Positions 1 through 64,000 of a stretch of DNA of 64,000 nucleotides are shown here, in pieces; within the stretch, counting starts at the first letter, position 1, and each line of letters opens with the position of its first letter. This stretch comes from Bacteroidales bacterium (GTDB lineage Bacteria; Bacteroidota; Bacteroidia; Bacteroidales; UBA10428). The position numbers and the translations under genes are program-made. Below the pieces are notes generated by a model. That model was not told where the DNA came from. It made no database searches and worked only from the letters and a program-made list of their open reading frames with translations. The stretch lies in contig JBNKPU010000010.1 of the NCBI GenBank assembly GCA_050295515.1, positions 10,826 to 74,825 on the forward strand. The letters run 5' to 3'.

Positions 1-2
1 CA

Positions 3-1769
3 AGCGATTCTGTTAAAACTTTTAAAGAAATCCACTTACAGCCGGTAACTGAAACAAAAGCCTGGATAGATCCGGTAGACGAGCAATTGTTCATTGGTGA
101 GGAAAAGATTTATGAGGTGTATTCAAACAACATTCAAAACTTAAACATTTCCAATGAATGGGTTAAGCTACCCGATCTGGAATATCGGTTTACCAAGAAG
201 AATGACCAAGTATTTTTACATATCATTCCCAAAAGGGTTGGTGATTTAACCATAAATGCACCTTTAAAAGCTTACAAACCTAAATTAACAGAAAGTAAGA
301 CATTAGATTTCAATTTGTCGCCTTTGAGCTATTTATTCAATGTAAAAGCAAGCCGGCTGCAATTTTTAAGCCTCGACAAAGCAGAGATCACCTATAGCGA
401 AGAAACCAGGATGGATGGTATAGAGGTACAATTGGAAAGCAACAGGTTTTTTGTGCTCCAAAAAACCTACAGGATAGAAAACCAGGAAGAACCAGGTGGC
501 GCCCTTATTGCCGAGCTGTTTACAAAAAGAAGGCTTGCCAATAACCGGATACTTTGTATTATCCGTCCATACAATTTCCACAGAATATCTGATGGTTACC
601 TATTTATAAAGGATGGAGACAATCCGAGGTTTATTACAAATGTAAATGTGACCCCAGCCACCAAAATAAAAAAGATCAGCATTCTTCATGACGGAACAGA
701 GTGGAAAACCTCGAAGGCTGTGCATCCCGGAGAAACAGTTGATATTAAACTTGAAGGGGAAGGCCTGCACAAAGCCCGGCTTGCATTTGAAGGGCTGATA
801 GATTTAACCAGCGATACCTTGATTCGAAATGAGAATGAATTGTATTTCAAGCTTAAAGTTCCTATCGATATAACCAAAAAGAAGCTCAACATTTACAATT
901 ACAATAATCCCACCGGAGAATTACTTACAGTAGGGGAATTTCAGCGTCCGAAAGAACTTGACTTTGTTTATATCAATTATGGTGACTTTGGACGCAGGCT
1001 TTCGGGCGTTAAGGAACCTATCTTATATGACGATATTATACGGGATATAATATTCTCTTTTAATAACAGCAAGATTGATGACGAAAAGCTTTATGGCAAG
1101 CAATATCTCAACCTTAAAATACAAATAACCGATAAACGCAACCAGCTCATTGAGCTTAAAACAATTGACAACATAGTAATTTGCCCATCAGAAGATTCTC
1201 CGAGGGGTAAATATTACAACTCGCGCGATTGCTATACCGGAGACTTAAGCTTGAACAAAGAAATACGAAAACCAACATATAACCTGGATGAATGGAGCCG
1301 GATTAAAATAACGGTCTCGCACGATAAGTCTAAGTATGGTGGCAATGGATATTCAAAAGAAGTAGAAATCATTCTTAAGAGAAATTTTTCCTTTGATGTT
1401 GAGGTATCCTTTCCTGCCGGCCTATTAACTATCTACCCGGGAGATACAACCAAAGAAATAGGTGGTTTAAGTGGCATTAGTATGGCCATGATAGCACAAT
1501 TTAGTTTTTACCACCCCGAAAAGATAAATTCGTTTCGTCCCTTCAAAGTAGGTGCCGGGTTTTTGGCATTAAACGCGTTCAATTTATCTGAAGGAATGGA
1601 CCTTGGTGTGGTTGTATTGGGCAGTGTTTACCCCACTACAAAAGACACAAAGTTCAGCTTCCCGCTATATTTGGGTGCAGGGTATAACATAAGCGGATCA
1701 GATGAAAAACTTAGTCCGGCACAACGCTTCTTCTTTATGATCGGTCCGGGCATACGGGTAAGGTTTTAG
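3..1769 (+). CDS. hypothetical protein whose N-terminus lies upstream of the window; beta-rich C-terminal part ending ...GIRVRF (outer-membrane-like)
   Basis: The frame is open from nt 3 through the TTG at 87 chosen by the ORF track. It runs 589 codons to the TAG at 1767-1769. No catalytic motif recognised. Confidence 0.5.
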   Translation, partial: SDSVKTFKEIHLQPVTETKAWIDPVDEQLFIGEEKIYEVYSNNIQNLNISNEWVKLPDLEYRFTKKNDQVFLHIIPKRVGDLTINAPLKAYKPKLTESKTLDFNLSPLSYLFNVKASRLQFLSLDKAEITYSEETRMDGIEVQLESNRFFVLQKTYRIENQEEPGGALIAELFTKRRLANNRILCIIRPYNFHRISDGYLFIKDGDNPRFITNVNVTPATKIKKISILHDGTEWKTSKAVHPGETVDIKLEGEGLHKARLAFEGLIDLTSDTLIRNENELYFKLKVPIDITKKKLNIYNYNNPTGELLTVGEFQRPKELDFVYINYGDFGRRLSGVKEPILYDDIIRDIIFSFNNSKIDDEKLYGKQYLNLKIQITDKRNQLIELKTIDNIVICPSEDSPRGKYYNSRDCYTGDLSLNKEIRKPTYNLDEWSRIKITVSHDKSKYGGNGYSKEVEIILKRNFSFDVEVSFPAGLLTIYPGDTTKEIGGLSGISMAMIAQFSFYHPEKINSFRPFKVGAGFLALNAFNLSEGMDLGVVVLGSVYPTTKDTKFSFPLYLGAGYNISGSDEKLSPAQRFFFMIGPGIRVRF

Positions 1770-1776
1770 CAGCTTA

Positions 1777-2020
1777 GAGCCTGCTGAAAAACACACTTTT
1801 AACACATTATCTGCATGTTATATGAATAGAATGAGTTTTACGTACAAGGAATTCTTCAATATGGCTTAAAATTGTTTGCACCTAAAAAGTTGAAAATAAT
1901 TCCAAAAGTGTTAGCCAGAAAGTAGCAATTTACTTCCTTGCCTGCAATTCACAGTATGCTAATAGGTCTTCATTTTGTCAAGTCGCATCTCACTACTTTC
2001 TGACTTTTTTAGCAAGCCTA
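1777..2020 (+). mobile_element. MITE-like non-coding repeat, copy A (~244 bp)
   Basis: Manual alignment to the reverse complement of 54829-55071 gives about 18 differences over ~244 positions. Imperfect terminal inverted repeats (GCCTGCTGAAAAACAC / GACTTTTTTAGCAAGCC). Flanking CTTA at 1773-1776 and 2021-2024. No ORF. Confidence 0.6.
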
Positions 2021-2080
2021 CTTAACTGCCCCTATTATTTGTTTTTCATCTTTTTTGCATGGCAGTAGATTTATTTATTG

Positions 2081-2088
2081 TATATTTG
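2081..2088 (+). promoter_or_regulatory. candidate Bacteroidota -7 promoter box (TATATTTG = TAnnTTTG) for gpx
   Basis: Matches TAnnTTTG 44 nt upstream of the gpx ATG. A TTTG lies at 2054-2057, slightly farther than the usual -33 spacing. Confidence 0.3.
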
Positions 2089-2131
2089 TATCGCGTACGA
2101 TTTATTCTTGCGCGATATTTATAACAGGATT

Positions 2132-2611
2132 ATGAAAACATTACACGACTTTAGCGCTAAATCTTTGCAAGGCAAAGAAGTTAGTATGGACGAATATGCG
2201 GGCAAATACGTACTCGTTGTCAATACCGCAAGCAAATGCGGCTTTACCCCACAATATGCAGGCCTTGAAAAACTGCATGAACGCTTTCAGGACAAAGGAC
2301 TTGTTATCCTGGGGTTTCCTTGCAATCAATTTGGGAACCAGGAACCGGGAACAGAAAAAGATATTGCTGAAGGCTGTTTGATCAACTACGGTGTAACTTT
2401 TCCTATGTTTTCAAAGATAGATGTCAATGGAGAAAATGCCCATCCCATTTACAAGTATTTAAAGAAAGAAAAAGGGAGTATTTTAGGAAGTAGAATTAAA
2501 TGGAACTTTACCAAGTTCCTCATCGATCCTGACGGAAAACCAGTTAAACGCTATGCCCCTATGGTTAAACCTGAAAAAATTGGAGCAGAACTGGAAAAAA
2601 TTTTAGATTAA
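2132..2611 (+). CDS. gpx: glutathione peroxidase (Cys type)
   Basis: MKTLHDFSAKSLQGKEV..VVNTASKCGFTPQY..LGFPCNQFGNQEPG..WNFTKFLI are hallmark GPx motifs. Start moved to the internal ATG at 2132, because the upstream 18 codons look non-native. Confidence 0.93.
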   Translation: MKTLHDFSAKSLQGKEVSMDEYAGKYVLVVNTASKCGFTPQYAGLEKLHERFQDKGLVILGFPCNQFGNQEPGTEKDIAEGCLINYGVTFPMFSKIDVNGENAHPIYKYLKKEKGSILGSRIKWNFTKFLIDPDGKPVKRYAPMVKPEKIGAELEKILD

Positions 2612-2707
2612 ACTTCCACTATCAGTTTTCGGAATATCTTTTGCTTTGTTCCTATATCCAATAAATTTTCATAGAACATTTAGCTTTGTTTTCGAATATT
2701 ACATCTT

Positions 2708-3172
2708 ATGAGCTTTGAACAATTAAAACTGAAACACCAACTGTGTTTTCCACTTTACGCTGCATCACGACTTGTGATCAGGGAATACCAGCCCTTTTTG
2801 GATAAATTGGGACTGACATATCCTCAATATCTTGCTTTATTGGTATTATGGGAAAACGAAGAGCTTTCGGTCCAGGAAATAGCATCCATCCTGATCTTAA
2901 ATACCAATACACTCACACCTTTGCTCAAGCGGATGGAGAAAATGGATTTAATTACAAGAAAAAGGTCAAAAGAGGATGAGCGTGTTGTTAAAATAGCACT
3001 TACACAGAAAGGCAGAGAACTTGAAAGTGAGGCAAAAGATATTCCATATAGTATAAGTTCAAAACTATTGGAAGGAGGTATTAAGATAGAAGATTATACC
3101 CAAATAAAAGAGCAACTTCAAGACATAATAAGAAGGTTAAACAGACAGGAGAAAAAGTTAAAAAAAAAATGA
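2708..3172 (+). CDS. MarR-family regulator, OhrR-like (organic hydroperoxide sensing type)
   Basis: Winged-helix MarR core (TYPQYLALLVLWE...VQEIA...LLKRMEK..LITRKR). N-terminal reactive-Cys context (QLCFPLYA) typical of OhrR. Adjacent to gpx. Confidence 0.8.
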   Translation: MSFEQLKLKHQLCFPLYAASRLVIREYQPFLDKLGLTYPQYLALLVLWENEELSVQEIASILILNTNTLTPLLKRMEKMDLITRKRSKEDERVVKIALTQKGRELESEAKDIPYSISSKLLEGGIKIEDYTQIKEQLQDIIRRLNRQEKKLKKK

Positions 3173-3231
3173 ATGATCCAATTTAGTCATCCCATACAAA
3201 CATGCCCAACATCCAGGTTAGCGAGGAATAA

Positions 3232-4125
3232 TTATTCCAGTGGACTATCCTCTCTTTTCTTTCTGTCTTCATGGCCAAAACGGTCCGAAACCAGTCCAAT
3301 AATTTCATTGGCACTTGTCTCCACTGGTTTGTTGGTTACATTTATTTTGGTGAAGTTGCCCTTTTCAAAAATAAAATTTGCGTACCTCAATTCTTCCCGC
3401 ACAGCAATTTGGTCAATATAGGTATTATTCGATGTATTCCGCATTTGCTCAAGACGTTTATGCCTTTGGGCAATAAGGTGGCTCATACCGATACTTAAAC
3501 CAAACACCCTTTGAGGATCTACTTTGAAGAGTTGCTTGGGAGGGTCAATGCCTTTTACGATTGGAACATTGGCTACTTTCCAGCCAAACATCGACATGTA
3601 TATACTCAATGGTGTTTTACCGCTTCTGGATACCCCTATAAGAATTATCTCAGCATCTAACAAACGGTCTGTATTTAATCCATCATCGTGATTAAGGGTA
3701 TATTCCATTGCCTCGATACGATGATAATACTGTGAGTTTATGCGTCGGTACAATCCTGGCACATTAACTGATTGAAGTCCCAATTCCTCATCAAGATAGT
3801 CAGCAAGTGGTCCCATAAAATCTATATGCTTGATTTCCTGTTCCTCGCACTCTTTGATCAACCTTTTTCTCAAAGGACCATTTACCATAGTATGTGCAAT
3901 TATTCCACCAGCTTTTTTAACTTTCTGTACCACCTCTATGATTTTCTTCTCATCCTGTACATTTGGAATAACATTTACCGGAATTTTATTTTCAGGATAT
4001 TGAATGATGAGTGAATGCACCATGGTATGACCTGCCAGGCCTTTACCTCCTGACACAACATAAATAGGGGTTTTCCTTTTATCCTTTAAATTACCATGAC
4101 TTTCCATTAGACCTAAGTTAGGCAT
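3232..4125 (-). CDS. ppsR: PEP synthetase / pyruvate phosphate dikinase regulatory protein (kinase/pyrophosphorylase, DUF299)
   Basis: P-loop ILIGVSRSGKTPLSIYM followed by WKVANVPIV. Length about 297 aa, typical of the family. Confidence 0.85.
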   Translation of the reverse strand: MPNLGLMESHGNLKDKRKTPIYVVSGGKGLAGHTMVHSLIIQYPENKIPVNVIPNVQDEKKIIEVVQKVKKAGGIIAHTMVNGPLRKRLIKECEEQEIKHIDFMGPLADYLDEELGLQSVNVPGLYRRINSQYYHRIEAMEYTLNHDDGLNTDRLLDAEIILIGVSRSGKTPLSIYMSMFGWKVANVPIVKGIDPPKQLFKVDPQRVFGLSIGMSHLIAQRHKRLEQMRNTSNNTYIDQIAVREELRYANFIFEKGNFTKINVTNKPVETSANEIIGLVSDRFGHEDRKKREDSPLE

Positions 4126-4164
4126 AATGAGTCAAATTTACCAAACTACAGGATAAGGAACCAA

Positions 4165-7100
4165 TTATTTTCGTTCCTGGTGCAACTTGCTCATTGCAGC
4201 TGCAACACGACGGTTTAACCTCCGTAGCCTGAAGTTCTCCACATATTTAAGCAGTCTGAACAACACATCAAAATACAATACAACAAATAGAATTAGAGAA
4301 GATATCCAGATTCTAACAATATTAAACCAGTAGGTATCTATATAGAATTTACCTATGCGTTTAAAGGGAGCATAAAAATGAGCCCTGCCATTCTTCGAAA
4401 CAGGCATGGTATAAACAGGATCCTTTAATTTGATCACGTTATTGCGAAAAACAAAATAGTACAACATCTCTTTATCGTTTTTCACGATAGATGCCAACCG
4501 ATTATTGTAAAACTGTCTTTTAAATTCCAGTAATTGCTGTTTTCCACCAGATTCAGAGAGTAAATTCCCATAGACTTTATCTTGTAAAGCAATCGCTGTT
4601 ATATATTTCTGATGATAGCTTTGCTTGATCGCTTCAAGATAAGCAGCAACCGAATCAAGGATAGATTCATTTATGTTGTCTGTTTTCAAACTTCTCAAAT
4701 CACCTTTAAACTTGATTCCAGATAAAACTTCCAGGTTTGAAATCTCGTTGCGCAGCAATTCTAAATTATTCTGAACTTTTGTCCCTTCACCTTTATGCTC
4801 AATATTTTCCATTACATCATTAAGCCTGCCATTTAGTTCAGGTATCAGATATGCTTTAACATATAGGGCTTCGTTCATGCCCATTTCTATATCAAAAAAT
4901 TCCTTCTCATATTTATTTTCGCAAAACTGTGCGACAACCAACGATTCGTAAGCCCATCTCGAAGTCATGGCTTCACCAACGATAGGCACATACTTGAAAG
5001 ACTGTAATGATTTGTTCAGGTTGTAAAAGTCTACAACCACTCCACTGAACAACAACTGGGGCACCAAAATTAATGGCACAAGTATATAAATAGTAACAAC
5101 CGACTTAAACCCTGATGAAATATTCAACCCTAAAATATTGGCCCAAGCTGCTGTAGTGAATAATATGATGAAAAATCTCCATCCCATGCCTTTAATTTCT
5201 AGGATATAATTTCCGATCAATACAAATAGCAGCATTTGAACTGCCGATATCATAAACATGATCCCAGCTTTCGAAAAAAGGTAACTTGAACGGCTCAGGT
5301 TAAGAAATCGCTCCCTTTCCAGCAATTTACGGTCCCTGAATATTTCCTCGGCACTTAACACCAAGCCTAAAAACAAGGCAACAATTACCGACATAAAAAG
5401 GTAAGCTGGTATATTGTTGTTCAGTCCAAAAAAGTAGGTCGTTATATGCCCGGTGGTATCACGGCTACTTCGCATATAAAAAGCCAGTAAAAGAGCCAAT
5501 ACAGGCGCCTCGAGCAAGGTAACAATTAAGTATTGAGTATTTTTGAGTTTTGCCGACACATCCCTTTTGAAATAGAGTTTGGCCTGTTTCCAGGGTGTAG
5601 GTGCTTTAAAGTCTGACTTTGGAATTTTTTTCCGGAAAGGCCTTCGGATATTTCGGATAATTGGATCGATTCGTTCCATATACAGGTCGTACCATTCCTG
5701 CGGCGAGGTCTTTCTTTGCCTTGTCAGCCTTCCGTTAACATCTACAACCCGGGCCTCGATGTTCCTTAATATCTGGTCTGAATTAATATTACCACACGAC
5801 AGGCATTCACCTGAGTCGGCATCGACATAATGGTTGATACGTTTGAAATAACCAATAGCATCCAATGGGTTTCCATAATAAATCACCCTGCCCCCCTGGT
5901 CAACCACAAGCAGTTTGTCCAATAGCTTAAAGATCTCTGACGATGGCTGATGTATGTTAGCAAATACCAACCTACCCCTGTAGGCTTGTCTTTTGAGCAA
6001 GTTCATCACTTTCTCGGAATCACTGGACGAAAGGCCCGATGTGGGTTCATCTACAAATAGCACAGCCGGCTCACGCAGCAACTCCAAAGCAATGTTCAAC
6101 CTTTTTCGCTGTCCACCGCTCAAGTAGGTGTTTATTGCATCACCAACCTGCAAATCCCTTGCTTCTACCAGATCAAAATCGAGCAATGCAAGCTCAACCA
6201 GTTTGTTAATTTGTTCGACACTATAATCGCCAAATGAAAAACATGCGTTGTAAAACAGGTTCTCAAATACCGTAAGTTCTTTGATCAGAAATTCATCTTG
6301 GGGCACATAGCCAATCAGTCCTTTAATTTGCCCTGACCTATCAAGGATATTATAGTCGTTTATCCTGATTTCGCCATGGTGGGGTTTTATTATGCCTGCC
6401 AAAACCTTAAGGAGGGTTGATTTACCGCTTCCACTACCTCCAATTATTCCAATTAGCCTTCCGGATTCTTCGTTCAGGTTAAACCGCTTAATGCCATTTG
6501 GACTGCGTCCATAAGAAAATTCGATATCAGTAGCAGTAAAAACAAACTGGTTGCGGTTCATTGCCCGTATAAACTGACCAAATACCCATATGTAATAAAC
6601 ACTCCCGAACATCGAGTTCTTAATAACAGAACCGGGTGCCCAGATATATGACCTGTTATTTTTTATGTTGTGCCCATTCAGAAGAAGCTCCTGGGTTCCA
6701 TAATAGCGGAAGACCAATGTATTGGTGGAAGGTATTCTTAGTACAGTAATCTGACCTGCTATTTTATCAATAAAGAGTTGACGAATTTTCAACTCATTTT
6801 TTTCCCTGGAAGAGTTTACTAAAAGCAGGTTTTCCTTATCTGTAATCTGTTCCAGTTCTCCAAACGTAAAGTGCTTGGTAGCTTTATATTCCTCCATGGA
6901 AATATTAAGCCTGGTGCATACGTCTTCAATAAAATTGAATTGAAACGTCGAAATTTTGCCACCACTGCTGATGAAGTCGAACAAAAAAATCATAATAAAG
7001 ATTTTCTGCTCTTGCTGCAGCTCTTTGTTGAGGGTTGAGCAAAGTTCGCTTACTGCTTTGATATTGATTATATTCCGTTCTTCCTGGTCCTTGTCTGCAA

Positions 7101-7296
7101 TATCGGTCTGGTCTGGGTGGTACTCTTCCAGGTAACGGTCAAATATTTGTAGGTAGCTATCGACAAGTTCGTTGCTAAATTGCCTTTGCAGGTATTCATA
7201 AACAACATCGCGTTCAATGCTGGCCTGCCCTTTCTTGTTCACATAGGCAACCAGAGCAAACAAGCGCATCAAAGCTTTAAGTATCGATTCGTTCAT
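4165..7296 (-). CDS. ABCG-like (ABC-2) half transporter, 1043 aa, with ~280-aa N-terminal extension and large loop before the last TM
   Basis: Walker A GIIGGSGSGKST, signature LSGGQRKR and Walker B LFVDEPTSGLSS. These are followed by 5 hydrophobic helices, a ~230-aa polar segment and a final TM (WFNIVRIWISSLILFVVLYF). Confidence 0.85.
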   Translation of the reverse strand: MNESILKALMRLFALVAYVNKKGQASIERDVVYEYLQRQFSNELVDSYLQIFDRYLEEYHPDQTDIADKDQEERNIINIKAVSELCSTLNKELQQEQKIFIMIFLFDFISSGGKISTFQFNFIEDVCTRLNISMEEYKATKHFTFGELEQITDKENLLLVNSSREKNELKIRQLFIDKIAGQITVLRIPSTNTLVFRYYGTQELLLNGHNIKNNRSYIWAPGSVIKNSMFGSVYYIWVFGQFIRAMNRNQFVFTATDIEFSYGRSPNGIKRFNLNEESGRLIGIIGGSGSGKSTLLKVLAGIIKPHHGEIRINDYNILDRSGQIKGLIGYVPQDEFLIKELTVFENLFYNACFSFGDYSVEQINKLVELALLDFDLVEARDLQVGDAINTYLSGGQRKRLNIALELLREPAVLFVDEPTSGLSSSDSEKVMNLLKRQAYRGRLVFANIHQPSSEIFKLLDKLLVVDQGGRVIYYGNPLDAIGYFKRINHYVDADSGECLSCGNINSDQILRNIEARVVDVNGRLTRQRKTSPQEWYDLYMERIDPIIRNIRRPFRKKIPKSDFKAPTPWKQAKLYFKRDVSAKLKNTQYLIVTLLEAPVLALLLAFYMRSSRDTTGHITTYFFGLNNNIPAYLFMSVIVALFLGLVLSAEEIFRDRKLLERERFLNLSRSSYLFSKAGIMFMISAVQMLLFVLIGNYILEIKGMGWRFFIILFTTAAWANILGLNISSGFKSVVTIYILVPLILVPQLLFSGVVVDFYNLNKSLQSFKYVPIVGEAMTSRWAYESLVVAQFCENKYEKEFFDIEMGMNEALYVKAYLIPELNGRLNDVMENIEHKGEGTKVQNNLELLRNEISNLEVLSGIKFKGDLRSLKTDNINESILDSVAAYLEAIKQSYHQKYITAIALQDKVYGNLLSESGGKQQLLEFKRQFYNNRLASIVKNDKEMLYYFVFRNNVIKLKDPVYTMPVSKNGRAHFYAPFKRIGKFYIDTYWFNIVRIWISSLILFVVLYFDVLFRLLKYVENFRLRRLNRRVAAAMSKLHQERK

Positions 7297-7309
7297 AACC
7301 CGGGCAATT

Positions 7310-7349
7310 AAAAAAGCTGCCTATATTGCAATTTAACAATACAGGCAGC
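7310..7349 (-). terminator. rho-independent terminator after the 7374-8183 gene
   Basis: On the minus strand: GCTGCCT..(loop)..AGGCAGC followed by TTTTTT. Confidence 0.7.
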
Positions 7350-7373
7350 CTTACATAAATTTTATCTATCTAA

Positions 7374-8183
7374 TTACGAAACAAGTGTATCACGAATTGC
7401 TTCGATAGTAGAGGTTATTGCTTGTAGTTGTTCTGCATTCAAACTTCCGTCGGTAGCATCGTACAACTCTTTTAGCTTGATCAAAGACCCTTGAAGAGAC
7501 TGGAGGTACTGGTTATCTGGAAACTTCTCGTTCAGTTTGATCAATTCTTTCAATGGTTGAGCCTGGCTGTAAATAATTTTCACCATCTCGGTATTGTTAA
7601 AAGTCTCATCAGAAATATGAGTGGCAATAAACAAGCCTTCGATATAGAAACCATTGGCCATTAAGGCTGCCAAAGCGGGGTCACTCTCTTTGTAAAGGAA
7701 GTCATAAACATTGTAAAACATGTTAGTGGCTAATTTTACTAAAGAATCACTGGTAATTTCAGCATCTTCATCGGCTGACATTAAAGTCTTATAATCTATT
7801 TTGATGCTTAAATCGTCGACAAGGTCTTTGACGGCTTTTGAATAGGCATCTATATCATCCTGCTTTTCGTTGACAAGTGCATAAGAAAGGTCTGCGCCAT
7901 AAACACCCAGGTTTACAGCCTTAACATTGGTAATCATGTATTTTTCAATTGCATTTACCGGATTAAGGACTTTGCCTACATAGCTTGCTCCGATTCCTTC
8001 AAGCATGTTATAAACCCCCATTGGTTCAGGAAGTGGAAACACAGCTGTCTCCAAGCCTTCTTTTATATCTTCTTTGCTTATCTTATCTCCTTGGTCTGTA
8101 TTTGATGAAGTATCGGTACTTTGTTTGCACGATACGATGAACACAAGCATTAAAATGCTCAATACTGTTGATTTTAGTTTCAT
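7374..8183 (-). CDS. lipoprotein of unknown function (paralogue of 29245-30147)
   Basis: Signal peptide plus lipobox (LMLVFIVSC). Shares LNPxN...(A/V)(V/I)NLGVY(G/A)xDLSYA and overall helical composition with the 300-aa ORF at 29245-30147. Confidence 0.7.
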   Translation of the reverse strand: MKLKSTVLSILMLVFIVSCKQSTDTSSNTDQGDKISKEDIKEGLETAVFPLPEPMGVYNMLEGIGASYVGKVLNPVNAIEKYMITNVKAVNLGVYGADLSYALVNEKQDDIDAYSKAVKDLVDDLSIKIDYKTLMSADEDAEITSDSLVKLATNMFYNVYDFLYKESDPALAALMANGFYIEGLFIATHISDETFNNTEMVKIIYSQAQPLKELIKLNEKFPDNQYLQSLQGSLIKLKELYDATDGSLNAEQLQAITSTIEAIRDTLVS

Positions 8184-8385
8184 ACAATTAGTTTTTAGTT
8201 TAGGATTTTGTTCGTGAAATTACAATCCTATGTTTTTTTTACGGGTACAAAGATAGCATTTCTGAACGTATGGAATATAGCCTAATCTAAAAATTCACCA
8301 TTTATTAATATTTGCTTGATAGTTTGTTTTATGGAAACTTCAAACTCGAAACTCTGAACTCATTTCTTTTCCTTATTTTTGCAGC

Positions 8386-9849
8386 ATGTCGACTAAAAAA
8401 ATCCGTATCGAAAAAGATTTTCTGGGCGAGAAAACCATTCCAGAAGATGCCCTGTACGGTATTCACTCCATCCGGGCAAAGGAAAATTTTCCGGACAACA
8501 CTGTATTTCATATCGAATGGTACAAAGCACTAGGTTCAGTAAAAAAAGCCTGTTATTTAACTGCTAAAGATTTTTTCGAAAAAGCTTCAGAAAAAATCCA
8601 GATGGAACAAACAAACCTTAAAATAATTTCTCCTGATATATTGAATGCATTGGTTTCTGCTGCTGAAGAAGTTGAATCCGGTAAATGGTTTGAACATTTC
8701 ATTACCCCAGCAATATCCGGAGGGGCTGGAACAAGTATCAACCTTAATATCAACGAGATAATCTCCAACCTTTCATTGAAAAAACTTGGTCATGAAACAG
8801 GCAATTACCAGATAATTGATCCTATTGAAGAAGCAAATATTTTTCAATCGACCAATGATGTAGTACCAACCTCTTTAAGAGTTGCTACAATTAGGCTGCT
8901 TATCGATCTTGAAGAGAAAATTAACGAAACCCGTTTCGATATTGAAAAACTGGAAAAGAAACACAACAACCACCTTAGAAAAGGATATACCCAGATGCAG
9001 GAAGCTGTACCATCTTCGTTCGGAAGGCTTTTTAGCACCTATAACGACGCCCTTTCCCGAGACTGGTGGAGGGTTTCTAAATGTTTCGAGCGCATTAAAG
9101 TGGTTAACCTGGGGGGCAGTGCAATAGGGTCTGGAATAACAGCACCAAGGTATTTCACTATGGAGGTTACCCGAAAGCTTCAGGAAATATCCAATCTCCC
9201 GGTAACACGCGGAGAAAACCTTTTTGATGCCACAAACAATCTGGATACTTTGGTAGAAGTACACGGCATTCTTAATGCCCATGCGGTAAACCTCGAAAAA
9301 ATGGCCAACGACTTAAGGTTGTTGTCTTCCGACTTGCTGGAAAACAAGACAGTTGAAATTCCAAAAAAGCAGATTGGCAGTTCCATAATGCCCGGAAAAG
9401 TCAATCCTGTAATACCCGAATTCGTTATTAGCTGCGCACACCGGATATATTCAAACGATGCAATAGTTACAAGCCTGAGTGCTCAAGGGTGCCTCGAACT
9501 CAATGCCTATCTCCCGATGATAGGACATGCCCTCATAGATAGTTTAAAACTATTGATCGCTTGTAACCAAACAATCAAACAAAACCTGTTTGATGGCCTA
9601 ATTATCAAACCTGGCCTGGCTGAGCTGTCCCTTTTTAAAAGCCCTTCCATCACAACAGCATTGGTGCCTTACATTGGTTACAATCAAGCATCGAAGCTGG
9701 CCTTGCAGATGAAAGAAAACCAATGCGACATTTTTGAGGCAAACAACGCATTGAAAATCATGGTAATCGACAAATTAAAAGATGCCCTATCGCCTGAAAA
9801 ACTGTTAAAGGCAGGGTTCACCCTAAAAGACATTCAGGGCAATCAATAA
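8386..9849 (+). CDS. aspA: aspartate ammonia-lyase family protein (class II fumarase/aspartase superfamily)
   Basis: Signature GSSIMPGKVNPVIPE (aspartase-like, V-I-P-E rather than the fumarase T-Q-C-E). N-terminus IEKDFLGEK..P..ALYG. Confidence 0.88.
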   Translation: MSTKKIRIEKDFLGEKTIPEDALYGIHSIRAKENFPDNTVFHIEWYKALGSVKKACYLTAKDFFEKASEKIQMEQTNLKIISPDILNALVSAAEEVESGKWFEHFITPAISGGAGTSINLNINEIISNLSLKKLGHETGNYQIIDPIEEANIFQSTNDVVPTSLRVATIRLLIDLEEKINETRFDIEKLEKKHNNHLRKGYTQMQEAVPSSFGRLFSTYNDALSRDWWRVSKCFERIKVVNLGGSAIGSGITAPRYFTMEVTRKLQEISNLPVTRGENLFDATNNLDTLVEVHGILNAHAVNLEKMANDLRLLSSDLLENKTVEIPKKQIGSSIMPGKVNPVIPEFVISCAHRIYSNDAIVTSLSAQGCLELNAYLPMIGHALIDSLKLLIACNQTIKQNLFDGLIIKPGLAELSLFKSPSITTALVPYIGYNQASKLALQMKENQCDIFEANNALKIMVIDKLKDALSPEKLLKAGFTLKDIQGNQ

Positions 9850-9859
9850 ATTATCAAAA

Positions 9860-11092
9860 ATGGCAAAAGGCAAAGAACATAAACCACATATTGGGATTTT
9901 TGGCAGGCGAAACTATGGTAAAAGTTCACTGATTAATTTGCTTTCCGCACAGGATATCTCGATTGTGTCGGAAACAGAGGGCACAACGACTGATCCGGTT
10001 AAAAAATCGGTTGAAGTTCATGGTCTGGGTCCGGTAATCTTTATTGATACTGCCGGTATTGATGATAAAGGAGCCCTTGGAGCCATGCGCGTATCAAAAT
10101 CAATAAAAACCATTGAACAAATCGATATGGCCTTATTGGTCATTGCCAACAATGAGTTTGGCAGCCATGAAAAGAACCTGATTGATAAATTTAGAGCCTA
10201 TAAAACACCATTTCTAATTGTATCAAACCGAAATGATGATGTACCTCTTGAAAAGACTTTCAAAGAGCTTATCGAGAAAGAATACACACTGGAAATTTTT
10301 CCCTTCAGTACAATAAAAAGCAATGACGCTGAAAAAGAAATATTGCTAAAAAAAATTAAGGCAATTATGCCCGATACAGCATGGAAAAAACCCTCGCTAC
10401 TCGGTGACCTCGTAAGTTATGGTGATATAGTTTTGCTTATTGCACCTATTGACATTGAAGCTCCTGAAGGAAGGTTGATATTACCTCAAGTACAGACCAT
10501 TAGGGATATTTTGGACAATGATTGTACAGCTATTGTACTTAAGGAGCGGGAGGTTGACTCTTTTTTGCGTAAAACGGGCATTAAGCCCAAATTAGTTGTT
10601 ACTGACAGCCAGGTGTTTTTAAAGGCAGATGCTTCCATTCCTAAAGATATACCTCTCACCAGCTTTAGCATTCTGTTGGCAAAACAAAAGGGAGATTTTT
10701 ACAATTACATAGAAGGCACACCAAAGATCGGTGAGCTCAAAGATGGCGATAGGATTTTGCTATTGGAGTCTTGTACACACCATGTTTCGTGCGATGATAT
10801 CGGACGGGTAAAAATCCCTCGATGGATAAGCAGCTACACAGGTAAAAGAATAGAATATGATACTGTTGCCGGATTAGACAACTTGCCACGCCCAATTGAA
10901 GACTATGCACTGGTAATCCAGTGTGGCGGATGCATGATTACCCAAAAACAACTGCAAAACAGGCTTAAAGAGGCAATTGACAAAAAAATTCCTGTAAGCA
11001 ACTATGGTATGTCCATCGCTTATGTTCAAGGGATATTTAGCAGGGCAGTTAAGCCTTTTACCAATCTGTCTATAGAGGAGGATTATTTATAA
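9860..11092 (+). CDS. hydF: [FeFe] hydrogenase H-cluster maturation GTPase HydF
   Basis: N-terminal GTPase (GRRNYGKSSLIN, DTAG). C-terminal Fe-S motif C305-x-H307...Q354-C355-x-x-C358. Length 410 aa. Confidence 0.9.
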   Translation: MAKGKEHKPHIGIFGRRNYGKSSLINLLSAQDISIVSETEGTTTDPVKKSVEVHGLGPVIFIDTAGIDDKGALGAMRVSKSIKTIEQIDMALLVIANNEFGSHEKNLIDKFRAYKTPFLIVSNRNDDVPLEKTFKELIEKEYTLEIFPFSTIKSNDAEKEILLKKIKAIMPDTAWKKPSLLGDLVSYGDIVLLIAPIDIEAPEGRLILPQVQTIRDILDNDCTAIVLKEREVDSFLRKTGIKPKLVVTDSQVFLKADASIPKDIPLTSFSILLAKQKGDFYNYIEGTPKIGELKDGDRILLLESCTHHVSCDDIGRVKIPRWISSYTGKRIEYDTVAGLDNLPRPIEDYALVIQCGGCMITQKQLQNRLKEAIDKKIPVSNYGMSIAYVQGIFSRAVKPFTNLSIEEDYL

Positions 11093-11203
11093 ATTTTGAA
11101 TGCTTAAGCGGAGATTGGTTGGATGTCAAAAAAACAAAAGTCAAATGTAAATTCGTTCTTTCTTATATGCCCATCCTGAAGCAAGGGAATAATAGAAAAT
11201 ACC

Positions 11204-13138
11204 TTAATTAGTTTTGTCTAATTTTTTTTCCAGCATTAAATTGTATTTCTTCAACTTCGAATCCACAATCCTTTTGCTTTTTTGTGCATTTGCCCGTATA
11301 GATTTAGCGATCATTTTTTCATGCATGTACTTGGCCTCATGGTATTCATAGGTATCTTTATACCAGGCATTAAATCTGCGGCTTTCTCTTTTAATAGCCT
11401 TGCGCTGGTATTTTAATGCTTTCAGGTTAATCTTGTTTTCATCAGCCTGAAGCATGTTGTGCCGATCCAATTTTCCAGTATATACCCTTGATTGCTCATA
11501 ACTTGTTATAAGATCCATCAATACCTTGTTGTGCTCTTGTTTTATTGAATCAGAAAAATTTGTTTCCTTGTAGAGTTTTTTCAGAATACCACTCTGCTGT
11601 TTTAATGATGATTGCAGCAGATTGACATTGGAATAAAAATCTGTCGATTTCTTGCGCATTATTCGTTTAGAACTTTTCTTTTTTGCCAAAAGATCAGCAA
11701 TTGCATAATATTCAGACACCAAATTATCTACATTTGCTTTAATTTTATCTTCATCGATCTGGTCAAGATATACTATTAAATCATGAATCACACCAGCAAA
11801 AACATTATTGCCATATTCAATACTATCATCCAATTGTGCATCTCGTTCAATTCTTTGATCAATAACCAGGAAGAGAGAATCAGATTTTGAAACAAGACTA
11901 TCGTTACTTGCACGAAGGGATAATAATTCAGCATACATCTCATTTACTTTCTTAAAATCGATTTTTACTGTGTCATTTTCTGCACCATCAGGGATAATCC
12001 TTAGTTTTGCCCGCTCTGCCCTGAGCAAATATGATTCTTGTTTTTTTCGGAATGAGCCTGACCTGCCCACTATGGATTTGTTCCCCGATCTGAAGGAGCT
12101 TTTTGCAGATCTTGCTTTAGAATCAACTTTACGAGCTATGCGATTTTGGCTTGACTCCAGTTTTTTTAATTCTGTCTTGCGCACCCTATATACCGAGTCG
12201 TTGATTTCAATATGCCGTTGTATGGCTTCTAAAATGATTCCATAATCCCTGGAATACTTTTCGAATAGTCCTAAGTTCGAAGCCCTTATTTCCCTATCTA
12301 TATCATAAGGTGATGATAGAGCTACATATCCGTTAGCCAAATCAAAATAATTATGAGGATTGAACTGGTTGCCTGTAATCCCTTCCTGTTTCATGATATG
12401 CTCCCGCTCTTTGCCCTGCAATTGCTGCAGGTTATTTGCATATTCAGAATATGGCTCTTTCTGTAAGACTGAATCCTTTTCAAAGGAAACAAAGCTATAG
12501 GGTAAACTAGTATTAAACCAGGCTGGTTCGAGCGGATAATGTGTGAGCACCAATGAATCCGCAGGTATATCAAACCAGAAATCATTCTTTTCCGCTTTAT
12601 AAGTCAGTTTATTCTTTGGCGAGTTTATCCCGGTCAGTTTGTTCAGTAGTTTTCTGTGCAACCGCGATTTCAAATATAGGTGACCTGCACCCCAGGTAGG
12701 ATCAGCAAACTTCCATGAAGAATCGGCATAAAAAACCACCCAGCTGTGCTCTGCGCGTAAAAATGGCATGCCTTTATAATACCTAAATCCTTTGCTATAC
12801 CCAGACACAACGTAACTCTCGATTCCAACAGTATTGCACAATTCAGAATAGATTAAGGAATATTCATAACAAACACCTCGCTGCTTTGAGAGTATCTCTT
12901 GTGGGGAATAATTGGGCAATTCAAACCTTTTAAAAGATTTTATATCATAAATTATATTTGCAGTAACCCAATCATAAATTTGTTTGGCCTGGACGTAGTC
13001 ACTTTCGCTTGTATCTACTATGGTTAAGGCAAATTTATCCAGCTTCTCCTGGGCATGGATTATCCCAAAATGAAAAACAAAAAGCAACAATGGCAAAGTT
13101 AGCTTTTGAAACATACTGAATTTGAAATATTTGTACAA
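11204..13138 (-). CDS. secreted transglutaminase-like (papain-fold) protein with ~400-aa Lys/Arg-rich helical tail
   Basis: Signal peptide. Transglutaminase core GVCYEYSLIY...AEHSWVVFYADSSWKFADPTWG (Cys-His-Asp arrangement). The C-terminal half is low-complexity and coiled-coil-like. Confidence 0.75.
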   Translation of the reverse strand: MYKYFKFSMFQKLTLPLLLFVFHFGIIHAQEKLDKFALTIVDTSESDYVQAKQIYDWVTANIIYDIKSFKRFELPNYSPQEILSKQRGVCYEYSLIYSELCNTVGIESYVVSGYSKGFRYYKGMPFLRAEHSWVVFYADSSWKFADPTWGAGHLYLKSRLHRKLLNKLTGINSPKNKLTYKAEKNDFWFDIPADSLVLTHYPLEPAWFNTSLPYSFVSFEKDSVLQKEPYSEYANNLQQLQGKEREHIMKQEGITGNQFNPHNYFDLANGYVALSSPYDIDREIRASNLGLFEKYSRDYGIILEAIQRHIEINDSVYRVRKTELKKLESSQNRIARKVDSKARSAKSSFRSGNKSIVGRSGSFRKKQESYLLRAERAKLRIIPDGAENDTVKIDFKKVNEMYAELLSLRASNDSLVSKSDSLFLVIDQRIERDAQLDDSIEYGNNVFAGVIHDLIVYLDQIDEDKIKANVDNLVSEYYAIADLLAKKKSSKRIMRKKSTDFYSNVNLLQSSLKQQSGILKKLYKETNFSDSIKQEHNKVLMDLITSYEQSRVYTGKLDRHNMLQADENKINLKALKYQRKAIKRESRRFNAWYKDTYEYHEAKYMHEKMIAKSIRANAQKSKRIVDSKLKKYNLMLEKKLDKTN

Positions 13139-13222
13139 TAATAAATAAAACTGCAGTTGAAAAAAAGTTTAATTGCCCTAACAATTGTGAATAACTCTTG
13201 TTTACACAAGAAAATTGTGTTT

Positions 13223-14767
13223 TTAGGTTTCTTTTTGCATGCCTGGAAGTGTGAAACTAAATATACTGCCATTTCCATTGGTGCTTTCAAACCAGATCGA
13301 ACCGCCATGTCTTTCGACAAAATCCCTACATACAAGCAATCCAAGCCCGGTACCAGATTCTTTTTCTGTTCCGTGCGTTGTATATTGTGCTTTGGGATCA
13401 AATATTAATTTCTTTCTCTCATCCTTAATTCCAATTCCATTATCAGTAATTGAGAAACTAAAATCTGAATTTTTATTTCTAGAAACAGTAATCTTTACTT
13501 CTCCACCCCTATAAGAATATTTGATCGCATTAGATATTAAATTTCTAAATATGGCTTTGAGCATATTGATATCTGCACATACAATAAGATCTGAATCGAT
13601 CAAATTCAGTATAATTATCTTCTTTTCATCTATAACACCTGCAAGAAGCTTAAAAATTTCATCCAACACCTCTGACAGTTTTACATGCTCTGGCAAGAAC
13701 CTTATTTTATTGTTTTGAGCCCCTGCCCAGTCCAGCAGGTTAACCAAGAGTTCATAACCTTTGTTTGCTGATAATTTTAAAAGTCTGCCGTATTTTTGCA
13801 TTCTTTCCAAATCGCCGTTTTCAATGGCCTCTAACAATACATCCGTCAAGCCTGCCATTATTCCTATTGGGTTTTTAAGATCATGGGCAATAATAGAAAA
13901 CAATCTTTCCTTGGTATTATTTAGCTCCTGCAGTTCAATTTCCTGTAATTTTTTTTCAGTGATATCCTGAAATATCCCTTTGACACCAATATGCCCCCCA
14001 TACTTGTCGCAAAATGGCTTTCCTTGAATAATAATATATTTGATCTTGTTATGTTTGTCCTTTATCTGGTATTCATCGACATATCCCCTTCCAGTTTTTT
14101 TTATGAATATATCGTCGAAGAGATCATAAACATTATATATTTTATCGATTTGCAAATGCTTTTTTAGAATTATTTTAGGATTCTCTTCATCAGGTTTATA
14201 ACCAAATATGTGGAACAGTTCATCTGACCAAACAAACTCTTCTGAATTCAAGTAATACTTCCAGGAGCCAATTCTTGCCAATCGATGAGCTTCTATTAAT
14301 TGTTCATTCTTTTGTTTAATTTCATCCTCAGCTTTTCTTTTTTCTGTTATTTCATTAAAAACAATAATGAGAAAACCATTGAGGTAATTATATATTAACT
14401 CTACAAGCTTTTCTTTACCTATTTTGGATACCAGCTTAAATTCACGCTTTATTTCCTTTTCGCTGCCCGAAAAAAGTTTGTCAATATCGTCATTCCATAA
14501 TTCAAGCATGGCATTACAGTATTCCTCTTTTTTGCAATAAGACCACACCCAGTCACTAAATGTGTTTAACTCTTTAAATGTGTATCCGAAAACAGAGGTA
14601 AACTTTTGGTTGACAAACACAAACTCACCTTCCTCGGTAAGTATTGCAAGAGCCTGAGGTATAGAAGCTATTAAGCGAAGAAAAAACTTTGAATCAGTTT
14701 GATCTGCTTTAATTTCCAGCTCTTTAAAAATATTTGATTTTGTATGAGAAAACGTTTTTGAATGCAC
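13223..14767 (-). CDS. PAS-domain sensor histidine kinase (no TM segment evident)
   Basis: H-box FSIIAHDLKNPIG, N-box NLISNAIKYS, G1 DNGIGI, G2 GTGLGL. Two PAS-like regions lie upstream. Confidence 0.88.
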   Translation of the reverse strand: MHSKTFSHTKSNIFKELEIKADQTDSKFFLRLIASIPQALAILTEEGEFVFVNQKFTSVFGYTFKELNTFSDWVWSYCKKEEYCNAMLELWNDDIDKLFSGSEKEIKREFKLVSKIGKEKLVELIYNYLNGFLIIVFNEITEKRKAEDEIKQKNEQLIEAHRLARIGSWKYYLNSEEFVWSDELFHIFGYKPDEENPKIILKKHLQIDKIYNVYDLFDDIFIKKTGRGYVDEYQIKDKHNKIKYIIIQGKPFCDKYGGHIGVKGIFQDITEKKLQEIELQELNNTKERLFSIIAHDLKNPIGIMAGLTDVLLEAIENGDLERMQKYGRLLKLSANKGYELLVNLLDWAGAQNNKIRFLPEHVKLSEVLDEIFKLLAGVIDEKKIIILNLIDSDLIVCADINMLKAIFRNLISNAIKYSYRGGEVKITVSRNKNSDFSFSITDNGIGIKDERKKLIFDPKAQYTTHGTEKESGTGLGLLVCRDFVERHGGSIWFESTNGNGSIFSFTLPGMQKET

Positions 14768-14882
14768 GCCTTTAGGTATCTATTTTTGTTTAATCCTCAC
14801 AGAATATCTTTATATAAGGTAATAAATATATCTGAGAATTATAGTTAAAAGAAGCTTAAAAAAATAACCAACATGATAAATA

Positions 14883-16184
14883 TCACAAAAAATAGACCAG
14901 ATGTAGGTATACAGATACGATTATTATTGAGACAAACATTAGCGGCAATCCTATTTTAGCATAATCCAAAAACTTTAAGGGGTATTTGGTTTTTTGGGAA
15001 AATCCCGCTACAATTATATTTGCGGCAGCGCCAATTATGGTGCCATTGCCTCCAAAACATGCCCCTAACGAGAGTGCCCACCATAAAGGATCAATATTGC
15101 CTCCTGCCGCCTCACCCATTGTCTCAATAACTGAAATCATTGTTGCGGTATAAGGAATACTGTTGATAAAAGTTGTGCTTAATGCTGATACCCATAAAAC
15201 AAGTTGAGTGGCTGCACTGAGGTTGCCATGGGTCATTTTTATCATTTTATCAGAAACATAAGCAATAACACCTGTTTTTTCGAGCCCACCTACCAGGATA
15301 AACAGACCGATAAAAAAAAACAATGTGGCCCATTCAACCTCTTTCAATATTTCTTCAGGATCTTCACGGGTGACCAACATTAGTAAAAAGCCCCCTCCTA
15401 AAGCCAATGATGCAAGAGAAATCTCATGCAGATGCTGCGTTACGAAGGCTAAAATAATTAGCCCAAAGACTACCAAGCACTTAATCAATAATTTTTTGTC
15501 CTGAATGGCCCTATTCTCGTTAAATGCCTCCAATTTTTCTTTGTTTATCTCTGAAGCATTAAGCTTCTTATAATATATTAACCTGAGTAAAAAGAAAGTA
15601 ACAATTGATACAATAACCACTACCGGAAGGTTGTTTTGAATAAATTCGGTAAAGCCTAAGTGAGTGGCCCCTCCAATCATTATGTTTGGTGGATCGCCAA
15701 TTAGTGTTGCAGCACCGCCAATATTAGAAAAAAGTATTTCAGAAATCAATATGGGGGTTGGGGTAATTTTCAGTGTTTCGGCTACGGCAAAAGTAATGGG
15801 CACAACAATTAACACAGTTGTTACATTGTCCAAAAATGCTGACAAAACACCTGTCACAATTGATAATACAACAAGCATTTTCCATGGATTTCCTGCAGTT
15901 AGTTTAACCCCCTTGATTGCGATATATTCAAACAATCCTGATTTACGCATAACAGTGACTGTTATCATCATACCACATAACAGTCCAACAGTATCAAAGT
16001 CTATAAAATCAATAGCTTCCTCTTGTGACACTATATGAAAAGCGACAAGCAAAAAGGCTCCCACAGATGCAGCTACAGCATTCGGCAGTTTCTCTGTTGT
16101 AATAAAAGTAAAGGTCAACAGAAAAACACAAAGAGTGATTATAGTTCCATAACCCGATATATTTAAAGCTAGTGCTTCAATCAT
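14883..16184 (-). CDS. ArsB/NhaD/CitT-type (ion transporter superfamily) anion permease
   Basis: 433 aa and about 10-12 TM. Composition and motifs resemble the ArsB/NhaD permease family (..GGAATLIGDPPNIMIG..). Confidence 0.75.
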   Translation of the reverse strand: MIEALALNISGYGTIITLCVFLLTFTFITTEKLPNAVAASVGAFLLVAFHIVSQEEAIDFIDFDTVGLLCGMMITVTVMRKSGLFEYIAIKGVKLTAGNPWKMLVVLSIVTGVLSAFLDNVTTVLIVVPITFAVAETLKITPTPILISEILFSNIGGAATLIGDPPNIMIGGATHLGFTEFIQNNLPVVVIVSIVTFFLLRLIYYKKLNASEINKEKLEAFNENRAIQDKKLLIKCLVVFGLIILAFVTQHLHEISLASLALGGGFLLMLVTREDPEEILKEVEWATLFFFIGLFILVGGLEKTGVIAYVSDKMIKMTHGNLSAATQLVLWVSALSTTFINSIPYTATMISVIETMGEAAGGNIDPLWWALSLGACFGGNGTIIGAAANIIVAGFSQKTKYPLKFLDYAKIGLPLMFVSIIIVSVYLHLVYFL

Positions 16185-16634
16185 CTATTCTTTTTTATCT
16201 TCGAGTGATATAGACAAGATTTCAATTCTGGTTATCATTCCTATAACCAATTTTCCTTTAAGGACAGGAAGCATAGGCACATTAGCTCTTGAAAGCAAAT
16301 CTGCGGCATAGGACATAGAATCATCTGGGCTTACCCAAGGATACTTTTTATCAACAAGTGTAGACACTTTTTCATCGAGAATGCCATGAAGATAGGATGC
16401 AATCTGATCAACATCTGCCATAAAAGAGGTATTGTAGATCGATTTGATGTAAGAGGGTATTGCTGCCTCAAGAATATCCTGTTCGCTGATACACCCTACA
16501 TAATCACCAAAACGATTAACAACAGGTAAGGCTCTTAACCTATGTAGCCGCATAGTGTTAATTACTTTTCTGATGCTGGTATCTTCACAGACTGACGAGA
16601 GGTCTTTAAATAAATAGTTTTTCACCCTTTTCAT
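16185..16634 (-). CDS. CBS-pair domain protein
   Basis: 149 aa with two CBS-like repeats. Abuts the permease start and overlaps the pfkB-like stop by 4 nt. Confidence 0.75.
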   Translation of the reverse strand: MKRVKNYLFKDLSSVCEDTSIRKVINTMRLHRLRALPVVNRFGDYVGCISEQDILEAAIPSYIKSIYNTSFMADVDQIASYLHGILDEKVSTLVDKKYPWVSPDDSMSYAADLLSRANVPMLPVLKGKLVIGMITRIEILSISLEDKKE

Positions 16635-17578
16635 TCCACTTCCTCCAGTGAAATTCGTTTAATATTTGAGACAATCAGATCAATATCCCTTATTTCTTTG
16701 TATAAATCTTCAACATCTGTCAATCCGGCTGCTGAGGCGAAAAGCATAGTTTCCTTTATAGACTTGTTTTGCAGTAGGGCATGTGTAAAACCAGAAATAA
16801 AAGCATCGCCATACCCCAACATATTTACAATCTTTAAATCTTGGGGCCTCAATATGTAAGACTTTTCCCGAGTTATTACCACAACATTTTCAATCCTATG
16901 AATAAACATAACACACTCTGTTTCTGGCGAGTGGGTTAGGATATATCTTCCTGCCTCCAAAAATTTGGAAATACCGTCAACTTCTTTTCCAAACAAAACA
17001 TGGTTGCTTCTCATGTCAGGCACAATAATATAAGGAGAAGCTTTTAGGTAACATTCTGTATGGTCAGGGTTGGTATGAAGGATTGATCTCACTTTTCTAT
17101 TTCGTGCAAGAGTAATCATCCTGCACATCAGATCTTCATTGGCTCCCTTTGGCAAGGAACCCGCAATAACCAGAAATTTTGCTCTATTCAAAGCCCTTTC
17201 GAATGATTCTAAGAAATAGGATATATCTTCTTCGTTGACTTTCTGTCCAAAGTCATTGATTTCAGTTAGGGTTTCGTTGGTCCTGTCAAGAATTGAGGTG
17301 TTTGTGCGGGTATTTCCTTCGGTAAATATGAAGTTTGTTGTGATACCTTCTTGATGTAAATAGTCGCAAAGCATATGTCCTGAATGCCCTGCTGCAAATC
17401 CAGATGCTATTACTTCATTGCCCAATGCTTTAAGGTTCCTTGCTATGTTTACACCTTTCCCTCCAGCAGATAGAATACTAAATTCTCCTTCTTCTAACCG
17501 GTGTAACTTGTGCAATTCAAAACTATTTAGAACAAGCACTTTGTCTATGGCAGGATTTAAAGTAACTGTTAATATCAT
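16631..17578 (-). CDS. PfkB-family sugar-phosphate kinase (1-phosphofructokinase / tagatose-6-P kinase type)
   Basis: TVTLNPAIDK N-terminus, GGKGVNIA, C-terminal GYGDAFISGF (GxGD) motif. Confidence 0.88.
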   Translation of the reverse strand: MILTVTLNPAIDKVLVLNSFELHKLHRLEEGEFSILSAGGKGVNIARNLKALGNEVIASGFAAGHSGHMLCDYLHQEGITTNFIFTEGNTRTNTSILDRTNETLTEINDFGQKVNEEDISYFLESFERALNRAKFLVIAGSLPKGANEDLMCRMITLARNRKVRSILHTNPDHTECYLKASPYIIVPDMRSNHVLFGKEVDGISKFLEAGRYILTHSPETECVMFIHRIENVVVITREKSYILRPQDLKIVNMLGYGDAFISGFTHALLQNKSIKETMLFASAAGLTDVEDLYKEIRDIDLIVSNIKRISLEEVE

Positions 17579-17583
17579 AATAG

Positions 17584-17646
17584 TTTCGGCGATTACTCAT
17601 TATCAATACAACCAAGGTATCTAAATATAATGAATAATCGCCGAAA
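17584..17646. promoter_or_regulatory. 20-bp inverted repeat (19/20) with 23-nt spacer directly upstream of the pfkB-like start
   Basis: TTTCGGCGATTACTCATTAT (17584-17603) versus ATAATGAATAATCGCCGAAA (17627-17646). Confidence 0.5.
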
Positions 17647-17691
17647 AATGAAATTTAACAAACAGAATAACCTGACTACCAGACTTTAGAG

Positions 17692-19704
17692 CTAATTCAC
17701 ATCACTCCTGAAGGGAGAGGCTGGCAATCCTTCTTTATTGAAGAGGTTAGGTTCTGCTGTATCCCTCCATCCAAATCTGATTTTTTGTGGATCTTTCACT
17801 AAAGCCGAAGATACCACAACTTTATTGCCTTCGATACGGGCCGAAGCATCAAGAAATTTGTTGTCAGGACCTGCCAGTTCAAAATAAGACAGTTCCTCTC
17901 CTTTACTGTCAAGTCCAGAACCAACCGATGTAAATTCAACAACCACATTTCCGTCCTTTTCATAAGCTGATTTGAACTGGGGCCCTGAGGCTATAATACC
18001 TTCAACACCATAGTCGTTTTTTAGAGCCAATAGCGCTAGGCGACGCCCAACTTCCTGTTTGTTTCCAGGATGAATATTATTTGGATTTCCAATATCTGTA
18101 GTGACAACCATGCCTACATTCTTCTCCTTGAGGGTCAACAATTGGGCTTCACGCAACTCAGCTGTGGCACTTGGTTCTGTCTCTCCATAGTTAAAAGGTG
18201 CTATCTGAACATAATAGAAAGGAAAATCGCCTAACTGCCATTCATCCCTCCAATTTTTAATCATCTGTGGAAACAAGCTTTGGTACTGCTTTCCCCTGCC
18301 AACATTTGCTTCTCCCTGATACCAAATTGCTCCCTTAATGGTGTACGGTATCAAGGGCTTTAACATTGCATTGTATAGAACTGTAGGAGTATATGCATCA
18401 AAATCGTAATTTATTTTTGGGGCATTTTCATGACTGGTTTCACCATCACCATATATAAAAAGCTTATTCCTGCTAAAGACAGCAATAGGCTTATATTTCC
18501 ATTGGCCAGAAAGGTTGAAAAGCTCTTTGTCCCCTTTTTTTATAGCCAGGTTTTCATTTCCAAAGATACCACCCCCACCCCGGGTATCAATTACTCTTAC
18601 CGCAATTGTATTTTGTCCTTTTTTCAACAGGCCCGAAGGAATAGAATATTCCCTGTCTTTAGACCAGAATCCATCTACTTCAATTCCTCCAACTTTAGTT
18701 CCATTGACATACACTATATCCATGTCATCTATTGGACCAAGAAACAACTTTATACCTTCAGGGTAATGAATATCCTCATAATTAAACGTTTTCCGGAACC
18801 ACACAACTCCATCAAAAATCCCAAGTTCCTGACTTTCCCATAAATTGGGCAATTCCATGGTTTTCCATCCTGAATCATCATAATCAGGAAGTGCCATATC
18901 AAGATCTCCAATATTAAAATCAACAAATGACCCATCTAACAAAGTTTCCTCCATATCCTCACTTTTCAATTTTGAAAGCCATTTATTAAATTCATCTATT
19001 TGTACTACTGCCTCTCCCATACCCTTCTCAATATCTTCATAGCCTTCGACACTGACCAGGTATCTGGTGCTGGTCCACGATTCTGCAGGAGTTCCTCCCC
19101 AACTACTATGAATCAAACCTATTGGAATATCCAACTCATTCTGCAACTGTCTGCCAAAAAAGTAAGCAGTAGCAGAGAATGCCCTGGCGACCTCAGGGGT
19201 ACAAACTTGCCAGCTTCCACTACAGCTATCAAGTGGAGTAAAAGAAATGGCCTTTTCAACCGTATACATGCGTAGTTTAGGGAAATTTGCCTGGTTTATT
19301 TCAGATTGCGAATAGTTAATAGTATCTCTAGACGAAAACCCTTCCAAAGGCATTTCCATATTTGACTGGCCCGAGCACAACCAGACTTCTCCAATTAAAA
19401 CATCTGAAACAACCAACATACTTTTACGGGCTTTAATAGCTATGGTGTATGGACCTCCATATTCGGGAGTCTTTAAATCGCCTTGCCATTTCCCTGATTT
19501 ATCGGTCCTTACACTGACTGACTCGCCCCAAGAAGGTTCTATTGTAACGATAATTCCAGGATCACACGTCCCCCATATTGGGCTATGTGATTTTTGCTGG
19601 AGTACCATATGGTCGGTAAATAAACTTCCTAATTTAATTTCCGGGGTTTGATTGGAGCAACCAATTAAACTAACTATTGAGAGGAAAATAAAAAAACGAT
19701 TCAT
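17692..19704 (-). CDS. sialate/carbohydrate 9-O-acetylesterase family protein, secreted
   Basis: Signal peptide with Cys. GEVWLCSGQSNME and HSSWGGTPAE blocks typical of this esterase family. Confidence 0.85.
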   Translation of the reverse strand: MNRFFIFLSIVSLIGCSNQTPEIKLGSLFTDHMVLQQKSHSPIWGTCDPGIIVTIEPSWGESVSVRTDKSGKWQGDLKTPEYGGPYTIAIKARKSMLVVSDVLIGEVWLCSGQSNMEMPLEGFSSRDTINYSQSEINQANFPKLRMYTVEKAISFTPLDSCSGSWQVCTPEVARAFSATAYFFGRQLQNELDIPIGLIHSSWGGTPAESWTSTRYLVSVEGYEDIEKGMGEAVVQIDEFNKWLSKLKSEDMEETLLDGSFVDFNIGDLDMALPDYDDSGWKTMELPNLWESQELGIFDGVVWFRKTFNYEDIHYPEGIKLFLGPIDDMDIVYVNGTKVGGIEVDGFWSKDREYSIPSGLLKKGQNTIAVRVIDTRGGGGIFGNENLAIKKGDKELFNLSGQWKYKPIAVFSRNKLFIYGDGETSHENAPKINYDFDAYTPTVLYNAMLKPLIPYTIKGAIWYQGEANVGRGKQYQSLFPQMIKNWRDEWQLGDFPFYYVQIAPFNYGETEPSATAELREAQLLTLKEKNVGMVVTTDIGNPNNIHPGNKQEVGRRLALLALKNDYGVEGIIASGPQFKSAYEKDGNVVVEFTSVGSGLDSKGEELSYFELAGPDNKFLDASARIEGNKVVVSSALVKDPQKIRFGWRDTAEPNLFNKEGLPASPFRSDVN

Positions 19705-19882
19705 TGTGACTGTGTATTAAGTGTTGTGTTAATATGGCGGAAATTAATAAAAATCTAATAAATGGTAATTTTTCTATTCTCTTTTTTTATCAAGATTCAC
19801 ATTCTGTTTCAGTAAGCTTTTTTAAAAAACAGGAATATTTTGGCATTATTCTTGTCTTGACAATTTAACCAAGATCCTAATT

Positions 19883-21292
19883 ATGAAAACGTTAATACTC
19901 TTAACAACAATATTTATTATCACGCTCCCCTCAAATGTTCTCGCCAATAAAAAATATAAAAAACTGCCACCCAATCAGATAAAGGATGTTTTTGTTCGGT
20001 TCGATCCAAACTGCCTAAGGATTCCAGGCGCAAAATTACCAATAGGTATAACCACTGTTTTGAAAAATGGAGACGTTACAGAAACCAGGGGATTCCTGGA
20101 TGGAGAAACCCGCTGGAGGAATTTTAAAATTAGAACTGAAGGAGGCTACTTCTTAAACGGTAATTTATTTCTAAGCAACATTGATAAACCGCTTAAAGGA
20201 AAAGGCATTACTGTTTTCGTATTTAACCGAAAGACAAAACAGCTTATCAAAGAACAATTTATTCCTTTCAACTTTGAAGTTGACATTAAGCTCCTTACAA
20301 AAACAGGGTTTAAAAAAGCTCCCGGGCAAAGTATTGATATTGGTTTTAAAAAAACATACAACAATCAAATGAGTTCTTATGCCTGGCCTAGAAACAACAC
20401 CCAAGCGTTGAATGAATTTACAATTTATGCAGATGGGGCTTTTCTTAAAAATGGTAACATACTCATCCATCCTGACCCTTTTAAAATTAATAACCATAAA
20501 ATAAAAGTTAAGGCTATTTATAAGAACAATCAATCATTAAGCGATTCGATTGAGGTAACACTCGACTATAGGGCCAACTATCACTATTTCAGTTCTGGAA
20601 GTAATGGCTTTAGTGGATTTTGGGGCTCGTCAGGCAGCAGTGGATCAAGCAGCTGTAATGGTAGCAACGGCCAAGATGGAAAAAATGGAGACCATGGCAG
20701 CAATGGCCCCGACCTGGAAGTTTATGCCGATGCCTATTTTGATACAATAATCAACGAAGAATTACTATTTGTAGAAGTAACCCAATTGGGCAGGGTGTCA
20801 AAAAAAAGTTATTTTATTAATGTTGATGGCGGATCGATTAGAATATGCAGCGATGGTGGGGATGGCGGCAATGGTGGGGATGGCGGGGATGGCGGTAGCG
20901 GAGGTAATGGGAAGGATGGTGAAAAACATTCTAAAACAATACATGTTAATGACAGCACAACCAAAACCATAGAATGGCAAGATCCGGGGAAAGCTGGAGG
21001 ACATGGGGGAGATGGGGGATATGCAGGAAACGGTGGAGATGGGGGCCATGGAGGCTACATAACAATATACTACACACAATACGCACAACAATATCTTCAT
21101 TTGATCCAGGCTACCAGCAGAGGAGGTGATGGTGGTGATGGTGGTGATGGAGGAAACGGTGGTAGTGGAGGTAATGGCGGTAATGGCTCGCCCGACGGAC
21201 CCGATGGATCCGATGGCAGACCAGGAAACGATGGTTTTGATGGTTACGATGGAAATCCTGGTAAAATCACCCTAGTTTTAGTGGAACAATAA
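19883..21292 (+). CDS. secreted protein with four collagen-like / GGD-type glycine-rich blocks
   Basis: Signal peptide, then a ~230-aa N-terminal domain. Gly-X-Y runs follow (GSNGQDGKNGDHGSNGPD; GGDGGNGGDGGDGGSGGNGKDGEK; GGDGGDGGDGGNGGSGGNGGNG..GPDGSDGRPGNDGFDGYDGNPG), separated by short hydrophobic strands. Confidence 0.7.
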   Translation: MKTLILLTTIFIITLPSNVLANKKYKKLPPNQIKDVFVRFDPNCLRIPGAKLPIGITTVLKNGDVTETRGFLDGETRWRNFKIRTEGGYFLNGNLFLSNIDKPLKGKGITVFVFNRKTKQLIKEQFIPFNFEVDIKLLTKTGFKKAPGQSIDIGFKKTYNNQMSSYAWPRNNTQALNEFTIYADGAFLKNGNILIHPDPFKINNHKIKVKAIYKNNQSLSDSIEVTLDYRANYHYFSSGSNGFSGFWGSSGSSGSSSCNGSNGQDGKNGDHGSNGPDLEVYADAYFDTIINEELLFVEVTQLGRVSKKSYFINVDGGSIRICSDGGDGGNGGDGGDGGSGGNGKDGEKHSKTIHVNDSTTKTIEWQDPGKAGGHGGDGGYAGNGGDGGHGGYITIYYTQYAQQYLHLIQATSRGGDGGDGGDGGNGGSGGNGGNGSPDGPDGSDGRPGNDGFDGYDGNPGKITLVLVEQ

Positions 21293-21427
21293 AAACAAAT
21301 GCCCCAAGTATATGCACCTGACAATGCACTGAGCCAAAACAAAAGGCAAAGGTGTTTTACGAACTGAAGAATTATAACTCCAGCCATTCTATCGATAAAA
21401 ATCTGTAGTACTACATGTGGGTATTTT

Positions 21428-21447
21428 AATCCGGAATATGCATTAGA
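21428..21447 (+). repeat. dispersed ~20-bp motif AAYCCGGAWTATGYATT, copy 1
   Basis: AATCCGGAATATGCATTAGA; related copies at 21582, 26073 and 60601-60640. Confidence 0.45.
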
Positions 21448-21581
21448 GAAAATCTATTGAATATTGAAATTGCTTCAATAAAAGTCGTTTCAAATACTTG
21501 TTTCTATTACCATAGCGGTGCAATGATTCAACTCACCAAGTCCTTCTATTTTTGCATTTTTAACCTTTATAACGAAGCTCG

Positions 21582-21601
21582 AATACATAATCCGGGTTCA
21601 A
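21582..21601 (-). repeat. dispersed ~20-bp motif, copy 2 (inverted relative to copy 1)
   Basis: AATACATAATCCGGGTTCAA; its reverse complement is AACCCGGATTATGTATT. Confidence 0.45.
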
Positions 21602-21659
21602 ATATGTATATTTAAAGTCTCAAAATTAATAAGTAAATAAAGTATTATACATTCCTGTT

Positions 21660-24600
21660 ATGAATAAATTGTGGATAAAAGTTATATTTTCAATGATATA
21701 TCTGAGTGTGATTTGTGTGTCAGGTACTATAGAAGCGCAGGAACCAAATCTTCTGGTAGTATATAATTTTGACTCTGTAGCCGATTCTTCCGGCACATAT
21801 ACAGGTTCGCTTCAAAATGGTGCAGAACTAGTAGATTACAATGGAATTCCCGTTTTGAAACTTGGCAGTGAAAATGGTTATTTTGATTTTGGTCAAGGTA
21901 TTGGTGAAATCATTGCCAGTCTGGACAGTTTTTCCATTTCCACGGATATAATGATACCAACCAGTACCAATATTTCACAGAATGGAAATTTCGTTTGGAC
22001 CTTTGCCAATTCAGACAACATGGCCGCGGCGGCCAATGGAAACATGTTCCTGACTGCTATTTCAACCCGGTATGCAATTTCACAAACCGCTTGGGCTGCA
22101 GAATCAAATGTAAATTCTTCAAAAGCCCTTACTAAAGGGAAATGGATAAATTTGACTTACACACAAAAAGCCAACACAGGCAATATTTATGTAGATGGAG
22201 TATTATGGAAAAGTAATAGCATCTCTTTAGTCCCTGCAAATATTGGTTCTACATCACACAATTATTTGGGCAAGTCATGCTATTTATCAGATGCATATCT
22301 TAAAAATGCCGAATATCACAACTTCCGTATATATGAAGGTGCTATTAGTGAGGCAGATATTCTTGGATTGTGCAACAGTTTACCAGATTTGAACAATTAT
22401 AATGACAGCATTTACATTTTAGAGGTTATAGGTGAAATTATGTTAGCCGATACAGATTCAGTACGGTCCAAGTTAACTCTTCAGGAAATTGTTGGTAACG
22501 GTGTTAATGTTACATGGAGCAGTTCAGATATTAGCGTACTTTCAAACAATGGTGATGTAACGCGTCCTGCCCAGGGAGCAGATCCTATATCTGTAAATCT
22601 TACTGCTACATTTACTTACAACAACATTTCAATTTCAAAAGTTTATACTGTTATAGTACTTCCTAAACTGAGTGACCAGGAGAGTGTTGAATTTGATTTA
22701 AACAATATTTCTATCGATGGGAATGTTAACAACGTTCGTGTTTCCTTAAAGCTACCCATCGTTTCTTTCGAAGGATCAAGAATACAATGGACCTCCAATT
22801 CTCCTGATTATATGAATGATGTAGGAAGGGTAATCAAACTTCCTCCTGTTGGAAGTGGTAAAAAAACAGTTACCCTAACTGCTACAGTAATAAAGGGTAC
22901 TGCAAGTATGAGCAAGGATTTTGAGGTTAAAATTGCAGAAGACGAAGGTAAATCTGCATATCTTTTTACGTACTTCACAGGTAATACTGAATCCGACGAA
23001 CAAATACGTTTTGCAACCAGCTATGATGGATATAACTATACTGCACTTAACAATGGTGACCCTGTAATAGGTTCAGATACAATATCAATAAAAAATGGTG
23101 TTCGGGATCCCCATATATTGCGTTGTGAAGATGGGAACACTTTTTATATGGTTGTCACAGATATGAAGTCAAGTGAAGGATGGTCGAGTAACCGGGGTAT
23201 CGTAATGCTGAAATCTACTGATCTTGTTCATTGGACTCATTCAACTGTACATTTTCCAACTAAATGGCCAATAAAATGGTCCAACGTGACCAGGGTATGG
23301 GCCCCTCAGACTATTTATGACCCTAGTGCTGGTAAATACATGGTTTATTTTTCATTGCTTACCAATGACGGTACTGTTTCTTATGATAAAATTTATTATT
23401 GTTATGCCAATGATGATTTTACCGATCTTGAAGGAGAACCTGTATTTTTTTACGATCGTGGATCAGCTACCATAGATGGAGACATTGTTTACAACGAAAC
23501 GGACAGCTTATACCATTTGTTTTATAAAAATGAAGGACAAGGCGGTATCTGTAAGGTTACATCAAAAACACTTACCCCTATAGATGGTCAACCTGATGGC
23601 TCACAATGGAGCAACCCTTCCGATAGACTTGAACAGACCAACAATGCTGTGGAAGGAGTTGGAGTGTTCAGACTTATCAATTCAGATGATTGGGTCATGA
23701 TGTATGACGTTTATAGTAGTGGTTATTATCAATACAATGCCTCAAAAGATTTAGCCAACTTTTCTTTCGTTAAGAATAGCACTAATTTAAGTGCAAGACA
23801 CGGCACAACTATTCCTATTTCTGAGGAAGAATTGAATAGGCTGGGTGAGGCTTTCCCTAGCTCCTCATTTTCAAATTCGCCAATGGGAGCGCGAGAAATA
23901 AATATTCGCCAGGATGAACTTACAATTGACAATTCTACCAGGCATATAGAAATACCTGTTCGTTTAGGTGTTGATATAAAACAATACAATCCTATGCTAT
24001 ATGCTTCCCCGGGGACAAATATTACGCCAACAGGACCTCAGGATTTTTCTGGAGGACCTGTAAAATATTATTTCACCCTTAATGGAAAAACAGTTATATA
24101 TAGTGTAAGAGTATATATAGCCGTAAATCCAATCATTCCTGATTTTCATGCTGACCCTGAAATTTTATTTTCTGAAAAAACACAACGATATTATATATAC
24201 CCAACTACGGATGGATATCCTAGTTGGGGAGGATATTCTTTTGATGTTTTTTCATCTCCCGATTTAGTAAACTGGACAAATGAAGGCACTATCCTTGACT
24301 TGAGCACCAATCAGGTTTCCTGGGCTTCAGGCAATGCTTGGGCTCCTTGTATTGAAGAAAAGAAAGTGGGGGAAAATGAATATAGATATTACTTTTATTT
24401 TAGTGGTGAAAGTGGAGGCAAGAAGATTGGAGTTGCTGTAGCCAATGATCCTACTGGTCCCTTTACTGATATAGGAGCACCTTTAATCTCTGATTTACCT
24501 AGTGGTGTATCCAGCGGACAACAAATTGATGTAGATGTGTTTACTGATTCTGTAAGCGGGAAAAGCTATATCTATTGGGGTAATGGATATATGGCAGTTG

Positions 24601-25814
24601 CTGAATTAAATGATGATATGGTTTCTTTGAAAGAAGGAACAACTCAGGTTATTACTCCTTCAGGTGGCTCATTAAGCACTTTTGCATACCGCGAAGGCAC
24701 ATATGTTTTTTATCGCAACGGCAAGTATTATTTCACCTGGTCGGTTGATGATACCGGCAGCCCTAATTATCATGTGGCATATGGCACATCTGATTCCCCG
24801 ACAGGACCTATTACTGTTGCTGATAATCCAATTGTAATTATTCAGGAACCTACAAATCAAATATATGGAACAGGGCACAATTCCATTTTAAAAATTCCAG
24901 GACGTGATGAATGGTATATAATATATCACCGCATAAACCGTGAGTATATAAACAACGATCCTGGTATTCATCGTGAAGTATGTATTGACAGGTTATATTT
25001 TAATGAGGATGGCAGCATTCAACAGGTAGTACCTGCAAAACTAGATTATAGCCTTAATAAAAGTCAATCAATTATTTTCGATGATATTACCGAAAAAGCC
25101 TATAGTGATCCTGACTTTTTACTGTCTGCCAAAAGTACATCAGAACTGGACGTAACATTTATTTCTTCTGACACTAATATTATAGCAATTACAGGCAGTA
25201 CAGCAACAATAGTGGGAACAGGCCTTGTTACCATTACTGCAATGCAAGAAGGTAATGCTGAATATGATCAAGCGGAGCCTGTGTCTAAAGAAGTTACAGT
25301 AGCAAAAGCTGATCAGATAATTACTTTTAGTGACATTGCGGATAAAGTAGTTGGTGATGAGCCATTTAAATTAACAGCAACCAGTTCTTCAGGCTTACCA
25401 CTTGAATATTCTTCCAGCAACAATGTTGTTGCCACAATAAGTGGAGATATATTAACTATTTTAAGTGCCGGTACAACAAATATAACAGCAAGCCAGGCTG
25501 GCAATACCAATTACAACCCTGCCACAGATGTAGTAAAAGTGCTTAATGTTGCTACAACTTCTATCGATTTAATTAGTGAAAAGAATATAGCTGTAAAGCC
25601 AAATCCTGTTAATGGAGTATTGACCATAACCTTAAAAGAACAAATAACTGAAGGAGCAATAAATATATATTCTACAAATGGCAATTTGGTTTTTTATGAA
25701 GTGTTGGAGGGCGACTGTTTAAAAATAGACATGGGCAGTTTCCAACAGGGAGTATATATTCTAAAAATAAAGTCAAGCGAAGGAGAATTTATTAAGCAAA
25801 TAGTAAAAATATAG
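21660..25814 (+). CDS. multidomain glycoside hydrolase: LamG-like, two GH43-like beta-propeller domains, Ig-like repeats, T9SS C-terminal sorting domain
   Basis: Signal peptide. GH43-type blocks (VRDPHILRCEDG..FYMVVTDM; NPIIPDFHADPEILF..YYIYPTTDG; WAPCIEE). C-terminus KPNPVNGVLTI...GVYILKIKS..IVKI typical of the type-A Por secretion CTD. Confidence 0.85.
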   Translation: MNKLWIKVIFSMIYLSVICVSGTIEAQEPNLLVVYNFDSVADSSGTYTGSLQNGAELVDYNGIPVLKLGSENGYFDFGQGIGEIIASLDSFSISTDIMIPTSTNISQNGNFVWTFANSDNMAAAANGNMFLTAISTRYAISQTAWAAESNVNSSKALTKGKWINLTYTQKANTGNIYVDGVLWKSNSISLVPANIGSTSHNYLGKSCYLSDAYLKNAEYHNFRIYEGAISEADILGLCNSLPDLNNYNDSIYILEVIGEIMLADTDSVRSKLTLQEIVGNGVNVTWSSSDISVLSNNGDVTRPAQGADPISVNLTATFTYNNISISKVYTVIVLPKLSDQESVEFDLNNISIDGNVNNVRVSLKLPIVSFEGSRIQWTSNSPDYMNDVGRVIKLPPVGSGKKTVTLTATVIKGTASMSKDFEVKIAEDEGKSAYLFTYFTGNTESDEQIRFATSYDGYNYTALNNGDPVIGSDTISIKNGVRDPHILRCEDGNTFYMVVTDMKSSEGWSSNRGIVMLKSTDLVHWTHSTVHFPTKWPIKWSNVTRVWAPQTIYDPSAGKYMVYFSLLTNDGTVSYDKIYYCYANDDFTDLEGEPVFFYDRGSATIDGDIVYNETDSLYHLFYKNEGQGGICKVTSKTLTPIDGQPDGSQWSNPSDRLEQTNNAVEGVGVFRLINSDDWVMMYDVYSSGYYQYNASKDLANFSFVKNSTNLSARHGTTIPISEEELNRLGEAFPSSSFSNSPMGAREINIRQDELTIDNSTRHIEIPVRLGVDIKQYNPMLYASPGTNITPTGPQDFSGGPVKYYFTLNGKTVIYSVRVYIAVNPIIPDFHADPEILFSEKTQRYYIYPTTDGYPSWGGYSFDVFSSPDLVNWTNEGTILDLSTNQVSWASGNAWAPCIEEKKVGENEYRYYFYFSGESGGKKIGVAVANDPTGPFTDIGAPLISDLPSGVSSGQQIDVDVFTDSVSGKSYIYWGNGYMAVAELNDDMVSLKEGTTQVITPSGGSLSTFAYREGTYVFYRNGKYYFTWSVDDTGSPNYHVAYGTSDSPTGPITVADNPIVIIQEPTNQIYGTGHNSILKIPGRDEWYIIYHRINREYINNDPGIHREVCIDRLYFNEDGSIQQVVPAKLDYSLNKSQSIIFDDITEKAYSDPDFLLSAKSTSELDVTFISSDTNIIAITGSTATIVGTGLVTITAMQEGNAEYDQAEPVSKEVTVAKADQIITFSDIADKVVGDEPFKLTATSSSGLPLEYSSSNNVVATISGDILTILSAGTTNITASQAGNTNYNPATDVVKVLNVATTSIDLISEKNIAVKPNPVNGVLTITLKEQITEGAINIYSTNGNLVFYEVLEGDCLKIDMGSFQQGVYILKIKSSEGEFIKQIVKI

Positions 25815-26072
25815 AATAAGCCTTCGGGAGCTTTCTGTTTGATGATTTTTCCCCTTGTAGCCTTATTGTAGCATCTTTAAGGTTGCCAGGGTATTTTTAA
25901 TCCAAATTAGGCATTAAAAATAAAAAACAATATCTAATCGACTAAAGTTGCCTTCGGCGATCTCATAAACTCGGCTCACATGACAAAGTGGTTCCTTTCA
26001 TTCACCGCTTAGGTGCTCATCCAGGTCAGGATTAACCTGCTCTAAATGCACTAGTTCAGCACTTATGCGCTT

Positions 26073-26094
26073 TCTATTGCATAGATCGGATTAA
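26073..26094 (-). repeat. dispersed ~20-bp motif, copy 3
   Basis: The reverse complement TTAATCCGATCTATGCAATAGA matches TTAATCCGGAATATGCATTAGA at 21426-21447 in about 18 of 22 positions. Confidence 0.4.
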
Positions 26095-26262
26095 ATGTTG
26101 TTTCCTAACAGTCGTCACTGTTTCTTAACGTTCAGTCCTTCCCGCAAGCAACTTTCAAAATTGATCAAGCTTGTAAATATTTATCTTTTTTTAGGGGTTT
26201 GTCAGATTCGACTAGTTAATAAAACAGTAGAAATAAAATAGTTTCGTAGAATGTCTACCAGC

Positions 26263-27336
26263 CTACCTTTCTGTATAATGTTTTGAATCACCCCAACTGC
26301 CATAACCAATCGTATTGCCAGCCAATGCCACCCTTACTTCCATACAGTTTTTACAGTCTTCAGCCGAATCGTCGGTGCAGGGCTTGTTTTCATATAACTT
26401 ATAATCATCCCTGAATTGGCCCGGGGTTATGTTAGGCATGATAACGTTTGCTCCTATTTTTAATGCTTTCTCACGTCCCAGTTTATCAATTGCCTGCAAT
26501 GCTGTTGCTGCAGCAATATTAATCTTAGGCATCATAATCCTAAGAATGGCTATCATTTTTAAAGCCAATTGAAAGCGGTCTTCTAAGGGCAAAAGTGAAT
26601 CGCGATGAACGAATAAAGGTGTATCGGCATGCTCAATATAGGGCCCCATTCCAACCATGTCAATACTAAATTCGCGAAGGAAAACCAGGTCATTTGCGAG
26701 GTCTTCCATGGTCTGAAAAGGCAAACCAATCATAATCCCACTCCCGACCTGGTAGTTAAGCTCTTTAAGTAACTGGAGGCTTTCGAGCCGTTTGTTGAAA
26801 CGGTGCAGTTCATCGTTGGGGTGAAGTTTCTTATATAATTCAGGATTAGAAGATTCTATACGCAACAGGTACCTATGGGCACCGGCATTAAACCAATCTT
26901 TATAGGTTTCCCTTTCTTGCTCTCCCATGGACAAGGTAATCCTTAGGTCGCTATTTGTTGCCTGATGAATTTTCTCCAGCAATCTTGTAATTCTATGTGT
27001 AAAGGCTTTGCCAGAGAGTTCGCCTGATTGCAATACCAAAGAAGCAAAATTGTTTTTATGTGCAAACCTTGCAGCTTCAACCACCTCGGCATCATCAAGG
27101 TTGTACCGCTTAAAGCTATGGTTGTCATTACGAATGCCACAATAAAAGCAATTCTTGGCACACACATTGGACAGCTCAATCAATCCCCTGAAATATACTA
27201 TATTCCCGACAGTATCACGTTTTACCTCATCAGCTCTGGCAAACAAAGCATGTTTATCGTCTCCCGTGGTTGCTAAGAGCTGAATAATATCTTCTTTCTC
27301 AAGAGTATTCTTATGTAATATTTCATCGATTCTCAT
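26263..27336 (-). CDS. hydE: [FeFe] hydrogenase H-cluster radical-SAM maturase HydE
   Basis: Radical SAM CAKNCFYCGIR. BioB-like fold, length 357 aa. Sits directly downstream of hydG. Confidence 0.9.
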   Translation of the reverse strand: MRIDEILHKNTLEKEDIIQLLATTGDDKHALFARADEVKRDTVGNIVYFRGLIELSNVCAKNCFYCGIRNDNHSFKRYNLDDAEVVEAARFAHKNNFASLVLQSGELSGKAFTHRITRLLEKIHQATNSDLRITLSMGEQERETYKDWFNAGAHRYLLRIESSNPELYKKLHPNDELHRFNKRLESLQLLKELNYQVGSGIMIGLPFQTMEDLANDLVFLREFSIDMVGMGPYIEHADTPLFVHRDSLLPLEDRFQLALKMIAILRIMMPKINIAAATALQAIDKLGREKALKIGANVIMPNITPGQFRDDYKLYENKPCTDDSAEDCKNCMEVRVALAGNTIGYGSWGDSKHYTER

Positions 27337-27349
27337 CCGTAGGCTTTTA

Positions 27350-28774
27350 TCAGAAGTATAAATCCCTCTCCCCCTGTTTTATCCGTCCCAAGCGTGTTCT
27401 TATTTCGGGGACATTGGCTTCACCATTAAGGGTGTCAAGATTCTTTTCAATCATTTGCCAACCTTTGTCAAATACATGAACGGGGGCATAATCTTCCAGA
27501 TATTCAGCCAAGGTCAAAATAGCATTTGGAGAGCAAAACCTCTTAATGAACCCAGGGACCGAAAACTCCATAAAATGCTCTCCTGTCCTTCCCAACCTGT
27601 AACAAGCAGTACAGAACGAAGGGAGATAATCCTCATTGAGCAACTCTTCAATAACTTCGCTTAAAGCCCTATTGTCATTAATCCTGAATTGTTCCTTATC
27701 CAGGTTTTGATCATGTTTTTTCCCGGCATAGGCACCCAACTCAATTTTAGTACCACCATCGATCTGGGAAACCCCAAACTTCATTACTTCCTTTCGCACA
27801 GCCTGGTTTTCTCGTGCAGTAAGTATTAAACCTGTATAAGGAACGGCCAAACGAAGAATGGCTATCAGCCTTGTAAATTCATCATCGTTTACCAAATATT
27901 TATCTCCAACATTGATATCTGACGCATCCTGAATTCTTGGGAATGAAATAGTGTGTGGCCCAACTCCATAACAAGCTTCCAGATGATTGGCATGGCGCAC
28001 CAATGAAAGCACCTCAAAACGCCAAGCATACAGTCCGAACAAAGCTCCAATACCCACATCGTCAAGACCGGCTTCCTGTGCCCTGTCCAATGCAGTTAAA
28101 CGATAATTGTAATCAGATTTTTTACCTCCCTTATGGTAATCTTTATATGCCTCGGGATGGTATGTCTCCTGAAAGATCTGATAGGTGCCAATACCAGCCT
28201 CATGCACCTTCTTAAACCCTTCAATTTCCATAGGGGCAGCATTGATATTTGCCCTTCTGATTTCTCCATTCCCTTTTTTTACATTGTATACAGTCTTTGT
28301 TGCTTCTGCAATAAAATCCGCATCGTATTTTGGGTGTTCCCCAAAAACAAGTATTAAACGTTTTTGGCCATTATCTTCAAGTGCTTCAACTTCTCTAATA
28401 AGTTGTTCATGGTTCAAAGTACTTCTTTGGGCCTGCTTGTTTGAAGTCCTAAAACCACAATACTGGCAATCATTTGTACAAAGGTTTCCGACATATAGGG
28501 GAGCAAACAGTACTATACGGTTACCATACACCTTTTCTTTAAGTTTTCGGGCACCTTCCTTAATTTCCTCAATCATTTCAGGATCGTCAACAGCAACAAG
28601 TGCTGCAGTTTCCTCAAGAGTTAACCTATTTTTGTCCAGAGACCGTTGAATTATTTTTCGAATATAATCCTTATCGGATCTGGCATTATTAATAAAATCC
28701 CAAATCTCATCTGAATCAATAAAAGGTTGCATGGGATTATCAGCCATGCGGTACTTCTCTGGTTTAAATATCAT
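27350..28774 (-). CDS. hydG: [FeFe] hydrogenase H-cluster radical-SAM maturase HydG
   Basis: CTNDCQYCGF radical-SAM motif. ThiH-like core plus a C-terminal Cys motif (CTACYRLGRTGEHF..CSPNA). 474 aa. Confidence 0.92.
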   Translation of the reverse strand: MIFKPEKYRMADNPMQPFIDSDEIWDFINNARSDKDYIRKIIQRSLDKNRLTLEETAALVAVDDPEMIEEIKEGARKLKEKVYGNRIVLFAPLYVGNLCTNDCQYCGFRTSNKQAQRSTLNHEQLIREVEALEDNGQKRLILVFGEHPKYDADFIAEATKTVYNVKKGNGEIRRANINAAPMEIEGFKKVHEAGIGTYQIFQETYHPEAYKDYHKGGKKSDYNYRLTALDRAQEAGLDDVGIGALFGLYAWRFEVLSLVRHANHLEACYGVGPHTISFPRIQDASDINVGDKYLVNDDEFTRLIAILRLAVPYTGLILTARENQAVRKEVMKFGVSQIDGGTKIELGAYAGKKHDQNLDKEQFRINDNRALSEVIEELLNEDYLPSFCTACYRLGRTGEHFMEFSVPGFIKRFCSPNAILTLAEYLEDYAPVHVFDKGWQMIEKNLDTLNGEANVPEIRTRLGRIKQGERDLYF

Positions 28775-28786
28775 ACCCGATTAATT

Positions 28787-29035
28787 TTATTCATACTTGG
28801 TTAGCACAGATTTCACTTGTACACCGTTTAGTCTTCCAATTTTTCCTGTCAGTGAATTAATCTGGTCGTTAGTACCTTCGAGTATTAATGTGATTACGCT
28901 AAGGCCTTTATCGCGGAGGGGAACACCCTGTCGGGCTAAAATAATATCAGAACTCATCGACAACAGCTCGTTCATCTTGCCTATGCTTTCTTTCGATTCT
29001 ATTAAAATGACAGCTGCGCCAATTCTCTTCTCCAT
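28787..29035 (-). CDS. TM1266-family ACT-domain protein (putative iron-only hydrogenase system regulator)
   Basis: 82-aa ACT-like protein 12 nt upstream of hydG, which is the characteristic context of this family. Confidence 0.75.
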   Translation of the reverse strand: MEKRIGAAVILIESKESIGKMNELLSMSSDIILARQGVPLRDKGLSVITLILEGTNDQINSLTGKIGRLNGVQVKSVLTKYE

Positions 29036-29104
29036 TAGATTAATTACTTAAGGATCAGTACAAAAAGATATCTTCATGGAAGGATGACCCGCCATTCAGA
29101 ATTA

Positions 29105-29122
29105 TTGTTACAAAAATAACAA
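29105..29122. promoter_or_regulatory. Rex-type operator TTGTTACAAAAATAACAA
   Basis: 12/12 match to TTGTTA-N6-TAACAA, 70 nt upstream of the TM1266-hydG-hydE operon. On the coding strand it contains TATTTTTG (a TAnnTTTG -7 box). Confidence 0.6.
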
Positions 29123-29192
29123 TAAACTCTGACAGAATACGCTCCTGTATAGAAATTGTTTGTTGATTTGATTATTTAGCATTATTCCAAAT

Positions 29193-29228
29193 AAAAAACC
29201 CATCCCGAAGACTCGGGATGGGTTTTTT
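29193..29228 (-). terminator. strong bidirectional rho-independent terminator
   Basis: CCCATCCCGA-AGAC-TCGGGATGGG stem flanked by A6 and T6 runs, just after the 29245-30147 gene. Confidence 0.8.
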
Positions 29229-29244
29229 ATTTTTTGCTGCTATA

Positions 29245-30147
29245 TTAGTGCACCATGTTTGTGCGTAATTTAGTTACCATATTCTGGATTTTCTCCACTT
29301 CTTTTAACCATTTGTCAACCTTAAGTGTATCGTCTTTGGTCACTTCTTCAAAACCAATAGGTATATCTACTGAAATTTTATCCAACAGATTTCTGAGTTT
29401 TTGCAATTCAATGTAATACTCATTTACAACTTCATTGTCTGAATGGTCTTTCAGCATTAACAGAAGGTTGTTTAGCGAATATTTTTGATCCAATAAACGC
29501 TCAATAACATCAGGATTACGACTCTCAATAACAACATTGGAAGCGATATAAATTGCTTCAATCCATCCTCCCATTATAATTACTGAAGCCGTAGCAAACC
29601 TTTCATTTTCTTTCAGGTAATCTTCAGTTTTGTAATAAACCTCATTGGCAATTGATATTAAAGAGTCCTTATCTGTCAAATTCTTTTCAAGACGTTGAGC
29701 TGTTTCTTCAAAATAATCCTGTGGTATACCCAACTGCTCTGACAATATTTGCATGGAACTGAAGTACTTACTGGCCATTTCGTATTGCTCAAAAGCCCTT
29801 GCATAACTCAAATCAACAGCATAAACCCCAAGATTAATTGCTTTTTTATAACTTGTAATGTAGTCTGAAACCCTATTGTTTGGGTTTAACAAGTCGGGGG
29901 CAAAAACTGCACCTGCTGTTTCGAACAATGATGAAAGTTCAACAGATAAATACATATTATAGAAAATTGGAATACCTGTTCCAACAGTATCCAATTCCAT
30001 TAGGTTTGAGCTTGATTCGCCAAGATCTATACTATCAAGACCAACGACAGAAGGTTCGTGAGAATTCTTTTTACAGGCAGAAAATGCAAGTACTGCAACA
30101 AGGATCAATAAGTATTTTACTTTCATGTGTTTAATAAAATTTTGCAT
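29245..30147 (-). CDS. lipoprotein of unknown function (paralogue of 7374-8183)
   Basis: Lipobox VLAFSAC; the start is possibly the internal ATG at 30126. Shares the NLGVYAVDLSYA block with the 269-aa paralogue. Confidence 0.7.
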   Translation of the reverse strand: MQNFIKHMKVKYLLILVAVLAFSACKKNSHEPSVVGLDSIDLGESSSNLMELDTVGTGIPIFYNMYLSVELSSLFETAGAVFAPDLLNPNNRVSDYITSYKKAINLGVYAVDLSYARAFEQYEMASKYFSSMQILSEQLGIPQDYFEETAQRLEKNLTDKDSLISIANEVYYKTEDYLKENERFATASVIIMGGWIEAIYIASNVVIESRNPDVIERLLDQKYSLNNLLLMLKDHSDNEVVNEYYIELQKLRNLLDKISVDIPIGFEEVTKDDTLKVDKWLKEVEKIQNMVTKLRTNMVH

Positions 30148-30190
30148 TCATTTGAACAAATTAATTGAATTGCATGTAAAGGTTATAATA

Positions 30191-30571
30191 TCACTCAAAA
30201 AAAGCTGTTATCTTTTTAATTATTTCTTCCATAATAATTGGTTTAGAAATGTAATCATCAAAGCCTGATTCAAGATATTTTTCCTTGTCGCCAGACATTG
30301 CAAAAGCTGTTTGAGCTATAATCGGTAACTCCGGGCGTTGCCTTTTAATTTCCAGCATTGCTTCACGGCCATTGACAACAGGAAGTCTTACATCCATCAG
30401 TACCAAATCAATCTGTGGGTTTGCCCGACAAAGATCGATAGCGGTTTGTCCATCTTTTGCTGAAAAAACGTTAACCTTAGTGGGCAGTAATAATTCCACA
30501 AGGAATTCCATACTTATCTCATCATCTTCAACAATAAGAATACTTTTATTGGCCCAATTAGGTATTATCAT
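30191..30571 (-). CDS. stand-alone response-regulator receiver (CheY-like)
   Basis: ILIVEDDE, phospho-acceptor context LVLMDVRLP, conserved ISKP. No output domain. Confidence 0.88.
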   Translation of the reverse strand: MIIPNWANKSILIVEDDEISMEFLVELLLPTKVNVFSAKDGQTAIDLCRANPQIDLVLMDVRLPVVNGREAMLEIKRQRPELPIIAQTAFAMSGDKEKYLESGFDDYISKPIIMEEIIKKITAFFE

Positions 30572-30656
30572 AAGAACTATTTTATTTGAAGATAGTTTAA
30601 ATACATCTTCATTGCAAGATACAAAGTATTATATACATGCAAAAAACTTTTTTTCA

Positions 30657-31136
30657 CTACATACTGTTGAAAACTTTGAAAGGTGGCTTAATCACAAGCT
30701 CATTACGGCATAAATAGTCGAAAGCAGCCTCGAGATTAGCTTTTGCCTTTTTACTCAGATCTCCCATAAATTCCCAAAAGTATCCCTTAATATGCATCAG
30801 GTAGGCATCTGGCATGTCTCCGTATATTTCCTGGCAAAGTCCGATTATAAACTCCGGGGAAACAGCATGCATAGTAAAGGTTGTATTTAAATTAGGCAAT
30901 ATCCGATGAAATTTATACTGCTCAATATTTTCTAATGATGCATCAACATAAATTACTTTATCAAAATCATTTAGTTTATAGGCATCTTCTATGTTTAACT
31001 GATAATTTGTGTCAGTTACAATACCTGGAATATTATTGTTCTTGGCCCATAATTCTATTTTTTGGGCAAGTAAAATGCCCAGGGCATCGTCTTGGCGCCC
31101 CGGGTTTCCATATCCATAAACTAAGATTTTCTGCAT
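30657..31136 (-). CDS. hoxW: [NiFe] hydrogenase maturation endopeptidase (HoxW/HyaD family)
   Basis: ILVYGYGNPGRQDDALG N-terminal motif, 159 aa. Start overlaps the hoxH stop. Confidence 0.88.
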   Translation of the reverse strand: MQKILVYGYGNPGRQDDALGILLAQKIELWAKNNNIPGIVTDTNYQLNIEDAYKLNDFDKVIYVDASLENIEQYKFHRILPNLNTTFTMHAVSPEFIIGLCQEIYGDMPDAYLMHIKGYFWEFMGDLSKKAKANLEAAFDYLCRNELVIKPPFKVFNSM

Positions 31137-32626
31137 TAAACCGACCTTTTTCTATCAATTAATTTATTACTGTGGTCGAAAAGCGTAATTTCAAGCGGCA
31201 TTTTGCCCAATGCATGTGTAGCACAGCTCAAGCACGGGTCATAAGCTCTGATAGCTACTTCGACAGCATTCATCATACCTTCTGTAATTTCAGCCTTTCC
31301 TGTCATTTCCCTAACAGCTACCTGGTTTACGGCTTCATTCATAGGCTGGTTGTTGTTTGTTGTTGATACAATAAGGTTGCACATTGTTATCTGATCCTGT
31401 TCATTGATCTTATAGTGATGAAACAGGGTTCCCCTTGGGGCTTCAATAAGACCAACACCTTCATATTTTTTCTTACCCTTGGCTACCAGCTCACCTTCAA
31501 GCAGATCTTTATCATTCAACAATTCTTTGATTTTTTCGGCAGAATGTAAAATCTCAATCAACCTTGCCCAGTGAGCATGCATTGGCCTGTGACTAGGTTT
31601 TCCTTGGTTATATGCTTTGAAGATTTCAAATTCTTTTTGGGCCAAAGGTGTATCAATAAAGTCAGCTGTATTCATCCTGGCCAATGGACCAACAGAATAC
31701 CACCCTTGACTTTTTCCAAATTCCTTCAAATAGGGAAACTTCATATAACTCCAGCTTTTTACTTCCTCATCGATATATTTGAGGTAGTCCTGGTAATCAA
31801 CATCGTGTAAAATAACCTTACCATCTTTATCAATTGCGCGAAGAACCCCATGATATAAATCTAAGGCGCCATCTTTTCTAACCAGGCTTAAATAGCTTGA
31901 TGGAAAATCGACAAACTGGTCAATGACAGGTTTATTTTTCGAATGGTAGTCTTTAAAAAACTCGAGTACATCCTGTGACCAGGTAATCATGTTATCGATA
32001 TTCATCGGATCTGCGCCTTTCAGGAACTTCTCTTTATCTTTTACTGACAGGTGCTTATTAATGCCCCCAGGTATAGCCCCTGTACCATGGATTTTCTTTC
32101 CGGCCGTGGCTTCAATAATCTCCTGTCCAAACTTTCTCATCATTACACCTTGAACAGCCAGTGTTTTATTGGCCAGGGCAACCCCTATGACATTTCTGTT
32201 CATCGGATCGCTATCTACCCCAAAAAGCAAATCAGGTGATGCCAAGTGGAAAAAATGCAATGCATGCGACTGGAACATTTGTCCATAATGCATCAGACGT
32301 CGCATTTTTTCACCTGTTGGTGTAAGTCCATCTCCTGTACCTGCTCCAACTATTACATCCAAAGCCTTAGCTGCTGCCAGGTGATGGCTAACCGGACAAA
32401 TTCCGCAGAGCCGTTGAACCAATACAGGAGCTTCCCAATATGGTCTTCCTTGCACAAAGCGTTCAAACCCTCTGAATTCAACAATATGCAAACGTGTTTG
32501 ACTGATATTCCCATCATTATCTATATGGATTGTAACCTTTCCATGTCCTTCAACACGGGTTACAGGTTCTATTGTGATTTTTTGTCCCATTGTTTTTACT
32601 GTTTTAATCGTACTTAATGACTTCAT
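31136..32626 (-). CDS. hoxH: NAD-linked (group 3d) [NiFe] hydrogenase large subunit
   Basis: N-terminal RVEGHG and RLCGICPVSHH. C-terminal DPCLSCATHALG Ni-Fe ligand motifs. Confidence 0.92.
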   Translation of the reverse strand: MKSLSTIKTVKTMGQKITIEPVTRVEGHGKVTIHIDNDGNISQTRLHIVEFRGFERFVQGRPYWEAPVLVQRLCGICPVSHHLAAAKALDVIVGAGTGDGLTPTGEKMRRLMHYGQMFQSHALHFFHLASPDLLFGVDSDPMNRNVIGVALANKTLAVQGVMMRKFGQEIIEATAGKKIHGTGAIPGGINKHLSVKDKEKFLKGADPMNIDNMITWSQDVLEFFKDYHSKNKPVIDQFVDFPSSYLSLVRKDGALDLYHGVLRAIDKDGKVILHDVDYQDYLKYIDEEVKSWSYMKFPYLKEFGKSQGWYSVGPLARMNTADFIDTPLAQKEFEIFKAYNQGKPSHRPMHAHWARLIEILHSAEKIKELLNDKDLLEGELVAKGKKKYEGVGLIEAPRGTLFHHYKINEQDQITMCNLIVSTTNNNQPMNEAVNQVAVREMTGKAEITEGMMNAVEVAIRAYDPCLSCATHALGKMPLEITLFDHSNKLIDRKRSV

Positions 32627-33155
32627 AAGGCATTTTAACTTCCGAGCCGGTGATCAGGGCAACCAATGTTTCCCAGATTAAATCGGCGCAAGGTGGGCAG
32701 CCTGGAAGATGATAATCGATCTTGACCACCTCATTGCAAGGATATACCTTATCAAGAAGTATCGGTAATTCCGGGTCGTTCGGAATTATTTTCTCATCAT
32801 TGTTCTCATGAACTGTTGGTCCGTTCAGGTAAGCCTCTTCCAGGCATTCGCGAATTGGAATGCCATTTCGCATGGCAGGCAAGCCTCCCATTATTGCACA
32901 TTCACCCACGCAAATCAAAATATTACAATGTTCCCGGAAATCCTTTAGCACATGAACATTTTCGCTGTTGCAACATCCGCCCTCAATCAGGCCAATGTCG
33001 CATTTGCGTGAAAATTTCTTAATGTCATTTATAGGTGACTTGTCAAATTCGACCAACTGGATCAAATCGACGATTCTTTCATCTATATCTAAAATTGACA
33101 TATGGCATCCAAAACAGCCTGCCAATGATGTTGTTGCTACTATCGGTTTACTCAT
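32604..33155 (-). CDS. hoxY: [NiFe] hydrogenase small (delta) subunit
   Basis: 183 aa. AGCFGCHMS proximal-cluster motif, GGCCN and VGECA Cys motifs. Confidence 0.88.
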   Translation of the reverse strand: MSKPIVATTSLAGCFGCHMSILDIDERIVDLIQLVEFDKSPINDIKKFSRKCDIGLIEGGCCNSENVHVLKDFREHCNILICVGECAIMGGLPAMRNGIPIRECLEEAYLNGPTVHENNDEKIIPNDPELPILLDKVYPCNEVVKIDYHLPGCPPCADLIWETLVALITGSEVKMPYEVIKYD

Positions 33156-33166
33156 GGTCGATTAGT

Positions 33167-33898
33167 TTAAGATTGTGAAACTTTGAGGTGTTCAATATCA
33201 TTTCCAATAGGCTCTTTGTCAAATCTCCTTTCGCCAATTGGTATGTCGAATCCTTTTTCTCTAACCAACAATGCACCTACAGGGCAAATGTCCATCGCTT
33301 TGATAGCCACTTCATCAGTAAGTTCTTTCCCAAGTTTAGGATCAATTCCGATCTCGACTCTATTGCTTCTTTTTCTATAGGCAAAAATTGCTCTGCCTTT
33401 TTCATCCTCAATGCCCCTGATACATCTTTTACACAGGATGCAGCGGTTTTGATCCTTTATCAACTTAGGATTTGATGCATCTACTTCTCTTTGGGGAAAA
33501 GCAAATGGGTAGCGGGGGGACATTATTTTATACCGATAGGCCAAAGCCTGCAATTCGCAATTACCACCCTTTTCACATGCCGGACAAAAATGGTTTCCTT
33601 CGACAAAGAAAAGTTCTATGATTTGCTTCCGCAGTTCCTCAACCTCTTCAATATGGTTTTCAATATCCATGCTTTCGGTTACTGGAGTTGTACAAGCAGT
33701 CATGAGCCTGCCATTTACTTTTACTGTGCACACCCTACAGCTTCCTTTTGGTTTGACTCCTGTATAGTTGCACAGGGTTGGGATATATACTCCGTTTTCG
33801 CGTGCTGCATCTACAAGGAATTGACCTTTTGATGCCATACATTCCACGCCGTCTATAGTAAATTTTACAATTTGATTCATAGTTTGGAATTTAAACAT
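33167..33898 (-). CDS. hoxU: diaphorase Fe-S subunit (NuoG N-terminal-like, 2Fe-2S plus 4Fe-4S)
   Basis: CNYTGVKPKGSCRVCTV 2Fe-2S motif, HFCPACEKGGNCELQ, CILCKRCIR. Confidence 0.88.
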   Translation of the reverse strand: MFKFQTMNQIVKFTIDGVECMASKGQFLVDAARENGVYIPTLCNYTGVKPKGSCRVCTVKVNGRLMTACTTPVTESMDIENHIEEVEELRKQIIELFFVEGNHFCPACEKGGNCELQALAYRYKIMSPRYPFAFPQREVDASNPKLIKDQNRCILCKRCIRGIEDEKGRAIFAYRKRSNRVEIGIDPKLGKELTDEVAIKAMDICPVGALLVREKGFDIPIGERRFDKEPIGNDIEHLKVSQS

Positions 33899-35693
33899 TA
33901 GCTACTCTTCCAGTAGCTTTACTAGCTTCAGCTACTGCTTTTGAAAGGTCAAATCCTGTATCAAAATCTTTGCTTTTCTGCACTTTTGCCTCATACAGGT
34001 GACGGAAATTATGAATAGAAGTAAGGATAGGATTAGCGGCTGTTTGCCCCAATCCGCAACGACTGGCCTTAAGGGTTTTGCCCCATTCCTCCATGTTTGC
34101 AATATCCTGCATGACTCCTCTACCATTAAGAATTTTCTCAAGTTTATGTTTAAGGATAGTAGGTAAAATCCTGCATGTAGAACAGCTTCCACAAGACTCA
34201 TCGATGAAAAACTCTGTAAAGTTGAGTACAACATCAGTAAGAATATCCCTGGATTGGTTAAATATGATTAAAGATCCTCCCGTTGCAAGGTCCTCATAGC
34301 CAAGCATGCGTTCAAATTCATTTGGTCCGATCAGTGACCCGGAAGGACCTCCTACCTGAACAGCTTGTACATCATTGGCCTTGGCACCAACCATATCCAA
34401 TATATCAACAACCGAGAACCCCCAAGCAACCTCATAAACTCCAGGAAAGCGGCAATCACCTGATACGCTAAGCAATTTTGTTCCTGTAGACTCTGCAGTG
34501 CCAAAAGAACGGTACCAATCGCCTCCATTCAAAATAACTTTTACAACAGCGCTAAGGGTTTCAACATTGTTGACAACAGTTGGCATGTCTAAATACCCTT
34601 TTTCGACAGGAAAAGGCGGACGGTCGCGTGGTTCTCCACGTTTACCTTCTGCCGACTCTATCAGGGCCGATTCTTCACCACATACATATGCCCCTGCTCC
34701 AAATTGTATCCTGATATCAAAATCGAAGCCCTTTTTGCCCAAAATGTCTTTGCCCAAATAGTTCTTATCCCTGGCAGCCTGAAGAATGCTCTCCAGATAA
34801 CCTTCTAAGTATTTATATTCGTACCTTATATAAACAATACCTTCTTTAGCTCCTACGGCATATCCTGCAACAACCATTCCCTCGAACAAAAGCCTGGGCA
34901 GTTCTGTTAAGATAACCCTGTCTTTAAATGTACCTGGCTCTCCTTCATCTGCATTACAAAAAATATACTTTTTATTTCCTGCAGCATTGCGGCAAAACTC
35001 CCACTTCAGTCCTGTGGGAAATCCAGCTCCTCCCCTTCCGCGAATGTTCGATTTTTTGATTTCCTGAATGACATCTTCAGGCTTCATCTTTATGATCTTC
35101 TTGATAGCTTCACCTACTTTATACGCTGGGTCTAGAATTGGACCTATTTTACGTATATTGTTAGAAACTACAGATTTAACCAGATCATCACGGTTTGCTC
35201 CATCTCCATATGAGGCTGAATACATATTTATAATATCTTTCCCATTTTTAATATCCTGCATGATCTCTTTAACCCTAAAAGGTGTAAGCTTGGTAAAAAC
35301 CTGGTTATTGATTATCGCCGCAGGTTCCTGATCATTCATGCCAATACAGGATGTCTCATACAGCCCGATAAGACCATCGGGCGTGAGCTGCCCGAAACTT
35401 ATTCCGGCTTCTTTTTCAAAGGCCCTGGCAACCTCCTCCCTGCCCATCATAACAGAAACTGCGCTGTTGTTTAAATAAATTGAATACTTGCCCGTAGGTT
35501 TCGGACTAAAAAAATGATAAAATGAGATGGTTTGCTCAACATCAATCTCCGACATATGGAGTTCCTGAGCAATCTGAGAAATGTTTTCTGCCGATATATA
35601 ACCATAATTCGCCTGGATATCTATAAGAATATCCATCAACCTAGTCTTGTCCCGGTTATATTTCTCTACGGCTTTTAGGGTAAAGCTTTTCAT
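33891..35693 (-). CDS. hoxF: diaphorase NAD(H)/FMN subunit (NuoE-like N-terminus fused to NuoF-like core)
   Basis: GRGGAGFPTGLKWE, CNADEGEPGTFKDR, ESCGSCSTCR motifs. 600 aa. Confidence 0.92.
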   Translation of the reverse strand: MKSFTLKAVEKYNRDKTRLMDILIDIQANYGYISAENISQIAQELHMSEIDVEQTISFYHFFSPKPTGKYSIYLNNSAVSVMMGREEVARAFEKEAGISFGQLTPDGLIGLYETSCIGMNDQEPAAIINNQVFTKLTPFRVKEIMQDIKNGKDIINMYSASYGDGANRDDLVKSVVSNNIRKIGPILDPAYKVGEAIKKIIKMKPEDVIQEIKKSNIRGRGGAGFPTGLKWEFCRNAAGNKKYIFCNADEGEPGTFKDRVILTELPRLLFEGMVVAGYAVGAKEGIVYIRYEYKYLEGYLESILQAARDKNYLGKDILGKKGFDFDIRIQFGAGAYVCGEESALIESAEGKRGEPRDRPPFPVEKGYLDMPTVVNNVETLSAVVKVILNGGDWYRSFGTAESTGTKLLSVSGDCRFPGVYEVAWGFSVVDILDMVGAKANDVQAVQVGGPSGSLIGPNEFERMLGYEDLATGGSLIIFNQSRDILTDVVLNFTEFFIDESCGSCSTCRILPTILKHKLEKILNGRGVMQDIANMEEWGKTLKASRCGLGQTAANPILTSIHNFRHLYEAKVQKSKDFDTGFDLSKAVAEASKATGRVANV

Positions 35694-35719
35694 AAGAAAT
35701 ATTTTAGTGTGAGACTTAT

Positions 35720-35737
35720 TTGTGAATTTATTAACAA
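35720..35737. promoter_or_regulatory. Rex-type operator TTGTGAATTTATTAACAA
   Basis: 11/12 match to TTGTTA-N6-TAACAA. Lies about 27 nt upstream of the hoxF ATG, in the divergent hoxF/ald intergenic region. Confidence 0.6.
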
Positions 35738-36023
35738 CTAAAAATAGAGTATTCAGACATCAATCGCAATAGCTTTGACAATTTAGAAGTAGTTCAAATA
35801 AGTAATTTACTAAAAAATCATCACTCCACCTACCTTTAATGATTAAAATCATATATACCAAAAAGGATATATCTGATCAATATCATAATAAATAAGGTTA
35901 TATTTTTATTTTTTTAACCTTTCAATTTGTAAATTACAGTGAAACAGGAAATAGAGAAAATCTTACTGTTTTTTTAAGACTGATTACATTTTATAATAAA
36001 TTGATAACTAATTACAAAATATC

Positions 36024-37136
36024 ATGATCGTTGGCTGCGTAAAAGAAATCAAGACCCATGAATATCGGGTTGGTCTAACACCTTCTGATGTTAAATCATA
36101 CATATCGCATGGGCATGAAGTTATAATACAAAAAAGTGCTGGTATTGCTGCCGGATTTGAGGACATTGATTACGAAAATTCCGGAGCAAAAATTATATCA
36201 ACGCGTGAAGAGGTCTTTTCAAAGAGTGAAATGATCGTTAAGGTAAAGGAACCCCTTCCTGAAGAATATCCTTTGTTCAAAAAGGGACAGATCTTATACA
36301 CTTACCTGCATTTAGCTGCAGATCGTTCATTGACTGAATCACTAATGAAAAGTGGAATTAAGGGTGTAGCCTATGAAACTATTGAAGATATGAACGGTGG
36401 GCTTCCTTGTCTGAAACCTATGAGCGAAATTGCCGGCAGGCTTTCTGTTCAGGAAGGTGCGAAATATCTTGAAAAAACATTTGGAGGACGCGGCGTATTG
36501 CTTGGGGGTGTTCCTGGTGTGGGCAGAGGAAAAGTTGGCATTATTGGTGGAGGTGTTGTTGGCACTAATGCATGTAAAATTGCTGCCGGAATGGGTGCTG
36601 ATGTTACTATTCTGGACATAAACGCTGACAGGCTTGCATATCTTGATGATATTTTTGGTTCAAGAATAACAACTCTTTATAGTACTGAGGCCAATATCGA
36701 GAAAGTATTAATGGAAAGTGACCTTATTATTGGTGCTGTATTGTTGCCGGGAGCAAAGGCCCCTACCCTTGTTAACCGCGAGCACTTAAAAATTATGCAA
36801 AAGGGGGCAGTAATTGTCGATGTTGCAGTAGATCAGGGAGGATGTGTTGATACTATCAAGCCAACAACTCATGATGACCCTGTGTATGTAATCGATGAAG
36901 TAGTCCACTATGGCGTGGCTAATATGCCAGGAGCAGTAGCTCTGACTTCGACCAATGCATTAACAAGCACTACTTTACCGTACGGACTTATGATTGCCGA
37001 TTTAGGACTTGAAGAAGCATGTAAAAAATCTGAATCGATCTATAAGGGAGTAAACCTATATAATGGGAAATGTACTTATGAAAATGTTGCCAAGGAGTTT
37101 GATCTGGAATATACAGAATTAATGAACCTATTGTAA
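36024..37136 (+). CDS. ald: alanine dehydrogenase
   Basis: MIVGCVKEIKTHEYRVGLTP N-terminus and Rossmann GGGVVGTNA. 370 aa. Confidence 0.93.
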   Translation: MIVGCVKEIKTHEYRVGLTPSDVKSYISHGHEVIIQKSAGIAAGFEDIDYENSGAKIISTREEVFSKSEMIVKVKEPLPEEYPLFKKGQILYTYLHLAADRSLTESLMKSGIKGVAYETIEDMNGGLPCLKPMSEIAGRLSVQEGAKYLEKTFGGRGVLLGGVPGVGRGKVGIIGGGVVGTNACKIAAGMGADVTILDINADRLAYLDDIFGSRITTLYSTEANIEKVLMESDLIIGAVLLPGAKAPTLVNREHLKIMQKGAVIVDVAVDQGGCVDTIKPTTHDDPVYVIDEVVHYGVANMPGAVALTSTNALTSTTLPYGLMIADLGLEEACKKSESIYKGVNLYNGKCTYENVAKEFDLEYTELMNLL

Positions 37137-37157
37137 ACCTAATATAAGTAATCAACA

Positions 37158-37190
37158 AGAAGGACCCATTTGGGGCCTTCTCTATTTTAT
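37158..37190. terminator. bidirectional hairpin terminator between ald and rex
   Basis: AGAAGGACCC-ATTT-GGGGCCTTCT (one mismatch) followed by a T-rich tract. Confidence 0.6.
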
Positions 37191-37844
37191 AAAGAATCCA
37201 ATTTCTTCAAGTGAAGTGATGATATCATAGTTTTTTAGGTATACATTTTCGGGCACGTCGAGATGTTCTGAAGTAAAATTAAGTATGCCTGTTATTCCAA
37301 CATCAACAATAATATTGGCAAGTTCAACGGCAGAATCGGGTGGCGTTGTCAATACAGCAATATCTACCCCAAGCTCTTTCATCTTCTCAGGCATTGATTC
37401 AATATGGTAGCATGTAACCCCGGCTACTTCTTTCCCAGTCTTTGTTGCATCAATATCAAAACCTGCAACAATGTTCATTTTTGTTTCATTCTTACGGATA
37501 AAGGTTGTAACTGCCCTGCCCAAATTCCCCATTCCAATAATTGCCAGGTTATGGCCACTTTTGGTATCAATCATCTCACTGATATGCTCGATTAGATCTT
37601 TTACATTATAACCTTTACGATGATTCCCCGAAATCCCCAATAACATTAAATCTCTTCGCACCTGCACAGACGTAAGGTTGAGGAGCCTGGCCAAATCGTG
37701 TGAAAAAATATATTGCTCGTCCTTCTGGCTATATTTGCTTAACAAACGCCTGTATTTGCTTAGTCTTTCAATAGTACGCGGTGGTATCTTTTGCTGATCC
37801 AAATTATGATTCAATTTTGATTTTGAAGTTTTGCAAATATACAA
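37182..37844 (-). CDS. rex: redox-sensing transcriptional repressor Rex
   Basis: IPPRTIERLSKYRRLL, SHDLARLLNLTSVQVRRDL wHTH, Rossmann IIGMGNLG. Confidence 0.92.
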   Translation of the reverse strand: MYICKTSKSKLNHNLDQQKIPPRTIERLSKYRRLLSKYSQKDEQYIFSHDLARLLNLTSVQVRRDLMLLGISGNHRKGYNVKDLIEHISEMIDTKSGHNLAIIGMGNLGRAVTTFIRKNETKMNIVAGFDIDATKTGKEVAGVTCYHIESMPEKMKELGVDIAVLTTPPDSAVELANIIVDVGITGILNFTSEHLDVPENVYLKNYDIITSLEEIGFFIK

Positions 37845-38455
37845 TATTCGAAATAAATAGATACTATAAGACTGACATTGAATTTGAGTTTAGGATTGAG
37901 GCTGAGGTTGTCATTGATACTGGGTTTGGCATTGAAATTATTAAGAGAAGACAAAGGAATTTCAGTAAAACATAAACGGATATCTTACCTTGAGACAAAT
38001 AACTCTAAATTAGTGCCTTTATCAAATTAAACTAAAAAATAATTGCTCGCATTTTGCGTTAAAATAAATTAATCATCGCTTAAAGTGCATTCATACCTAA
38101 AATTGTCATATTCGTTTTTCTAGTCTCCTTTTCGTCCAATTTCCCTCCTTGTTAGTGGAGAGAAATGCTATCTTGCTTGAAAATTAAAAACAATTAATAC
38201 AGTATTAAGTATAATCATATAAATAAACCACAAAATAAGTACCATGTCATTATCAGAAAAAATTATTATCGAAAAAGCACGCCATATCAGAAAACTAATT
38301 GTTGCTGCAAAAAAAGCAGGCATAGAAGTCGAAATAAATTGCCCTACCCTTTTAAATTAGGTCTATAATTTCCAAATTATTTATTCTATTCCTCTTATCG
38401 AATTATACTTACAGCCTTTTTTGCTATTTTAGGGTATTAAACAATATGTTTTAAT

Positions 38456-40750
38456 ATGCCCAGAAATAAGAACGAAGAATTTTATACCTATCAACTATTT
38501 ATTTCAGGGCTTATTCAAGGGGTTGGATTCAGACCTTTCATCTATCGTTTGGCAAAATCATTCAACCTCACAGGCGAAGTGTCAAATCAAAACAATGGAG
38601 TTTCAATTATTGTGAATGGGCATCCATCCATGGTTGACCAATTCATTCACTCAATTAAACTGCAAGCTCCTCATGCTGCTATTGTAGATAATATCATAGC
38701 AGAAAAAATCACTGAAAGAGAATTTTCAGGGTTTTCCATTGGAAAATCATTAACAATCGACAATTCTGTAACTGTTGTCAGTCCTGATATAGCTGTTTGT
38801 GAAGAATGTCTTGACGATATGAAAACACAGCCTAACCGAATAGATTATCCTTTCACGAATTGCACAAATTGTGGCCCCCGGTATTCCATTATAAAGGAAA
38901 TTCCCTATGACAGGAATCAAACAAGTATGAAAGTATTTGCAATGTGTCCTGATTGCGAGAATGAATACAACAATATAGACGACAGACGTTTCCATGCACA
39001 ACCGGTTGCCTGCAACCATTGCGGACCTTCAAATACACTGCAAACTTCACAAAACATTTTCACAGACATCCATGAAATTCTGGAACAACTTTCAGCTGAA
39101 CTTCACCGAGGAAATGTAGTCGCAATCAAAGGTCTGGGTGGATACCATCTTGCCTGTGACCCAAAAAATGAACTTGCCATTAAAAAGCTTAGGTCTGTAA
39201 AAGCCAGGGACAGTAAACCTTTTGCTATTATGGCGAAGGATATTCTTGTTGCGAAAAAAATCACAGATATCTCAAAAATTGAGGAATCGATGCTAACTTC
39301 CTGGCAAAGGCCTATTGTGCTTCTAAAAGCAAAGGACCCTGCTTTTTTTTCTAAAGAAGTAGCCTGCAATTTAGGTACATTGGGGATTTTCTTGCCCTAT
39401 ATGCCTTTTCACCATCAACTATTTGAACACACTTCCTTTGAATATTTGATAATGACCAGCGCAAACCTAAGCGAGTGTCCAATCATTATTAACGATAAAG
39501 AAGCTGTTCAAACCTTTTTGCCTCAAGGTGTACCTGTGCTGTCGCACAATCGTGAAATCGTTAACCGTACTGATGATTCCATTGTTGTTGACATTGGTTC
39601 CAAAAAGCAAATCATCCGTAGATCAAGGGGGTATGTTCCTCTTCCGGTAAATACTAAACTAAATACAGAAGGTTTTTTTGCCACTGGTGCTGAACTTAGT
39701 GGAGCATTTTGCCTTGGCAAAGCTAGGCAGGCTATTTTGAGCCCCTACATTGGAGATATAAAGAATTTCGAAACTATGCAGTTTTACGAGGAGACATACC
39801 ATAGATTAGTGAAACTCTTTAAATTCACTCCTGAAGCAATAGCATGTGACATGCATCCAGATTACCAATCGACCCACTTTGCATTGCAATTTAACCTTCC
39901 TACTTATAAAATCCAGCATCACCATGCACATATAGCATCCTGCATGGTAGAATATTGCCTAGACGAACAAGTAATTGGCGTTTGCTATGATGGTACGGGT
40001 TATGGAACTGATGGCAAAATTTGGGGCAGCGAAATTATGCTTGCTGACTTTTACGGTTTCGAACGCAAATATCACTTTGATTATGTTCCCATCCCTGGTG
40101 GGGACAAGGTTTCTAAAGAGCCTTGGAGAAGTGGGCTGAGCTATTTGATTGAGGCTTTTAAGGAGAATGATCTGTCTTTTTCAAATGTCCTTTTTGCCAA
40201 GGGATTAAACCGCAGGCAAAAAGAGCAAATAGAAATAGCCATTGTAGCCCTTGAAAAAAAAATCAACGCCCCGGAATCATGTAGTGCAGGACGTTTATTT
40301 GATGCTGTTGCATCTATCACAGGAATTTGCACGCACAGCTCTTTTCACGCAGAAGCGCCAATCCTTTTAGAAAACAATATTCAGGATGGTATTTCTGAAA
40401 CTTACCCCATTCAACTTGAAAAGGTAATCGACTGGACGCCGGTAATCCGGAACATTGTTTTTGATTTACAACATGAGGTTTCTGTAAAAATAATCTCGGC
40501 AAAATTCCACAATACTGTAGCTGCAATCATACATAAGGCAGTCGTTAAACTAAAAAATGATACTGGTATTAACAAGGTTGTGCTATCTGGTGGTACTTTT
40601 CAAAATAAATATTTAACCAAAAAAATTGTAGATTTAGTTATTAAATCAGGCATGCAGCCTTTCATGTCCTCCCAGGTTCCTTGCAACGACGGAGGAATCG
40701 CTCTAGGGCAACTGGCAATTGCTGCTAAAAAATTCAGGTCATGTGTTTAA
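38456..40750 (+). CDS. hypF: carbamoyltransferase HypF
   Basis: Acylphosphatase domain (GLIQGVGFRPFIY), two CxxC-x18-CxxC zinc fingers, YrdC-like and Kae1-like domains. 764 aa. Confidence 0.93.
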   Translation: MPRNKNEEFYTYQLFISGLIQGVGFRPFIYRLAKSFNLTGEVSNQNNGVSIIVNGHPSMVDQFIHSIKLQAPHAAIVDNIIAEKITEREFSGFSIGKSLTIDNSVTVVSPDIAVCEECLDDMKTQPNRIDYPFTNCTNCGPRYSIIKEIPYDRNQTSMKVFAMCPDCENEYNNIDDRRFHAQPVACNHCGPSNTLQTSQNIFTDIHEILEQLSAELHRGNVVAIKGLGGYHLACDPKNELAIKKLRSVKARDSKPFAIMAKDILVAKKITDISKIEESMLTSWQRPIVLLKAKDPAFFSKEVACNLGTLGIFLPYMPFHHQLFEHTSFEYLIMTSANLSECPIIINDKEAVQTFLPQGVPVLSHNREIVNRTDDSIVVDIGSKKQIIRRSRGYVPLPVNTKLNTEGFFATGAELSGAFCLGKARQAILSPYIGDIKNFETMQFYEETYHRLVKLFKFTPEAIACDMHPDYQSTHFALQFNLPTYKIQHHHAHIASCMVEYCLDEQVIGVCYDGTGYGTDGKIWGSEIMLADFYGFERKYHFDYVPIPGGDKVSKEPWRSGLSYLIEAFKENDLSFSNVLFAKGLNRRQKEQIEIAIVALEKKINAPESCSAGRLFDAVASITGICTHSSFHAEAPILLENNIQDGISETYPIQLEKVIDWTPVIRNIVFDLQHEVSVKIISAKFHNTVAAIIHKAVVKLKNDTGINKVVLSGGTFQNKYLTKKIVDLVIKSGMQPFMSSQVPCNDGGIALGQLAIAAKKFRSCV

Positions 40751-40968
40751 GTGTTCCGGCAAAATTAACAGAAGTAACTGGCGATATGGGGAAAGCCTCC
40801 ATCGGCGGAAGCATCATTGAAGTAGGCCTTCAACTTATTGAAGATCCAAAAGTAGGCGAATACGTTTTAATCCATACCGGATTTGCCCTGGAGAAAATCG
40901 ATGAAGAAGAGGCTCTAAAAACCCTGGAACTTTTAAGAGAGTTAGGCTCAAATCCTGAATTGTCATGA
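40741..40968 (+). CDS. hypC: hydrogenase assembly chaperone HypC
   Basis: MCLSVPAK N-terminus, 75 aa. Confidence 0.9.
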   Translation: MCLSVPAKLTEVTGDMGKASIGGSIIEVGLQLIEDPKVGEYVLIHTGFALEKIDEEEALKTLELLRELGSNPELS

Positions 40969-42041
40969 AATACATGCATGAATACCGGGACCGTGAAATT
41001 GCTGAAAAACTAATTCAGGAAATAAGATCTGTCTCCAAAAAACATGTTAGGTTAATGGAGGTATGTGGTGGACATACCATGGCCATTAGAAAATACAGCA
41101 TCGACACCCTCCTCCCCAATACGGTTGAGTTGCTATCTGGCCCTGGATGCCCGGTTTGTGTTACAGGACAGGACTTTATTGATAAGGCAATTGCTTTGGC
41201 TCAAAGACCTGATGTGATCCTTACTACCTATGGAGACTTAATTCGTGTACCGGGATCAAAATCTAACCTGGATCAAGCAAAGGCTTTGGGAGCTGATATT
41301 CGTATTGTCTATTCCACATTGGAAGCTCTAAGAATTGCATCAGAAAACCCAGATAAAAAAATTGTATTTCTGGGTATTGGCTTTGAAACCACAGCACCCT
41401 CAACTGCTATATCTCTACAACAAGCCAAGAAACAGGGCATCAAAAATTACTTTGTCCTTTCTGCACACAAAACCATGCCAAATGCAATGACTGCCCTCAT
41501 TGAAGGTGGATCTCAAATCGATGGCTATATAGGTCCCGGACATGTAAGTACTATTGCCGGATCAAAAATTTACAATGAACTGGTCAATCAGTATAATTTA
41601 TCTATAGTCATTTCGGGTTTTGAACCTGTTGATATACTCCAGTCTATACTGATGCTTGTAAAACAGCTTGAACAAGAAAAGCCCAAACTTGAAATCCAAT
41701 ACAAAAGGGCTGTTAAAGCTGAGGGAAATATCAAAGCACAAGAAATTGTTGACGAAGTATTTGAACCCTGCGAGTCATACTGGCGCGGAATTGGCAGCAT
41801 TAAAGACAGTGGCATGAGAATCAGGGGCATTTATGAACAGTTTGATGCAGAAAAACATTTTGTACTGCAGATTGATCAGGCACCCGAACCCAAAGGTTGT
41901 ATATGTGGGGCTATATTAAAGGGACTCAACAAACCCACAGATTGTAAATTGTTCGGAAAGGCTTGTGTCCCGGAAAATCCTGTTGGTGCCTGCATGGTTA
42001 GCGGCGAGGGTACTTGTGCAGCTTATTACAGGTACAGGTAG
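40965..42041 (+). CDS. hypD: hydrogenase formation protein HypD
   Basis: GPGCPVCV, GFETTAP and C-terminal Cys-rich motif. 358 aa. Confidence 0.92.
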   Translation: MKYMHEYRDREIAEKLIQEIRSVSKKHVRLMEVCGGHTMAIRKYSIDTLLPNTVELLSGPGCPVCVTGQDFIDKAIALAQRPDVILTTYGDLIRVPGSKSNLDQAKALGADIRIVYSTLEALRIASENPDKKIVFLGIGFETTAPSTAISLQQAKKQGIKNYFVLSAHKTMPNAMTALIEGGSQIDGYIGPGHVSTIAGSKIYNELVNQYNLSIVISGFEPVDILQSILMLVKQLEQEKPKLEIQYKRAVKAEGNIKAQEIVDEVFEPCESYWRGIGSIKDSGMRIRGIYEQFDAEKHFVLQIDQAPEPKGCICGAILKGLNKPTDCKLFGKACVPENPVGACMVSGEGTCAAYYRYR

Positions 42042-42091
42042 TATATTTTGTATATTTAGCTTTAACTTAAAATCTCATAAACCAAATCAAT

Positions 42092-43108
42092 ATGCCCGAA
42101 AAAATTATCAGAATAGGCCATGGTGCCGGAGGCAAACTTACCCATCAACTTATTGAAGAAATTTTCGTCAAACACTTTTCAAACCCATACCTGGACCAAC
42201 TCAACGATTCATCCGTTTTTGAACTGAACGGCAAAACAGCATATACAACTGACTCTTATGTAATAGATCCAATATTTTTTCCAGGTGGGGATATTGGCAA
42301 ATTAGCTGTTAGTGGTACTGTGAATGACCTTCTATCCTGTGGTGCTGTCCCTAAATACTTAAGCGCCGGATTTATCCTTGAAGAAGGATTTGAGATCGAA
42401 TCCCTGGAAAAAATTGCCATATCCATGGCTGAAGAGGCTTCAAGAAGCGGTGTTCAGATCGTTTGCGGTGATACCAAGGTGGTCAAGAAAGGACAATGTG
42501 ACAAAATCTATATCAACACATCCGGAATAGGCGCTGTTGATCAGAATTGTGAACATTTGAGTCAAGAACCCGAATATCTTATTGGAGACAAGGTTATTGT
42601 AACAGGGAACCTCGGAGACCATGCAATAGCTGTTCTCTCAGCAAGAAACAACATCAGTTTTGAAAAGTCTGTATTAAGCGATGTGGCACCCCTATGTGAA
42701 CTGATGTTTCCAATTTTCACATCAAACGGGAATGATCTCCGGTTTTTAAGGGATATCACCCGTGGTGGGCTAGCAACCGTACTAAATGAGGCAATAGAGA
42801 ATAAAGAATTCTCTATTGAACTTGAAGAAAAAGAAATCCCGGTAAGTTGCGAGGTTGAAGGCATTTGTGAAGTCTTTGGATATGACCCCCTATACCTTGC
42901 CAATGAAGGGAAAATGGTGCTTATAGTCAATGCTGATAAAGCCAATGAAATACTGGAAACTCTCCATCGAAATGATCTCGGGAAGAAGGCAAGCATAATT
43001 GGAGAAGTGACCAATAGAGCTCCTGGTAAAGTCTTGGTCCAACCAACCATAGGCGGAAGCCGTATTGTTGATATGCTCAGTGGTGAAATGCTGCCACGTA
43101 TCTGTTAA
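42092..43108 (+). CDS. hypE: hydrogenase expression/formation protein HypE
   Basis: PurM-like fold with the canonical C-terminal PRIC. Confidence 0.92.
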   Translation: MPEKIIRIGHGAGGKLTHQLIEEIFVKHFSNPYLDQLNDSSVFELNGKTAYTTDSYVIDPIFFPGGDIGKLAVSGTVNDLLSCGAVPKYLSAGFILEEGFEIESLEKIAISMAEEASRSGVQIVCGDTKVVKKGQCDKIYINTSGIGAVDQNCEHLSQEPEYLIGDKVIVTGNLGDHAIAVLSARNNISFEKSVLSDVAPLCELMFPIFTSNGNDLRFLRDITRGGLATVLNEAIENKEFSIELEEKEIPVSCEVEGICEVFGYDPLYLANEGKMVLIVNADKANEILETLHRNDLGKKASIIGEVTNRAPGKVLVQPTIGGSRIVDMLSGEMLPRIC

Positions 43109-43127
43109 TTCTTAGTACAATCAGTTT

Positions 43128-43469
43128 ATGCACGAATTCTCCTTAGCTTCAGATATTATTGATATTGCCAGCCAATCTGCCAAAGCAAATGGCTGTAACC
43201 AAGTAACCAAAGTTATCCTGCGTATAGGTCAATTAGCCGGAGTAGAAGAACCAGCCCTCGACACAGCACTGGAAGCTTTGACTCCGGGCACCATATTATC
43301 CGAGGCGGTATTTGAAAAAGTTCACATCGATGGAAAAGCAAGGTGCCTGGATTGCAATACCGAATTTGGAATTACAGATTTTTTTTCACTTTGTCCAAAT
43401 TGCCAGAGCTTTAGCAAAGATATTTTAGCCGGAAAAGAATTCGATATTGTTTCTATTGATGCAGAATAA
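43128..43469 (+). CDS. hypA: nickel insertion protein HypA
   Basis: MHEFSLA N-terminus and CxxC...CxxC zinc site. 113 aa. Confidence 0.9.
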   Translation: MHEFSLASDIIDIASQSAKANGCNQVTKVILRIGQLAGVEEPALDTALEALTPGTILSEAVFEKVHIDGKARCLDCNTEFGITDFFSLCPNCQSFSKDILAGKEFDIVSIDAE

Positions 43470-43534
43470 GACATTTTGCACTTTTTTTGACTAAAAAAAC
43501 TTTATATTTACAGATAACCTACAAACAATCAATC

Positions 43535-44305
43535 ATGTGTGATACCTGCGGTTGTGGAAATCCAGATGAAGGTTACACAATATCTAAGCCTTCCGACACA
43601 AAAACCGAACCTACTTTAAACCACGAACACGAAAACCATGGACATGGACATGGACATGGGCATGGTCATGGAACAAAAATTGAAATAAACACCCCGGTAT
43701 TAAGCAACAACAACTTATTAGCCGAACGAAACAGGGGCTATTTCGAGGCAAAAGATATCAGGGCTTTTAATATGGTCAGCTCTCCTGGAAGTGGAAAAAC
43801 AACCATATTGGAAAAAACAATCCCTCTTTTAAAAGACAAGGATGTCTGTGTAATTGAAGGCGACCAGCAAACACTGAATGATGCAAAACGTATTGAGCAA
43901 ACTGGCGCAAATGTAATCCAGGTTAATACTGGCAATGGCTGTCACCTTGATGCGGATATGGTCAACCATGCAGTTAAAGAACTGGCTCCAACAGAGGGGG
44001 CCTTGCTTTTTATCGAGAATGTTGGCAATTTAGTCTGTCCGGCACTCTTTGACCTGGGCGAAAAATCGAGGATTGTGATAATAAGTGTCACCGAAGGGGC
44101 TGACAAACCATTAAAATACCCAAATATGTTCGAGACATCGCAATTGTGCATTATCAATAAAACTGACCTCCTGCCTTATGTCGATTTTGATGTAAAACTG
44201 TTTAAGGAATATGCACTGAAAATCAACCATCATCTCGATTTTATAGAACTGTCTGCCAGTAAGGGTGATGGAATCGAAAAATTGATCAGTTGGATATTGG
44301 CATAA
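43535..44305 (+). CDS. hypB: nickel-binding GTPase HypB
   Basis: MCDTCGCG N-terminal motif, His-rich HEHENHGHGHGHGHGHG stretch, GSGKTT P-loop. Start moved to the ATG at 43535. Confidence 0.92.
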   Translation: MCDTCGCGNPDEGYTISKPSDTKTEPTLNHEHENHGHGHGHGHGHGTKIEINTPVLSNNNLLAERNRGYFEAKDIRAFNMVSSPGSGKTTILEKTIPLLKDKDVCVIEGDQQTLNDAKRIEQTGANVIQVNTGNGCHLDADMVNHAVKELAPTEGALLFIENVGNLVCPALFDLGEKSRIVIISVTEGADKPLKYPNMFETSQLCIINKTDLLPYVDFDVKLFKEYALKINHHLDFIELSASKGDGIEKLISWILA

Positions 44306-44311
44306 ACTAAA

Positions 44312-44845
44312 TTATTTCCTGTCGAAAAATACATTCTTTGAAGTGCAGCTCAATGGAATACCATAAATAATCTTTACATCATCTCCCATTAGTCCAAGTT
44401 CTTTTACTGCCATTCCTACCGTATACATAACACGGTTATCTATACGTTCATCCATAGCTATACTCACTGCAGAACCAACAGCAATTCCCAGGTCACCCGT
44501 GTTAAATGCACAAGGATGGTCAGGGTATTTTTTCTTTTCAGCACAGCCACTAAATCCACAAAGACTACAATAAGCAAGGCCCATAGTTTGAATTTTGGTG
44601 CCAAGCAACACCATATATTCTGCTTCAAGAATATTTCCGGCATCGCGGGAAAAAGCTGGTGTGGTATTAGGTCTTGCCCCTATTTCTTTCATACGATTGG
44701 CAATCTTTAGAATATCAGCCTTTTCGGCCAGGACAATCTCCAAATTGTCCATCCCTTTGCCTTTCGGGGCAGTTCGGGCCGCAGCCATCATTTTTAGGGC
44801 AACATTTTTTACAGCCAGCTCCCTTGCTTTTTGTTCTTTGATCAT
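44312..44845 (-). CDS. DUF2148-type ferredoxin-domain protein
   Basis: 177 aa with central CSLCGFSGC...HPC Cys motif and overall family-like sequence. Confidence 0.65.
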   Translation of the reverse strand: MIKEQKARELAVKNVALKMMAAARTAPKGKGMDNLEIVLAEKADILKIANRMKEIGARPNTTPAFSRDAGNILEAEYMVLLGTKIQTMGLAYCSLCGFSGCAEKKKYPDHPCAFNTGDLGIAVGSAVSIAMDERIDNRVMYTVGMAVKELGLMGDDVKIIYGIPLSCTSKNVFFDRK

Positions 44846-45382
44846 TTTAATGTAGATTCTGTTTCCAGGATAAATTTAATCATTCGTAGATAGTATTCAG
44901 GAACCAAACACATGCAAAAAAGACTAACTTATTGAAAATTAAAGCATCTGACTTTTAATTTTTAATGAATCTAAGCAGTTTACTTCCCTTGCCATCTTAC
45001 AACTTTACAAAATACAGAACCTTTGGTCATTGAGATACATCGAGAGTATTTATCGTTCCAGGTTCCTCAGAAGGAATCTGGACAATTCAGCCCTATACAT
45101 TTTTAATGTGTATTGAATGGTTTAAAGTGCAAGTTTAAGAGTAATGTTGTAAGCTCAGATCAGCATAACCTCCACAAAAGAGATAAAAAAAAACACCAAA
45201 AAGTCAGTCTTCTCCACATACAATGGTATCAGAAGAAAATAATGGCTTATTCAGGCAGACAGATCTTTGTCCCAAACCCAAAGAACAAAGCAAACCACCT
45301 TGATTTTTATTTAGAATCCTTTTATACAATCCCTGCCAAAAATTTATACTAATTCTAAATAAGTCCACAAACCGCACCAGTA

Positions 45383-45400
45383 TTGTTATCTGAATAACAT
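45383..45400. promoter_or_regulatory. Rex-type operator TTGTTATCTGAATAACAT
   Basis: 11/12 match to TTGTTA-N6-TAACAA, about 110 nt upstream of the ATG at 45509. Confidence 0.5.
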
Positions 45401-45441
45401 TTTGTTTTACACCCCTTGATATTTCTAGGATTCAGGCAACT

Positions 45442-45459
45442 TTGTTATTGAAATAACAG
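45442..45459. promoter_or_regulatory. Rex-type operator TTGTTATTGAAATAACAG
   Basis: 11/12 match. Immediately upstream of a TATCTTTG (TAnnTTTG) -7 box at 45470-45477. Confidence 0.5.
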
Positions 45460-45508
45460 TATAAGGGTTTATCTTTGACAAAGAAAATAATGACATCCGG
45501 CACTTAAA

Positions 45509-45853
45509 ATGAAGATTCGGGAAATAATCAATAGTATAGAAGGCGAATTTGCTTGTGGAGAAAGCCATGCGGACGCACAAATTGACAGGGCATGTGCATC
45601 TGACCTAATGAGCGATATCCTGACTTTAAACTCAGAAGAAATGATTCTGATTACCGGATTAATAAACATGCAGGTTATCCGAACAGCAGAAATGGCAGAT
45701 ATCAAACATATACTCTTTGTAAGAAACAAAAAGCCGAGCCAGGAAATGATCGACTTGGCCAACAGAGAGGACATGAGTATTATTCTCAGTAAAAAATCAA
45801 TGTTTGCCACATGCGGTCTGTTGGCTAAGGCCGGACTAGAAGCAGTATATTAA
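45509..45853 (+). CDS. DRTGG-domain protein 1
   Basis: 114 aa. CASDLMSDIL and LITGL..QVIRTAEM blocks typical of DRTGG. Paralogous to 47632-47982. Confidence 0.75.
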   Translation: MKIREIINSIEGEFACGESHADAQIDRACASDLMSDILTLNSEEMILITGLINMQVIRTAEMADIKHILFVRNKKPSQEMIDLANREDMSIILSKKSMFATCGLLAKAGLEAVY

Positions 45854-46269
45854 TGATGGAGCTGGAATATAATATAATAGGTGGGGATTTTGGACAGGCT
45901 GGCACATCTTCCAGTGATGTAAAAAAGGTGCTAAAACAACTAAATATTGCCCCGCCAATTATTAAGCGCATAGCTGTTGCCATGTACGAGGCCGAAGTGA
46001 ATGTTGTGGCACATGCCTACAATGGAACAATGAAGGTAAACATAAGCCCTGAGTTGGTTGTGATACACGTTGAAGATGAAGGTCCGGGCATACATGATAT
46101 AGACCAGGCCATGCAGGAGGGATTCTCAACCGCAACCGAAGCCGTAAGACAAATGGGATTTGGAGCAGGAATGGGATTGCCAAATATTAAAAAGAATGTT
46201 GACGAACTAAGCATAAAAAGTAAAGTCGGAAAAGGCACTACTGTTGTACTTACGACAAAAATCAATTAA
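45853..46269 (+). CDS. small HATPase-type protein (anti-sigma-factor/Ser-kinase-like, RsbW/SpoIIAB size class)
   Basis: 138 aa. E..N...HA N-box-like (YEAEVNVVAHA), DEGPGI and GAGMGLPNI G-boxes. Start overlaps the preceding stop (TAATG). Confidence 0.7.
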   Translation: MMELEYNIIGGDFGQAGTSSSDVKKVLKQLNIAPPIIKRIAVAMYEAEVNVVAHAYNGTMKVNISPELVVIHVEDEGPGIHDIDQAMQEGFSTATEAVRQMGFGAGMGLPNIKKNVDELSIKSKVGKGTTVVLTTKIN

Positions 46270-47616
46270 ATGGAGAAAATGGTTTTTCATCATGCACTTA
46301 AGGTTTTGGAGGATATATGCTACGGCTGTACCCACTGTGTGCGCGTATGCCCCACAGAAGCTTTGCGTGTGCGCGATGGAAAAGCCAACCTGGATGACAA
46401 CCGCTGCATAGATTGCGGAAAATGCATGCAGGCTTGCCCTGTGAATGCTATCATAATCGATCATGACGATTTCAACTCCATTTTTGAATATAAGGTCAGA
46501 GTAGCCCTGGTTTCTTCCATTTTCATAGGCCAGTTTCCAAGGCATTATTCCACAAGGAAAATTTATAGCGGTATCCTTGAACAAGGATTCACTCATGTTT
46601 ACGAAGCTGAACATGGTTCTGGTATCCTTGCTGATGAAATTAATCAGTATTTAGAGCAAAATAAATCTACACGTCCAATAATATCATCTTTCTGTCCGGC
46701 AATAGTAAGATTAGTGCAGGTCCGCTTTCCGAGTCTCACTGAAAACCTGATGCTGTTAAAGGCTCCTTTGGATATTTCTGCCTTATCATTCAAACAGGAA
46801 CTATTGGACCGTGGATTTAAAGAAGATGAAATAGGAATATTCTACATCACTCCATGTGCAGCAAAAATTGCAGCAATAAAAAGCCCTGTAGGTGAGCAGA
46901 ATTCACCAATAAATGGGGTAATCAACATGGATATCATCTACAACAAAGTATACAGGGACCTGAAAAAAGAAACCCGCTCAACCTGCATTGTTCCTGAAAA
47001 AGAACAACTTAAATCAGAAGAAATGGTCTGGAGTTTAACAGGTGGGGAATCCAAAAATATCAATGGGCGGTGCCTGGCTATTGATGGAATCAACAATGCA
47101 ATTGATTTTCTGGAAGGGATAGAAAATGGCAACATTACCAATTTCGACTTTATTGAAGTGCGTGCATGCGACCAAAGCTGCACCGGTGGCATCCTCACTA
47201 CTTCAAATCGCTTTCTGACAACAGAAAGGCTTGAAGAAAGGCTTGTCAAATACGAAAACGACAAAGTTGAAGGCAAACTTTACAACAACAAGTCGATTGA
47301 CAAACATATCGACTTTGTAAAACAAAATATAAAAATTGGGACAATCGAGCCCCGTTCAATGCTCAAGCTAGATGACGATATTGAGTCTGCCATGAAAAAA
47401 ATGGCCCGCATTAAGCGGCTTAATTCATTCCTGCCTGGCATCGATTGTGGAGCTTGTGGTACACCTTCGTGTAAATCCCTGTCTGAAGATGTGGTTCAAG
47501 GCTTTGCCCACACTTCTGACTGTGTTTTTATCCAAACCTCGCTCAATGCCAGTGAAGATAAGCCAATAAGGGCCGAAGAAATTTGGGGCAAAGACAGGTT
47601 CAGGAAATTAACTTAA
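46270..47616 (+). CDS. [FeFe]-hydrogenase-like protein with divergent H-cluster motifs (sensory-type candidate)
   Basis: Two ferredoxin CxxCxxCxxxCP motifs. H-domain motifs are SSFCPAIV (versus TSCCPxW), TPCAAKIAA (versus MPCxxKxxE) and EVRACDQSCTGG (versus ExMACxxGCxxGGGQP). C-terminal LPGIDCGACGTPSCKSL is an RnfB-like Fe-S motif. Confidence 0.75.
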   Translation: MEKMVFHHALKVLEDICYGCTHCVRVCPTEALRVRDGKANLDDNRCIDCGKCMQACPVNAIIIDHDDFNSIFEYKVRVALVSSIFIGQFPRHYSTRKIYSGILEQGFTHVYEAEHGSGILADEINQYLEQNKSTRPIISSFCPAIVRLVQVRFPSLTENLMLLKAPLDISALSFKQELLDRGFKEDEIGIFYITPCAAKIAAIKSPVGEQNSPINGVINMDIIYNKVYRDLKKETRSTCIVPEKEQLKSEEMVWSLTGGESKNINGRCLAIDGINNAIDFLEGIENGNITNFDFIEVRACDQSCTGGILTTSNRFLTTERLEERLVKYENDKVEGKLYNNKSIDKHIDFVKQNIKIGTIEPRSMLKLDDDIESAMKKMARIKRLNSFLPGIDCGACGTPSCKSLSEDVVQGFAHTSDCVFIQTSLNASEDKPIRAEEIWGKDRFRKLT

Positions 47617-47631
47617 GGACATAAGCTATAA

Positions 47632-47982
47632 ATGCTGATGACTATGAAATTAAAAGAAGTTGTTGACAAATTAGAAATAAAAGTAATCTGCGGAGAAGAA
47701 TTCCTCGATAAAGAAGTTACCGGGGGATATTGCTCAGACTTGCTCAGCGATGTTATGGGCCATGCTAATGAAGGGTCAGTATGGCTTACTATTCAAGTAC
47801 ATAAAAACATCGTAGCTGTCGCATCGCTAAAGGAGCTTTCTGCTATTATGTTGGTTCAAGGGCTAATACCGACGGAAGAGACGATAGAAACGGCGCGGGA
47901 ACAAAACATCCCGATCCTTCAGGCGAGTGAGCCTTCTTTCGAGATTGCTGGCAGGTTATACAACTTACTAAGGCAATCATGA
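47632..47982 (+). CDS. DRTGG-domain protein 2
   Basis: 116 aa. YCSDLLSDVM block and overall similarity to 45509-45853. Confidence 0.72.
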   Translation: MLMTMKLKEVVDKLEIKVICGEEFLDKEVTGGYCSDLLSDVMGHANEGSVWLTIQVHKNIVAVASLKELSAIMLVQGLIPTEETIETAREQNIPILQASEPSFEIAGRLYNLLRQS

Positions 47983-48719
47983 GGTGGTATCGTGCCGATA
48001 TGCATATCCATTCAGTTTTGTCCCCCTGTGGGGATTTGGATATGAGTCCGGTGCGAATCATCCATGAAGCCAAAATAAAAGGCTTGGACATCATCGCCAT
48101 AACCGATCATAATGCTTCGGACCATACGCGATTGATGATTGAACTGGGCAAACAGACCGGAATTACAGTTTTTCCGGGATTGGAGGTTAACACCCAGGAA
48201 GAAGTCCATTGCCTGGCGCTCTTTGAAAATATTGAGAAAACCGAATTGTTTCAGGAATACATTGACAAAAATTTACCTGACATTACGAACCGCCCAGAAA
48301 AGTTTGGACACCAGGTAGTTGTCAATAAATCTGAAGAAATTGTGGCTGAAAAGAAAAAGCTTTTGCTCAGTGGAGTTATGGTGGGAATAAGCGAGGTAGA
48401 AAAAAAAGTACATGAACTTGATGGAATATTCATCCCGGCACATGTCGACAGAAAGAGAAACAGTATCTTTTCACAAATTGGTTTTATACCTGAAGACCTG
48501 AAAATTGATGCCATAGAGATTTCTTCCAATGTAGATTTTGAAGAATTTCTAAACACAAAACCAGCATTGAGAAAGTATGCGGCCATTACAAATTCAGATG
48601 CCCATTACCCCGAAAACATTGCCAAATCATCTACCCTGTACTATATGCAGGAACCAACATTTGCTGAGTGGAAAAAATCACTAAGCTGTTCAGGCAACCG
48701 GAAAATTAAGCTGGCATGA
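47979..48719 (+). CDS. PHP-domain metal-dependent phosphoesterase
   Basis: ADMHIHSVLSPCG, IAITDHN and PAHVDR motifs. ATGA overlaps at both ends. Confidence 0.8.
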   Translation: MRWYRADMHIHSVLSPCGDLDMSPVRIIHEAKIKGLDIIAITDHNASDHTRLMIELGKQTGITVFPGLEVNTQEEVHCLALFENIEKTELFQEYIDKNLPDITNRPEKFGHQVVVNKSEEIVAEKKKLLLSGVMVGISEVEKKVHELDGIFIPAHVDRKRNSIFSQIGFIPEDLKIDAIEISSNVDFEEFLNTKPALRKYAAITNSDAHYPENIAKSSTLYYMQEPTFAEWKKSLSCSGNRKIKLA

Positions 48720-49258
48720 AAGAAATATCATTACATATTCTTGATATAGTGCAAAATTCCATTCATGCTGAATCTTCTAAGGTACATATTGAAATTGCCG
48801 AGTCTAAACAACAGGACAAAATCAAGGTTTGCATTACAGATGATGGGCATGGCATGAATACTGAGCTACTTAAAAATGTTCAGGACCCATTCTTTACAAC
48901 AAAGAGTAAAAAAACCGGACTGGGCATCCCTCTTTTGAGGCAACATGCCGAACAAACCGGAGGACATATGACAATAGAATCGGAGCCTGGTATGGGCACA
49001 AAAACAGAAGCTGTTTTTGGACTTACCCATCTTGACAGGCAACCAATTGGAAATATTACTGAAACAATAATCAGCCTAATTAGGACAAACTCCGGAATTA
49101 GGTTTATCTATTCGCACAGTGTTGATCATAAAACATTTGAGCTGGATACACAGGAAGTAGAAAAGGAACTGGATGGACTGTCCATAGGGAATCCTGAGAT
49201 TATAGGTTTTCTCCAAGATATGATCAAAGAGAATTTAAAAGAAATTGGAGCTAGTTAG
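48716..49258 (+). CDS. HATPase_c-only ATP-binding protein (no DHp/HisKA domain)
   Basis: N-box ILDIVQNSIHA, G1 DDGHGM, G2 TGLGIPLL. 180 aa. Confidence 0.75.
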   Translation: MKEISLHILDIVQNSIHAESSKVHIEIAESKQQDKIKVCITDDGHGMNTELLKNVQDPFFTTKSKKTGLGIPLLRQHAEQTGGHMTIESEPGMGTKTEAVFGLTHLDRQPIGNITETIISLIRTNSGIRFIYSHSVDHKTFELDTQEVEKELDGLSIGNPEIIGFLQDMIKENLKEIGAS

Positions 49259-49353
49259 AAAGAGTATAAATAAGTCTTATCCTGACTTTTAATACCCCAA
49301 TAACTTGGCTGTAAATAAAGAAACAACTTAAATTTATTATAAAAGAATGCAAC

Positions 49354-49758
49354 ATGGGAAAAGTTAAAACCTTAGATGATCTTAGAAAGCTTCGCGAAGA
49401 ACTGAAAAGCAAAACAAGCCTTCGTGAGAAAAGCGAAAACCCCGAAGAACTTGTTCAGGTAAAAGTTGCCATGGCAACTTGCTGCATCGCTTCAGGTTCG
49501 CGCGAAACCATGAATTATATGGCAGACGAGCTTGAAAAAAGGAACATCGAAGCTGTCGTAACCCAAACTGGATGTATGGGTTATTGCTACGCTGAACCAA
49601 CCGTTGAAGTCAGCATACCAGGAAAAGACCCAATCGTTTTTGGTTATGTCGACGAGAAAAAAGCGGATGAAATTATTGAGAAATATATAAAAGGTGGCGA
49701 ATTGATTGATGGCATTATACCAATGAACTACCAAAATATTGATGAAGACAAAAAATAA
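49354..49758 (+). CDS. thioredoxin-like [2Fe-2S] ferredoxin, HydD-like small subunit
   Basis: 134 aa. Cys pattern ATCCIASGS...GCMGYCYAEP. Immediately upstream of hydB. Confidence 0.7.
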   Translation: MGKVKTLDDLRKLREELKSKTSLREKSENPEELVQVKVAMATCCIASGSRETMNYMADELEKRNIEAVVTQTGCMGYCYAEPTVEVSIPGKDPIVFGYVDEKKADEIIEKYIKGGELIDGIIPMNYQNIDEDKK

Positions 49759-49778
49759 AGTATAGGGGAATATATATT

Positions 49779-51572
49779 ATGTCGGATTATAAAATTCACT
49801 TATTAGTATGCGGTGGCACGGGCTGTAAAGCTTCAGAGAGTGCTCAGGTGGCTGAAAACCTAAAAATGGAAGTAGGCAAACAAGGTCTGGATGATTTTGC
49901 CCAGGTAATAATTACAGGATGTTTTGGCTTTTGCGAAAAAGGACCAATTGTTAAAATTATCCCTGACAATACATTTTACACACAGGTAAAACCTTCCGAT
50001 GCCAGAGAGATCATTGAAGAGCATATTGTAAAAGGAAGAAAAGTAGAAAAACTACTGTATGTTGATCCTGAGAACGAACAAAAAGTCTCAGATTCAAAAA
50101 AAATGAATTTCTATAAGAAACAATTACGTATTGCATTGCGCAACTGTGGTATTATAGATCCTGAAAATGTCGATGAATACATTGCGCGCGATGGATATGA
50201 GGCTCTTGGTAAGGTTTTAACCACCATGACTCCTGAGGAAGCCATTAAGATAATAAAAGACTCTGGTCTCCGGGGCCGCGGTGGTGGAGGTTTCCCAACT
50301 GGCCTAAAATGGGAATTGACCCGCCAGACACCTAGCGATGTAAAATACGTTGTTTGTAATGCAGACGAAGGCGATCCGGGAGCATTTATGGACCGTTCAA
50401 TCCTGGAAGGTGATCCACACTCAGTAATTGAAGCAATGGCCATCAATGGATTTTGCACAGGCGCCAACCATGGTTTGATTTATATCCGTGCTGAATACCC
50501 CCTTGCTATCGAGCGATTGAAAACTGCCATTAAACAAGCCCGAGAATATGGTTTGCTCGGCAATAATATTTTAGGAACTGATTTCAATTTTGACATTGAA
50601 CTCAGATATGGTGCCGGAGCCTTTGTTTGTGGCGAAGAAACCGCATTGATCCACTCTATGGAAGGTGAACGTGGTGAGCCAACAATCAAACCTCCGTTCC
50701 CATCGGTTGAAGGTTACTTGAAAAAGCCTACCAACGTGAACAATGTGGAAACCTATGCCAATATCCCAATTATATTCAATAAAGGTGCAGCCTGGTTCTC
50801 AGCTATTGGAACTGAAAAATCGAAAGGAACCAAAGTATTTGCTTTGGCTGGCAAGGTAAACAATGTTGGCCTTGTTGAAGTGCCCATGGGAATAACCCTG
50901 CGTGAAGTTATTTTCGAAATTGGTGGAGGAATCAAGAATGGCAAAAAATTTAAAGCCGTACAGACTGGTGGTCCATCTGGCGGTTGTTTGACCGAAAAGC
51001 ACCTGGACACTCCTATCGATTATGATAACCTGATCGCGGCCGGCTCTATGATGGGATCTGGTGGAATGGTTGTTATGGATGAAGATGACTGCATGGTGGA
51101 CGTCGCCAAATATTTCCTTGATTTTACAGTAGAAGAATCTTGTGGAAAATGTACTCCTTGCCGCATAGGAAACAAAAGGCTTCACGAAGTTTTGGATAAA
51201 ATCACAAAAGGAAATGGCAGCCGTGCAGATATCGACAGGTTGGTCAACCTTGGTAATGTTATCAAAGACACTTCTCTTTGCGGTCTCGGACAAACGTCTC
51301 CAAATCCTGTGCTGGCAACAATCAACAACTTTAAAGAAGAATATTACGCACACGTTGACGACAAAAAATGTCCGGCAGGAGTTTGCAAAGACCTTATGGT
51401 ATATTCAATCGTTGATGAGAATTGTGTTGGCTGTACTGCTTGTGCAAGGGCTTGTCCGGTAGGAGCTATTACAGGTGAAAGGAAAGAAATTCACAACATT
51501 GATGCTGCATTATGTATTAAATGTGGAGCATGTATCGAGAAATGTAAGTTTAATGCAGTAATTGTAAAATAA
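49779..51572 (+). CDS. hydB: NADH-binding flavoprotein subunit of multimeric [FeFe] hydrogenase (NuoF-like)
   Basis: N-terminal 2Fe-2S module, GRGGGGFPTGLKWE, CNADEGDPGAFMDR, ESCGKCTPCR. Two C-terminal ferredoxin motifs (CVGCTACARACP, CIKCGACIEKC). Confidence 0.92.
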   Translation: MSDYKIHLLVCGGTGCKASESAQVAENLKMEVGKQGLDDFAQVIITGCFGFCEKGPIVKIIPDNTFYTQVKPSDAREIIEEHIVKGRKVEKLLYVDPENEQKVSDSKKMNFYKKQLRIALRNCGIIDPENVDEYIARDGYEALGKVLTTMTPEEAIKIIKDSGLRGRGGGGFPTGLKWELTRQTPSDVKYVVCNADEGDPGAFMDRSILEGDPHSVIEAMAINGFCTGANHGLIYIRAEYPLAIERLKTAIKQAREYGLLGNNILGTDFNFDIELRYGAGAFVCGEETALIHSMEGERGEPTIKPPFPSVEGYLKKPTNVNNVETYANIPIIFNKGAAWFSAIGTEKSKGTKVFALAGKVNNVGLVEVPMGITLREVIFEIGGGIKNGKKFKAVQTGGPSGGCLTEKHLDTPIDYDNLIAAGSMMGSGGMVVMDEDDCMVDVAKYFLDFTVEESCGKCTPCRIGNKRLHEVLDKITKGNGSRADIDRLVNLGNVIKDTSLCGLGQTSPNPVLATINNFKEEYYAHVDDKKCPAGVCKDLMVYSIVDENCVGCTACARACPVGAITGERKEIHNIDAALCIKCGACIEKCKFNAVIVK

Positions 51573-51581
51573 TCTGGCAAA

Positions 51582-53360
51582 ATGGAAAAAGTAAAACTCA
51601 CTATAGATAACAAACAGGTAGAAGTAGCCAAAGGAACGACTATTTACAAAGCAGCCAAGCAACTGGACATTGATATTCCTGTGCTTTGCTACATGCACCT
51701 GGAAGACTTAAAGATAGAACACAAGCCTGGTGGATGCCGCATCTGTGTGGTTGAAGTTGACGGACGCAGAAACCTGGCTCCTTCCTGCTCAACAGAAGCT
51801 ACAGAAGGCATGGTTGTCAAAACACACTCATTGAGGGTGCTGAATGCAAGAAAAACAGTAATGGAGCTGATCCTTTCTGATCACCCAAAAGATTGTTTGT
51901 CATGTGCCAAGTCAGGAAAATGCGATTTACAGGATTTAGCCCAAAAACTAGGTATACGCGAAATCCCAGATCAGGACATTGCTGCAATGTCAACATACAG
52001 GGTAGACTTCTCCCCTTCTTTGATTCGAGAGCTGGACAAATGTATCATGTGCCGCCGCTGCGAAACCATGTGTAACGATTTCCAAACTGTCGGAGCATTG
52101 TCTGCCATAAACCGAGGTTTTGAATCTGTTGTGGCACCAGCATTTGAAATGGACATTGAAGATTCGCCATGTACATACTGTGGTCAATGTGTTGCTGTTT
52201 GTCCAACAGGGGCCTTGACAGAGGTTGACCATACCAACCAATTGATCGAAGACCTGGCCAACCCAAACAAAACTGTGGTAGTTCAAACAGCGCCAGCAGT
52301 GCGTGCAGCTTTGGGCGAAGAATTTAATATGCCGGCCGGCACCAGTGTTACCGGAGAAATGGTTACTGCTCTTCGCGAACTGGGTTTCGATTATGTCTTC
52401 GATACCGATTTCGCTGCTGACCTAACAATTATGGAAGAAGGAACTGAGTTGCTTGACCGATTGACCAAGCACCTGAATGGCGATAAAAAGGTTAAACTTC
52501 CAATTTTAACATCATGCTGCCCGGGATGGGTAAACTTCTTTGAACAACAGTTTACCGACTTGTTGGATGTTCCATCAACAGCCCGCTCTCCTCAGCAAAT
52601 GTTTGGTGCTATTGCCAAGACCTACTTTGCCGATAAGATCAATGTAAAAAGAGAAGACCTGGTTGTGGTATCCATCATGCCATGTCTGGCAAAAAAATAC
52701 GAATGCCAACGCGACGAATTCAAAGTTGACGGTAACCCCGATGTGGATTATTCTGTATCGACCCGCGAATTGGCCAGCCTGATCAAGCGTGCAAACATCG
52801 ATTTAAAAACACTTAAGAAACAAGACTTTGATGCACCTATGGGTGAATCTACCGGTGCTGCCGTGATTTTTGGTGCTACTGGTGGTGTAATTGAAGCTGC
52901 AACACGTACTGCATATGAGATCCATACAGGCAAAACCCTGGAGAAGGTTGATTTTGAAGCACTCCGCGGACTTGATGGCATACGTGAGGCAACTGTTGAT
53001 TTCGATGGATTACCAATCAAAATCGGTATTGCACACGGTTTAGGAAATGCCCGCAAATTACTGGAAGATGTAAGAGCAGGAAAGAGCGAATTCCATGCCA
53101 TTGAGATTATGGCTTGTCCTGGTGGATGTATTGGTGGTGGAGGACAACCCTTGCACCATGGCGATTCAAGTGTGATCCAGAAACGTTTTGAGGCAATCTA
53201 TGCTGAAGACAAAACCAAAACTTTGCGCAAATCGCATGAGAACCCATACATCATAAAGCTGTATGAAGAGTTCCTTGGCAAACCAATGAGCGAAAAAGCG
53301 CATCACTTGCTGCACACACATTATGTGGACAAGAGCAAGAAAGTAATTTATATGAAATAA
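51582..53360 (+). CDS. hydA: catalytic [FeFe] hydrogenase subunit (M3-type, group A)
   Basis: Canonical H-cluster motifs TSCCPGWV, MPCLAKKYE and EIMACPGGCIGGGGQP, plus N-terminal 2Fe-2S and 4Fe-4S domains. Confidence 0.95.
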   Translation: MEKVKLTIDNKQVEVAKGTTIYKAAKQLDIDIPVLCYMHLEDLKIEHKPGGCRICVVEVDGRRNLAPSCSTEATEGMVVKTHSLRVLNARKTVMELILSDHPKDCLSCAKSGKCDLQDLAQKLGIREIPDQDIAAMSTYRVDFSPSLIRELDKCIMCRRCETMCNDFQTVGALSAINRGFESVVAPAFEMDIEDSPCTYCGQCVAVCPTGALTEVDHTNQLIEDLANPNKTVVVQTAPAVRAALGEEFNMPAGTSVTGEMVTALRELGFDYVFDTDFAADLTIMEEGTELLDRLTKHLNGDKKVKLPILTSCCPGWVNFFEQQFTDLLDVPSTARSPQQMFGAIAKTYFADKINVKREDLVVVSIMPCLAKKYECQRDEFKVDGNPDVDYSVSTRELASLIKRANIDLKTLKKQDFDAPMGESTGAAVIFGATGGVIEAATRTAYEIHTGKTLEKVDFEALRGLDGIREATVDFDGLPIKIGIAHGLGNARKLLEDVRAGKSEFHAIEIMACPGGCIGGGGQPLHHGDSSVIQKRFEAIYAEDKTKTLRKSHENPYIIKLYEEFLGKPMSEKAHHLLHTHYVDKSKKVIYMK

Positions 53361-53397
53361 TAAGAAGCGTATAGTATTAACAGAAAAGTAAAAGATT

Positions 53398-53883
53398 ATG
53401 TCTAGAATAAAAGTTGAACTTAAGAAAGAAAAGATAGATAAAATCAACGAAATATGCGCTTCATTCAACAATGATGCTGGTGAGTTGATTAATGTGTTGC
53501 ATAAAGTACAAAGCACTTTTGGTTATCTACCTGCAGAGGTACAGGAAGTTGTTGCCAAAGGTTTAGATGTACCAGTTGCCAAAGTATATGGTGTTGTTAC
53601 CTTTTACAGTTTCTTTACCATGAAACCCAAAGGCAAACATCCCATCTCAATCTGTACAGGTACAGCCTGTTATGTAAGAGGGGCCGAGAAAGTTCTGGAT
53701 GAATTCAAGAAAGAACTTAATGTTAGCGTTGGCGAAACCACTGCAGATGGTAAATTCTCAATTGCATGTCTGCGCTGTGTTGGAGCTTGTGGCCTGGCAC
53801 CAGTGGTTATGGTAGGTGACAAAACTTACGGTAGGGTTGCACCAGAAATGGTGAAGGACATTTTATCCAATTACGAAGACTGA
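53398..53883 (+). CDS. hydC: NuoE-like [2Fe-2S] subunit of multimeric [FeFe] hydrogenase
   Basis: CTGTACYVRG...CLRCVGACGLAP motif. 161 aa. Confidence 0.9.
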   Translation: MSRIKVELKKEKIDKINEICASFNNDAGELINVLHKVQSTFGYLPAEVQEVVAKGLDVPVAKVYGVVTFYSFFTMKPKGKHPISICTGTACYVRGAEKVLDEFKKELNVSVGETTADGKFSIACLRCVGACGLAPVVMVGDKTYGRVAPEMVKDILSNYED

Positions 53884-53909
53884 CACAAGTAACGCTCATA
53901 ATTAAAAAG

Positions 53910-53937
53910 GCCCTGCAAGAATTTGTGGGGCTTTTTT
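53910..53937 (+). terminator. rho-independent terminator after hydC
   Basis: GCCCTGCAA-GAAT-TTGTGGGGC stem (with G-U pairs) followed by TTTTTT. Confidence 0.7.
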
Positions 53938-54059
53938 ATGCCTGGCATTTGACTGTTGTAGATATTTTTCATAATTGTAGGACACAACCTTGTAGAAGTT
54001 GTATAATCTCCATTTCCCGAATATTTTATACTTTTAATCAACAATAATAATATCCAACC

Positions 54060-54731
54060 ATGGATTACATCAAACTGGCATTAATGCTGATTAGCGGGGT
54101 TGCCTGGACTATTGTATATATTCAATGTATCCGAATCGGTTTTAAGCATAAAACCTATGCCATGCCTTTTTGGGCTCTTGCATTAAACCTGGCCTGGGAA
54201 ATATTCCATGGTGCTTATGATTTAAAAGAACTTGGGCCCCAATTGCAAGTAATAATAAATGCTATATGGGGCATATTTGACTTAATAATTCTGATTACAT
54301 TTCTCAAGTTTGGCAAAAAATATTTTCCAAAAAATATAAACATCAAATGGTTTTATCCCTGGTTTATAACTGTTCTTGTCATTTCTTTCTTTGTCCAATT
54401 TATTTTTATTGTTGAATTTGGAACAGTAAAAGGTGGTGGCTATGCTGCTTTTCTCCAGAACCTGCTTATGTCGGTATTGTTTATTTCGATGTTTATCCAG
54501 CGAAAAGGACCTGATGGCCAATCCTTGACCATTGCCATTAGTAAATGTATTGGCACTTTAGCCCCTACAATACTTTTCGGAATTGTTGGAAGTGATACCA
54601 TGGGGGGACCAAATTTTCTTATGCTTTCGATAGGGCTGATTATTCTTATCCTAGACATTTTTTATATTGTAATACAGGCACAAGCCAAACAGATAAGAAA
54701 GGAAAGTATGAATCCAACCATTCTGTCATAA
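54060..54731 (+). CDS. integral membrane protein of unknown function (about 6-7 TM)
   Basis: 223 aa, almost entirely hydrophobic helices. No motif recognised. Confidence 0.6.
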   Translation: MDYIKLALMLISGVAWTIVYIQCIRIGFKHKTYAMPFWALALNLAWEIFHGAYDLKELGPQLQVIINAIWGIFDLIILITFLKFGKKYFPKNINIKWFYPWFITVLVISFFVQFIFIVEFGTVKGGGYAAFLQNLLMSVLFISMFIQRKGPDGQSLTIAISKCIGTLAPTILFGIVGSDTMGGPNFLMLSIGLIILILDIFYIVIQAQAKQIRKESMNPTILS

Positions 54732-54828
54732 AAAGAAGTTAGTCATAGCAGTTGACAAAACTTTTGTTATTGTTTCTCCTCAGGAAAACAGAAATTTTAA
54801 TTGACTTTGAAAATAATCACCTCTAAAT

Positions 54829-55071
54829 TGGGCTTGCTGAAAAAAGTCAGAAAGTAGTGAGATGCGACTTGACAAAATGAAGACGTATTAGCATACTTCG
54901 AATTGCAGGCAAGGAAGTAGATTGCTACTTTCTGGCTAACACTTTCGAATTTATTTTCAACTTTTTAGGTGCAAACAATTTTAAGCAATATTGAAGAATT
55001 CCTTGCACTTAAAACTCATTCTATCCATATAACATGCAGATAATGTGCTAAAAGTGTGTTTTTTAGCAAGC
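54829..55071 (-). mobile_element. MITE-like non-coding repeat, copy B (~243 bp, inverted relative to copy A)
   Basis: Reverse complement aligns end to end with 1777-2020. Flanked by TAAAT at 54824-54828 and 55072-55076. Confidence 0.6.
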
Positions 55072-55120
55072 TAAATAGGCATTTTCTTAGAAGAATAAAT
55101 AAATACATAGAGTTTCTTAT

Positions 55121-55160
55121 GGATTGGATTGGTTTGGATTGGTTTGGATTGGTTTGGATT
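55121..55160. repeat. 10-bp tandem repeat (GGTTTGGATT x3 plus one degenerate unit)
   Basis: ggattggatt ggtttggatt ggtttggatt ggtttggatt followed by T7. Lies 128 nt upstream of the OMP gene and 50 nt from MITE copy B. Confidence 0.85.
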
Positions 55161-55287
55161 TTTTTTGAATTTGTTGTTAAATATTTTTTTAGCGCTTTTT
55201 GAAACATATTTCTCTTATTCCTGTATAAAAGTTGTATCTTAATATTACAAACTAAGTATTTATAAAACCAAGTTTAAAACAACAATT

Positions 55288-55878
55288 ATGAAAAAATTAT
55301 CTTTAGTCATTTTCGCTATTGCAATGGCGTTACAAGGATTCTCACAAAACGATGATTACAAATTAACCATTACAGGTGGTGTAGGCTTTACTTTAAGCGG
55401 TGCATTTATGTCTGCTGTTGAAGGTGCTTCTTTGGGAACTGTTGATAAAACAGGTATACCAAATCTTGAATTAGGTCTCGATTATGGCCTTACAAAATGG
55501 TTCAGTATGGGTGTTATGGGAGCTTATCAATCTTCAGGTATTACAGAAGATCTTAATGGTTCAATAAATGAATATTCGCTTTCTCGTATGTATATTGGAA
55601 CAAGTTTTCTATTTCATTATGCAAATTCTGGTAGAGTAGACCTTTTCTCAGGAATTAGAGCGGGTTATAAAAACTGGTCATATTCTTCTACCATAGATGT
55701 GGGTACTACTGATGAAATAAATTTTGATGACATTGGATTTTTCGGCGATGGACTTGGCTTTCAGGTATTGTTGTTTGGATTAAGAGGATATCTTACTGAA
55801 AATATTGGTGTAAATGTCGAAGTTCTAGGAATAGGAGCTCCTCACATTTCATCAATTGGAGTAAGCTACAGGTTCTAA
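55288..55878 (+). CDS. small outer-membrane beta-barrel protein
   Basis: Signal peptide, alternating beta-strand pattern, Gly/aromatic girdles. C-terminal ...GVSYRF. Confidence 0.75.
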   Translation: MKKLSLVIFAIAMALQGFSQNDDYKLTITGGVGFTLSGAFMSAVEGASLGTVDKTGIPNLELGLDYGLTKWFSMGVMGAYQSSGITEDLNGSINEYSLSRMYIGTSFLFHYANSGRVDLFSGIRAGYKNWSYSSTIDVGTTDEINFDDIGFFGDGLGFQVLLFGLRGYLTENIGVNVEVLGIGAPHISSIGVSYRF

Positions 55879-55900
55879 AATTTTACCTAAAAAAAAACAT

Positions 55901-55932
55901 AAGGCTGTCTTAATATTGGACAGCCTTTTTTG
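55901..55932 (+). terminator. rho-independent terminator after the OMP gene
   Basis: AAGGCTGTC-loop-GACAGCCTT followed by TTTTT. Confidence 0.8.
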
Positions 55933-56166
55933 TTTAGTTACATTTTCTGACAATGCTCGCCAGCTTCCAAAATAGTTGATTGAATGCTAATCAATAGATG
56001 TTGATTATTCAATTTATCAATCATTTCTATATTTAAAAACAAGTGAAAAAAAATCCTCAGCCCACCTTACTGGGAAGACCCTTTTAAAGGTCAAGAAACA
56101 GCCGAACGAGCACTGTTTTCAACTGCCAGAAAATATAAATGCCCAGCAAATCTGTAAAGCATTTTT

Positions 56167-57672
56167 TTATTCATCAATCAATAAAGATATTGAAGGCGCA
56201 TTCCGAATGTTTCCATCGGGACCTACAAGTTTAATAGATTCAAAATATACTTTATTGCCTCGTTTTAGCTGTTCAATTATTTTCTTCTGTTCTGAAGTCA
56301 ACATAGTAGAGTTGGATTTTGCGTCTTTTACATATCCATCGATTGTGGCAGAAACGACAAATTCAACAACCCTGAACGTTAAATCAAAATCAAAATATTC
56401 AATCTCAGCAACAAGTCCTTTTTGTTCAAGCAGCAAATCTTTTTTTATTGCACCTCCCTTTATTCCGGCAATTTTGACAACAGGGTCGGGTACTAATTTC
56501 ACCCTGAACTCTGTTTTCTGAATCGTGTCACCTCCATGAGTAACAACTACATAGGCAATACCAGGTCTCTTTGGACGCACTATATAATTACCTGACGAAC
56601 CACTTATTTCACCATTTGTAACAGAAACAGCAAGCTCGGAGGATTTATAACCTGAAACAGCAATCTTCATTGGATTCTCGACACCAATATAAAGCACATT
56701 CATTTTGACGGGTGCTATGGCTGCCACTACGGGTTCTTCATCTGCCTGCTGCCCATTAATACAGCCAACCACAAAAAACAGCAGGGCTGCCAAGGGTATA
56801 AGCATTAAAGTTCTTAACTTTGCTTTTGGATTAAACTTTTGTTTAGTCATCATAATCATTCGTTTTTTAATAAGTGAATGGTTAAAACTCGAAGAAAGGC
56901 AGATGAGTCTTTCTTCACAAATTTGATTCAGGAGGAGTGCCTGGTACTTGAGTCTGTCAATTCCGGTGCCTAGTACTCCTTCATCTGCTAAATACTCATG
57001 CAAGGTCCTCAGTTCCTTTCTGAACAACCATACAACCGGATTGAACCACATTACGGCCGCTAGCAGTTCAATAAAAAGTATGTCTGCAGAATGAACCTGC
57101 GATGCATGTGTCTTTTCATGTGCCAGGATGATATCAATGTCTTCATCCTGCTTATCTTTTGATAGAAATATCCAACGGAAAAAAGAAAAATCGCCCTTTA
57201 CCTTTTTGCTGATCACCAAAACATAGTTTTCTTTTTTGATCCGTTGACCTCCTGAATAAATATGGATGATTTTAAAAACATGGACAATCAATCTGCCAAG
57301 CATTATACAAGATCCTATAAGTATAAGATAAAACAAAATGGTTTGAAAAGGTATACTTGATCTTTTCTCAGGGATTATAGGGGAAGCTATTTCTCCTTCA
57401 GCATTTAATGTAGCATGATTGTTTTCTATCTGTTCTTCTTGGGTTTGATCTACAGTTTTAGTGCTGGTTGTCGTATTTTGTGCTATATCTAAACCAATAT
57501 CAAAACTGACCTGGCTCAATGGTAAAACAAGGGACAAGAGCAAAACAGCAAGTATAAAAATCCTGGAGTGTAAATAGCTGGTCTTCTTTCTAAAGAGAAT
57601 CCTATACACCAAATAGGCTATGAACAAACAAACAGACGATATTAGATAATACTTCAACAGTTCCATGGTCAT
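56167..57672 (-). CDS. BlaR1/MecR1-like M56 membrane metalloprotease with C-terminal GldM_C-like domain
   Basis: HEKTH zinc motif in a TM context, then HEYLADE. The C-terminal ~190 aa (NVLYIGVENPMKIAVSG...FRVKLVPDPV...) resembles the GldM C-terminal domain as I recall it. Confidence 0.75.
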   Translation of the reverse strand: MTMELLKYYLISSVCLFIAYLVYRILFRKKTSYLHSRIFILAVLLLSLVLPLSQVSFDIGLDIAQNTTTSTKTVDQTQEEQIENNHATLNAEGEIASPIIPEKRSSIPFQTILFYLILIGSCIMLGRLIVHVFKIIHIYSGGQRIKKENYVLVISKKVKGDFSFFRWIFLSKDKQDEDIDIILAHEKTHASQVHSADILFIELLAAVMWFNPVVWLFRKELRTLHEYLADEGVLGTGIDRLKYQALLLNQICEERLICLSSSFNHSLIKKRMIMMTKQKFNPKAKLRTLMLIPLAALLFFVVGCINGQQADEEPVVAAIAPVKMNVLYIGVENPMKIAVSGYKSSELAVSVTNGEISGSSGNYIVRPKRPGIAYVVVTHGGDTIQKTEFRVKLVPDPVVKIAGIKGGAIKKDLLLEQKGLVAEIEYFDFDLTFRVVEFVVSATIDGYVKDAKSNSTMLTSEQKKIIEQLKRGNKVYFESIKLVGPDGNIRNAPSISLLIDE

Positions 57673-58064
57673 TTCTTTTGTTTTTCAATTTCTGCTTCCA
57701 ACATTTGCTTTAGCTCCTCCATTTCGTTGAGGCTAACTTCTTTGTTCTTCACAAAAAAGGAGACCATTTGGTTTACCGATCCGTTGAAAAGCCCTTTGAA
57801 GGTATCTTTTAAAACATGCTGGGCATATTGTTTTTGAGATACAAGGGGGAAAAAGACGTTTGTTTTTCCATAGGTTTTGTGCGACACATAGCCTTTTTTC
57901 TCCAAAACTTTTATTACTGTTGCTACGGTGTTGTAGGCCGGTTTTGGATCCGGCAGAACAGCCAGTACATCGCTGACTGCACCATCGGTAATTTTCCATA
58001 GGGCTTTTAGAATATCTTCCTGAGCTTTGGTTAATTCTTGCATAATCAGTTTATTTTGACGCAA
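57669..58064 (-). CDS. BlaI/MecI/CopY-family transcriptional repressor
   Basis: LTKAQEDILKALW...YNTVATVIKVLEKKGYV winged helix. ATGA overlap with the M56 gene. The start is possibly the internal ATG at 58043. Confidence 0.88.
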   Translation of the reverse strand: MRQNKLIMQELTKAQEDILKALWKITDGAVSDVLAVLPDPKPAYNTVATVIKVLEKKGYVSHKTYGKTNVFFPLVSQKQYAQHVLKDTFKGLFNGSVNQMVSFFVKNKEVSLNEMEELKQMLEAEIEKQKK

Positions 58065-58087
58065 TATACGACAATTATTGAAATTAA

Positions 58088-58102
58088 ACTACAATTATAG
58101 TA
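58088..58102. promoter_or_regulatory. candidate BlaI-type operator (CTACAATTATAGTAG)
   Basis: Palindrome with TAC/GTA arms, about 25-40 nt upstream of the repressor gene. Weak, by analogy to TACA/TGTA operators. Confidence 0.3.
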
Positions 58103-58200
58103 GATGTCTCAATTTATTGAACGAAAGAAGTGAGGATTTATTGTCAGGAAGTAAATATTAAACCTCAATGTTGTAAAGATTATGTAAAACACTCCTTCAA

Positions 58201-58719
58201 CTAGCCCCTATTTATCTGATTGGTTATCTCATACAAGGCCATCGAAAGCGATTGTATAACATTCATCGATGAGTTCTTGCCATACATGGGAATATGTATG
58301 TGCTTATCAACGTGCTTTAGCACTTCATCTTGCACTCCATGGCTTTCGGCTCCAATTACGATGGCTATTTTATTGGATTGCTTAAAGTCTACTTTTTGAA
58401 TAGGCTGACTTATAGTTGTAATTTCAAGGCAATAGATTGAAAATCCATCTTTTGCAAGCTCCTGAATACAATCCAGGGTATTGGCATAAACTTGAAAACC
58501 AACATGGTTTACCGTAGACCTCGCAACTTTTTCAAGTTTTTTGTTTGGGGGTGCAGGTGTTGAGCCACAAAGACAGATATTGGAAACGCCCATAGCTTCG
58601 GCCAGGCGAAAAGCCATGCCAACATTTTCGGCAATGCTTAAATTATCGCAGACAATTGCAACAGGAAAACGTTTTTGTGTGTTTACTACCTCGTGATGTT
58701 CAAGCTGACGGGAACTCAT
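58201..58719 (-). CDS. SpoU/TrmH-family RNA 2-prime-O-methyltransferase
   Basis: NVGMAFRLAEAMG, IVIGAESHGV and MNVIQSLSMALYE SPOUT motifs. Confidence 0.85.
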   Translation of the reverse strand: MSSRQLEHHEVVNTQKRFPVAIVCDNLSIAENVGMAFRLAEAMGVSNICLCGSTPAPPNKKLEKVARSTVNHVGFQVYANTLDCIQELAKDGFSIYCLEITTISQPIQKVDFKQSNKIAIVIGAESHGVQDEVLKHVDKHIHIPMYGKNSSMNVIQSLSMALYEITNQINRG

Positions 58720-58742
58720 GCATCAAACTTAATAAAAATGGA

Positions 58743-59480
58743 TCAATTAAGCGATGCCTTCAGAATATGGCGCATGTTCCGGTGAAAATCATTGATAACC
58801 TTTTTATGGAGAGTAGGATAAATTCTATCTCTGAATTTTGAACTGCTTTTAAAATAGGAGCGATGTACAATCTGTGTTGTATGGTTTTCATCTTCAGAAA
58901 ATTGCAATGTTTGCTTTCCTTGGGTTATATTGCCCTCTATATAGCTGAATTCCATAATCCTGTTGACCGAATCAATATTAATAATCTCAAAAGCAACAGG
59001 AAGATTGTATATCCCCCTTAGCAACCTCAGGTTTAAAAAATAAACCTGGCCAGTATCTATCTCTGAAAAAGTTCCTTGTGATGCATAAAGGAAAGTATTT
59101 GAATATTTGGAAATCAACAAACCAAAATCAATGATGTGCCCATCCCACGAATCAACAGGATTGGCATTTTTATAACATTCCCATACCTCTTCAAGTTGCC
59201 CCTTGGCCACAAAGGTTTTTTCATGTACATTATACGAATTAATATCGTCGCCGAGGTGCCAGCTGGGTTCTATCCCGGTAAAAGTGTTAAGACTGTCTAT
59301 ATGCTGATCCACAATAAACTGTCTAACTTTCTTTTTGGAAATAAGGTCCAGGTCTATTACAGCATCGGCGCTTTGACCAATAAGAAATTGAGTCTGAGAA
59401 GTACATACCAACACCAATAAAATAAACCGGACAAGAAATCCCATCTTACCATAAAATCTTAACATCCTGTCTTCTCCCAT
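58743..59480 (-). CDS. hypothetical secreted protein
   Basis: Signal-like N-terminus. No motif recognised with confidence. Confidence 0.55.
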   Translation of the reverse strand: MGEDRMLRFYGKMGFLVRFILLVLVCTSQTQFLIGQSADAVIDLDLISKKKVRQFIVDQHIDSLNTFTGIEPSWHLGDDINSYNVHEKTFVAKGQLEEVWECYKNANPVDSWDGHIIDFGLLISKYSNTFLYASQGTFSEIDTGQVYFLNLRLLRGIYNLPVAFEIINIDSVNRIMEFSYIEGNITQGKQTLQFSEDENHTTQIVHRSYFKSSSKFRDRIYPTLHKKVINDFHRNMRHILKASLN

Positions 59481-59655
59481 TTTGCAGCATCAAAATTAAA
59501 CATTTGAGTGCAAGCATCAAACTCTTTTAGTTTAAAATTCCTGATTGTTTGACGAACAGATTATTTAAAGTTTTACAGTAAAAAAAACAACAAGTATATA
59601 CTAACCTCTAAGTGTAAAGTATTATATTGCAACTACAAGCAGAGAAACACAGCCT

Positions 59656-60129
59656 ATGAAAGTTCTAATCAAATCCGCCCTACTGCTTGCAACTTGTATG
59701 CTGCAAGCACAGACCTCTCAACCTGGACTCAATCAGATTGAATTGTTCAAACAATTTATTGGAACATGGAAATGCGAAGTCCAAAAAGATACTTTTCTGC
59801 TCATCGAAAATACGTCATTTGGTACAGGAATGGTTTCTAAAAGTCAGGTTGTATCGAAAGGCAATACACTTGAGGAGATTATTCAATTATATGGCTACAA
59901 TGCCAAAGATGATTCTTATCAAATTGCAGAGCTAATGATGTCCCGTTCTGATTTAGAGATCATCAATGCCAGGTTCATTACTCCTGTATCAGGAGAAATG
60001 GAGGTAACCAATACAGAAAACGCCAAATATCAATGGCGCTTTGAATTTAAAAACCAAGACACTATACTTCAGCAAGCTTTTTACGCCAACAAGGTAGTTA
60101 AAGAGGTAATGCTAAGCAGGGTGGAGTAA
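59656..60129 (+). CDS. hypothetical secreted protein
   Basis: Signal peptide (LLLATCMLQAQ), 157 aa, beta-rich. Confidence 0.55.
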   Translation: MKVLIKSALLLATCMLQAQTSQPGLNQIELFKQFIGTWKCEVQKDTFLLIENTSFGTGMVSKSQVVSKGNTLEEIIQLYGYNAKDDSYQIAELMMSRSDLEIINARFITPVSGEMEVTNTENAKYQWRFEFKNQDTILQQAFYANKVVKEVMLSRVE

Positions 60130-60176
60130 GTAGAGTTAGACAGTTTTCCAATGTCATTAACATTAAATCAATTTTT

Positions 60177-60527
60177 ATGTATTCAAAACTATTTATTGCC
60201 CTTTCTTTTGTTGTTCTGTTATCGTGCGAAAAGAATTCCGAAAATGCCTGTGAAAATGAGGATCCATTTGATGCAAAATGGTTAAACAACTGGAAACAAA
60301 ACCTTCAGAACTGTTATTGCGAATTCAACATTATTCAGGCCAATTACAATGAAGAAACTGTTTTTTATATAAACATGACCAATCGTGCTTGCGATGATGC
60401 TATTGAATTCAACTTATATAGCTGCAATGGATATTTAATTAAGACTCTCGATTTGGACGAGGCTTCTCTTTTAAAAGAAAAGGATACACTTTATACCTGC
60501 GAAGCAACAAAGAAAACACAGAATTGA
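60177..60527 (+). CDS. small Cys-rich lipoprotein
   Basis: Lipobox VLLSC plus 6 further Cys. 116 aa. Confidence 0.55.
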   Translation: MYSKLFIALSFVVLLSCEKNSENACENEDPFDAKWLNNWKQNLQNCYCEFNIIQANYNEETVFYINMTNRACDDAIEFNLYSCNGYLIKTLDLDEASLLKEKDTLYTCEATKKTQN

Positions 60528-60600
60528 AAAAGATTGGATTGGAATTACTCTAAAGTGCATCGTCTTTACTTTGTTTGATGTTCTACTTTATTTTACTTAT

Positions 60601-60640
60601 AACCCGAAATATGCATTAGAAATACATGATCCGGGTTTAA
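60601..60640. repeat. back-to-back inverted pair of the dispersed ~20-bp motif (hairpin-capable)
   Basis: AACCCGAAATATGCATTAGA + AATACATGATCCGGGTTTAA. Confidence 0.45.
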
Positions 60641-60886
60641 CTTTTTAATAAATATATTTTTTTGAACCCCACTCCTATTGTGGACATGGTTGATCCGGAG
60701 ATCTATAAACAACTTATGTCCAGCTTCAAACTACATTTTAAGCTTTGAGGGGCAGGCAGATCACAATTTCTACTTCCAGCTGCTTTTTGAGCTCTTCTTC
60801 CGGCAGGTCTTTCATGCCTGTCCATTTGGCCAAGCAAGTCTTTCGACATAGAACAAGTTCCTGGTCCCCATTTCACTTCTCCGAGG

Positions 60887-62203
60887 CTATTTACTCGATG
60901 AAGAAATTATTTTATCAATATTAAGCGTCGCTCCCAACTGAAACTGTACAAAGTTATTTCTTGGTTCATCTTCCTTTCTGCATAAAAAGTTCCCATAGGC
61001 TGCAAACCTCAGAAAAGCACTTATTTTCTTATCAATATCCCTGGCAATTCTTATATCAATGGCTTGAATTGCACTGGGATATTTTTTATGGGGCACAATC
61101 TGCTGTCCAGTTATATTTTCCTTCATTTGATATTCTGCTGAATCAGAAAAATTTCCAGAAATTATATGGGGTAAGAATACGGAGAATGAACAATCTGCCG
61201 ATAATTTCGATTCTTTATCCTTAACTGTACTAACCTTTAAATTAAACCCATGGGCTATTGAAGATATTCGAAAAGCATCTTTTCGTAGTAAAGTATCCAA
61301 TACTGCTGTTGAATAGAATATAGGGGTATAGTCCAGATAGGTCGATAAAACATTGTGCCATCTAAATGTTGCTATATTTATTTTGCTTAGGGAAATTACA
61401 TTTGCATATTGAAGCAGGTCATATTTATTCAAATACCTTCCGTGGGTAATGGTATCATATCGAACAGGCAATTCACGGTTTTCATTTTCCATTTTTGAAA
61501 ATGTAATGTCCAACAATACAGCATTCCGGGCAATAAAAACCCCTAGATGGTTCGTTTGAGTGGAATCTATTGTCAACTTTTTGTTTAGGCGGGGAAAAGG
61601 ATTCCAGCAAATTTTATTCTTTACAGAATCTTTATTGCAAACTTTATCATACCTAATTTTAGTGGGACGTAAATATGAAATATAAAAATTGGTTTGCACC
61701 AACCCATTGGGCTGATCGTCCTTAATCCCAACAAAATCGCTGAAAATGAAACCACAGAATTCCATCTTGTGATTGCACCACTTGTTATTATTAAAAGTTA
61801 CTATGTCGTTACAGTAACAATTTTTAATTTCATTGGATTTATCCAAATCCTCGAATTTATCTTTCGACTTAATGGAATAGTTTTCTTTTAATATCCCAAT
61901 TATCGAATCGCTACCTTCCTTTAAATATACTTTTGTTACTTTCTCTGATATATAAAAAACCGTATCGTTTCCATTTAATTCAAGGCTCTCTTTTATTCTT
62001 AATTCCTTTGGATGTTCATCAGGCTTGTTATTTGTATCCTTATTCTCTATCTCAACTGAGAAATTTTCAGTTTTACTCTTGTTGCCTTTTTTAGGTTCGA
62101 TATTAGCTGTATCATTAATTATTGCACACTGCGTTAACAGTAATACAACAAGCCCACTACAGCAAATACTTAATTTGTTAAATATAATTCGGACTTTCAT
62201 CAT
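60887..62203 (-). CDS. hypothetical lipoprotein / outer-membrane protein
   Basis: Start moved to the ATGATG at 62203 (MMKVRIIFNKLSICCSGLVVLLLTQC signal/lipobox). The track ORF start at 62380 would overlap the GH13 gene by 155 nt. Confidence 0.6.
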   Translation of the reverse strand: MMKVRIIFNKLSICCSGLVVLLLTQCAIINDTANIEPKKGNKSKTENFSVEIENKDTNNKPDEHPKELRIKESLELNGNDTVFYISEKVTKVYLKEGSDSIIGILKENYSIKSKDKFEDLDKSNEIKNCYCNDIVTFNNNKWCNHKMEFCGFIFSDFVGIKDDQPNGLVQTNFYISYLRPTKIRYDKVCNKDSVKNKICWNPFPRLNKKLTIDSTQTNHLGVFIARNAVLLDITFSKMENENRELPVRYDTITHGRYLNKYDLLQYANVISLSKINIATFRWHNVLSTYLDYTPIFYSTAVLDTLLRKDAFRISSIAHGFNLKVSTVKDKESKLSADCSFSVFLPHIISGNFSDSAEYQMKENITGQQIVPHKKYPSAIQAIDIRIARDIDKKISAFLRFAAYGNFLCRKEDEPRNNFVQFQLGATLNIDKIISSSSK

Positions 62204-62225
62204 ACTTAGGATTATAATGTATGGT

Positions 62226-63998
62226 CTATTGAAAGAAAATATGGCCCCAGTTCGAACCAACCTGGAAACACAATTGATAATCATGCACCTGTGGCTTCCA
62301 TAAACCAGCACCATCAAGATTACTGAGCAAATCTGTCCAGGTACCGTTTGAAGGAAATGGTACACATAAATCCTGAGCATGATCAGAGAAGTTTAAAACA
62401 ATCATGAACCGCTGCAGTACATTGTCTTTTGTGTTTCCCCACCGGTGATAGATGACCAGTTGCCTGTTGGTGTCCATACCATATTCTTCCGGATTAAATT
62501 GCGTTTGCCATTCTTCCCATTTTTGCGGGTAAAAGTTAGCTGAACGTAATCCTTCATAATCCCTTCTGATATCCGCCAGGCATTTATAGAGACTTTGTAA
62601 TGATTTCCCTATTTTATCTTCGCTTTGCTTCCAACGAATTGGCCTGGACAGTATCCTCCGCCCTGTACCTTCATCGTTTTCGGGTATATAATAATCCTCG
62701 CCAAATTCGGCACCAGCATGCACCAAGGGTATTGCTGATGAAGTATATAAGGCAATGACATAGGGTTGGGTTTTATACCACATCATTGCCCCTCTCCCAT
62801 CGTGAGACCCGGCACGACAAGCAATTTGCGAATGATCGTGGTTGCTTAGATAAATCGTGGGAACATGGCCTGCATCCTTTAAATATTGCCTGTTGTTCAG
62901 GGCATTGATCAAGCGGGGCGAAATCTGGTTTTGCCATAGGGCATCGAAAGAAAACTCATACAAAGCATTGTCCCAAAAGCTATTTGCAAAGGTATTGTTA
63001 ACTACATCGCAGGCATCCTTCTGCAAGTGTTCTATGGTTAACGAGAAATTAACTTCTCCTTTAGCTACAAGCTGTGTTTCAAGCTCCTCCAATATTTTTT
63101 CCAAGCCATGCGTGTCCCCTGCCTTGTAGAAATTTACAGTATTGTCAAAGCGGATACCATCTATTTTAAATACCTCAATCCAATACAGGCATACATCCCT
63201 GATAAATTCATTGGTACAAGCATTATGAAAATCCAGATCTTCCAAACCACTAAAACTCCCTTCATAAATGCCTGTATACGGGCAATCTTCCTGGTTATGA
63301 TACATGTACTTGTAAGGAAAAGATTTGCTGACATGGTTGTATACACCATCCATAATTACATGTATATCACGTTTATGGCATTCGTTAATCAGAAGCTTAA
63401 GCCAGGATAGTTTCTCTGAAGGCCTGTTTATGGAGTTTGCATAAGAGTAGGCTACCGAAAAAAAATGAAAAGGTTCATACCCCCAGCTATAATCCTCATG
63501 TGGCCAACCTGTCCAAGGCATAAAAAGAATTGCATTAAACCCCAGGTTCTTTATATAATCAAGCTTATGGACAATGGCTGCCAGGGGTGCCTCCTTCCCT
63601 TGGTTATAATCTAACACAAAGTCATGAATATGCAGTTCATAAATAACCAACTCACTAAGAGCTTTGCGCCCATTGGCCAAGGGCTTTACTTTATTCTCAC
63701 CAGGAGTGCTACCACCAATCACAAAGGCTGCATTTTGATCGCTCGAACCACTATACCGTGTACATGGGTCAGATACAATACGCGTACTATTGTCTTTAAA
63801 TGTTATCAGGTATTTATATTGATAAAACCCGGTTTTAAGTTCAGTTTTTGACCTGAACGTAAAGAAAGTGCCTGTAGCCCCATCGGATTGTGAAAGCTTG
63901 AAGCCCTTGCTAAAATCCCAATTCTTGCATGCAGGGTTTAATTGGTTTTGAAAATCCCCGACAACATGTATGTTTTTAATTTTCGGATCAGATCCTTT
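62226..63998 (-). CDS. GH13 alpha-amylase-family enzyme with N-terminal CBM48/E-set-like domain, 5-prime end outside the window
   Basis: GH13 regions DGVYNHV, DGIRFDNTVNF, LTIEHL and LSNHDHS. The frame stays open upstream of the GTG at 63722 to the window edge (…VVGDFQNQLNPACKNWDFSKG…). Confidence 0.88.
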   Translation of the reverse strand, partial: KGSDPKIKNIHVVGDFQNQLNPACKNWDFSKGFKLSQSDGATGTFFTFRSKTELKTGFYQYKYLITFKDNSTRIVSDPCTRYSGSSDQNAAFVIGGSTPGENKVKPLANGRKALSELVIYELHIHDFVLDYNQGKEAPLAAIVHKLDYIKNLGFNAILFMPWTGWPHEDYSWGYEPFHFFSVAYSYANSINRPSEKLSWLKLLINECHKRDIHVIMDGVYNHVSKSFPYKYMYHNQEDCPYTGIYEGSFSGLEDLDFHNACTNEFIRDVCLYWIEVFKIDGIRFDNTVNFYKAGDTHGLEKILEELETQLVAKGEVNFSLTIEHLQKDACDVVNNTFANSFWDNALYEFSFDALWQNQISPRLINALNNRQYLKDAGHVPTIYLSNHDHSQIACRAGSHDGRGAMMWYKTQPYVIALYTSSAIPLVHAGAEFGEDYYIPENDEGTGRRILSRPIRWKQSEDKIGKSLQSLYKCLADIRRDYEGLRSANFYPQKWEEWQTQFNPEEYGMDTNRQLVIYHRWGNTKDNVLQRFMIVLNFSDHAQDLCVPFPSNGTWTDLLSNLDGAGLWKPQVHDYQLCFQVGSNWGHIFFQ

Positions 63999-64000
63999 TG

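What the first reader, a model, noticed from the sequence alone, without database searches (positions are those of the whole stretch)
45509..49258. Six-gene putative H2/redox-sensing module (DRTGG-HATPase-HydS-like / DRTGG-PHP-HATPase) with no recognisable output, fused to the hydDBAC operon
Six ORFs are translationally coupled. The junctions are TAATG at 45853, abutting codons at 46269/46270, and ATGA overlaps at 47979 and 48716. The set ends 95 nt before hydD-hydB-hydA-hydC. The module looks like an internal duplication: [DRTGG 114 aa + 138-aa RsbW/SpoIIAB-sized HATPase] followed by an H-cluster-like protein, then [DRTGG 116 aa + PHP phosphoesterase + 180-aa HATPase_c-only protein]. The two DRTGG proteins are clear paralogues (CASDLMSDIL versus YCSDLLSDVM). 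The set therefore has a plausible input (the Fe-S/H-cluster protein), two ATP-binding kinase-like proteins and a phosphoesterase. It has no DHp/HisKA domain, receiver, STAS partner, sigma factor or DNA-binding domain. The phospho-acceptor and the regulated step (transcription or direct control of the HydABC enzyme) cannot be read from the sequence. I recall similar accessory genes next to multimeric [FeFe] hydrogenase genes in Thermotogae and Firmicutes, so the neighbourhood is probably conserved. To my knowledge it has not been explained mechanistically.
Basis: partly seen in the sequence, partly recalled or inferred. Interest (0 to 1): 0.75.

Follow-up and report, generated by a model that had tools for sequence, protein, structure and literature searches.

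The report
Hydrogen-sensor gene set beside bifurcating hydrogenase
These six genes are a Bacteroidales copy of a widespread but unexplained accessory set built around a hydrogenase-like putative H2 sensor (Group D HydS), and comparing genomes points to the sensor's likely direct partners, which the field still lists as unknown.

Summary
Six tightly packed genes (45509-49258) encode DRTGG (D1), a SpoIIAB-like ATPase/kinase (K1), a Group D/M2e HydS-like [FeFe]-hydrogenase, a second DRTGG (D2), a PHP phosphoesterase and a 180-aa ATP-binding protein (K2). hydD-hydB-hydA-hydC follow, and the only terminator lies after hydC.

In 80 related loci from at least four phyla, D1-K1-HydS is an almost invariant core (72 of 75). 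D2-PHP(-K2) is an add-on that tracks adjacency to HydABC. Natural D1-HydS, K1-HydS and HydS-D2 fusions suggest these proteins bind the sensor directly.

"Internal duplication" holds only for the DRTGG pair.

My best reading is that Rex sets transcription from NADH/NAD+. The module is then a post-translational, ATP-dependent H2-responsive switch, assembled on HydS through the DRTGG adaptors. K2 (A. woodii "HydE") and HydD would link it to HydABC.

Identity is firm. The mechanism is inferred and the phospho-acceptor remains unknown. The sensor class and its nearby "kinase" are already in the literature. The DRTGG/PHP components, the two-tier structure and the fusions did not appear in the literature I could search.

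The parts
45383..45400 (.). Distal Rex-like operator TTGTTATCTGAATAACAT (perfect TGTTAT-N4-ATAACA core)
   Evidence: Only two perfect copies occur in the 64-kb window, both here. The same palindrome (<=1 mismatch) lies within 400 nt upstream of D1 in 21 of 74 related loci, against about 1 expected. It matches the clostridial Rex consensus TTGTTAANNNNTTAACAA (PMC8457756) except at the innermost position of each half-site.
45442..45459 (.). Proximal Rex-like operator TTGTTATTGAAATAACAG, overlapping the core promoter
   Evidence: It lies between a -33-like TTTG (45441) and the -7 element TATCTTTG (45470-45477).
45470..45477 (+). Bacteroidetes-type -7 promoter element TAnnTTTG (TATCTTTG), 31 nt before the D1 start codon
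   Evidence: The consensus is from my own knowledge of Bacteroides promoters. Function is inferred.
45509..45853 (+). D1: 114-aa stand-alone DRTGG protein with invariant motifs S31-D-L-M-S35-D-V-L, T49-G-L-x-N-x-Q-x-x-R-T, R72/K74 and S97
   Evidence: Pfam DRTGG 23.4 bits. AF2 pLDDT 95.2. Foldseek AF1212 TM 0.84, CBS-PPase DRTGG 0.75, HPrK N-domain 0.66, no STAS hit. Conservation. Fused to the N-terminus of HydS in P0177 and P0193.
45853..46269 (+). K1: 138-aa SpoIIAB/RsbW-like GHKL protein (putative Ser/Thr protein kinase or binding switch) with intact motif I (E46-x3-N50), G1 (D75xGPGI) and lid/G2 (MGFGAGMGLPN)
   Evidence: HATPase_c_2 47.9 bits and TIGR01925 E=5.6e-19, below its cut-off. 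Its only solved relatives are SpoIIAB (E~6e-10) and RsbW. Conservation. Present upstream of HydS in 72 of 75 loci. Fused to HydS in P0170.
46270..47616 (+). HydS-like Group D/M2e [FeFe]-hydrogenase homologue. Two N-terminal [4Fe-4S] motifs (C17/20/23/27 and C46/49/52/56), an H-domain with all four H-cluster Cys (C142, C196, C300, C304) but the proton-relay Cys lost (SSFCP), a C-terminal Cx2Cx4Cx16C (C393/396/401/418), and no PAS domain
   Evidence: The M2e definition is from PMC8163306.
47632..47982 (+). D2: 116-aa DRTGG paralogue with motifs Y33-x-x-D-L-L-S39-D-V-M and W51-x-T-x-Q-x-H-x-N
   Evidence: Pfam DRTGG 26.9 bits and Hpr_kinase_N 25.1 bits. Paralogous to D1, E=2e-16. Conservation. 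Fused to the C-terminus of HydS in P0140, P0159, P0194, P0229 and P0254.
47979..48719 (+). PHP-family metal-dependent phosphoesterase (246 aa) with a complete set of metal ligands (H9, H11, D43/H44, E69, H77, H155, D207, H209) and a conserved LSPC17 motif
   Evidence: Nearest solved relatives are the EndoQ PHP domain (profile E=3e-15), pAp-type phosphoesterases, RNase AM and PolC PHP. No protein-tyrosine-phosphatase PHP appears at E<=1.
48716..49258 (+). K2: 180-aa ATP-binding protein, matched by description, size and gene position (not by direct sequence comparison) to A. woodii 'HydE'. A Bergerat fold (1-102; D10-x3-N14, D42xGxG, G68xG70) plus a conserved alpha/beta C-terminal domain (103-180; D107, G112, T145)
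   Evidence: HATPase_c 60 bits and HATPase_c_3 41 bits. AF2 pLDDT 90.3. Foldseek full-length best hits are MutL/MLH1/PMS2 N-terminal modules (TMq 0.57-0.61), while HK CA domains cover only about 100 aa. Uniform ~180-aa family in Bacteroidota and Bacillota. Sits between hydC and hydD in Firmicutes. HydE description in PMC3315566.
49354..49758 (+). HydD: thioredoxin-like ferredoxin-fold protein with only three conserved Cys (C43, C74, C78). It travels with K2 and, in L084, with the sensor set even where HydABC is absent
49779..51572 (+). HydB (NuoF-like FMN/NADH subunit with Fe-S domains)
51582..53360 (+). HydA: catalytic NADH-dependent (bifurcating-type) group A [FeFe]-hydrogenase with canonical TSCCP / MPC / MACxxGC motifs
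   Evidence: NF040763 899 bits, above the 765 cut-off. Motifs.
53398..53883 (+). HydC (NuoE-like [2Fe-2S] subunit)
53903..53938 (+). Intrinsic terminator closing the ten-gene unit (16-bp stem and U-run)
   Evidence: dG -23.2 kcal/mol, z = -3.3. The 95-nt K2-hydD gap has no significant structure (z = -0.3).
37182..37844 (-). rex: redox-sensing transcriptional repressor, the probable trans-acting regulator of the operon
   Evidence: Pfam PF06971 + PF02629. NCBIfam NF003995 192.5 bits, above the 126 cut-off. A rex gene also lies near the module in 7 other loci.

Best explanation
The six genes are the accessory set of a Group D (M2e) putative H2-sensing [FeFe]-hydrogenase, HydS. Here they are co-transcribed with an electron-bifurcating HydABC(D) hydrogenase as one ten-gene operon.

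The set has two tiers. The core tier is D1 (DRTGG), K1 (SpoIIAB-like ATP-binding kinase or switch) and HydS, which I infer form one physical sensor complex. The second tier is D2 (DRTGG) and the PHP phosphoesterase, with K2 often added. K2 and HydD sit at the interface with the HydABC enzyme.

Proposed mechanism:
1. Transcription of the whole operon is set by Rex in response to NADH/NAD+. This is supported by sequence and by precedent.
2. HydS binds H2 at an H-cluster whose proton relay is disabled, so it reports H2 rather than turning it over. This has been shown for the homologue TamHydS, not here.
3. The signal leaves through the N-terminal Fe-S domain, next to which D1 and K1 are encoded and, in some lineages, fused. 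This step is inferred.
4. K1 uses ATP to phosphorylate or clamp a partner. The PHP enzyme, docked on the C-terminal domain of HydS through D2, reverses the step. This is inferred, and the acceptor is unknown. Candidates are the invariant Ser in the D-L-(M/L)-S motif of D1/D2, HydS itself, K2 or HydD.
5. The output is post-translational tuning or assembly control of HydABC through K2/HydD, not transcription. This is inferred.
For: Identity:
- HydS meets all the M2e sequence criteria.
- HydA is a group A6/A3-type NADH-dependent hydrogenase scoring above the NCBIfam cut-off.

Functional coupling:
- D1 and K1 precede HydS in 72 of 75 loci from several phyla.
- The trio stands alone in Sphaerochaeta globosa Buddy.
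- All components persist in a shuffled order in a gut isolate.

Physical association:
- D1-HydS, K1-HydS and HydS-D2 fusions recur at full length. They keep the subfamily motifs and the same N- or C-terminal polarity as the gene order.

Catalytic competence:
- K1 and K2 keep all the GHKL ATP-binding motifs.
- PHP keeps all its metal ligands.
- K1's only solved relatives are the Ser-kinase/anti-sigma proteins SpoIIAB and RsbW.
- The gene order D1-K1-HydS mirrors spoIIAA-spoIIAB-sigF (my own knowledge).

Adaptor role of DRTGG:
- D1 has the DRTGG / HPrK-N-domain fold. This fold recurs as a regulatory or oligomerisation domain on phosphoryl-transfer enzymes: CBS-PPase and HPrK/P and Pta.
- One paralogue is translationally coupled to K1 and the other to PHP.

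Link to the enzyme:
- Where D2+PHP follow HydS, HydA lies downstream in 32 of 36 loci. Where they are absent, it does so in 2 of 12.
- K2 sits between hydC and hydD in Firmicutes.

Transcription accounted for separately:
- Two Rex operators overlap the promoter.
- All four sites with <=1 mismatch in the 64 kb lie in promoter regions of H2 operons (hydGE, hox, and this operon).
- Across all loci, 54 of 64 sites lie upstream of module or hyd genes.
- The window encodes rex.
- Rex binds the orthologous operon in C. thermocellum and C. bescii (PMC8457756).

No output domain:
- No DNA-binding or receiver domain recurs next to any version of the module.

Biochemistry of the homologue:
- In TamHydS, H2 reduces an N-terminal cluster but not the C-terminal one, and H2 causes secondary-structure changes (PMC13104023).
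Against: - No phosphotransfer, binding or H2 response has been shown for any of these proteins. Steps 3-5 are inference.
- D1 is not a STAS fold, so the partner-switching analogy rests on K1 and on gene order alone.
- PHP's solved relatives act on nucleic acids or nucleotides, not on phosphoproteins.
- K2 resembles MutL-type ATP clamps as much as it resembles kinases, and it has Asp rather than Glu at the catalytic-base position.
- The core trio occurs far from any hydrogenase genes in spirochaetes, UBP6 and some Bacteroidales. Its target therefore need not be HydABC.
- The 80 loci are the best-scoring subset of at least 596 hits. They are phylogenetically non-independent and dominated by Bacteroidales.
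- Interfaces could not be modelled, because no multimer prediction or coordinates were available.
Confidence: 0.45

Rival explanations
1. True partner switching with a transcriptional output. K1 is an anti-sigma factor that sequesters a sigma factor, or another transcription factor, encoded elsewhere. D1 acts as the anti-anti-sigma analogue. HydS modulates the switch, and PHP resets it.
For: K1's only solved relatives are the anti-sigma factors SpoIIAB and RsbW, and NCBIfam's best hit is 'anti-sigma F factor'. The core trio is often unlinked to hydrogenase genes, which fits a diffusible or global output. TamHydS is reported next to an AraC-type regulator (PMC8163306).
Against: No sigma factor or DNA-binding gene recurs near the module in 80 loci. 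K1 scores far below the SpoIIAB equivalog cut-off (68 against 135 bits). K1 is fused to HydS in one lineage, which implies a stable complex rather than a free anti-sigma factor. No STAS partner is present. Rex already explains promoter control.
Confidence: 0.15
2. An assembly, maturation or repair system rather than a signalling system. K2 (a MutL/Hsp90-like ATP clamp), PHP, the DRTGG proteins and the HydS-like protein would help assemble, insert cofactors into, or reactivate HydABC. HydS would serve as an H-cluster or Fe-S scaffold or carrier.
For: K2's full-length fold is closest to GHL ATP clamps. The A. woodii authors suggested 'assembly or signalling' for HydE (PMC3315566). K2 and HydD are interleaved with the structural genes in Firmicutes. 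The maturase genes hydE and hydG are in the same island and carry a Rex-like site.
Against: Many organisms have HydABC and K2 without the sensor set, and others have the sensor trio without adjacent HydABC (PMC3315566). TamHydS is a stable holo-enzyme with sensor-like kinetics, not a transient scaffold (PMC8163306). A SpoIIAB-like protein has no precedent in cofactor assembly.
Confidence: 0.15
3. A nucleotide-ligand integrator. D1 and D2 are small-molecule sensors that bind an adenine nucleotide, NAD(H) or a related phospho-ligand in the conserved basic crevice. PHP degrades that ligand. K1 and K2 read ATP. HydS adds the H2 input. The complex would then integrate energy charge, redox state and H2 without any protein phosphorylation.
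For: In D1 the invariant residues (S31/D32, T49-N53, R58, R72/K74, S97) all lie in the loops after the beta-strands of an alpha/beta fold, which is the usual ligand site. Relatives with the DRTGG fold sit in nucleotide-regulated enzymes such as CBS-PPase, HPrK/P and Mur-type ligases. PHP's solved relatives hydrolyse nucleotides or nucleic acids.
Against: No ligand is known for any DRTGG domain itself. In CBS-PPase the CBS pair binds the nucleotide (my own knowledge). The SDLMSD motif could not be aligned to solved DRTGG proteins. K1 retains a complete kinase-type active site.
Confidence: 0.2
4. Fortuitous adjacency: unrelated small genes that merely sit upstream of hydDBAC.
For: None beyond the lack of experimental data.
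Against: The set is conserved across phyla, the genes are translationally coupled, the set is retained even when gene order is shuffled, and natural fusions exist.
Confidence: 0.01

Closest known systems
Group D (M2e) putative sensory [FeFe]-hydrogenase, e.g. TamHydS of Thermoanaerobacter mathranii (probably what HydDB calls group C1 'histidine-kinase-linked'; I did not verify that mapping)
   Same: The domain plan is the same: 2x[4Fe-4S], an H-domain, a C-terminal Cx2Cx4Cx16C, no PAS domain, the proton-relay Cys lost, and both methionines framing the diiron site replaced. The gene lies upstream of a trimeric bifurcating hydrogenase and next to a 'histidine kinase-like ATPase' (PMC8163306, PMC3561251).
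   Different: This copy is from Bacteroidales, not Firmicutes, and shares about 36-38% identity with the Firmicute homologues found here. The substituted residues differ: T and R here at the positions where TamHydS has S and L. Gene order also differs, with hydC last and K2 before hydD. The published work treats the enzyme alone and does not describe D1, D2 or PHP.
SpoIIAA-SpoIIAB-sigmaF and RsbV-RsbW-sigmaB partner-switching modules
   Same: K1 is a ~140-aa single-domain GHKL protein whose only solved relatives are SpoIIAB and RsbW. The three-gene syntax is the same: a small alpha/beta protein, then the kinase, then the target, all translationally coupled.
   Different: There is no STAS protein (D1 has a DRTGG fold), no sigma factor and no PP2C phosphatase (a PHP enzyme is present instead). 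K1 is below the equivalog cut-offs, and the third gene is a hydrogenase-like sensor.
Group C HydS/HfsB systems (PAS-containing sensory [FeFe]-hydrogenase with a PP2C phosphatase and Ser/Thr kinase; R. albus, T. maritima, Thermoanaerobacterium)
   Same: A hydrogenase-like sensor with a disabled proton relay and a C-terminal 4-Cys cluster, encoded next to a catalytic hydrogenase and next to kinase and phosphatase genes. Genetics there supports a regulatory role (PMC11837493).
   Different: There is no PAS domain here. The kinase is SpoIIAB-like rather than Hanks- or HPr-type. The phosphoesterase is PHP rather than PP2C. DRTGG proteins are additionally present.
[NiFe] regulatory hydrogenase HoxBC-HoxJ-HoxA (H2 sensor plus two-component system)
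   Same: The concept is the same: a catalytically slow hydrogenase paralogue acts as the H2 sensor that controls an energy-conserving hydrogenase.
   Different: The metal centre differs. That system has a bona fide histidine kinase (DHp plus PAS) and a DNA-binding response regulator. Neither is present here.
Rex regulon of fermentative anaerobes
   Same: The operator differs from the clostridial consensus by one base per half-site. The targets are hydrogenase structural and maturase genes. A rex gene is present (PMC8457756).
   Different: In Firmicutes the site precedes hydC, so it controls hydC-K2-hydD-hydB-hydA. Here it precedes D1, so the sensor genes belong to the Rex-controlled unit. The innermost position of each half-site reads T/A instead of A/T.

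Membership tests
Group D / M2e [FeFe]-hydrogenase (putative sensory) | H-domain with the four H-cluster cysteine ligands | tested here: met
   C142, C196, C300 and C304 align with the HydA ligands and are invariant in 20 diverse homologues.
Group D / M2e [FeFe]-hydrogenase (putative sensory) | [quoted passage not shown] | tested here: met
   C17/20/23/27 and C46/49/52/56; Pfam Fer4 families.
Group D / M2e [FeFe]-hydrogenase (putative sensory) | C-terminal Cx2Cx4Cx16C motif and no PAS domain | tested here: met
   C393-x2-C396-x4-C401-x16-C418; PF04060; no PAS hit.
Group D / M2e [FeFe]-hydrogenase (putative sensory) | Proton-relay Cys (CpI C299) and the flanking Met residues not conserved | tested here: met
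   TSCCP becomes SSFCP, MPC becomes TPC, and IMAC becomes VRAC, compared with the window's own HydA.
Group D / M2e [FeFe]-hydrogenase (putative sensory) | Phylogenetic placement within the group D clade alongside TamHydS | not tested
   No TamHydS sequence was available. The evidence is indirect: Firmicute homologues (36-38% identity) have the gene order reported for TTE0887-0894 and Cthe_0335-0342 (PMC3561251).
Group D / M2e [FeFe]-hydrogenase (putative sensory) | Binds an H-cluster and responds to H2 | not testable with these tools
   Shown only for TamHydS (PMC8163306, PMC13104023). The hydE and hydG maturase genes are present in the window.
SpoIIAB/RsbW partner-switching kinase (K1) | Single-domain GHKL fold with motif I E-x3-N, G1 and G2 | tested here: met
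   E46..N50, D75xGPGI and MGFGAGMGLPN are conserved in 80 sequences. Aligned over the full length to SpoIIAB.
SpoIIAB/RsbW partner-switching kinase (K1) | Scores above the curated family cut-off | tested here: not met
   TIGR01925 68.4 bits against 135. RsbW models score 25-31 against 145-155.
SpoIIAB/RsbW partner-switching kinase (K1) | Adjacent STAS-domain antagonist and cognate sigma factor | tested here: not met
   No STAS or sigma domain in the six proteins or in their neighbours across 80 loci. D1 has a DRTGG fold, not STAS.
Two-component sensor histidine kinase (K2, K1) | DHp/HisKA domain with a phospho-accepting His, plus a cognate receiver | tested here: not met
   Only the HATPase_c part matches. 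No HisKA or Response_reg domain in the operon.
GHL (MutL/Hsp90/GyrB-type) ATPase (K2) | Bergerat fold followed by a second alpha/beta domain that completes the ATP site; catalytic Glu in motif I | tested here: inconclusive
   The best full-length Foldseek hits are MutL/MLH1/PMS2 (TMq 0.57-0.61, rmsd 4-8 A). Motif I has an invariant Asp10 instead of Glu. Sequence identity is higher to HK CA domains, at 29%.
DRTGG domain (D1, D2) | Pfam PF07085 match or DRTGG fold | tested here: met
   D2 scores 26.9 against a 25.2 cut-off. D1 scores 23.4, below it, but its model matches AF1212 at TM 0.84 and CBS-PPase DRTGG at 0.75.
PHP metal-dependent phosphoesterase | Conserved His/Asp/Glu ligands of the trinuclear metal site | tested here: met
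   H9, H11, D43/H44, E69, H77, H155, D207 and H209 are invariant or nearly so in 33-59 sequences. Pfam 32 bits against a 26.4 cut-off.
PHP-type protein (tyrosine) phosphatase (CpsB/YwqE) | Detectable similarity to that subfamily | tested here: not met
   A profile search of the PDB at E<=1 returns EndoQ, pAp phosphatase-like proteins, RNase AM, PolC, YcdX and HisPPase, but no CpsB or YwqE.
Rex-regulated operon | Rex-type inverted repeat in the promoter and a rex gene in the genome | tested here: met
   Two operators at 45383-45400 and 45442-45459. The motif is conserved in 21 of 74 loci, and 54 of 64 sites lie upstream of module or hyd genes. The rex gene is above the NCBIfam cut-off.
Rex-regulated operon | NADH-sensitive binding of Rex to the site | not testable with these tools
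   Shown for orthologous operons in C. thermocellum and C. bescii (PMC8457756).
Electron-bifurcating HydABC (group A3/A6) | HydA above the NADH-dependent [FeFe] cut-off, with NuoF-like HydB and NuoE-like HydC | tested here: met
   NF040763 899 bits against 765. HydB TIGR01959 E=5e-146. HydC NF005722 150.9 against 141.

The most novel reading that the evidence does not exclude
D1-K1-HydS would be a previously undescribed kind of gas-responsive partner-switch. A DRTGG protein would take the place of the STAS antagonist, and a PHP phosphoesterase the place of the PP2C phosphatase. The 'target' held by the SpoIIAB-like kinase would be an H2-binding hydrogenase paralogue. The output would be direct, ATP-dependent post-translational control of an electron-bifurcating hydrogenase through the MutL-like ATP switch K2 ('HydE') and HydD. 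Cells would then set enzyme amount from NADH/NAD+ (Rex) and enzyme activity or direction from H2 partial pressure.
Probability: 0.25. Interest if true: 0.8.

Novelty: new variant of a known kind. Interest (0 to 1): 0.6.

Why it matters
Electron-bifurcating HydABC hydrogenases set the H2 and redox balance of fermenters in guts, sediments and digesters, and they are targets for biofuel engineering.

Group D HydS has been studied spectroscopically since 2019-2020. As late as 2026 its authors state that the interaction partners and the signalling mechanism are unknown. A. woodii 'HydE' (K2) has been unexplained since 2012.

This analysis turns that open question into specific tests:
- It names D1 and K1 (N-terminal side) and D2 (C-terminal side) as probable direct HydS partners, on the basis of natural fusions.
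- It separates a universal three-gene core from add-ons that are linked to the enzyme.
- It identifies cultured organisms that carry minimal or shuffled versions: Sphaerochaeta globosa Buddy and a human-gut isolate.
- It assigns the transcriptional layer to Rex, so experiments can look for a post-translational effect.

If the switch model is right, it would be a new signalling architecture and a handle for controlling H2 production.

Tried and rejected
- The sigma-70 promoter and terminator consensus scan was uninformative (28 found against 24.7 expected, 10 against 8.5). It also missed the real terminator and does not suit Bacteroidetes promoters.
- An Rfam search at E<=1 over 44000-54500 gave no hit, so there is no riboswitch or leader in the 663-nt upstream region or the 95-nt gap.
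- I tested whether D1 might be a structural analogue of STAS. I rejected this, because Foldseek finds only DRTGG, HPrK-N and Mur-ligase N-domain folds.
- I tested whether PHP might belong to the protein-tyrosine-phosphatase branch. This is not supported.
- I looked for an output domain next to the 'minimal' trios. Neighbours are an M16 peptidase, a TonB receptor, CoaBC, ValRS, MraZ and similar. A classical HK + OmpR pair lies upstream in L023/L024 (the pair near L077 is several genes away, and L080 carries a hybrid HK with its own receiver domain). It is not recurrent, so I did not treat it as the output.
I corrected this: the motif-I base position is i-4 from the Asn, which is the invariant D10.
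Because the tool returns no coordinates or PAE, I did not attempt co-folding of the natural fusions.
- The D1 profile aligned to solved DRTGG proteins only over residues 60-107. Whether SDLMSD is specific to this subfamily therefore rests on a failure to align, not on a positive comparison.
- Literature searches for DRTGG + hydrogenase, for PHP + histidine kinase + bifurcating hydrogenase, and for the locus tags found no functional study of the accessory genes.

Full report
**1. The observation**

The six ORFs are present exactly as described. Their junctions are TAATG at 45853, abutting codons at 46269/46270, a 15-nt spacer before 47632, and ATGA overlaps at 47979 and 48716. A 95-nt gap then precedes hydD.

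Pfam and NCBIfam confirm each domain:
- D1: DRTGG.
- K1: HATPase_c_2, with 'anti-sigma F factor' as the best NCBIfam hit.
- HydS: 2x[4Fe-4S] + Fe_hyd_lg_C + PF04060.
- D2: DRTGG.
- PHP.
- K2: HATPase_c.

The four downstream genes are a Trx-like HydD, a NuoF-like HydB, a group A NADH-dependent HydA (899 bits against a cut-off of 765) and a NuoE-like HydC.

The only strong terminator follows hydC (dG -23.2 kcal/mol, z -3.3). The 95-nt gap is unstructured and has no Rfam match. The ten genes therefore look like one transcription unit.

The closest homologues are all from Bacteroidales.

**2. What the central protein is**

I aligned the 448-aa protein to the window's own HydA. It keeps all four H-cluster cysteines. 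However, it reads SSFCP for TSCCP (the proton-relay Cys is lost), TPC for MPC, and VRAC for IMAC.

It has two N-terminal [4Fe-4S] motifs, a C-terminal C393-x2-C396-x4-C401-x16-C418, and no PAS domain. This is the published definition of the M2e / Group D 'putative sensory' [FeFe]-hydrogenases typified by TamHydS (PMC8163306).

That literature already notes several things:
- M2e genes lie upstream of trimeric bifurcating hydrogenases and near 'kinases' (PMC3561251).
[quoted passage not shown] - A 2024 survey calls group D functionally undefined.
- A 2026 paper shows that H2 does not reduce the C-terminal cluster, whereas it does reduce an N-terminal one. The same paper states that identifying the interaction partners is 'critical'.

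Searches for DRTGG + hydrogenase, for PHP + histidine kinase + bifurcating hydrogenase, and for the relevant locus tags found no description of the other accessory genes.

**3. Comparative genomics**

A scan of one genome per species found at least 596 relatives, and the best 80 loci were kept. They come from Bacteroidales, Spirochaetota, Bacillota, Atribacterota and UBP6. I annotated them with profiles seeded from the ten window proteins.

- D1 and K1 immediately precede HydS in 72 of 75 loci with enough upstream sequence.
- D2 and PHP follow HydS in 48 of 64 loci, and K2 follows in 43 of 64.
- In four Bacteroidales loci the order is permuted to D2-PHP-K2-D1-K1-HydS.
- In L030, L054 and L071 the second trio is missing and hydDBAC follows HydS directly.
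- In Firmicutes the order is D1-K1-HydS-D2-PHP-HydC-K2-HydD-HydB-HydA.
- In spirochaetes, UBP6 and some Bacteroidales the D1-K1-HydS trio stands alone among housekeeping genes. This includes the complete genome of Sphaerochaeta globosa Buddy.
- Caldatribacterium has D1-K1-HydS-D2-PHP without K2.
- Where D2+PHP follow HydS, HydA lies downstream in 32 of 36 loci. Where they are absent, it does so in 2 of 12. These loci are not phylogenetically independent.

The 'module' is therefore hierarchical: a universal core (D1-K1-HydS), then D2-PHP, then K2(-HydD), which belongs with the enzyme. K2 matches, by description, size and gene position, the protein called HydE in A. woodii. [quoted passage not shown]

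**4. Natural fusions**

Among representatives at 50% identity, HydS homologues that are 100-150 aa longer than usual turned out to be fusions:
- HydS-DRTGG with the DRTGG at the C-terminus: P0140, P0159, P0194, P0229 and P0254.
- DRTGG-HydS with it at the N-terminus: P0177 and P0193.
- HATPase_c_2-HydS: P0170.

The N-terminal DRTGG domains carry the D1 motifs. The C-terminal ones carry the D2 motifs. P0170's extra domain carries the K1 motifs. Each fusion recurs at full length in several independent assemblies, including an isolate genome.

Their contexts are informative:
- L083 reads [K1-HydS]-D2-HydC-K2-HydD-HydB-HydA, with no D1 and no PHP.
- L084, a human-gut isolate, reads K1-D2-PHP-K2-[D1-HydS]-HydD-like, with no hydABC nearby.

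The set is thus retained while its order is shuffled, and the fusions have the same polarity as the gene order. Together these observations are the strongest evidence that D1 and K1 (on the N-terminal side) and D2 (on the C-terminal side) contact HydS physically.

**5. The individual accessory proteins**

- **K1.** Its only solved relatives are SpoIIAB (E~6e-10, aligned across the whole Bergerat fold) and RsbW. Motif I (E46-x3-N50), G1 and the lid/G2 are conserved in 80 sequences. It lies far below the SpoIIAB and RsbW equivalog cut-offs.
- **D1.** It folds with pLDDT 95 into the DRTGG fold: AF1212 TM 0.84, CBS-pyrophosphatase DRTGG 0.75, HPr-kinase N-domain 0.66. No STAS protein appears among the hits. 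Its invariant residues (S31-D-L-M-S35-D, T49-G-L-x-N, R58, R72/K74, S97) lie in the loops after the beta-strands, which is the usual ligand or partner site.
- **D2.** It shares the D-L-(L/M)-S-D core with D1.
- **PHP.** It retains every metal ligand. Its solved relatives are Endonuclease Q (profile E=3e-15), pAp-type phosphoesterases, RNase AM and PolC PHP. No PHP protein-tyrosine phosphatase appears even at E<=1.
- **K2.** It folds with pLDDT 90 into two domains. The first ~100 residues resemble NtrB/ZraS-type CA domains (29% identity). The best full-length matches are MutL, MLH1 and PMS2 N-terminal modules, at TMq 0.57-0.61. Its ATP-binding motifs are intact, with an invariant Asp at the base position.
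- **K1 versus K2.** They are not paralogues in any recent sense. 'Internal duplication' therefore applies only to D1 and D2 (E=2e-16), and that duplication is ancient, because the two types stay distinct across phyla.

**6. The missing transcriptional regulator**

Two perfect TGTTAT-N4-ATAACA palindromes lie at 45384-45399 and 45443-45458. They are the only perfect copies in the 64 kb. The proximal one sits between a -33-like TTTG and a -7 TATCTTTG element.

- The palindrome, with <=1 mismatch, occurs within 400 nt upstream of D1 in 21 of 74 loci, against about 1 expected.
- With the relaxed pattern TTGTTA-N6-TAACAA, 54 of 64 sites across 1.37 Mb of loci lie just upstream of D1, HydC, HydD, K2 or HydB.
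- The motif is the clostridial Rex consensus TTGTTAANNNNTTAACAA apart from the innermost base of each half-site. Rex is known to bind the orthologous hyd operon and hydG in C. thermocellum and C. bescii (PMC8457756).
- The window encodes Rex at 37182-37844, above the NCBIfam cut-offs.
- All four sites with <=1 mismatch in the window fall in promoter regions of H2 operons: upstream of hydG-hydE, 27 nt upstream of hoxF, and the two sites here.

No DNA-binding or receiver gene recurs beside the module anywhere.

**7. Mechanism**

Shown or strongly supported:
- The identity of the parts.
- The ten-gene unit.
- The Rex-type operators.
- The co-inheritance of the set and the fusions.
- The catalytic competence of K1, K2 and PHP at the motif level.

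Shown for the homologue only:
- HydS binds an H-cluster, turns over slowly, undergoes H2-induced structural change, and has an N-terminal cluster reduced by H2.

Inferred:
- HydS is a scaffold-sensor.
- D1 and D2 are DRTGG adaptors. The same fold serves as a regulatory or oligomerisation domain on phosphoryl-transfer enzymes such as CBS-PPase, HPrK/P and Pta. Here the adaptors would dock K1 at the H2-responsive N-terminal Fe-S domain and PHP at the C-terminal cluster domain.
- K1 performs an ATP-dependent phosphorylation or clamping step, and PHP reverses it.
- K2 and HydD pass the state on to HydABC.

The gene order D1-K1-HydS mirrors spoIIAA-spoIIAB-sigF, which suggests a partner-switch logic built from non-homologous parts.

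The acceptor residue is unknown. The invariant Ser of the D-L-(M/L)-S motif is the best candidate from sequence, but this is speculative.

The rivals are an anti-sigma role with an unlinked sigma factor, an assembly or repair function, and nucleotide-ligand integration without protein phosphorylation. None of them is excluded. I give about 0.85 to the identity and the two-tier architecture, and about 0.35 to the post-translational switch as described. The overall figure is 0.45.

**8. Novelty and verdict**

The sensor class and its association with a 'kinase' and a bifurcating hydrogenase are known. This locus is a typical Bacteroidales member of that class.

The following were not found in the searchable literature:
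- The two DRTGG paralogues and the PHP enzyme as conserved members of the set.
- The split into a core and an add-on.
- The fusions that indicate direct partners.
- The SpoIIAB-like nature of K1 and the MutL-like nature of K2.
- Rex control reaching the sensor genes.

I rate this as a new variant of a known kind, with moderate to high interest (0.6). It does not overturn anything. It does make a question the field has explicitly left open directly testable, and it names tractable organisms in which to test it.

Noticed in passing
window 26263-44305: The module sits at the end of a 'hydrogen island'. It contains the H-cluster maturase genes hydE (26263-27336, -) and hydG (27350-28774, -). It also holds a complete Hox-type NAD-linked [NiFe] hydrogenase: a hoxW-like protease at 30657-31136, HoxH at 31136-32626, HoxY at 32604-33155, HoxU at 33167-33898 and HoxF at 33891-35693, all on the minus strand. 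Alanine dehydrogenase (36024-37136), rex, hypF (38456-40750) and hypD/E/A/B (40965-44305) complete it.
   Followed up: partly
window 29105-29122 and 35720-35737: There are further Rex-like sites. A perfect TTGTTACAAAAATAACAA lies upstream of hydG-hydE, and TTGTGAATTTATTAACAA lies 27 nt upstream of hoxF in the divergent region shared with the alanine dehydrogenase gene. Together with the two sites before D1, these are the only sites with <=1 mismatch in the 64 kb. This suggests a compact Rex regulon covering both hydrogenases and the maturases.
   Followed up: partly
L004, L005, L007, L008, L010, L011, L013, L015, L018, L020, L024, L027, L032 (upstream of D1): Many Bacteroidales relatives carry a second trimeric set, HydC(~155 aa)-HydB(~388 aa, short form)-HydA(~597 aa), directly upstream of D1. 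The sensor genes are then sandwiched between two hydrogenases. This window has the hyp genes and a DUF2148 gene in that position instead.
   Followed up: no
window 44312-44845 (-): A 177-aa DUF2148 (ferredoxin-domain) protein is transcribed divergently from the module, across an unusually long 663-nt intergenic region that also holds a 79-aa ORF (45113-45352) of doubtful reality.
   Followed up: no
window 49354-49758 (HydD) and L084 9611-9955: HydD keeps only three conserved cysteines (C43, C74, C78) of the four expected for a thioredoxin-like [2Fe-2S] site. A HydD-like gene follows the D1-HydS fusion in a gut isolate that has no hydABC nearby. HydD may therefore belong to the sensor set as well as to the enzyme.
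   Followed up: partly
L083 11928-14960; L067, L068, L076: In some Firmicutes, HydB is a ~1010-1080-aa fusion with a GltD-like pyridine-nucleotide-disulfide oxidoreductase domain. This hints at a different nucleotide specificity (possibly NADPH) downstream of the same sensor set.
   Followed up: no
L023 6248-8925, L024 6193-8878: A classical histidine kinase plus an OmpR-type response regulator sits immediately upstream of D1 in two Bacteroidales loci (a similar pair in L077, 4038-7440, lies several genes upstream of K1). It is not recurrent elsewhere, so I did not treat it as the output, but it could be a lineage-specific add-on.
   Followed up: partly
window 46270 vs 46279: One public annotation of the identical protein (P0001, 445 aa) starts three codons later than the ORF used here. 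Homologues conserve the longer M-x-x N-terminus, so the abutting K1/HydS junction is probably real.
   Followed up: partly
window 54060-54731: The gene after the terminator encodes a Pyr4-like transmembrane terpene-cyclase family protein (PF25129), which is unusual for Bacteroidales. It appears unrelated to the operon.
   Followed up: no

Follow-up and report, generated by a model that had tools for sequence, protein, structure and literature searches.

The 64,000-nucleotide stretch of Bacteroidales DNA analysed here (the window) carries the genes of HydDBAC, a NuoE/F-type bifurcating group A [FeFe] hydrogenase that is the presumed target of regulation. HydDBAC is encoded on the same strand as, and 1.7 kb and four small genes downstream of, a further gene, hydS. 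A sequence-only reading of this gene had described a protein that keeps the ligands of the H-cluster, loses the proton-relay residues and has no PAS domain. This raises the question of whether HydS is a working hydrogenase, an H2 sensor or an iron-sulfur protein of another kind and, if it is a sensor, which proteins would read its state.

Domain architecture and H-cluster ligands of HydS

Translation of the open reading frame confirmed a product of 448 residues with its motifs in the places expected from the sequence-only reading. The public gene call for hydS starts at Met4 and gives a product of 445 residues. Pfam detects two Fer4 domains, Fe_hyd_lg_C (PF02906, 1.6e-23) and PF04060 (6.8e-11). 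In the N-terminal F-domain, the cysteines C17, C20, C23, C27 and C46, C49, C52, C56 are near-invariant among 127 family representatives aligned with MAFFT. The C-terminal module had been described as an RnfB-like CxxCGxxxC motif. The motif is present in LPGIDCGACGTPSCKSL (residues 388-404, nt 47431-47481) but was described incompletely, as a fourth cysteine, C418, follows C393, C396 and C401 and makes the spacing exactly Cx2Cx4Cx16C. When the PDB was searched, the family profile matched residues 41-83 of RnfB (9eri_B). No PAS domain was found in HydS by Pfam at E<=1e-3, and the chain ends 30 residues past the last cysteine. Longer members of the family (530-610 aa) were considered as PAS-bearing group C enzymes; this was ruled out, as their extra domains are DRTGG or HATPase fusions.

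Table 1 Features of the hydS locus, in window coordinates
Feature	Position	Strand	Basis
Two Rex-like palindromes, TTGTTATCTGAATAACAT (45383-45400) and TTGTTATTGAAATAACAG (45442-45459)	45383..45459	no strand	upstream of cluster
DRTGG-domain protein 1, 114 aa, invariant SDLxSD	45509..45853	+	Pfam, conservation
SpoIIAB-like GHKL ATPase or Ser-kinase, HATPase_c_2, 138 aa	45853..46269	+	Pfam, NCBIfam
hydS, group D / M2e [FeFe] hydrogenase, 448 aa	46270..47616	+	ORF translation, Pfam, BLASTP to TamHydS
HydS N-terminal F-domain, two CxxCxxCxxxC [4Fe-4S] motifs	46318..46437	+	Cys positions, Fer4-family matches
HydS H-domain, residues 78-307	46501..47190	+	PF02906, hhalign, Foldseek
Phe141 codon (TTC), site of proton-relay Cys (CpI C299; TamHydS A137)	46690..46692	+	MAFFT, BLASTP, hhalign
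Arg298 codon, site of CpI M497 (TamHydS L291)	47161..47163	+	MAFFT, BLASTP, hhalign
HydS C-terminal [4Fe-4S] module, RnfB-type PF04060	47431..47529	+	Pfam 6.8e-11, family profile
DRTGG-domain protein 2, 116 aa, invariant SDLxSDV	47632..47982	+	Pfam, conserved context
PHP-family phosphoesterase, 246 aa, metal ligands conserved	47979..48719	+	Pfam, conserved context
Second GHKL ATPase, HATPase_c, 180 aa	48716..49258	+	Pfam, NCBIfam, conservation
hydD (49354-49758), hydB (49779-51572), hydA (51582-53360), hydC (53398-53883)	49354..53883	+	Pfam

HydS was aligned with the neighbouring group A HydA by two independent routes, MAFFT with the 127 family representatives and global profile-profile comparison with hhalign (probability 100%, E 1e-41). 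Both reproduced the motif alignment previously made by eye, with identical pairs. Motif 1 reads SSFCPAIV (residues 139-146, nt 46684-46707), motif 2 TPCAAKIAA (residues 194-202, nt 46849-46875) and motif 3 EVRACDQSCTGG (residues 296-307, nt 47155-47190). The cluster ligands are retained as had been claimed, with C142, C196, C300 and C304 pairing with CpI C300, C355, C499 and C503, and the lysine of motif 2, K199, pairing with CpI K358. Local HMMER alignments to hydrogenases in the PDB, with the single sequence or with a profile, ended before motif 3 and left C499 and C503 uncovered, and the pairing of these two residues was therefore taken from the global hhalign and MAFFT alignments.

The top PDB matches of the family profile are [FeFe] hydrogenases only (1e-37 to 1e-30). 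An AlphaFold2 model (pLDDT 81.7), a check proposed in the sequence-only reading, likewise gave Foldseek matches to [FeFe] hydrogenases only (probability 1.0, TM 0.55-0.62). The four H-cluster cysteines are invariant in 316 homologues, as are the remaining cysteines and K199, E260, D272 and E296 across the 197 Bacteroidota and 119 Firmicutes sequences; W254 and the bridging C304 are likewise invariant among homologues. The resemblance of HydS to [FeFe] hydrogenases is far beyond chance. HydE, HydF and HydG, with NCBIfam scores of 347.6 (HydE), 487.4 (HydF) and 512.6 bits (HydG), all above the cut-offs, are encoded in the same window.

Group D assignment, proton pathway and diiron pocket

HydS does not match the prototypical group A motifs (TSCCPxW, MPCxxKxxE and ExMxCxxGCxxGGGQP; C299, M353, M497), and it scores 72.5 bits against the NCBIfam group A model, for which the cut-off is 405.95. 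HydS has the H-domain fold, K358, the four cluster cysteines and the glutamate before motif 3 in common with CpI and the neighbouring HydA. Their C299, M353, M497, E361 and GGGQP are substituted or missing in HydS, which also lacks their small-subunit-like C-terminus and carries the extra C-terminal Fe-S module. The individual replacements were identical in MAFFT and hhalign (F141=C299, T194=M353, A202=E361, R298=M497), and the GGQ of GGGQP is deleted relative to group A HydA; the earlier assignments of the relay cysteine to Phe141, of the motif 2 glutamate to alanine and of a lost motif 3 methionine were thus all borne out.

The sequence-only reading had treated a sensory-type enzyme without a PAS domain as unusual. 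It is instead precisely what has been published as group D / M2e, a class that by definition lacks PAS and C299, has a C-terminal Cx2Cx4Cx16C cluster and has its gene upstream of that of a bifurcating hydrogenase (Land 2020, PMC8163306; Cabotaje 2023, PMC10407848; Schumann 2026, PMC13104023). Parabacteroides, Odoribacter, Alkaliflexus and others have been listed as group D (PMC13104023, Table S6). The model enzyme of the group, TamHydS from Thermoanaerobacter mathranii, has been studied since 2020. HydS is 38% identical to TamHydS over 423 aa (BLASTP, E 4e-107), end to end and with the landmark residues in register, and 24% identical to group A HydA (E 6e-12), these two proteins being the references used for groups D and A. 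The TamHydS protein was stitched from three frames of supplementary DNA that carries machine-reading errors and frameshifts; all 20 published residue numbers fit the result, in which one residue near position 345 is left unassigned. The stitched protein matches a database protein at 99% identity and a Thermoanaerobacter protein at 96%. TamHydS and HydS share the domain order, the four H-cluster cysteines with K358, the Cx2Cx4Cx16C C-terminal cluster and the absence of PAS. HydS is therefore a Bacteroidales member of a described class and an orthologue of TamHydS; as its combination of features already defines group D / M2e, it is an ordinary rather than a new one.

The Cx2Cx4Cx16C motif has been published for both M2e and M2f (PMC8163306). 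TmHydS, RaHydS and HfsB of group C / M2f resemble HydS in their two N-terminal [4Fe-4S] clusters, an H-domain without the relay cysteine and this motif, but in group C / M2f the motif is followed by a C-terminal PAS domain and the enzymes are tied to PP2C-type phosphatases, whereas HydS has no PAS. For these enzymes and for group D, a role in sensing H2 on behalf of a co-located group A enzyme has been proposed (PMC8163306, PMC13104023). The sensory role of TamHydS is putative, and the redox state of its C-terminal cluster is unchanged by H2 (PMC13104023). The group D / M2e class comprises slow, probably H2-sensing [FeFe] hydrogenases, and our data support the earlier sensory-type reading of HydS, which was based on retained H-cluster ligands with loss of the group A relay.

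That HydS lacks proton-relay residues holds for the group A pathway, in which CpI C299, E282, R286 and S319 are replaced by F141, Q126, Q130 and M161. E123 pairs with CpI E279, but this column is variable within the clade. The claim fails for the other pathway, which has been put forward for group D and is formed in TamHydS by E252, E289, S249 (or Thr) and D265, as all four positions are kept in HydS (E260, E296, T257 and D272). E260, E296 and D272 are 100% conserved in the 197 Bacteroidota homologues. Loss of the group A pathway together with retention of the alternative one is also the pattern of TamHydS.

HydS differs from TamHydS in having Phe141 for Ala137, Arg298 for Leu291 and Thr194 for Ser191. 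The column of Phe141 holds Phe (188/197) or Tyr (9/197) in the Bacteroidota branch and Ala (114/119) or Ser (5/119) in the TamHydS-like branch; that of Arg298 holds Arg (194/197) or Lys (3/197) in Bacteroidota and Leu in 108/119 TamHydS-like sequences. The Bacteroidota branch thus has a pocket signature of its own, Phe/Tyr with Arg/Lys, as against Ala with Leu in TamHydS-like enzymes. Bulky or charged and placed beside the adt bridgehead, Phe141 and Arg298 could alter or block insertion of the [2Fe] subsite.

The conserved cassette and a possible signalling route

The genes around hydS are tightly packed. The stop of the first DRTGG gene overlaps the start of the gene for the SpoIIAB-like ATPase, the stop of which abuts the ATG of hydS. 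This 138-residue ATPase has invariant N, G1 and G2 boxes, and among NCBIfam models it scores best with anti-sigma F factor, at 68 bits, which falls short of the cut-off. The 180-residue GHKL ATPase further downstream has no DHp or His-phosphotransfer domain. In essentially all of 81 related loci, DRTGG, HATPase_c_2 and HydS lie side by side, with the first DRTGG protein directly upstream in nearly all, and most of the 81 go on with DRTGG, PHP, HATPase_c, HydD, HydB, HydA and HydC. In roughly one in four of these loci the DRTGG-PHP-HATPase segment is missing downstream or is located elsewhere. The genome scan used a small alignment (A3) and matched Bacteroidota loci only, a more diverse alignment (A2) being too little conserved; the Firmicutes context was obtained by a second protein search and contig look-ups. 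The same cassette, with HydDBAC downstream, occurs in Thermoanaerobacter and Caldicellulosiruptor bescii. At the TamHydS locus the flanks are likewise DRTGG, HATPase_c_2, DRTGG, PHP and HATPase_c, upstream of a bifurcating hydrogenase, but hydC precedes the second ATPase gene there and follows hydA here, and the host is a thermophilic Firmicute rather than a Bacteroidales bacterium.

Natural fusions in other genomes join HydS to DRTGG (P0140, P0159, P0194, P0254, P0177, P0193) and, in P0170, to the SpoIIAB-like ATPase. The cassette encodes no DNA-binding output protein. The literature was searched for links between DRTGG and hydrogenase, and nothing relevant was found. The conserved context suggests that the DRTGG, SpoIIAB-like ATPase, PHP and HATPase proteins are candidate signalling partners of HydS. 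The cassette common to Bacteroidota and Firmicutes, the DRTGG and ATPase fusions and the Bacteroidota pocket signature go a little beyond the literature consulted.

By analogy with TamHydS, HydS would take up the [2Fe]adt subsite, show a slow, high-affinity reaction with H2, and report the H2 level while carrying no metabolic flux. Gene order, overlaps and natural fusions point to DRTGG proteins and the SpoIIAB-like ATPase/kinase as those that may read its H2-dependent state, and to the PHP phosphoesterase and second GHKL ATPase as the parts that would complete a phosphorylation-based relay tuning HydDBAC. The flanking genes resemble the SpoIIAB/SpoIIAA partner-switching system in that they encode a stand-alone GHKL protein, small candidate substrates and a phosphatase, the 138-residue ATPase being closest to anti-sigma F factor with its ATP site intact. 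Here DRTGG takes the place of STAS and PHP that of PP2C, and no sigma factor lies nearby. Gene context and the fusions suggest partner switching as a possible mode of action. Tentatively, group D enzymes may signal through a dedicated and so far undescribed relay in which HydS docks the SpoIIAB-like GHKL kinase and the SDLxSD-containing DRTGG proteins, PHP and the second GHKL ATPase act in opposition or downstream, and the Bacteroidota Phe/Tyr and Arg/Lys beside the adt amine provide a distinct tuning of the H2 site.

Rex probably controls transcription of the cluster as well, in response to NADH/NAD+, as judged from the two palindromes upstream; the window itself encodes a Rex (37182-37844). 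With one mismatch or fewer, four Rex-like boxes occur in the window against 0.66 expected, and regions upstream of orthologous clusters hold 1.52 per kb against 0.033 per kb, a 46-fold enrichment, for a pattern chosen partly after the two upstream sites had been seen. The enrichment appears only at <=1 mismatch, TTGTTA-N6-TAACAA being at chance level at <=2 mismatches. For the classical Rex box TTGTGAA-N4-TTCACAA, with up to 3 mismatches allowed, the number of matches does not exceed chance (11 against 8.6 expected). Taken as a whole, the account of HydS as a group D (M2e) TamHydS orthologue and slow H2 reporter, for which a relay tuning HydDBAC and control of the cluster by Rex are proposed, is in our judgement likely to be correct.

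Alternative functions and biological meaning

HydS could be a slow but working catalytic hydrogenase, or the electron-entry subunit of HydDBAC, rather than a regulator. H2 is indeed turned over by TamHydS, which works in both directions (PMC10407848), hydS is co-oriented and tightly packed with hydDBAC, and its N-terminal ferredoxin clusters are of the type found in catalytic relays (PMC8163306). However, TamHydS has an activity of ~0.1 umol H2 per mg per min and shows an overpotential whichever way it runs, the proteins encoded next to HydS or fused to it are kinase-like or DRTGG proteins rather than redox subunits, and in some genomes DRTGG, ATPase and HydS occur without adjacent hydABC. We regard a catalytic role as unlikely.

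Less probable still is an Fe-S protein without an H-cluster, with just a [4Fe-4S] cluster in the H-domain as in eukaryotic Nar1/NARF-type proteins, with Phe141 and Arg298 filling or disturbing the diiron pocket. Such a protein would fit the fixation of Phe/Tyr and Arg/Lys in the Bacteroidota branch where the characterised enzyme has Ala and Leu, the differing stretch that matches CpI A230-P231-S232 in that branch, and the fall in AlphaFold2 confidence at residues 305-310, just past the bridging cysteine. It leaves the presence of the maturases HydE, HydF and HydG to be accounted for, and a diiron site is favoured because the invariant K199 (K358, partner of the distal CN ligand), W254, bridging C304 and E260 (a proposed contact of the adt amine) are hard to explain otherwise. 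JGI gives many homologues the name "RNF subunit RnfB", and HydS has PF04060 and Fer4 domains in common with RnfB, but the central 230 residues of HydS are an [FeFe] hydrogenase H-domain, TIGR01944 scores 51.7 bits against a cut-off of 68.7, and the neighbours are hyd rather than rnf genes. An RnfB-type electron-transfer subunit was rejected on domain content and the TIGR01944 score, and we give it practically no weight.

Taken alone, the gene is one further group D HydS and changes little. Its Phe/Arg pocket is a natural variant of use in current studies of the second coordination sphere and its influence on H-cluster reactivity, and the conserved neighbours and natural fusions provide concrete candidate partners for transmission of an H2 signal by a PAS-less hydrogenase. 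The whole hydS-hydABCD cassette is common to thermophilic Firmicutes and Bacteroidales, including gut Parabacteroides and Butyricimonas, and gut and sediment Bacteroidales may therefore control their fermentative H2 production in response to H2 in the same manner.

HydS is a group D [FeFe] hydrogenase

The hydS reading frame is real and encodes a protein of 448 residues, which public data already contain in exact form as a 445-residue gene call. All four motifs that the sequence-only reading had picked out occur in the translation where it placed them, as does Phe141 (codon TTC, 46690-46692). Sorted by position, the 18 cysteines of HydS comprise two ferredoxin-type motifs (C17, C20, C23, C27 and C46, C49, C52, C56), the H-domain set (C142, C196, C300, C304), a C-terminal set with Cx2Cx4Cx16C spacing (C393, C396, C401, C418) and the unpaired C239 and C268. 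Pfam places Fer4-type domains at residues 17-61, Fe_hyd_lg_C at residues 78-307 (1.6e-23) and an RnfB-type 'FeS' domain (PF04060) at residues 388-420 (6.8e-11); across the full 448 residues, the Pfam search gives no PAS domain.

Together, these features are what the literature uses to define group D (subclass M2e) of the [FeFe] hydrogenases; the model enzyme of this group is TamHydS from Thermoanaerobacter mathranii (PMC8163306; PMC10407848; PMC13104023). The unusual architecture suspected earlier is not borne out, as the PAS-less arrangement is already published for group D; publications likewise cover the class itself, its loss of the relay Cys, its C-terminal cluster, its association with a bifurcating hydrogenase and its occurrence in Bacteroidales. 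A 2026 list of 70 group D enzymes includes Parabacteroides, Odoribacter, Alkaliflexus, Anaerophaga, Marinilabilia and Proteiniphilum (PMC13104023). As late as 2023, TamHydS counted as the sole characterized group D enzyme (PMC10407848), and the later group D papers that we found study TamHydS only; no characterized enzyme carries a Phe/Arg pocket.

The TamHydS protein used here (435 residues) was stitched from codon-optimized DNA in the supplement of a 2026 paper (PMC13104023), a source with machine-reading errors; it agrees with 20 of 20 residue numbers quoted in the papers and is 99% identical to one database protein and 96% to one Thermoanaerobacter protein. HydS shares 38% identity with TamHydS over 423 residues (E 4e-107) and only 24% with the neighbouring group A HydA. 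The top PDB matches of the HydS family profile are exclusively [FeFe] hydrogenases (1e-37 to 1e-30), its C-terminal part matching RnfB; the PDB is without any group D structure. An AlphaFold2 model of HydS (mean pLDDT 81.7, pTM 0.81) matches only [FeFe] hydrogenases, namely CbA5H, DdHydAB, HydA subunits of HydABC and CpI (probability 1.0, TM 0.55-0.62 on query length).

Active-site pocket and proton pathways

MAFFT alignment of 127 full-length HydS family representatives with the neighbouring HydA, and global profile-profile alignment (hhalign) of the family with 37 group A HydA sequences (probability 100%, E 1e-41), yield identical residue pairs and confirm the earlier alignment by eye. In CpI numbering, derived from the canonical motifs and consistent with the papers, F141 and C142 of motif 1 correspond to C299 and C300; T194, C196, K199 and A202 of motif 2 to M353, C355, K358 and E361; W254 to F417; and R298, C300 and C304 of motif 3 to M497, C499 and C503. 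E296 aligns with the Glu preceding motif 3, where GGQ of GGGQP is deleted.

The claim that HydS lacks proton-relay residues holds for the group A pathway alone, in which E282, R286 and S319 are replaced by Q126, Q130 and M161. The alternative pathway proposed for group D is intact, with T257, E260, D272 and E296 at the positions of TamHydS S249, E252, D265 and E289. F141, T194 and R298 of HydS stand opposite A137, S191 and L291 of TamHydS.

The family is large, with 314 proteins at E<=1e-30 in a library of 50%-identity cluster representatives and matches in at least 592 stretches of one-genome-per-species contigs. The closest named relatives are Bacteroidales MAGs, with identities of up to 84%. 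Across the family as a whole the C299 position is variable (A 42, S 24, F 19, T 14, Y 5), whereas within clades it is fixed: F 188 and Y 9 in 197 Bacteroidota homologues, against A 114 and S 5 in 119 TamHydS-like Firmicutes sequences. The M497 position holds R 194 and K 3 in the former and L 108 in the latter, and the M353 position T with a few S, against S or T. Each clade retains all cluster Cys, K199, E260 and E296, the 316 sequences showing no more than one exception; W254 and D272 do not vary in one clade and hardly vary in the other.

The hydS cassette and its surroundings

Features of the window
Feature	Position	Strand	Remarks
Aspartate ammonia-lyase-like gene	8386-9849	+	10 nt upstream of hydF
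hydF	9860-11092	+	487 bits, above NCBIfam cut-off
hydE	26263-27336	-	radical-SAM maturase, above NCBIfam cut-off
hydG	27350-28774	-	radical-SAM maturase, above NCBIfam cut-off
Palindrome	29105-29122
[NiFe] hydrogenase operon	29245-35693	-
Response-regulator receiver gene	30191-30571		stand-alone, inside [NiFe] operon
Palindrome	35720-35737
Rex-type repressor gene	37182-37844	-	Put_DNA-bind_N, CoA_binding
hypF, hypC, hypD, hypE, hypA, hypB	38456-44305	+	[NiFe] maturation
DUF2148 ferredoxin-domain gene	44312-44845	-	divergent from hydS cluster
Palindrome	45383-45400
Palindrome	45442-45459
First DRTGG protein	45509-45853	+
SpoIIAB-like HATPase_c_2	45853-46269	+	start overlaps DRTGG stop; stop abuts hydS ATG
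hydS	46270-47616	+
Second DRTGG protein	47632-47982	+
PHP phosphoesterase	47979-48719	+
Second GHKL ATPase	48716-49258	+
hydD, hydB, hydA, hydC	49354-53883	+	hydC 53398-53883
BlaI-type repressor, BlaR1 protein	56167-58064	-

hydS is the third of ten co-oriented, tightly packed genes. Searching 81 related loci with the cassette proteins (tblastn) finds DRTGG-ATPase-HydS adjacency in essentially all and collinearity up to and including hydC in most. Thermoanaerobacter and Caldicellulosiruptor bescii carry the same cassette; the position of the NuoE-like hydC differs by phylum, lying between the PHP and second ATPase genes in Thermoanaerobacter and Caldicellulosiruptor (L082, L083) and after hydA in Bacteroidales. 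Some Bacteroidota genomes have DRTGG, ATPase and HydS alone, without adjacent DRTGG-PHP-HATPase or hydABC (loci L033, L051, L053, L055, L059, L064, L065, L068, L071, L075, L077, L078, L081), and four loci (L049, L056, L061, L067) carry the DRTGG-PHP-HATPase block on the upstream side. Among family representatives, natural fusions join the HydS core to a C-terminal DRTGG domain (P0140, P0159, P0194, P0254), an N-terminal DRTGG domain (P0177, P0193) or a SpoIIAB-like HATPase domain (P0170); PAS is absent from all seven fusions. The N, G1 and G2 boxes are conserved in both cassette ATPases, as are the His/Asp metal ligands of the PHP protein, and an invariant SDLxSD motif is common to the two DRTGG paralogues. 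No DNA-binding protein is encoded in the cassette.

The full H-cluster maturation set (hydE, hydG, hydF) lies within the window. The ammonia-lyase-like gene beside hydF scores below its family cut-off (431.6 vs 510) and may encode a maturation-linked lyase. The [NiFe] operon, which probably belongs to the NAD-linked Hox (group 3) type, encodes a fused NuoE/F-like subunit, a NuoG-like subunit, small and large subunits, a maturation protease and a 300-residue product with no family match. With the hyp genes, recognized from their translations, and the other clusters, the window amounts to a hydrogen-metabolism island of 45 kb. The divergent DUF2148 gene recurs in the 75%-identical locus L001 (8388-8942) and was detected in no other locus. 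Further downstream, a BlaI-type repressor adjoins a BlaR1 (peptidase M56) protein bearing GldM C-terminal domains, an unusual domain combination.

Four TTGTTA-N6-TAACAA palindromes with at most one mismatch occur in the window, where chance predicts 0.66; the pattern was chosen partly after two sites were already seen. All are intergenic and upstream of hydrogenase-related operons: hydG/hydE, the hox-like operon and, with two sites, the hydS-hydABC cluster. Upstream of orthologous clusters the box is 46-fold enriched (34 of 77 loci). Judged by the clostridial Rex consensus, these palindromes are probably Rex operators; a Rex-type redox-sensing repressor gene lies between the [NiFe] operon and the hyp genes. 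Such control would be independent of HydS.

Proposed role of HydS

By analogy with TamHydS, HydS would be matured to a true H-cluster enzyme and would react with H2 slowly and with low Km, which would make it an H2 gauge and not a flux carrier. The gene context suggests that its H2-dependent state could be read by the DRTGG proteins and by a SpoIIAB-like ATPase/kinase bound to it, that the PHP phosphoesterase and second ATPase may complete a phosphorylation relay, and that the output, transcriptional or post-translational, would be an adjustment of the bifurcating HydDBAC enzyme.

HydS might instead serve HydDBAC itself as a slow catalytic or electron-entry subunit, which we consider unlikely. 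More improbable still is a Nar1-like protein lacking the diiron site: Phe141 and Arg298 would crowd the pocket, but K199, E260 and the bridging Cys are invariant, which speaks against such a reading. The RnfB identity given in some databases is refuted, as the H-domain is present and the rnfB model score is sub-threshold.

Two features, a Phe/Arg pocket specific to the clade and a cassette shared across phyla together with its fusions, are useful leads on the acknowledged question of group D signalling without PAS domains.
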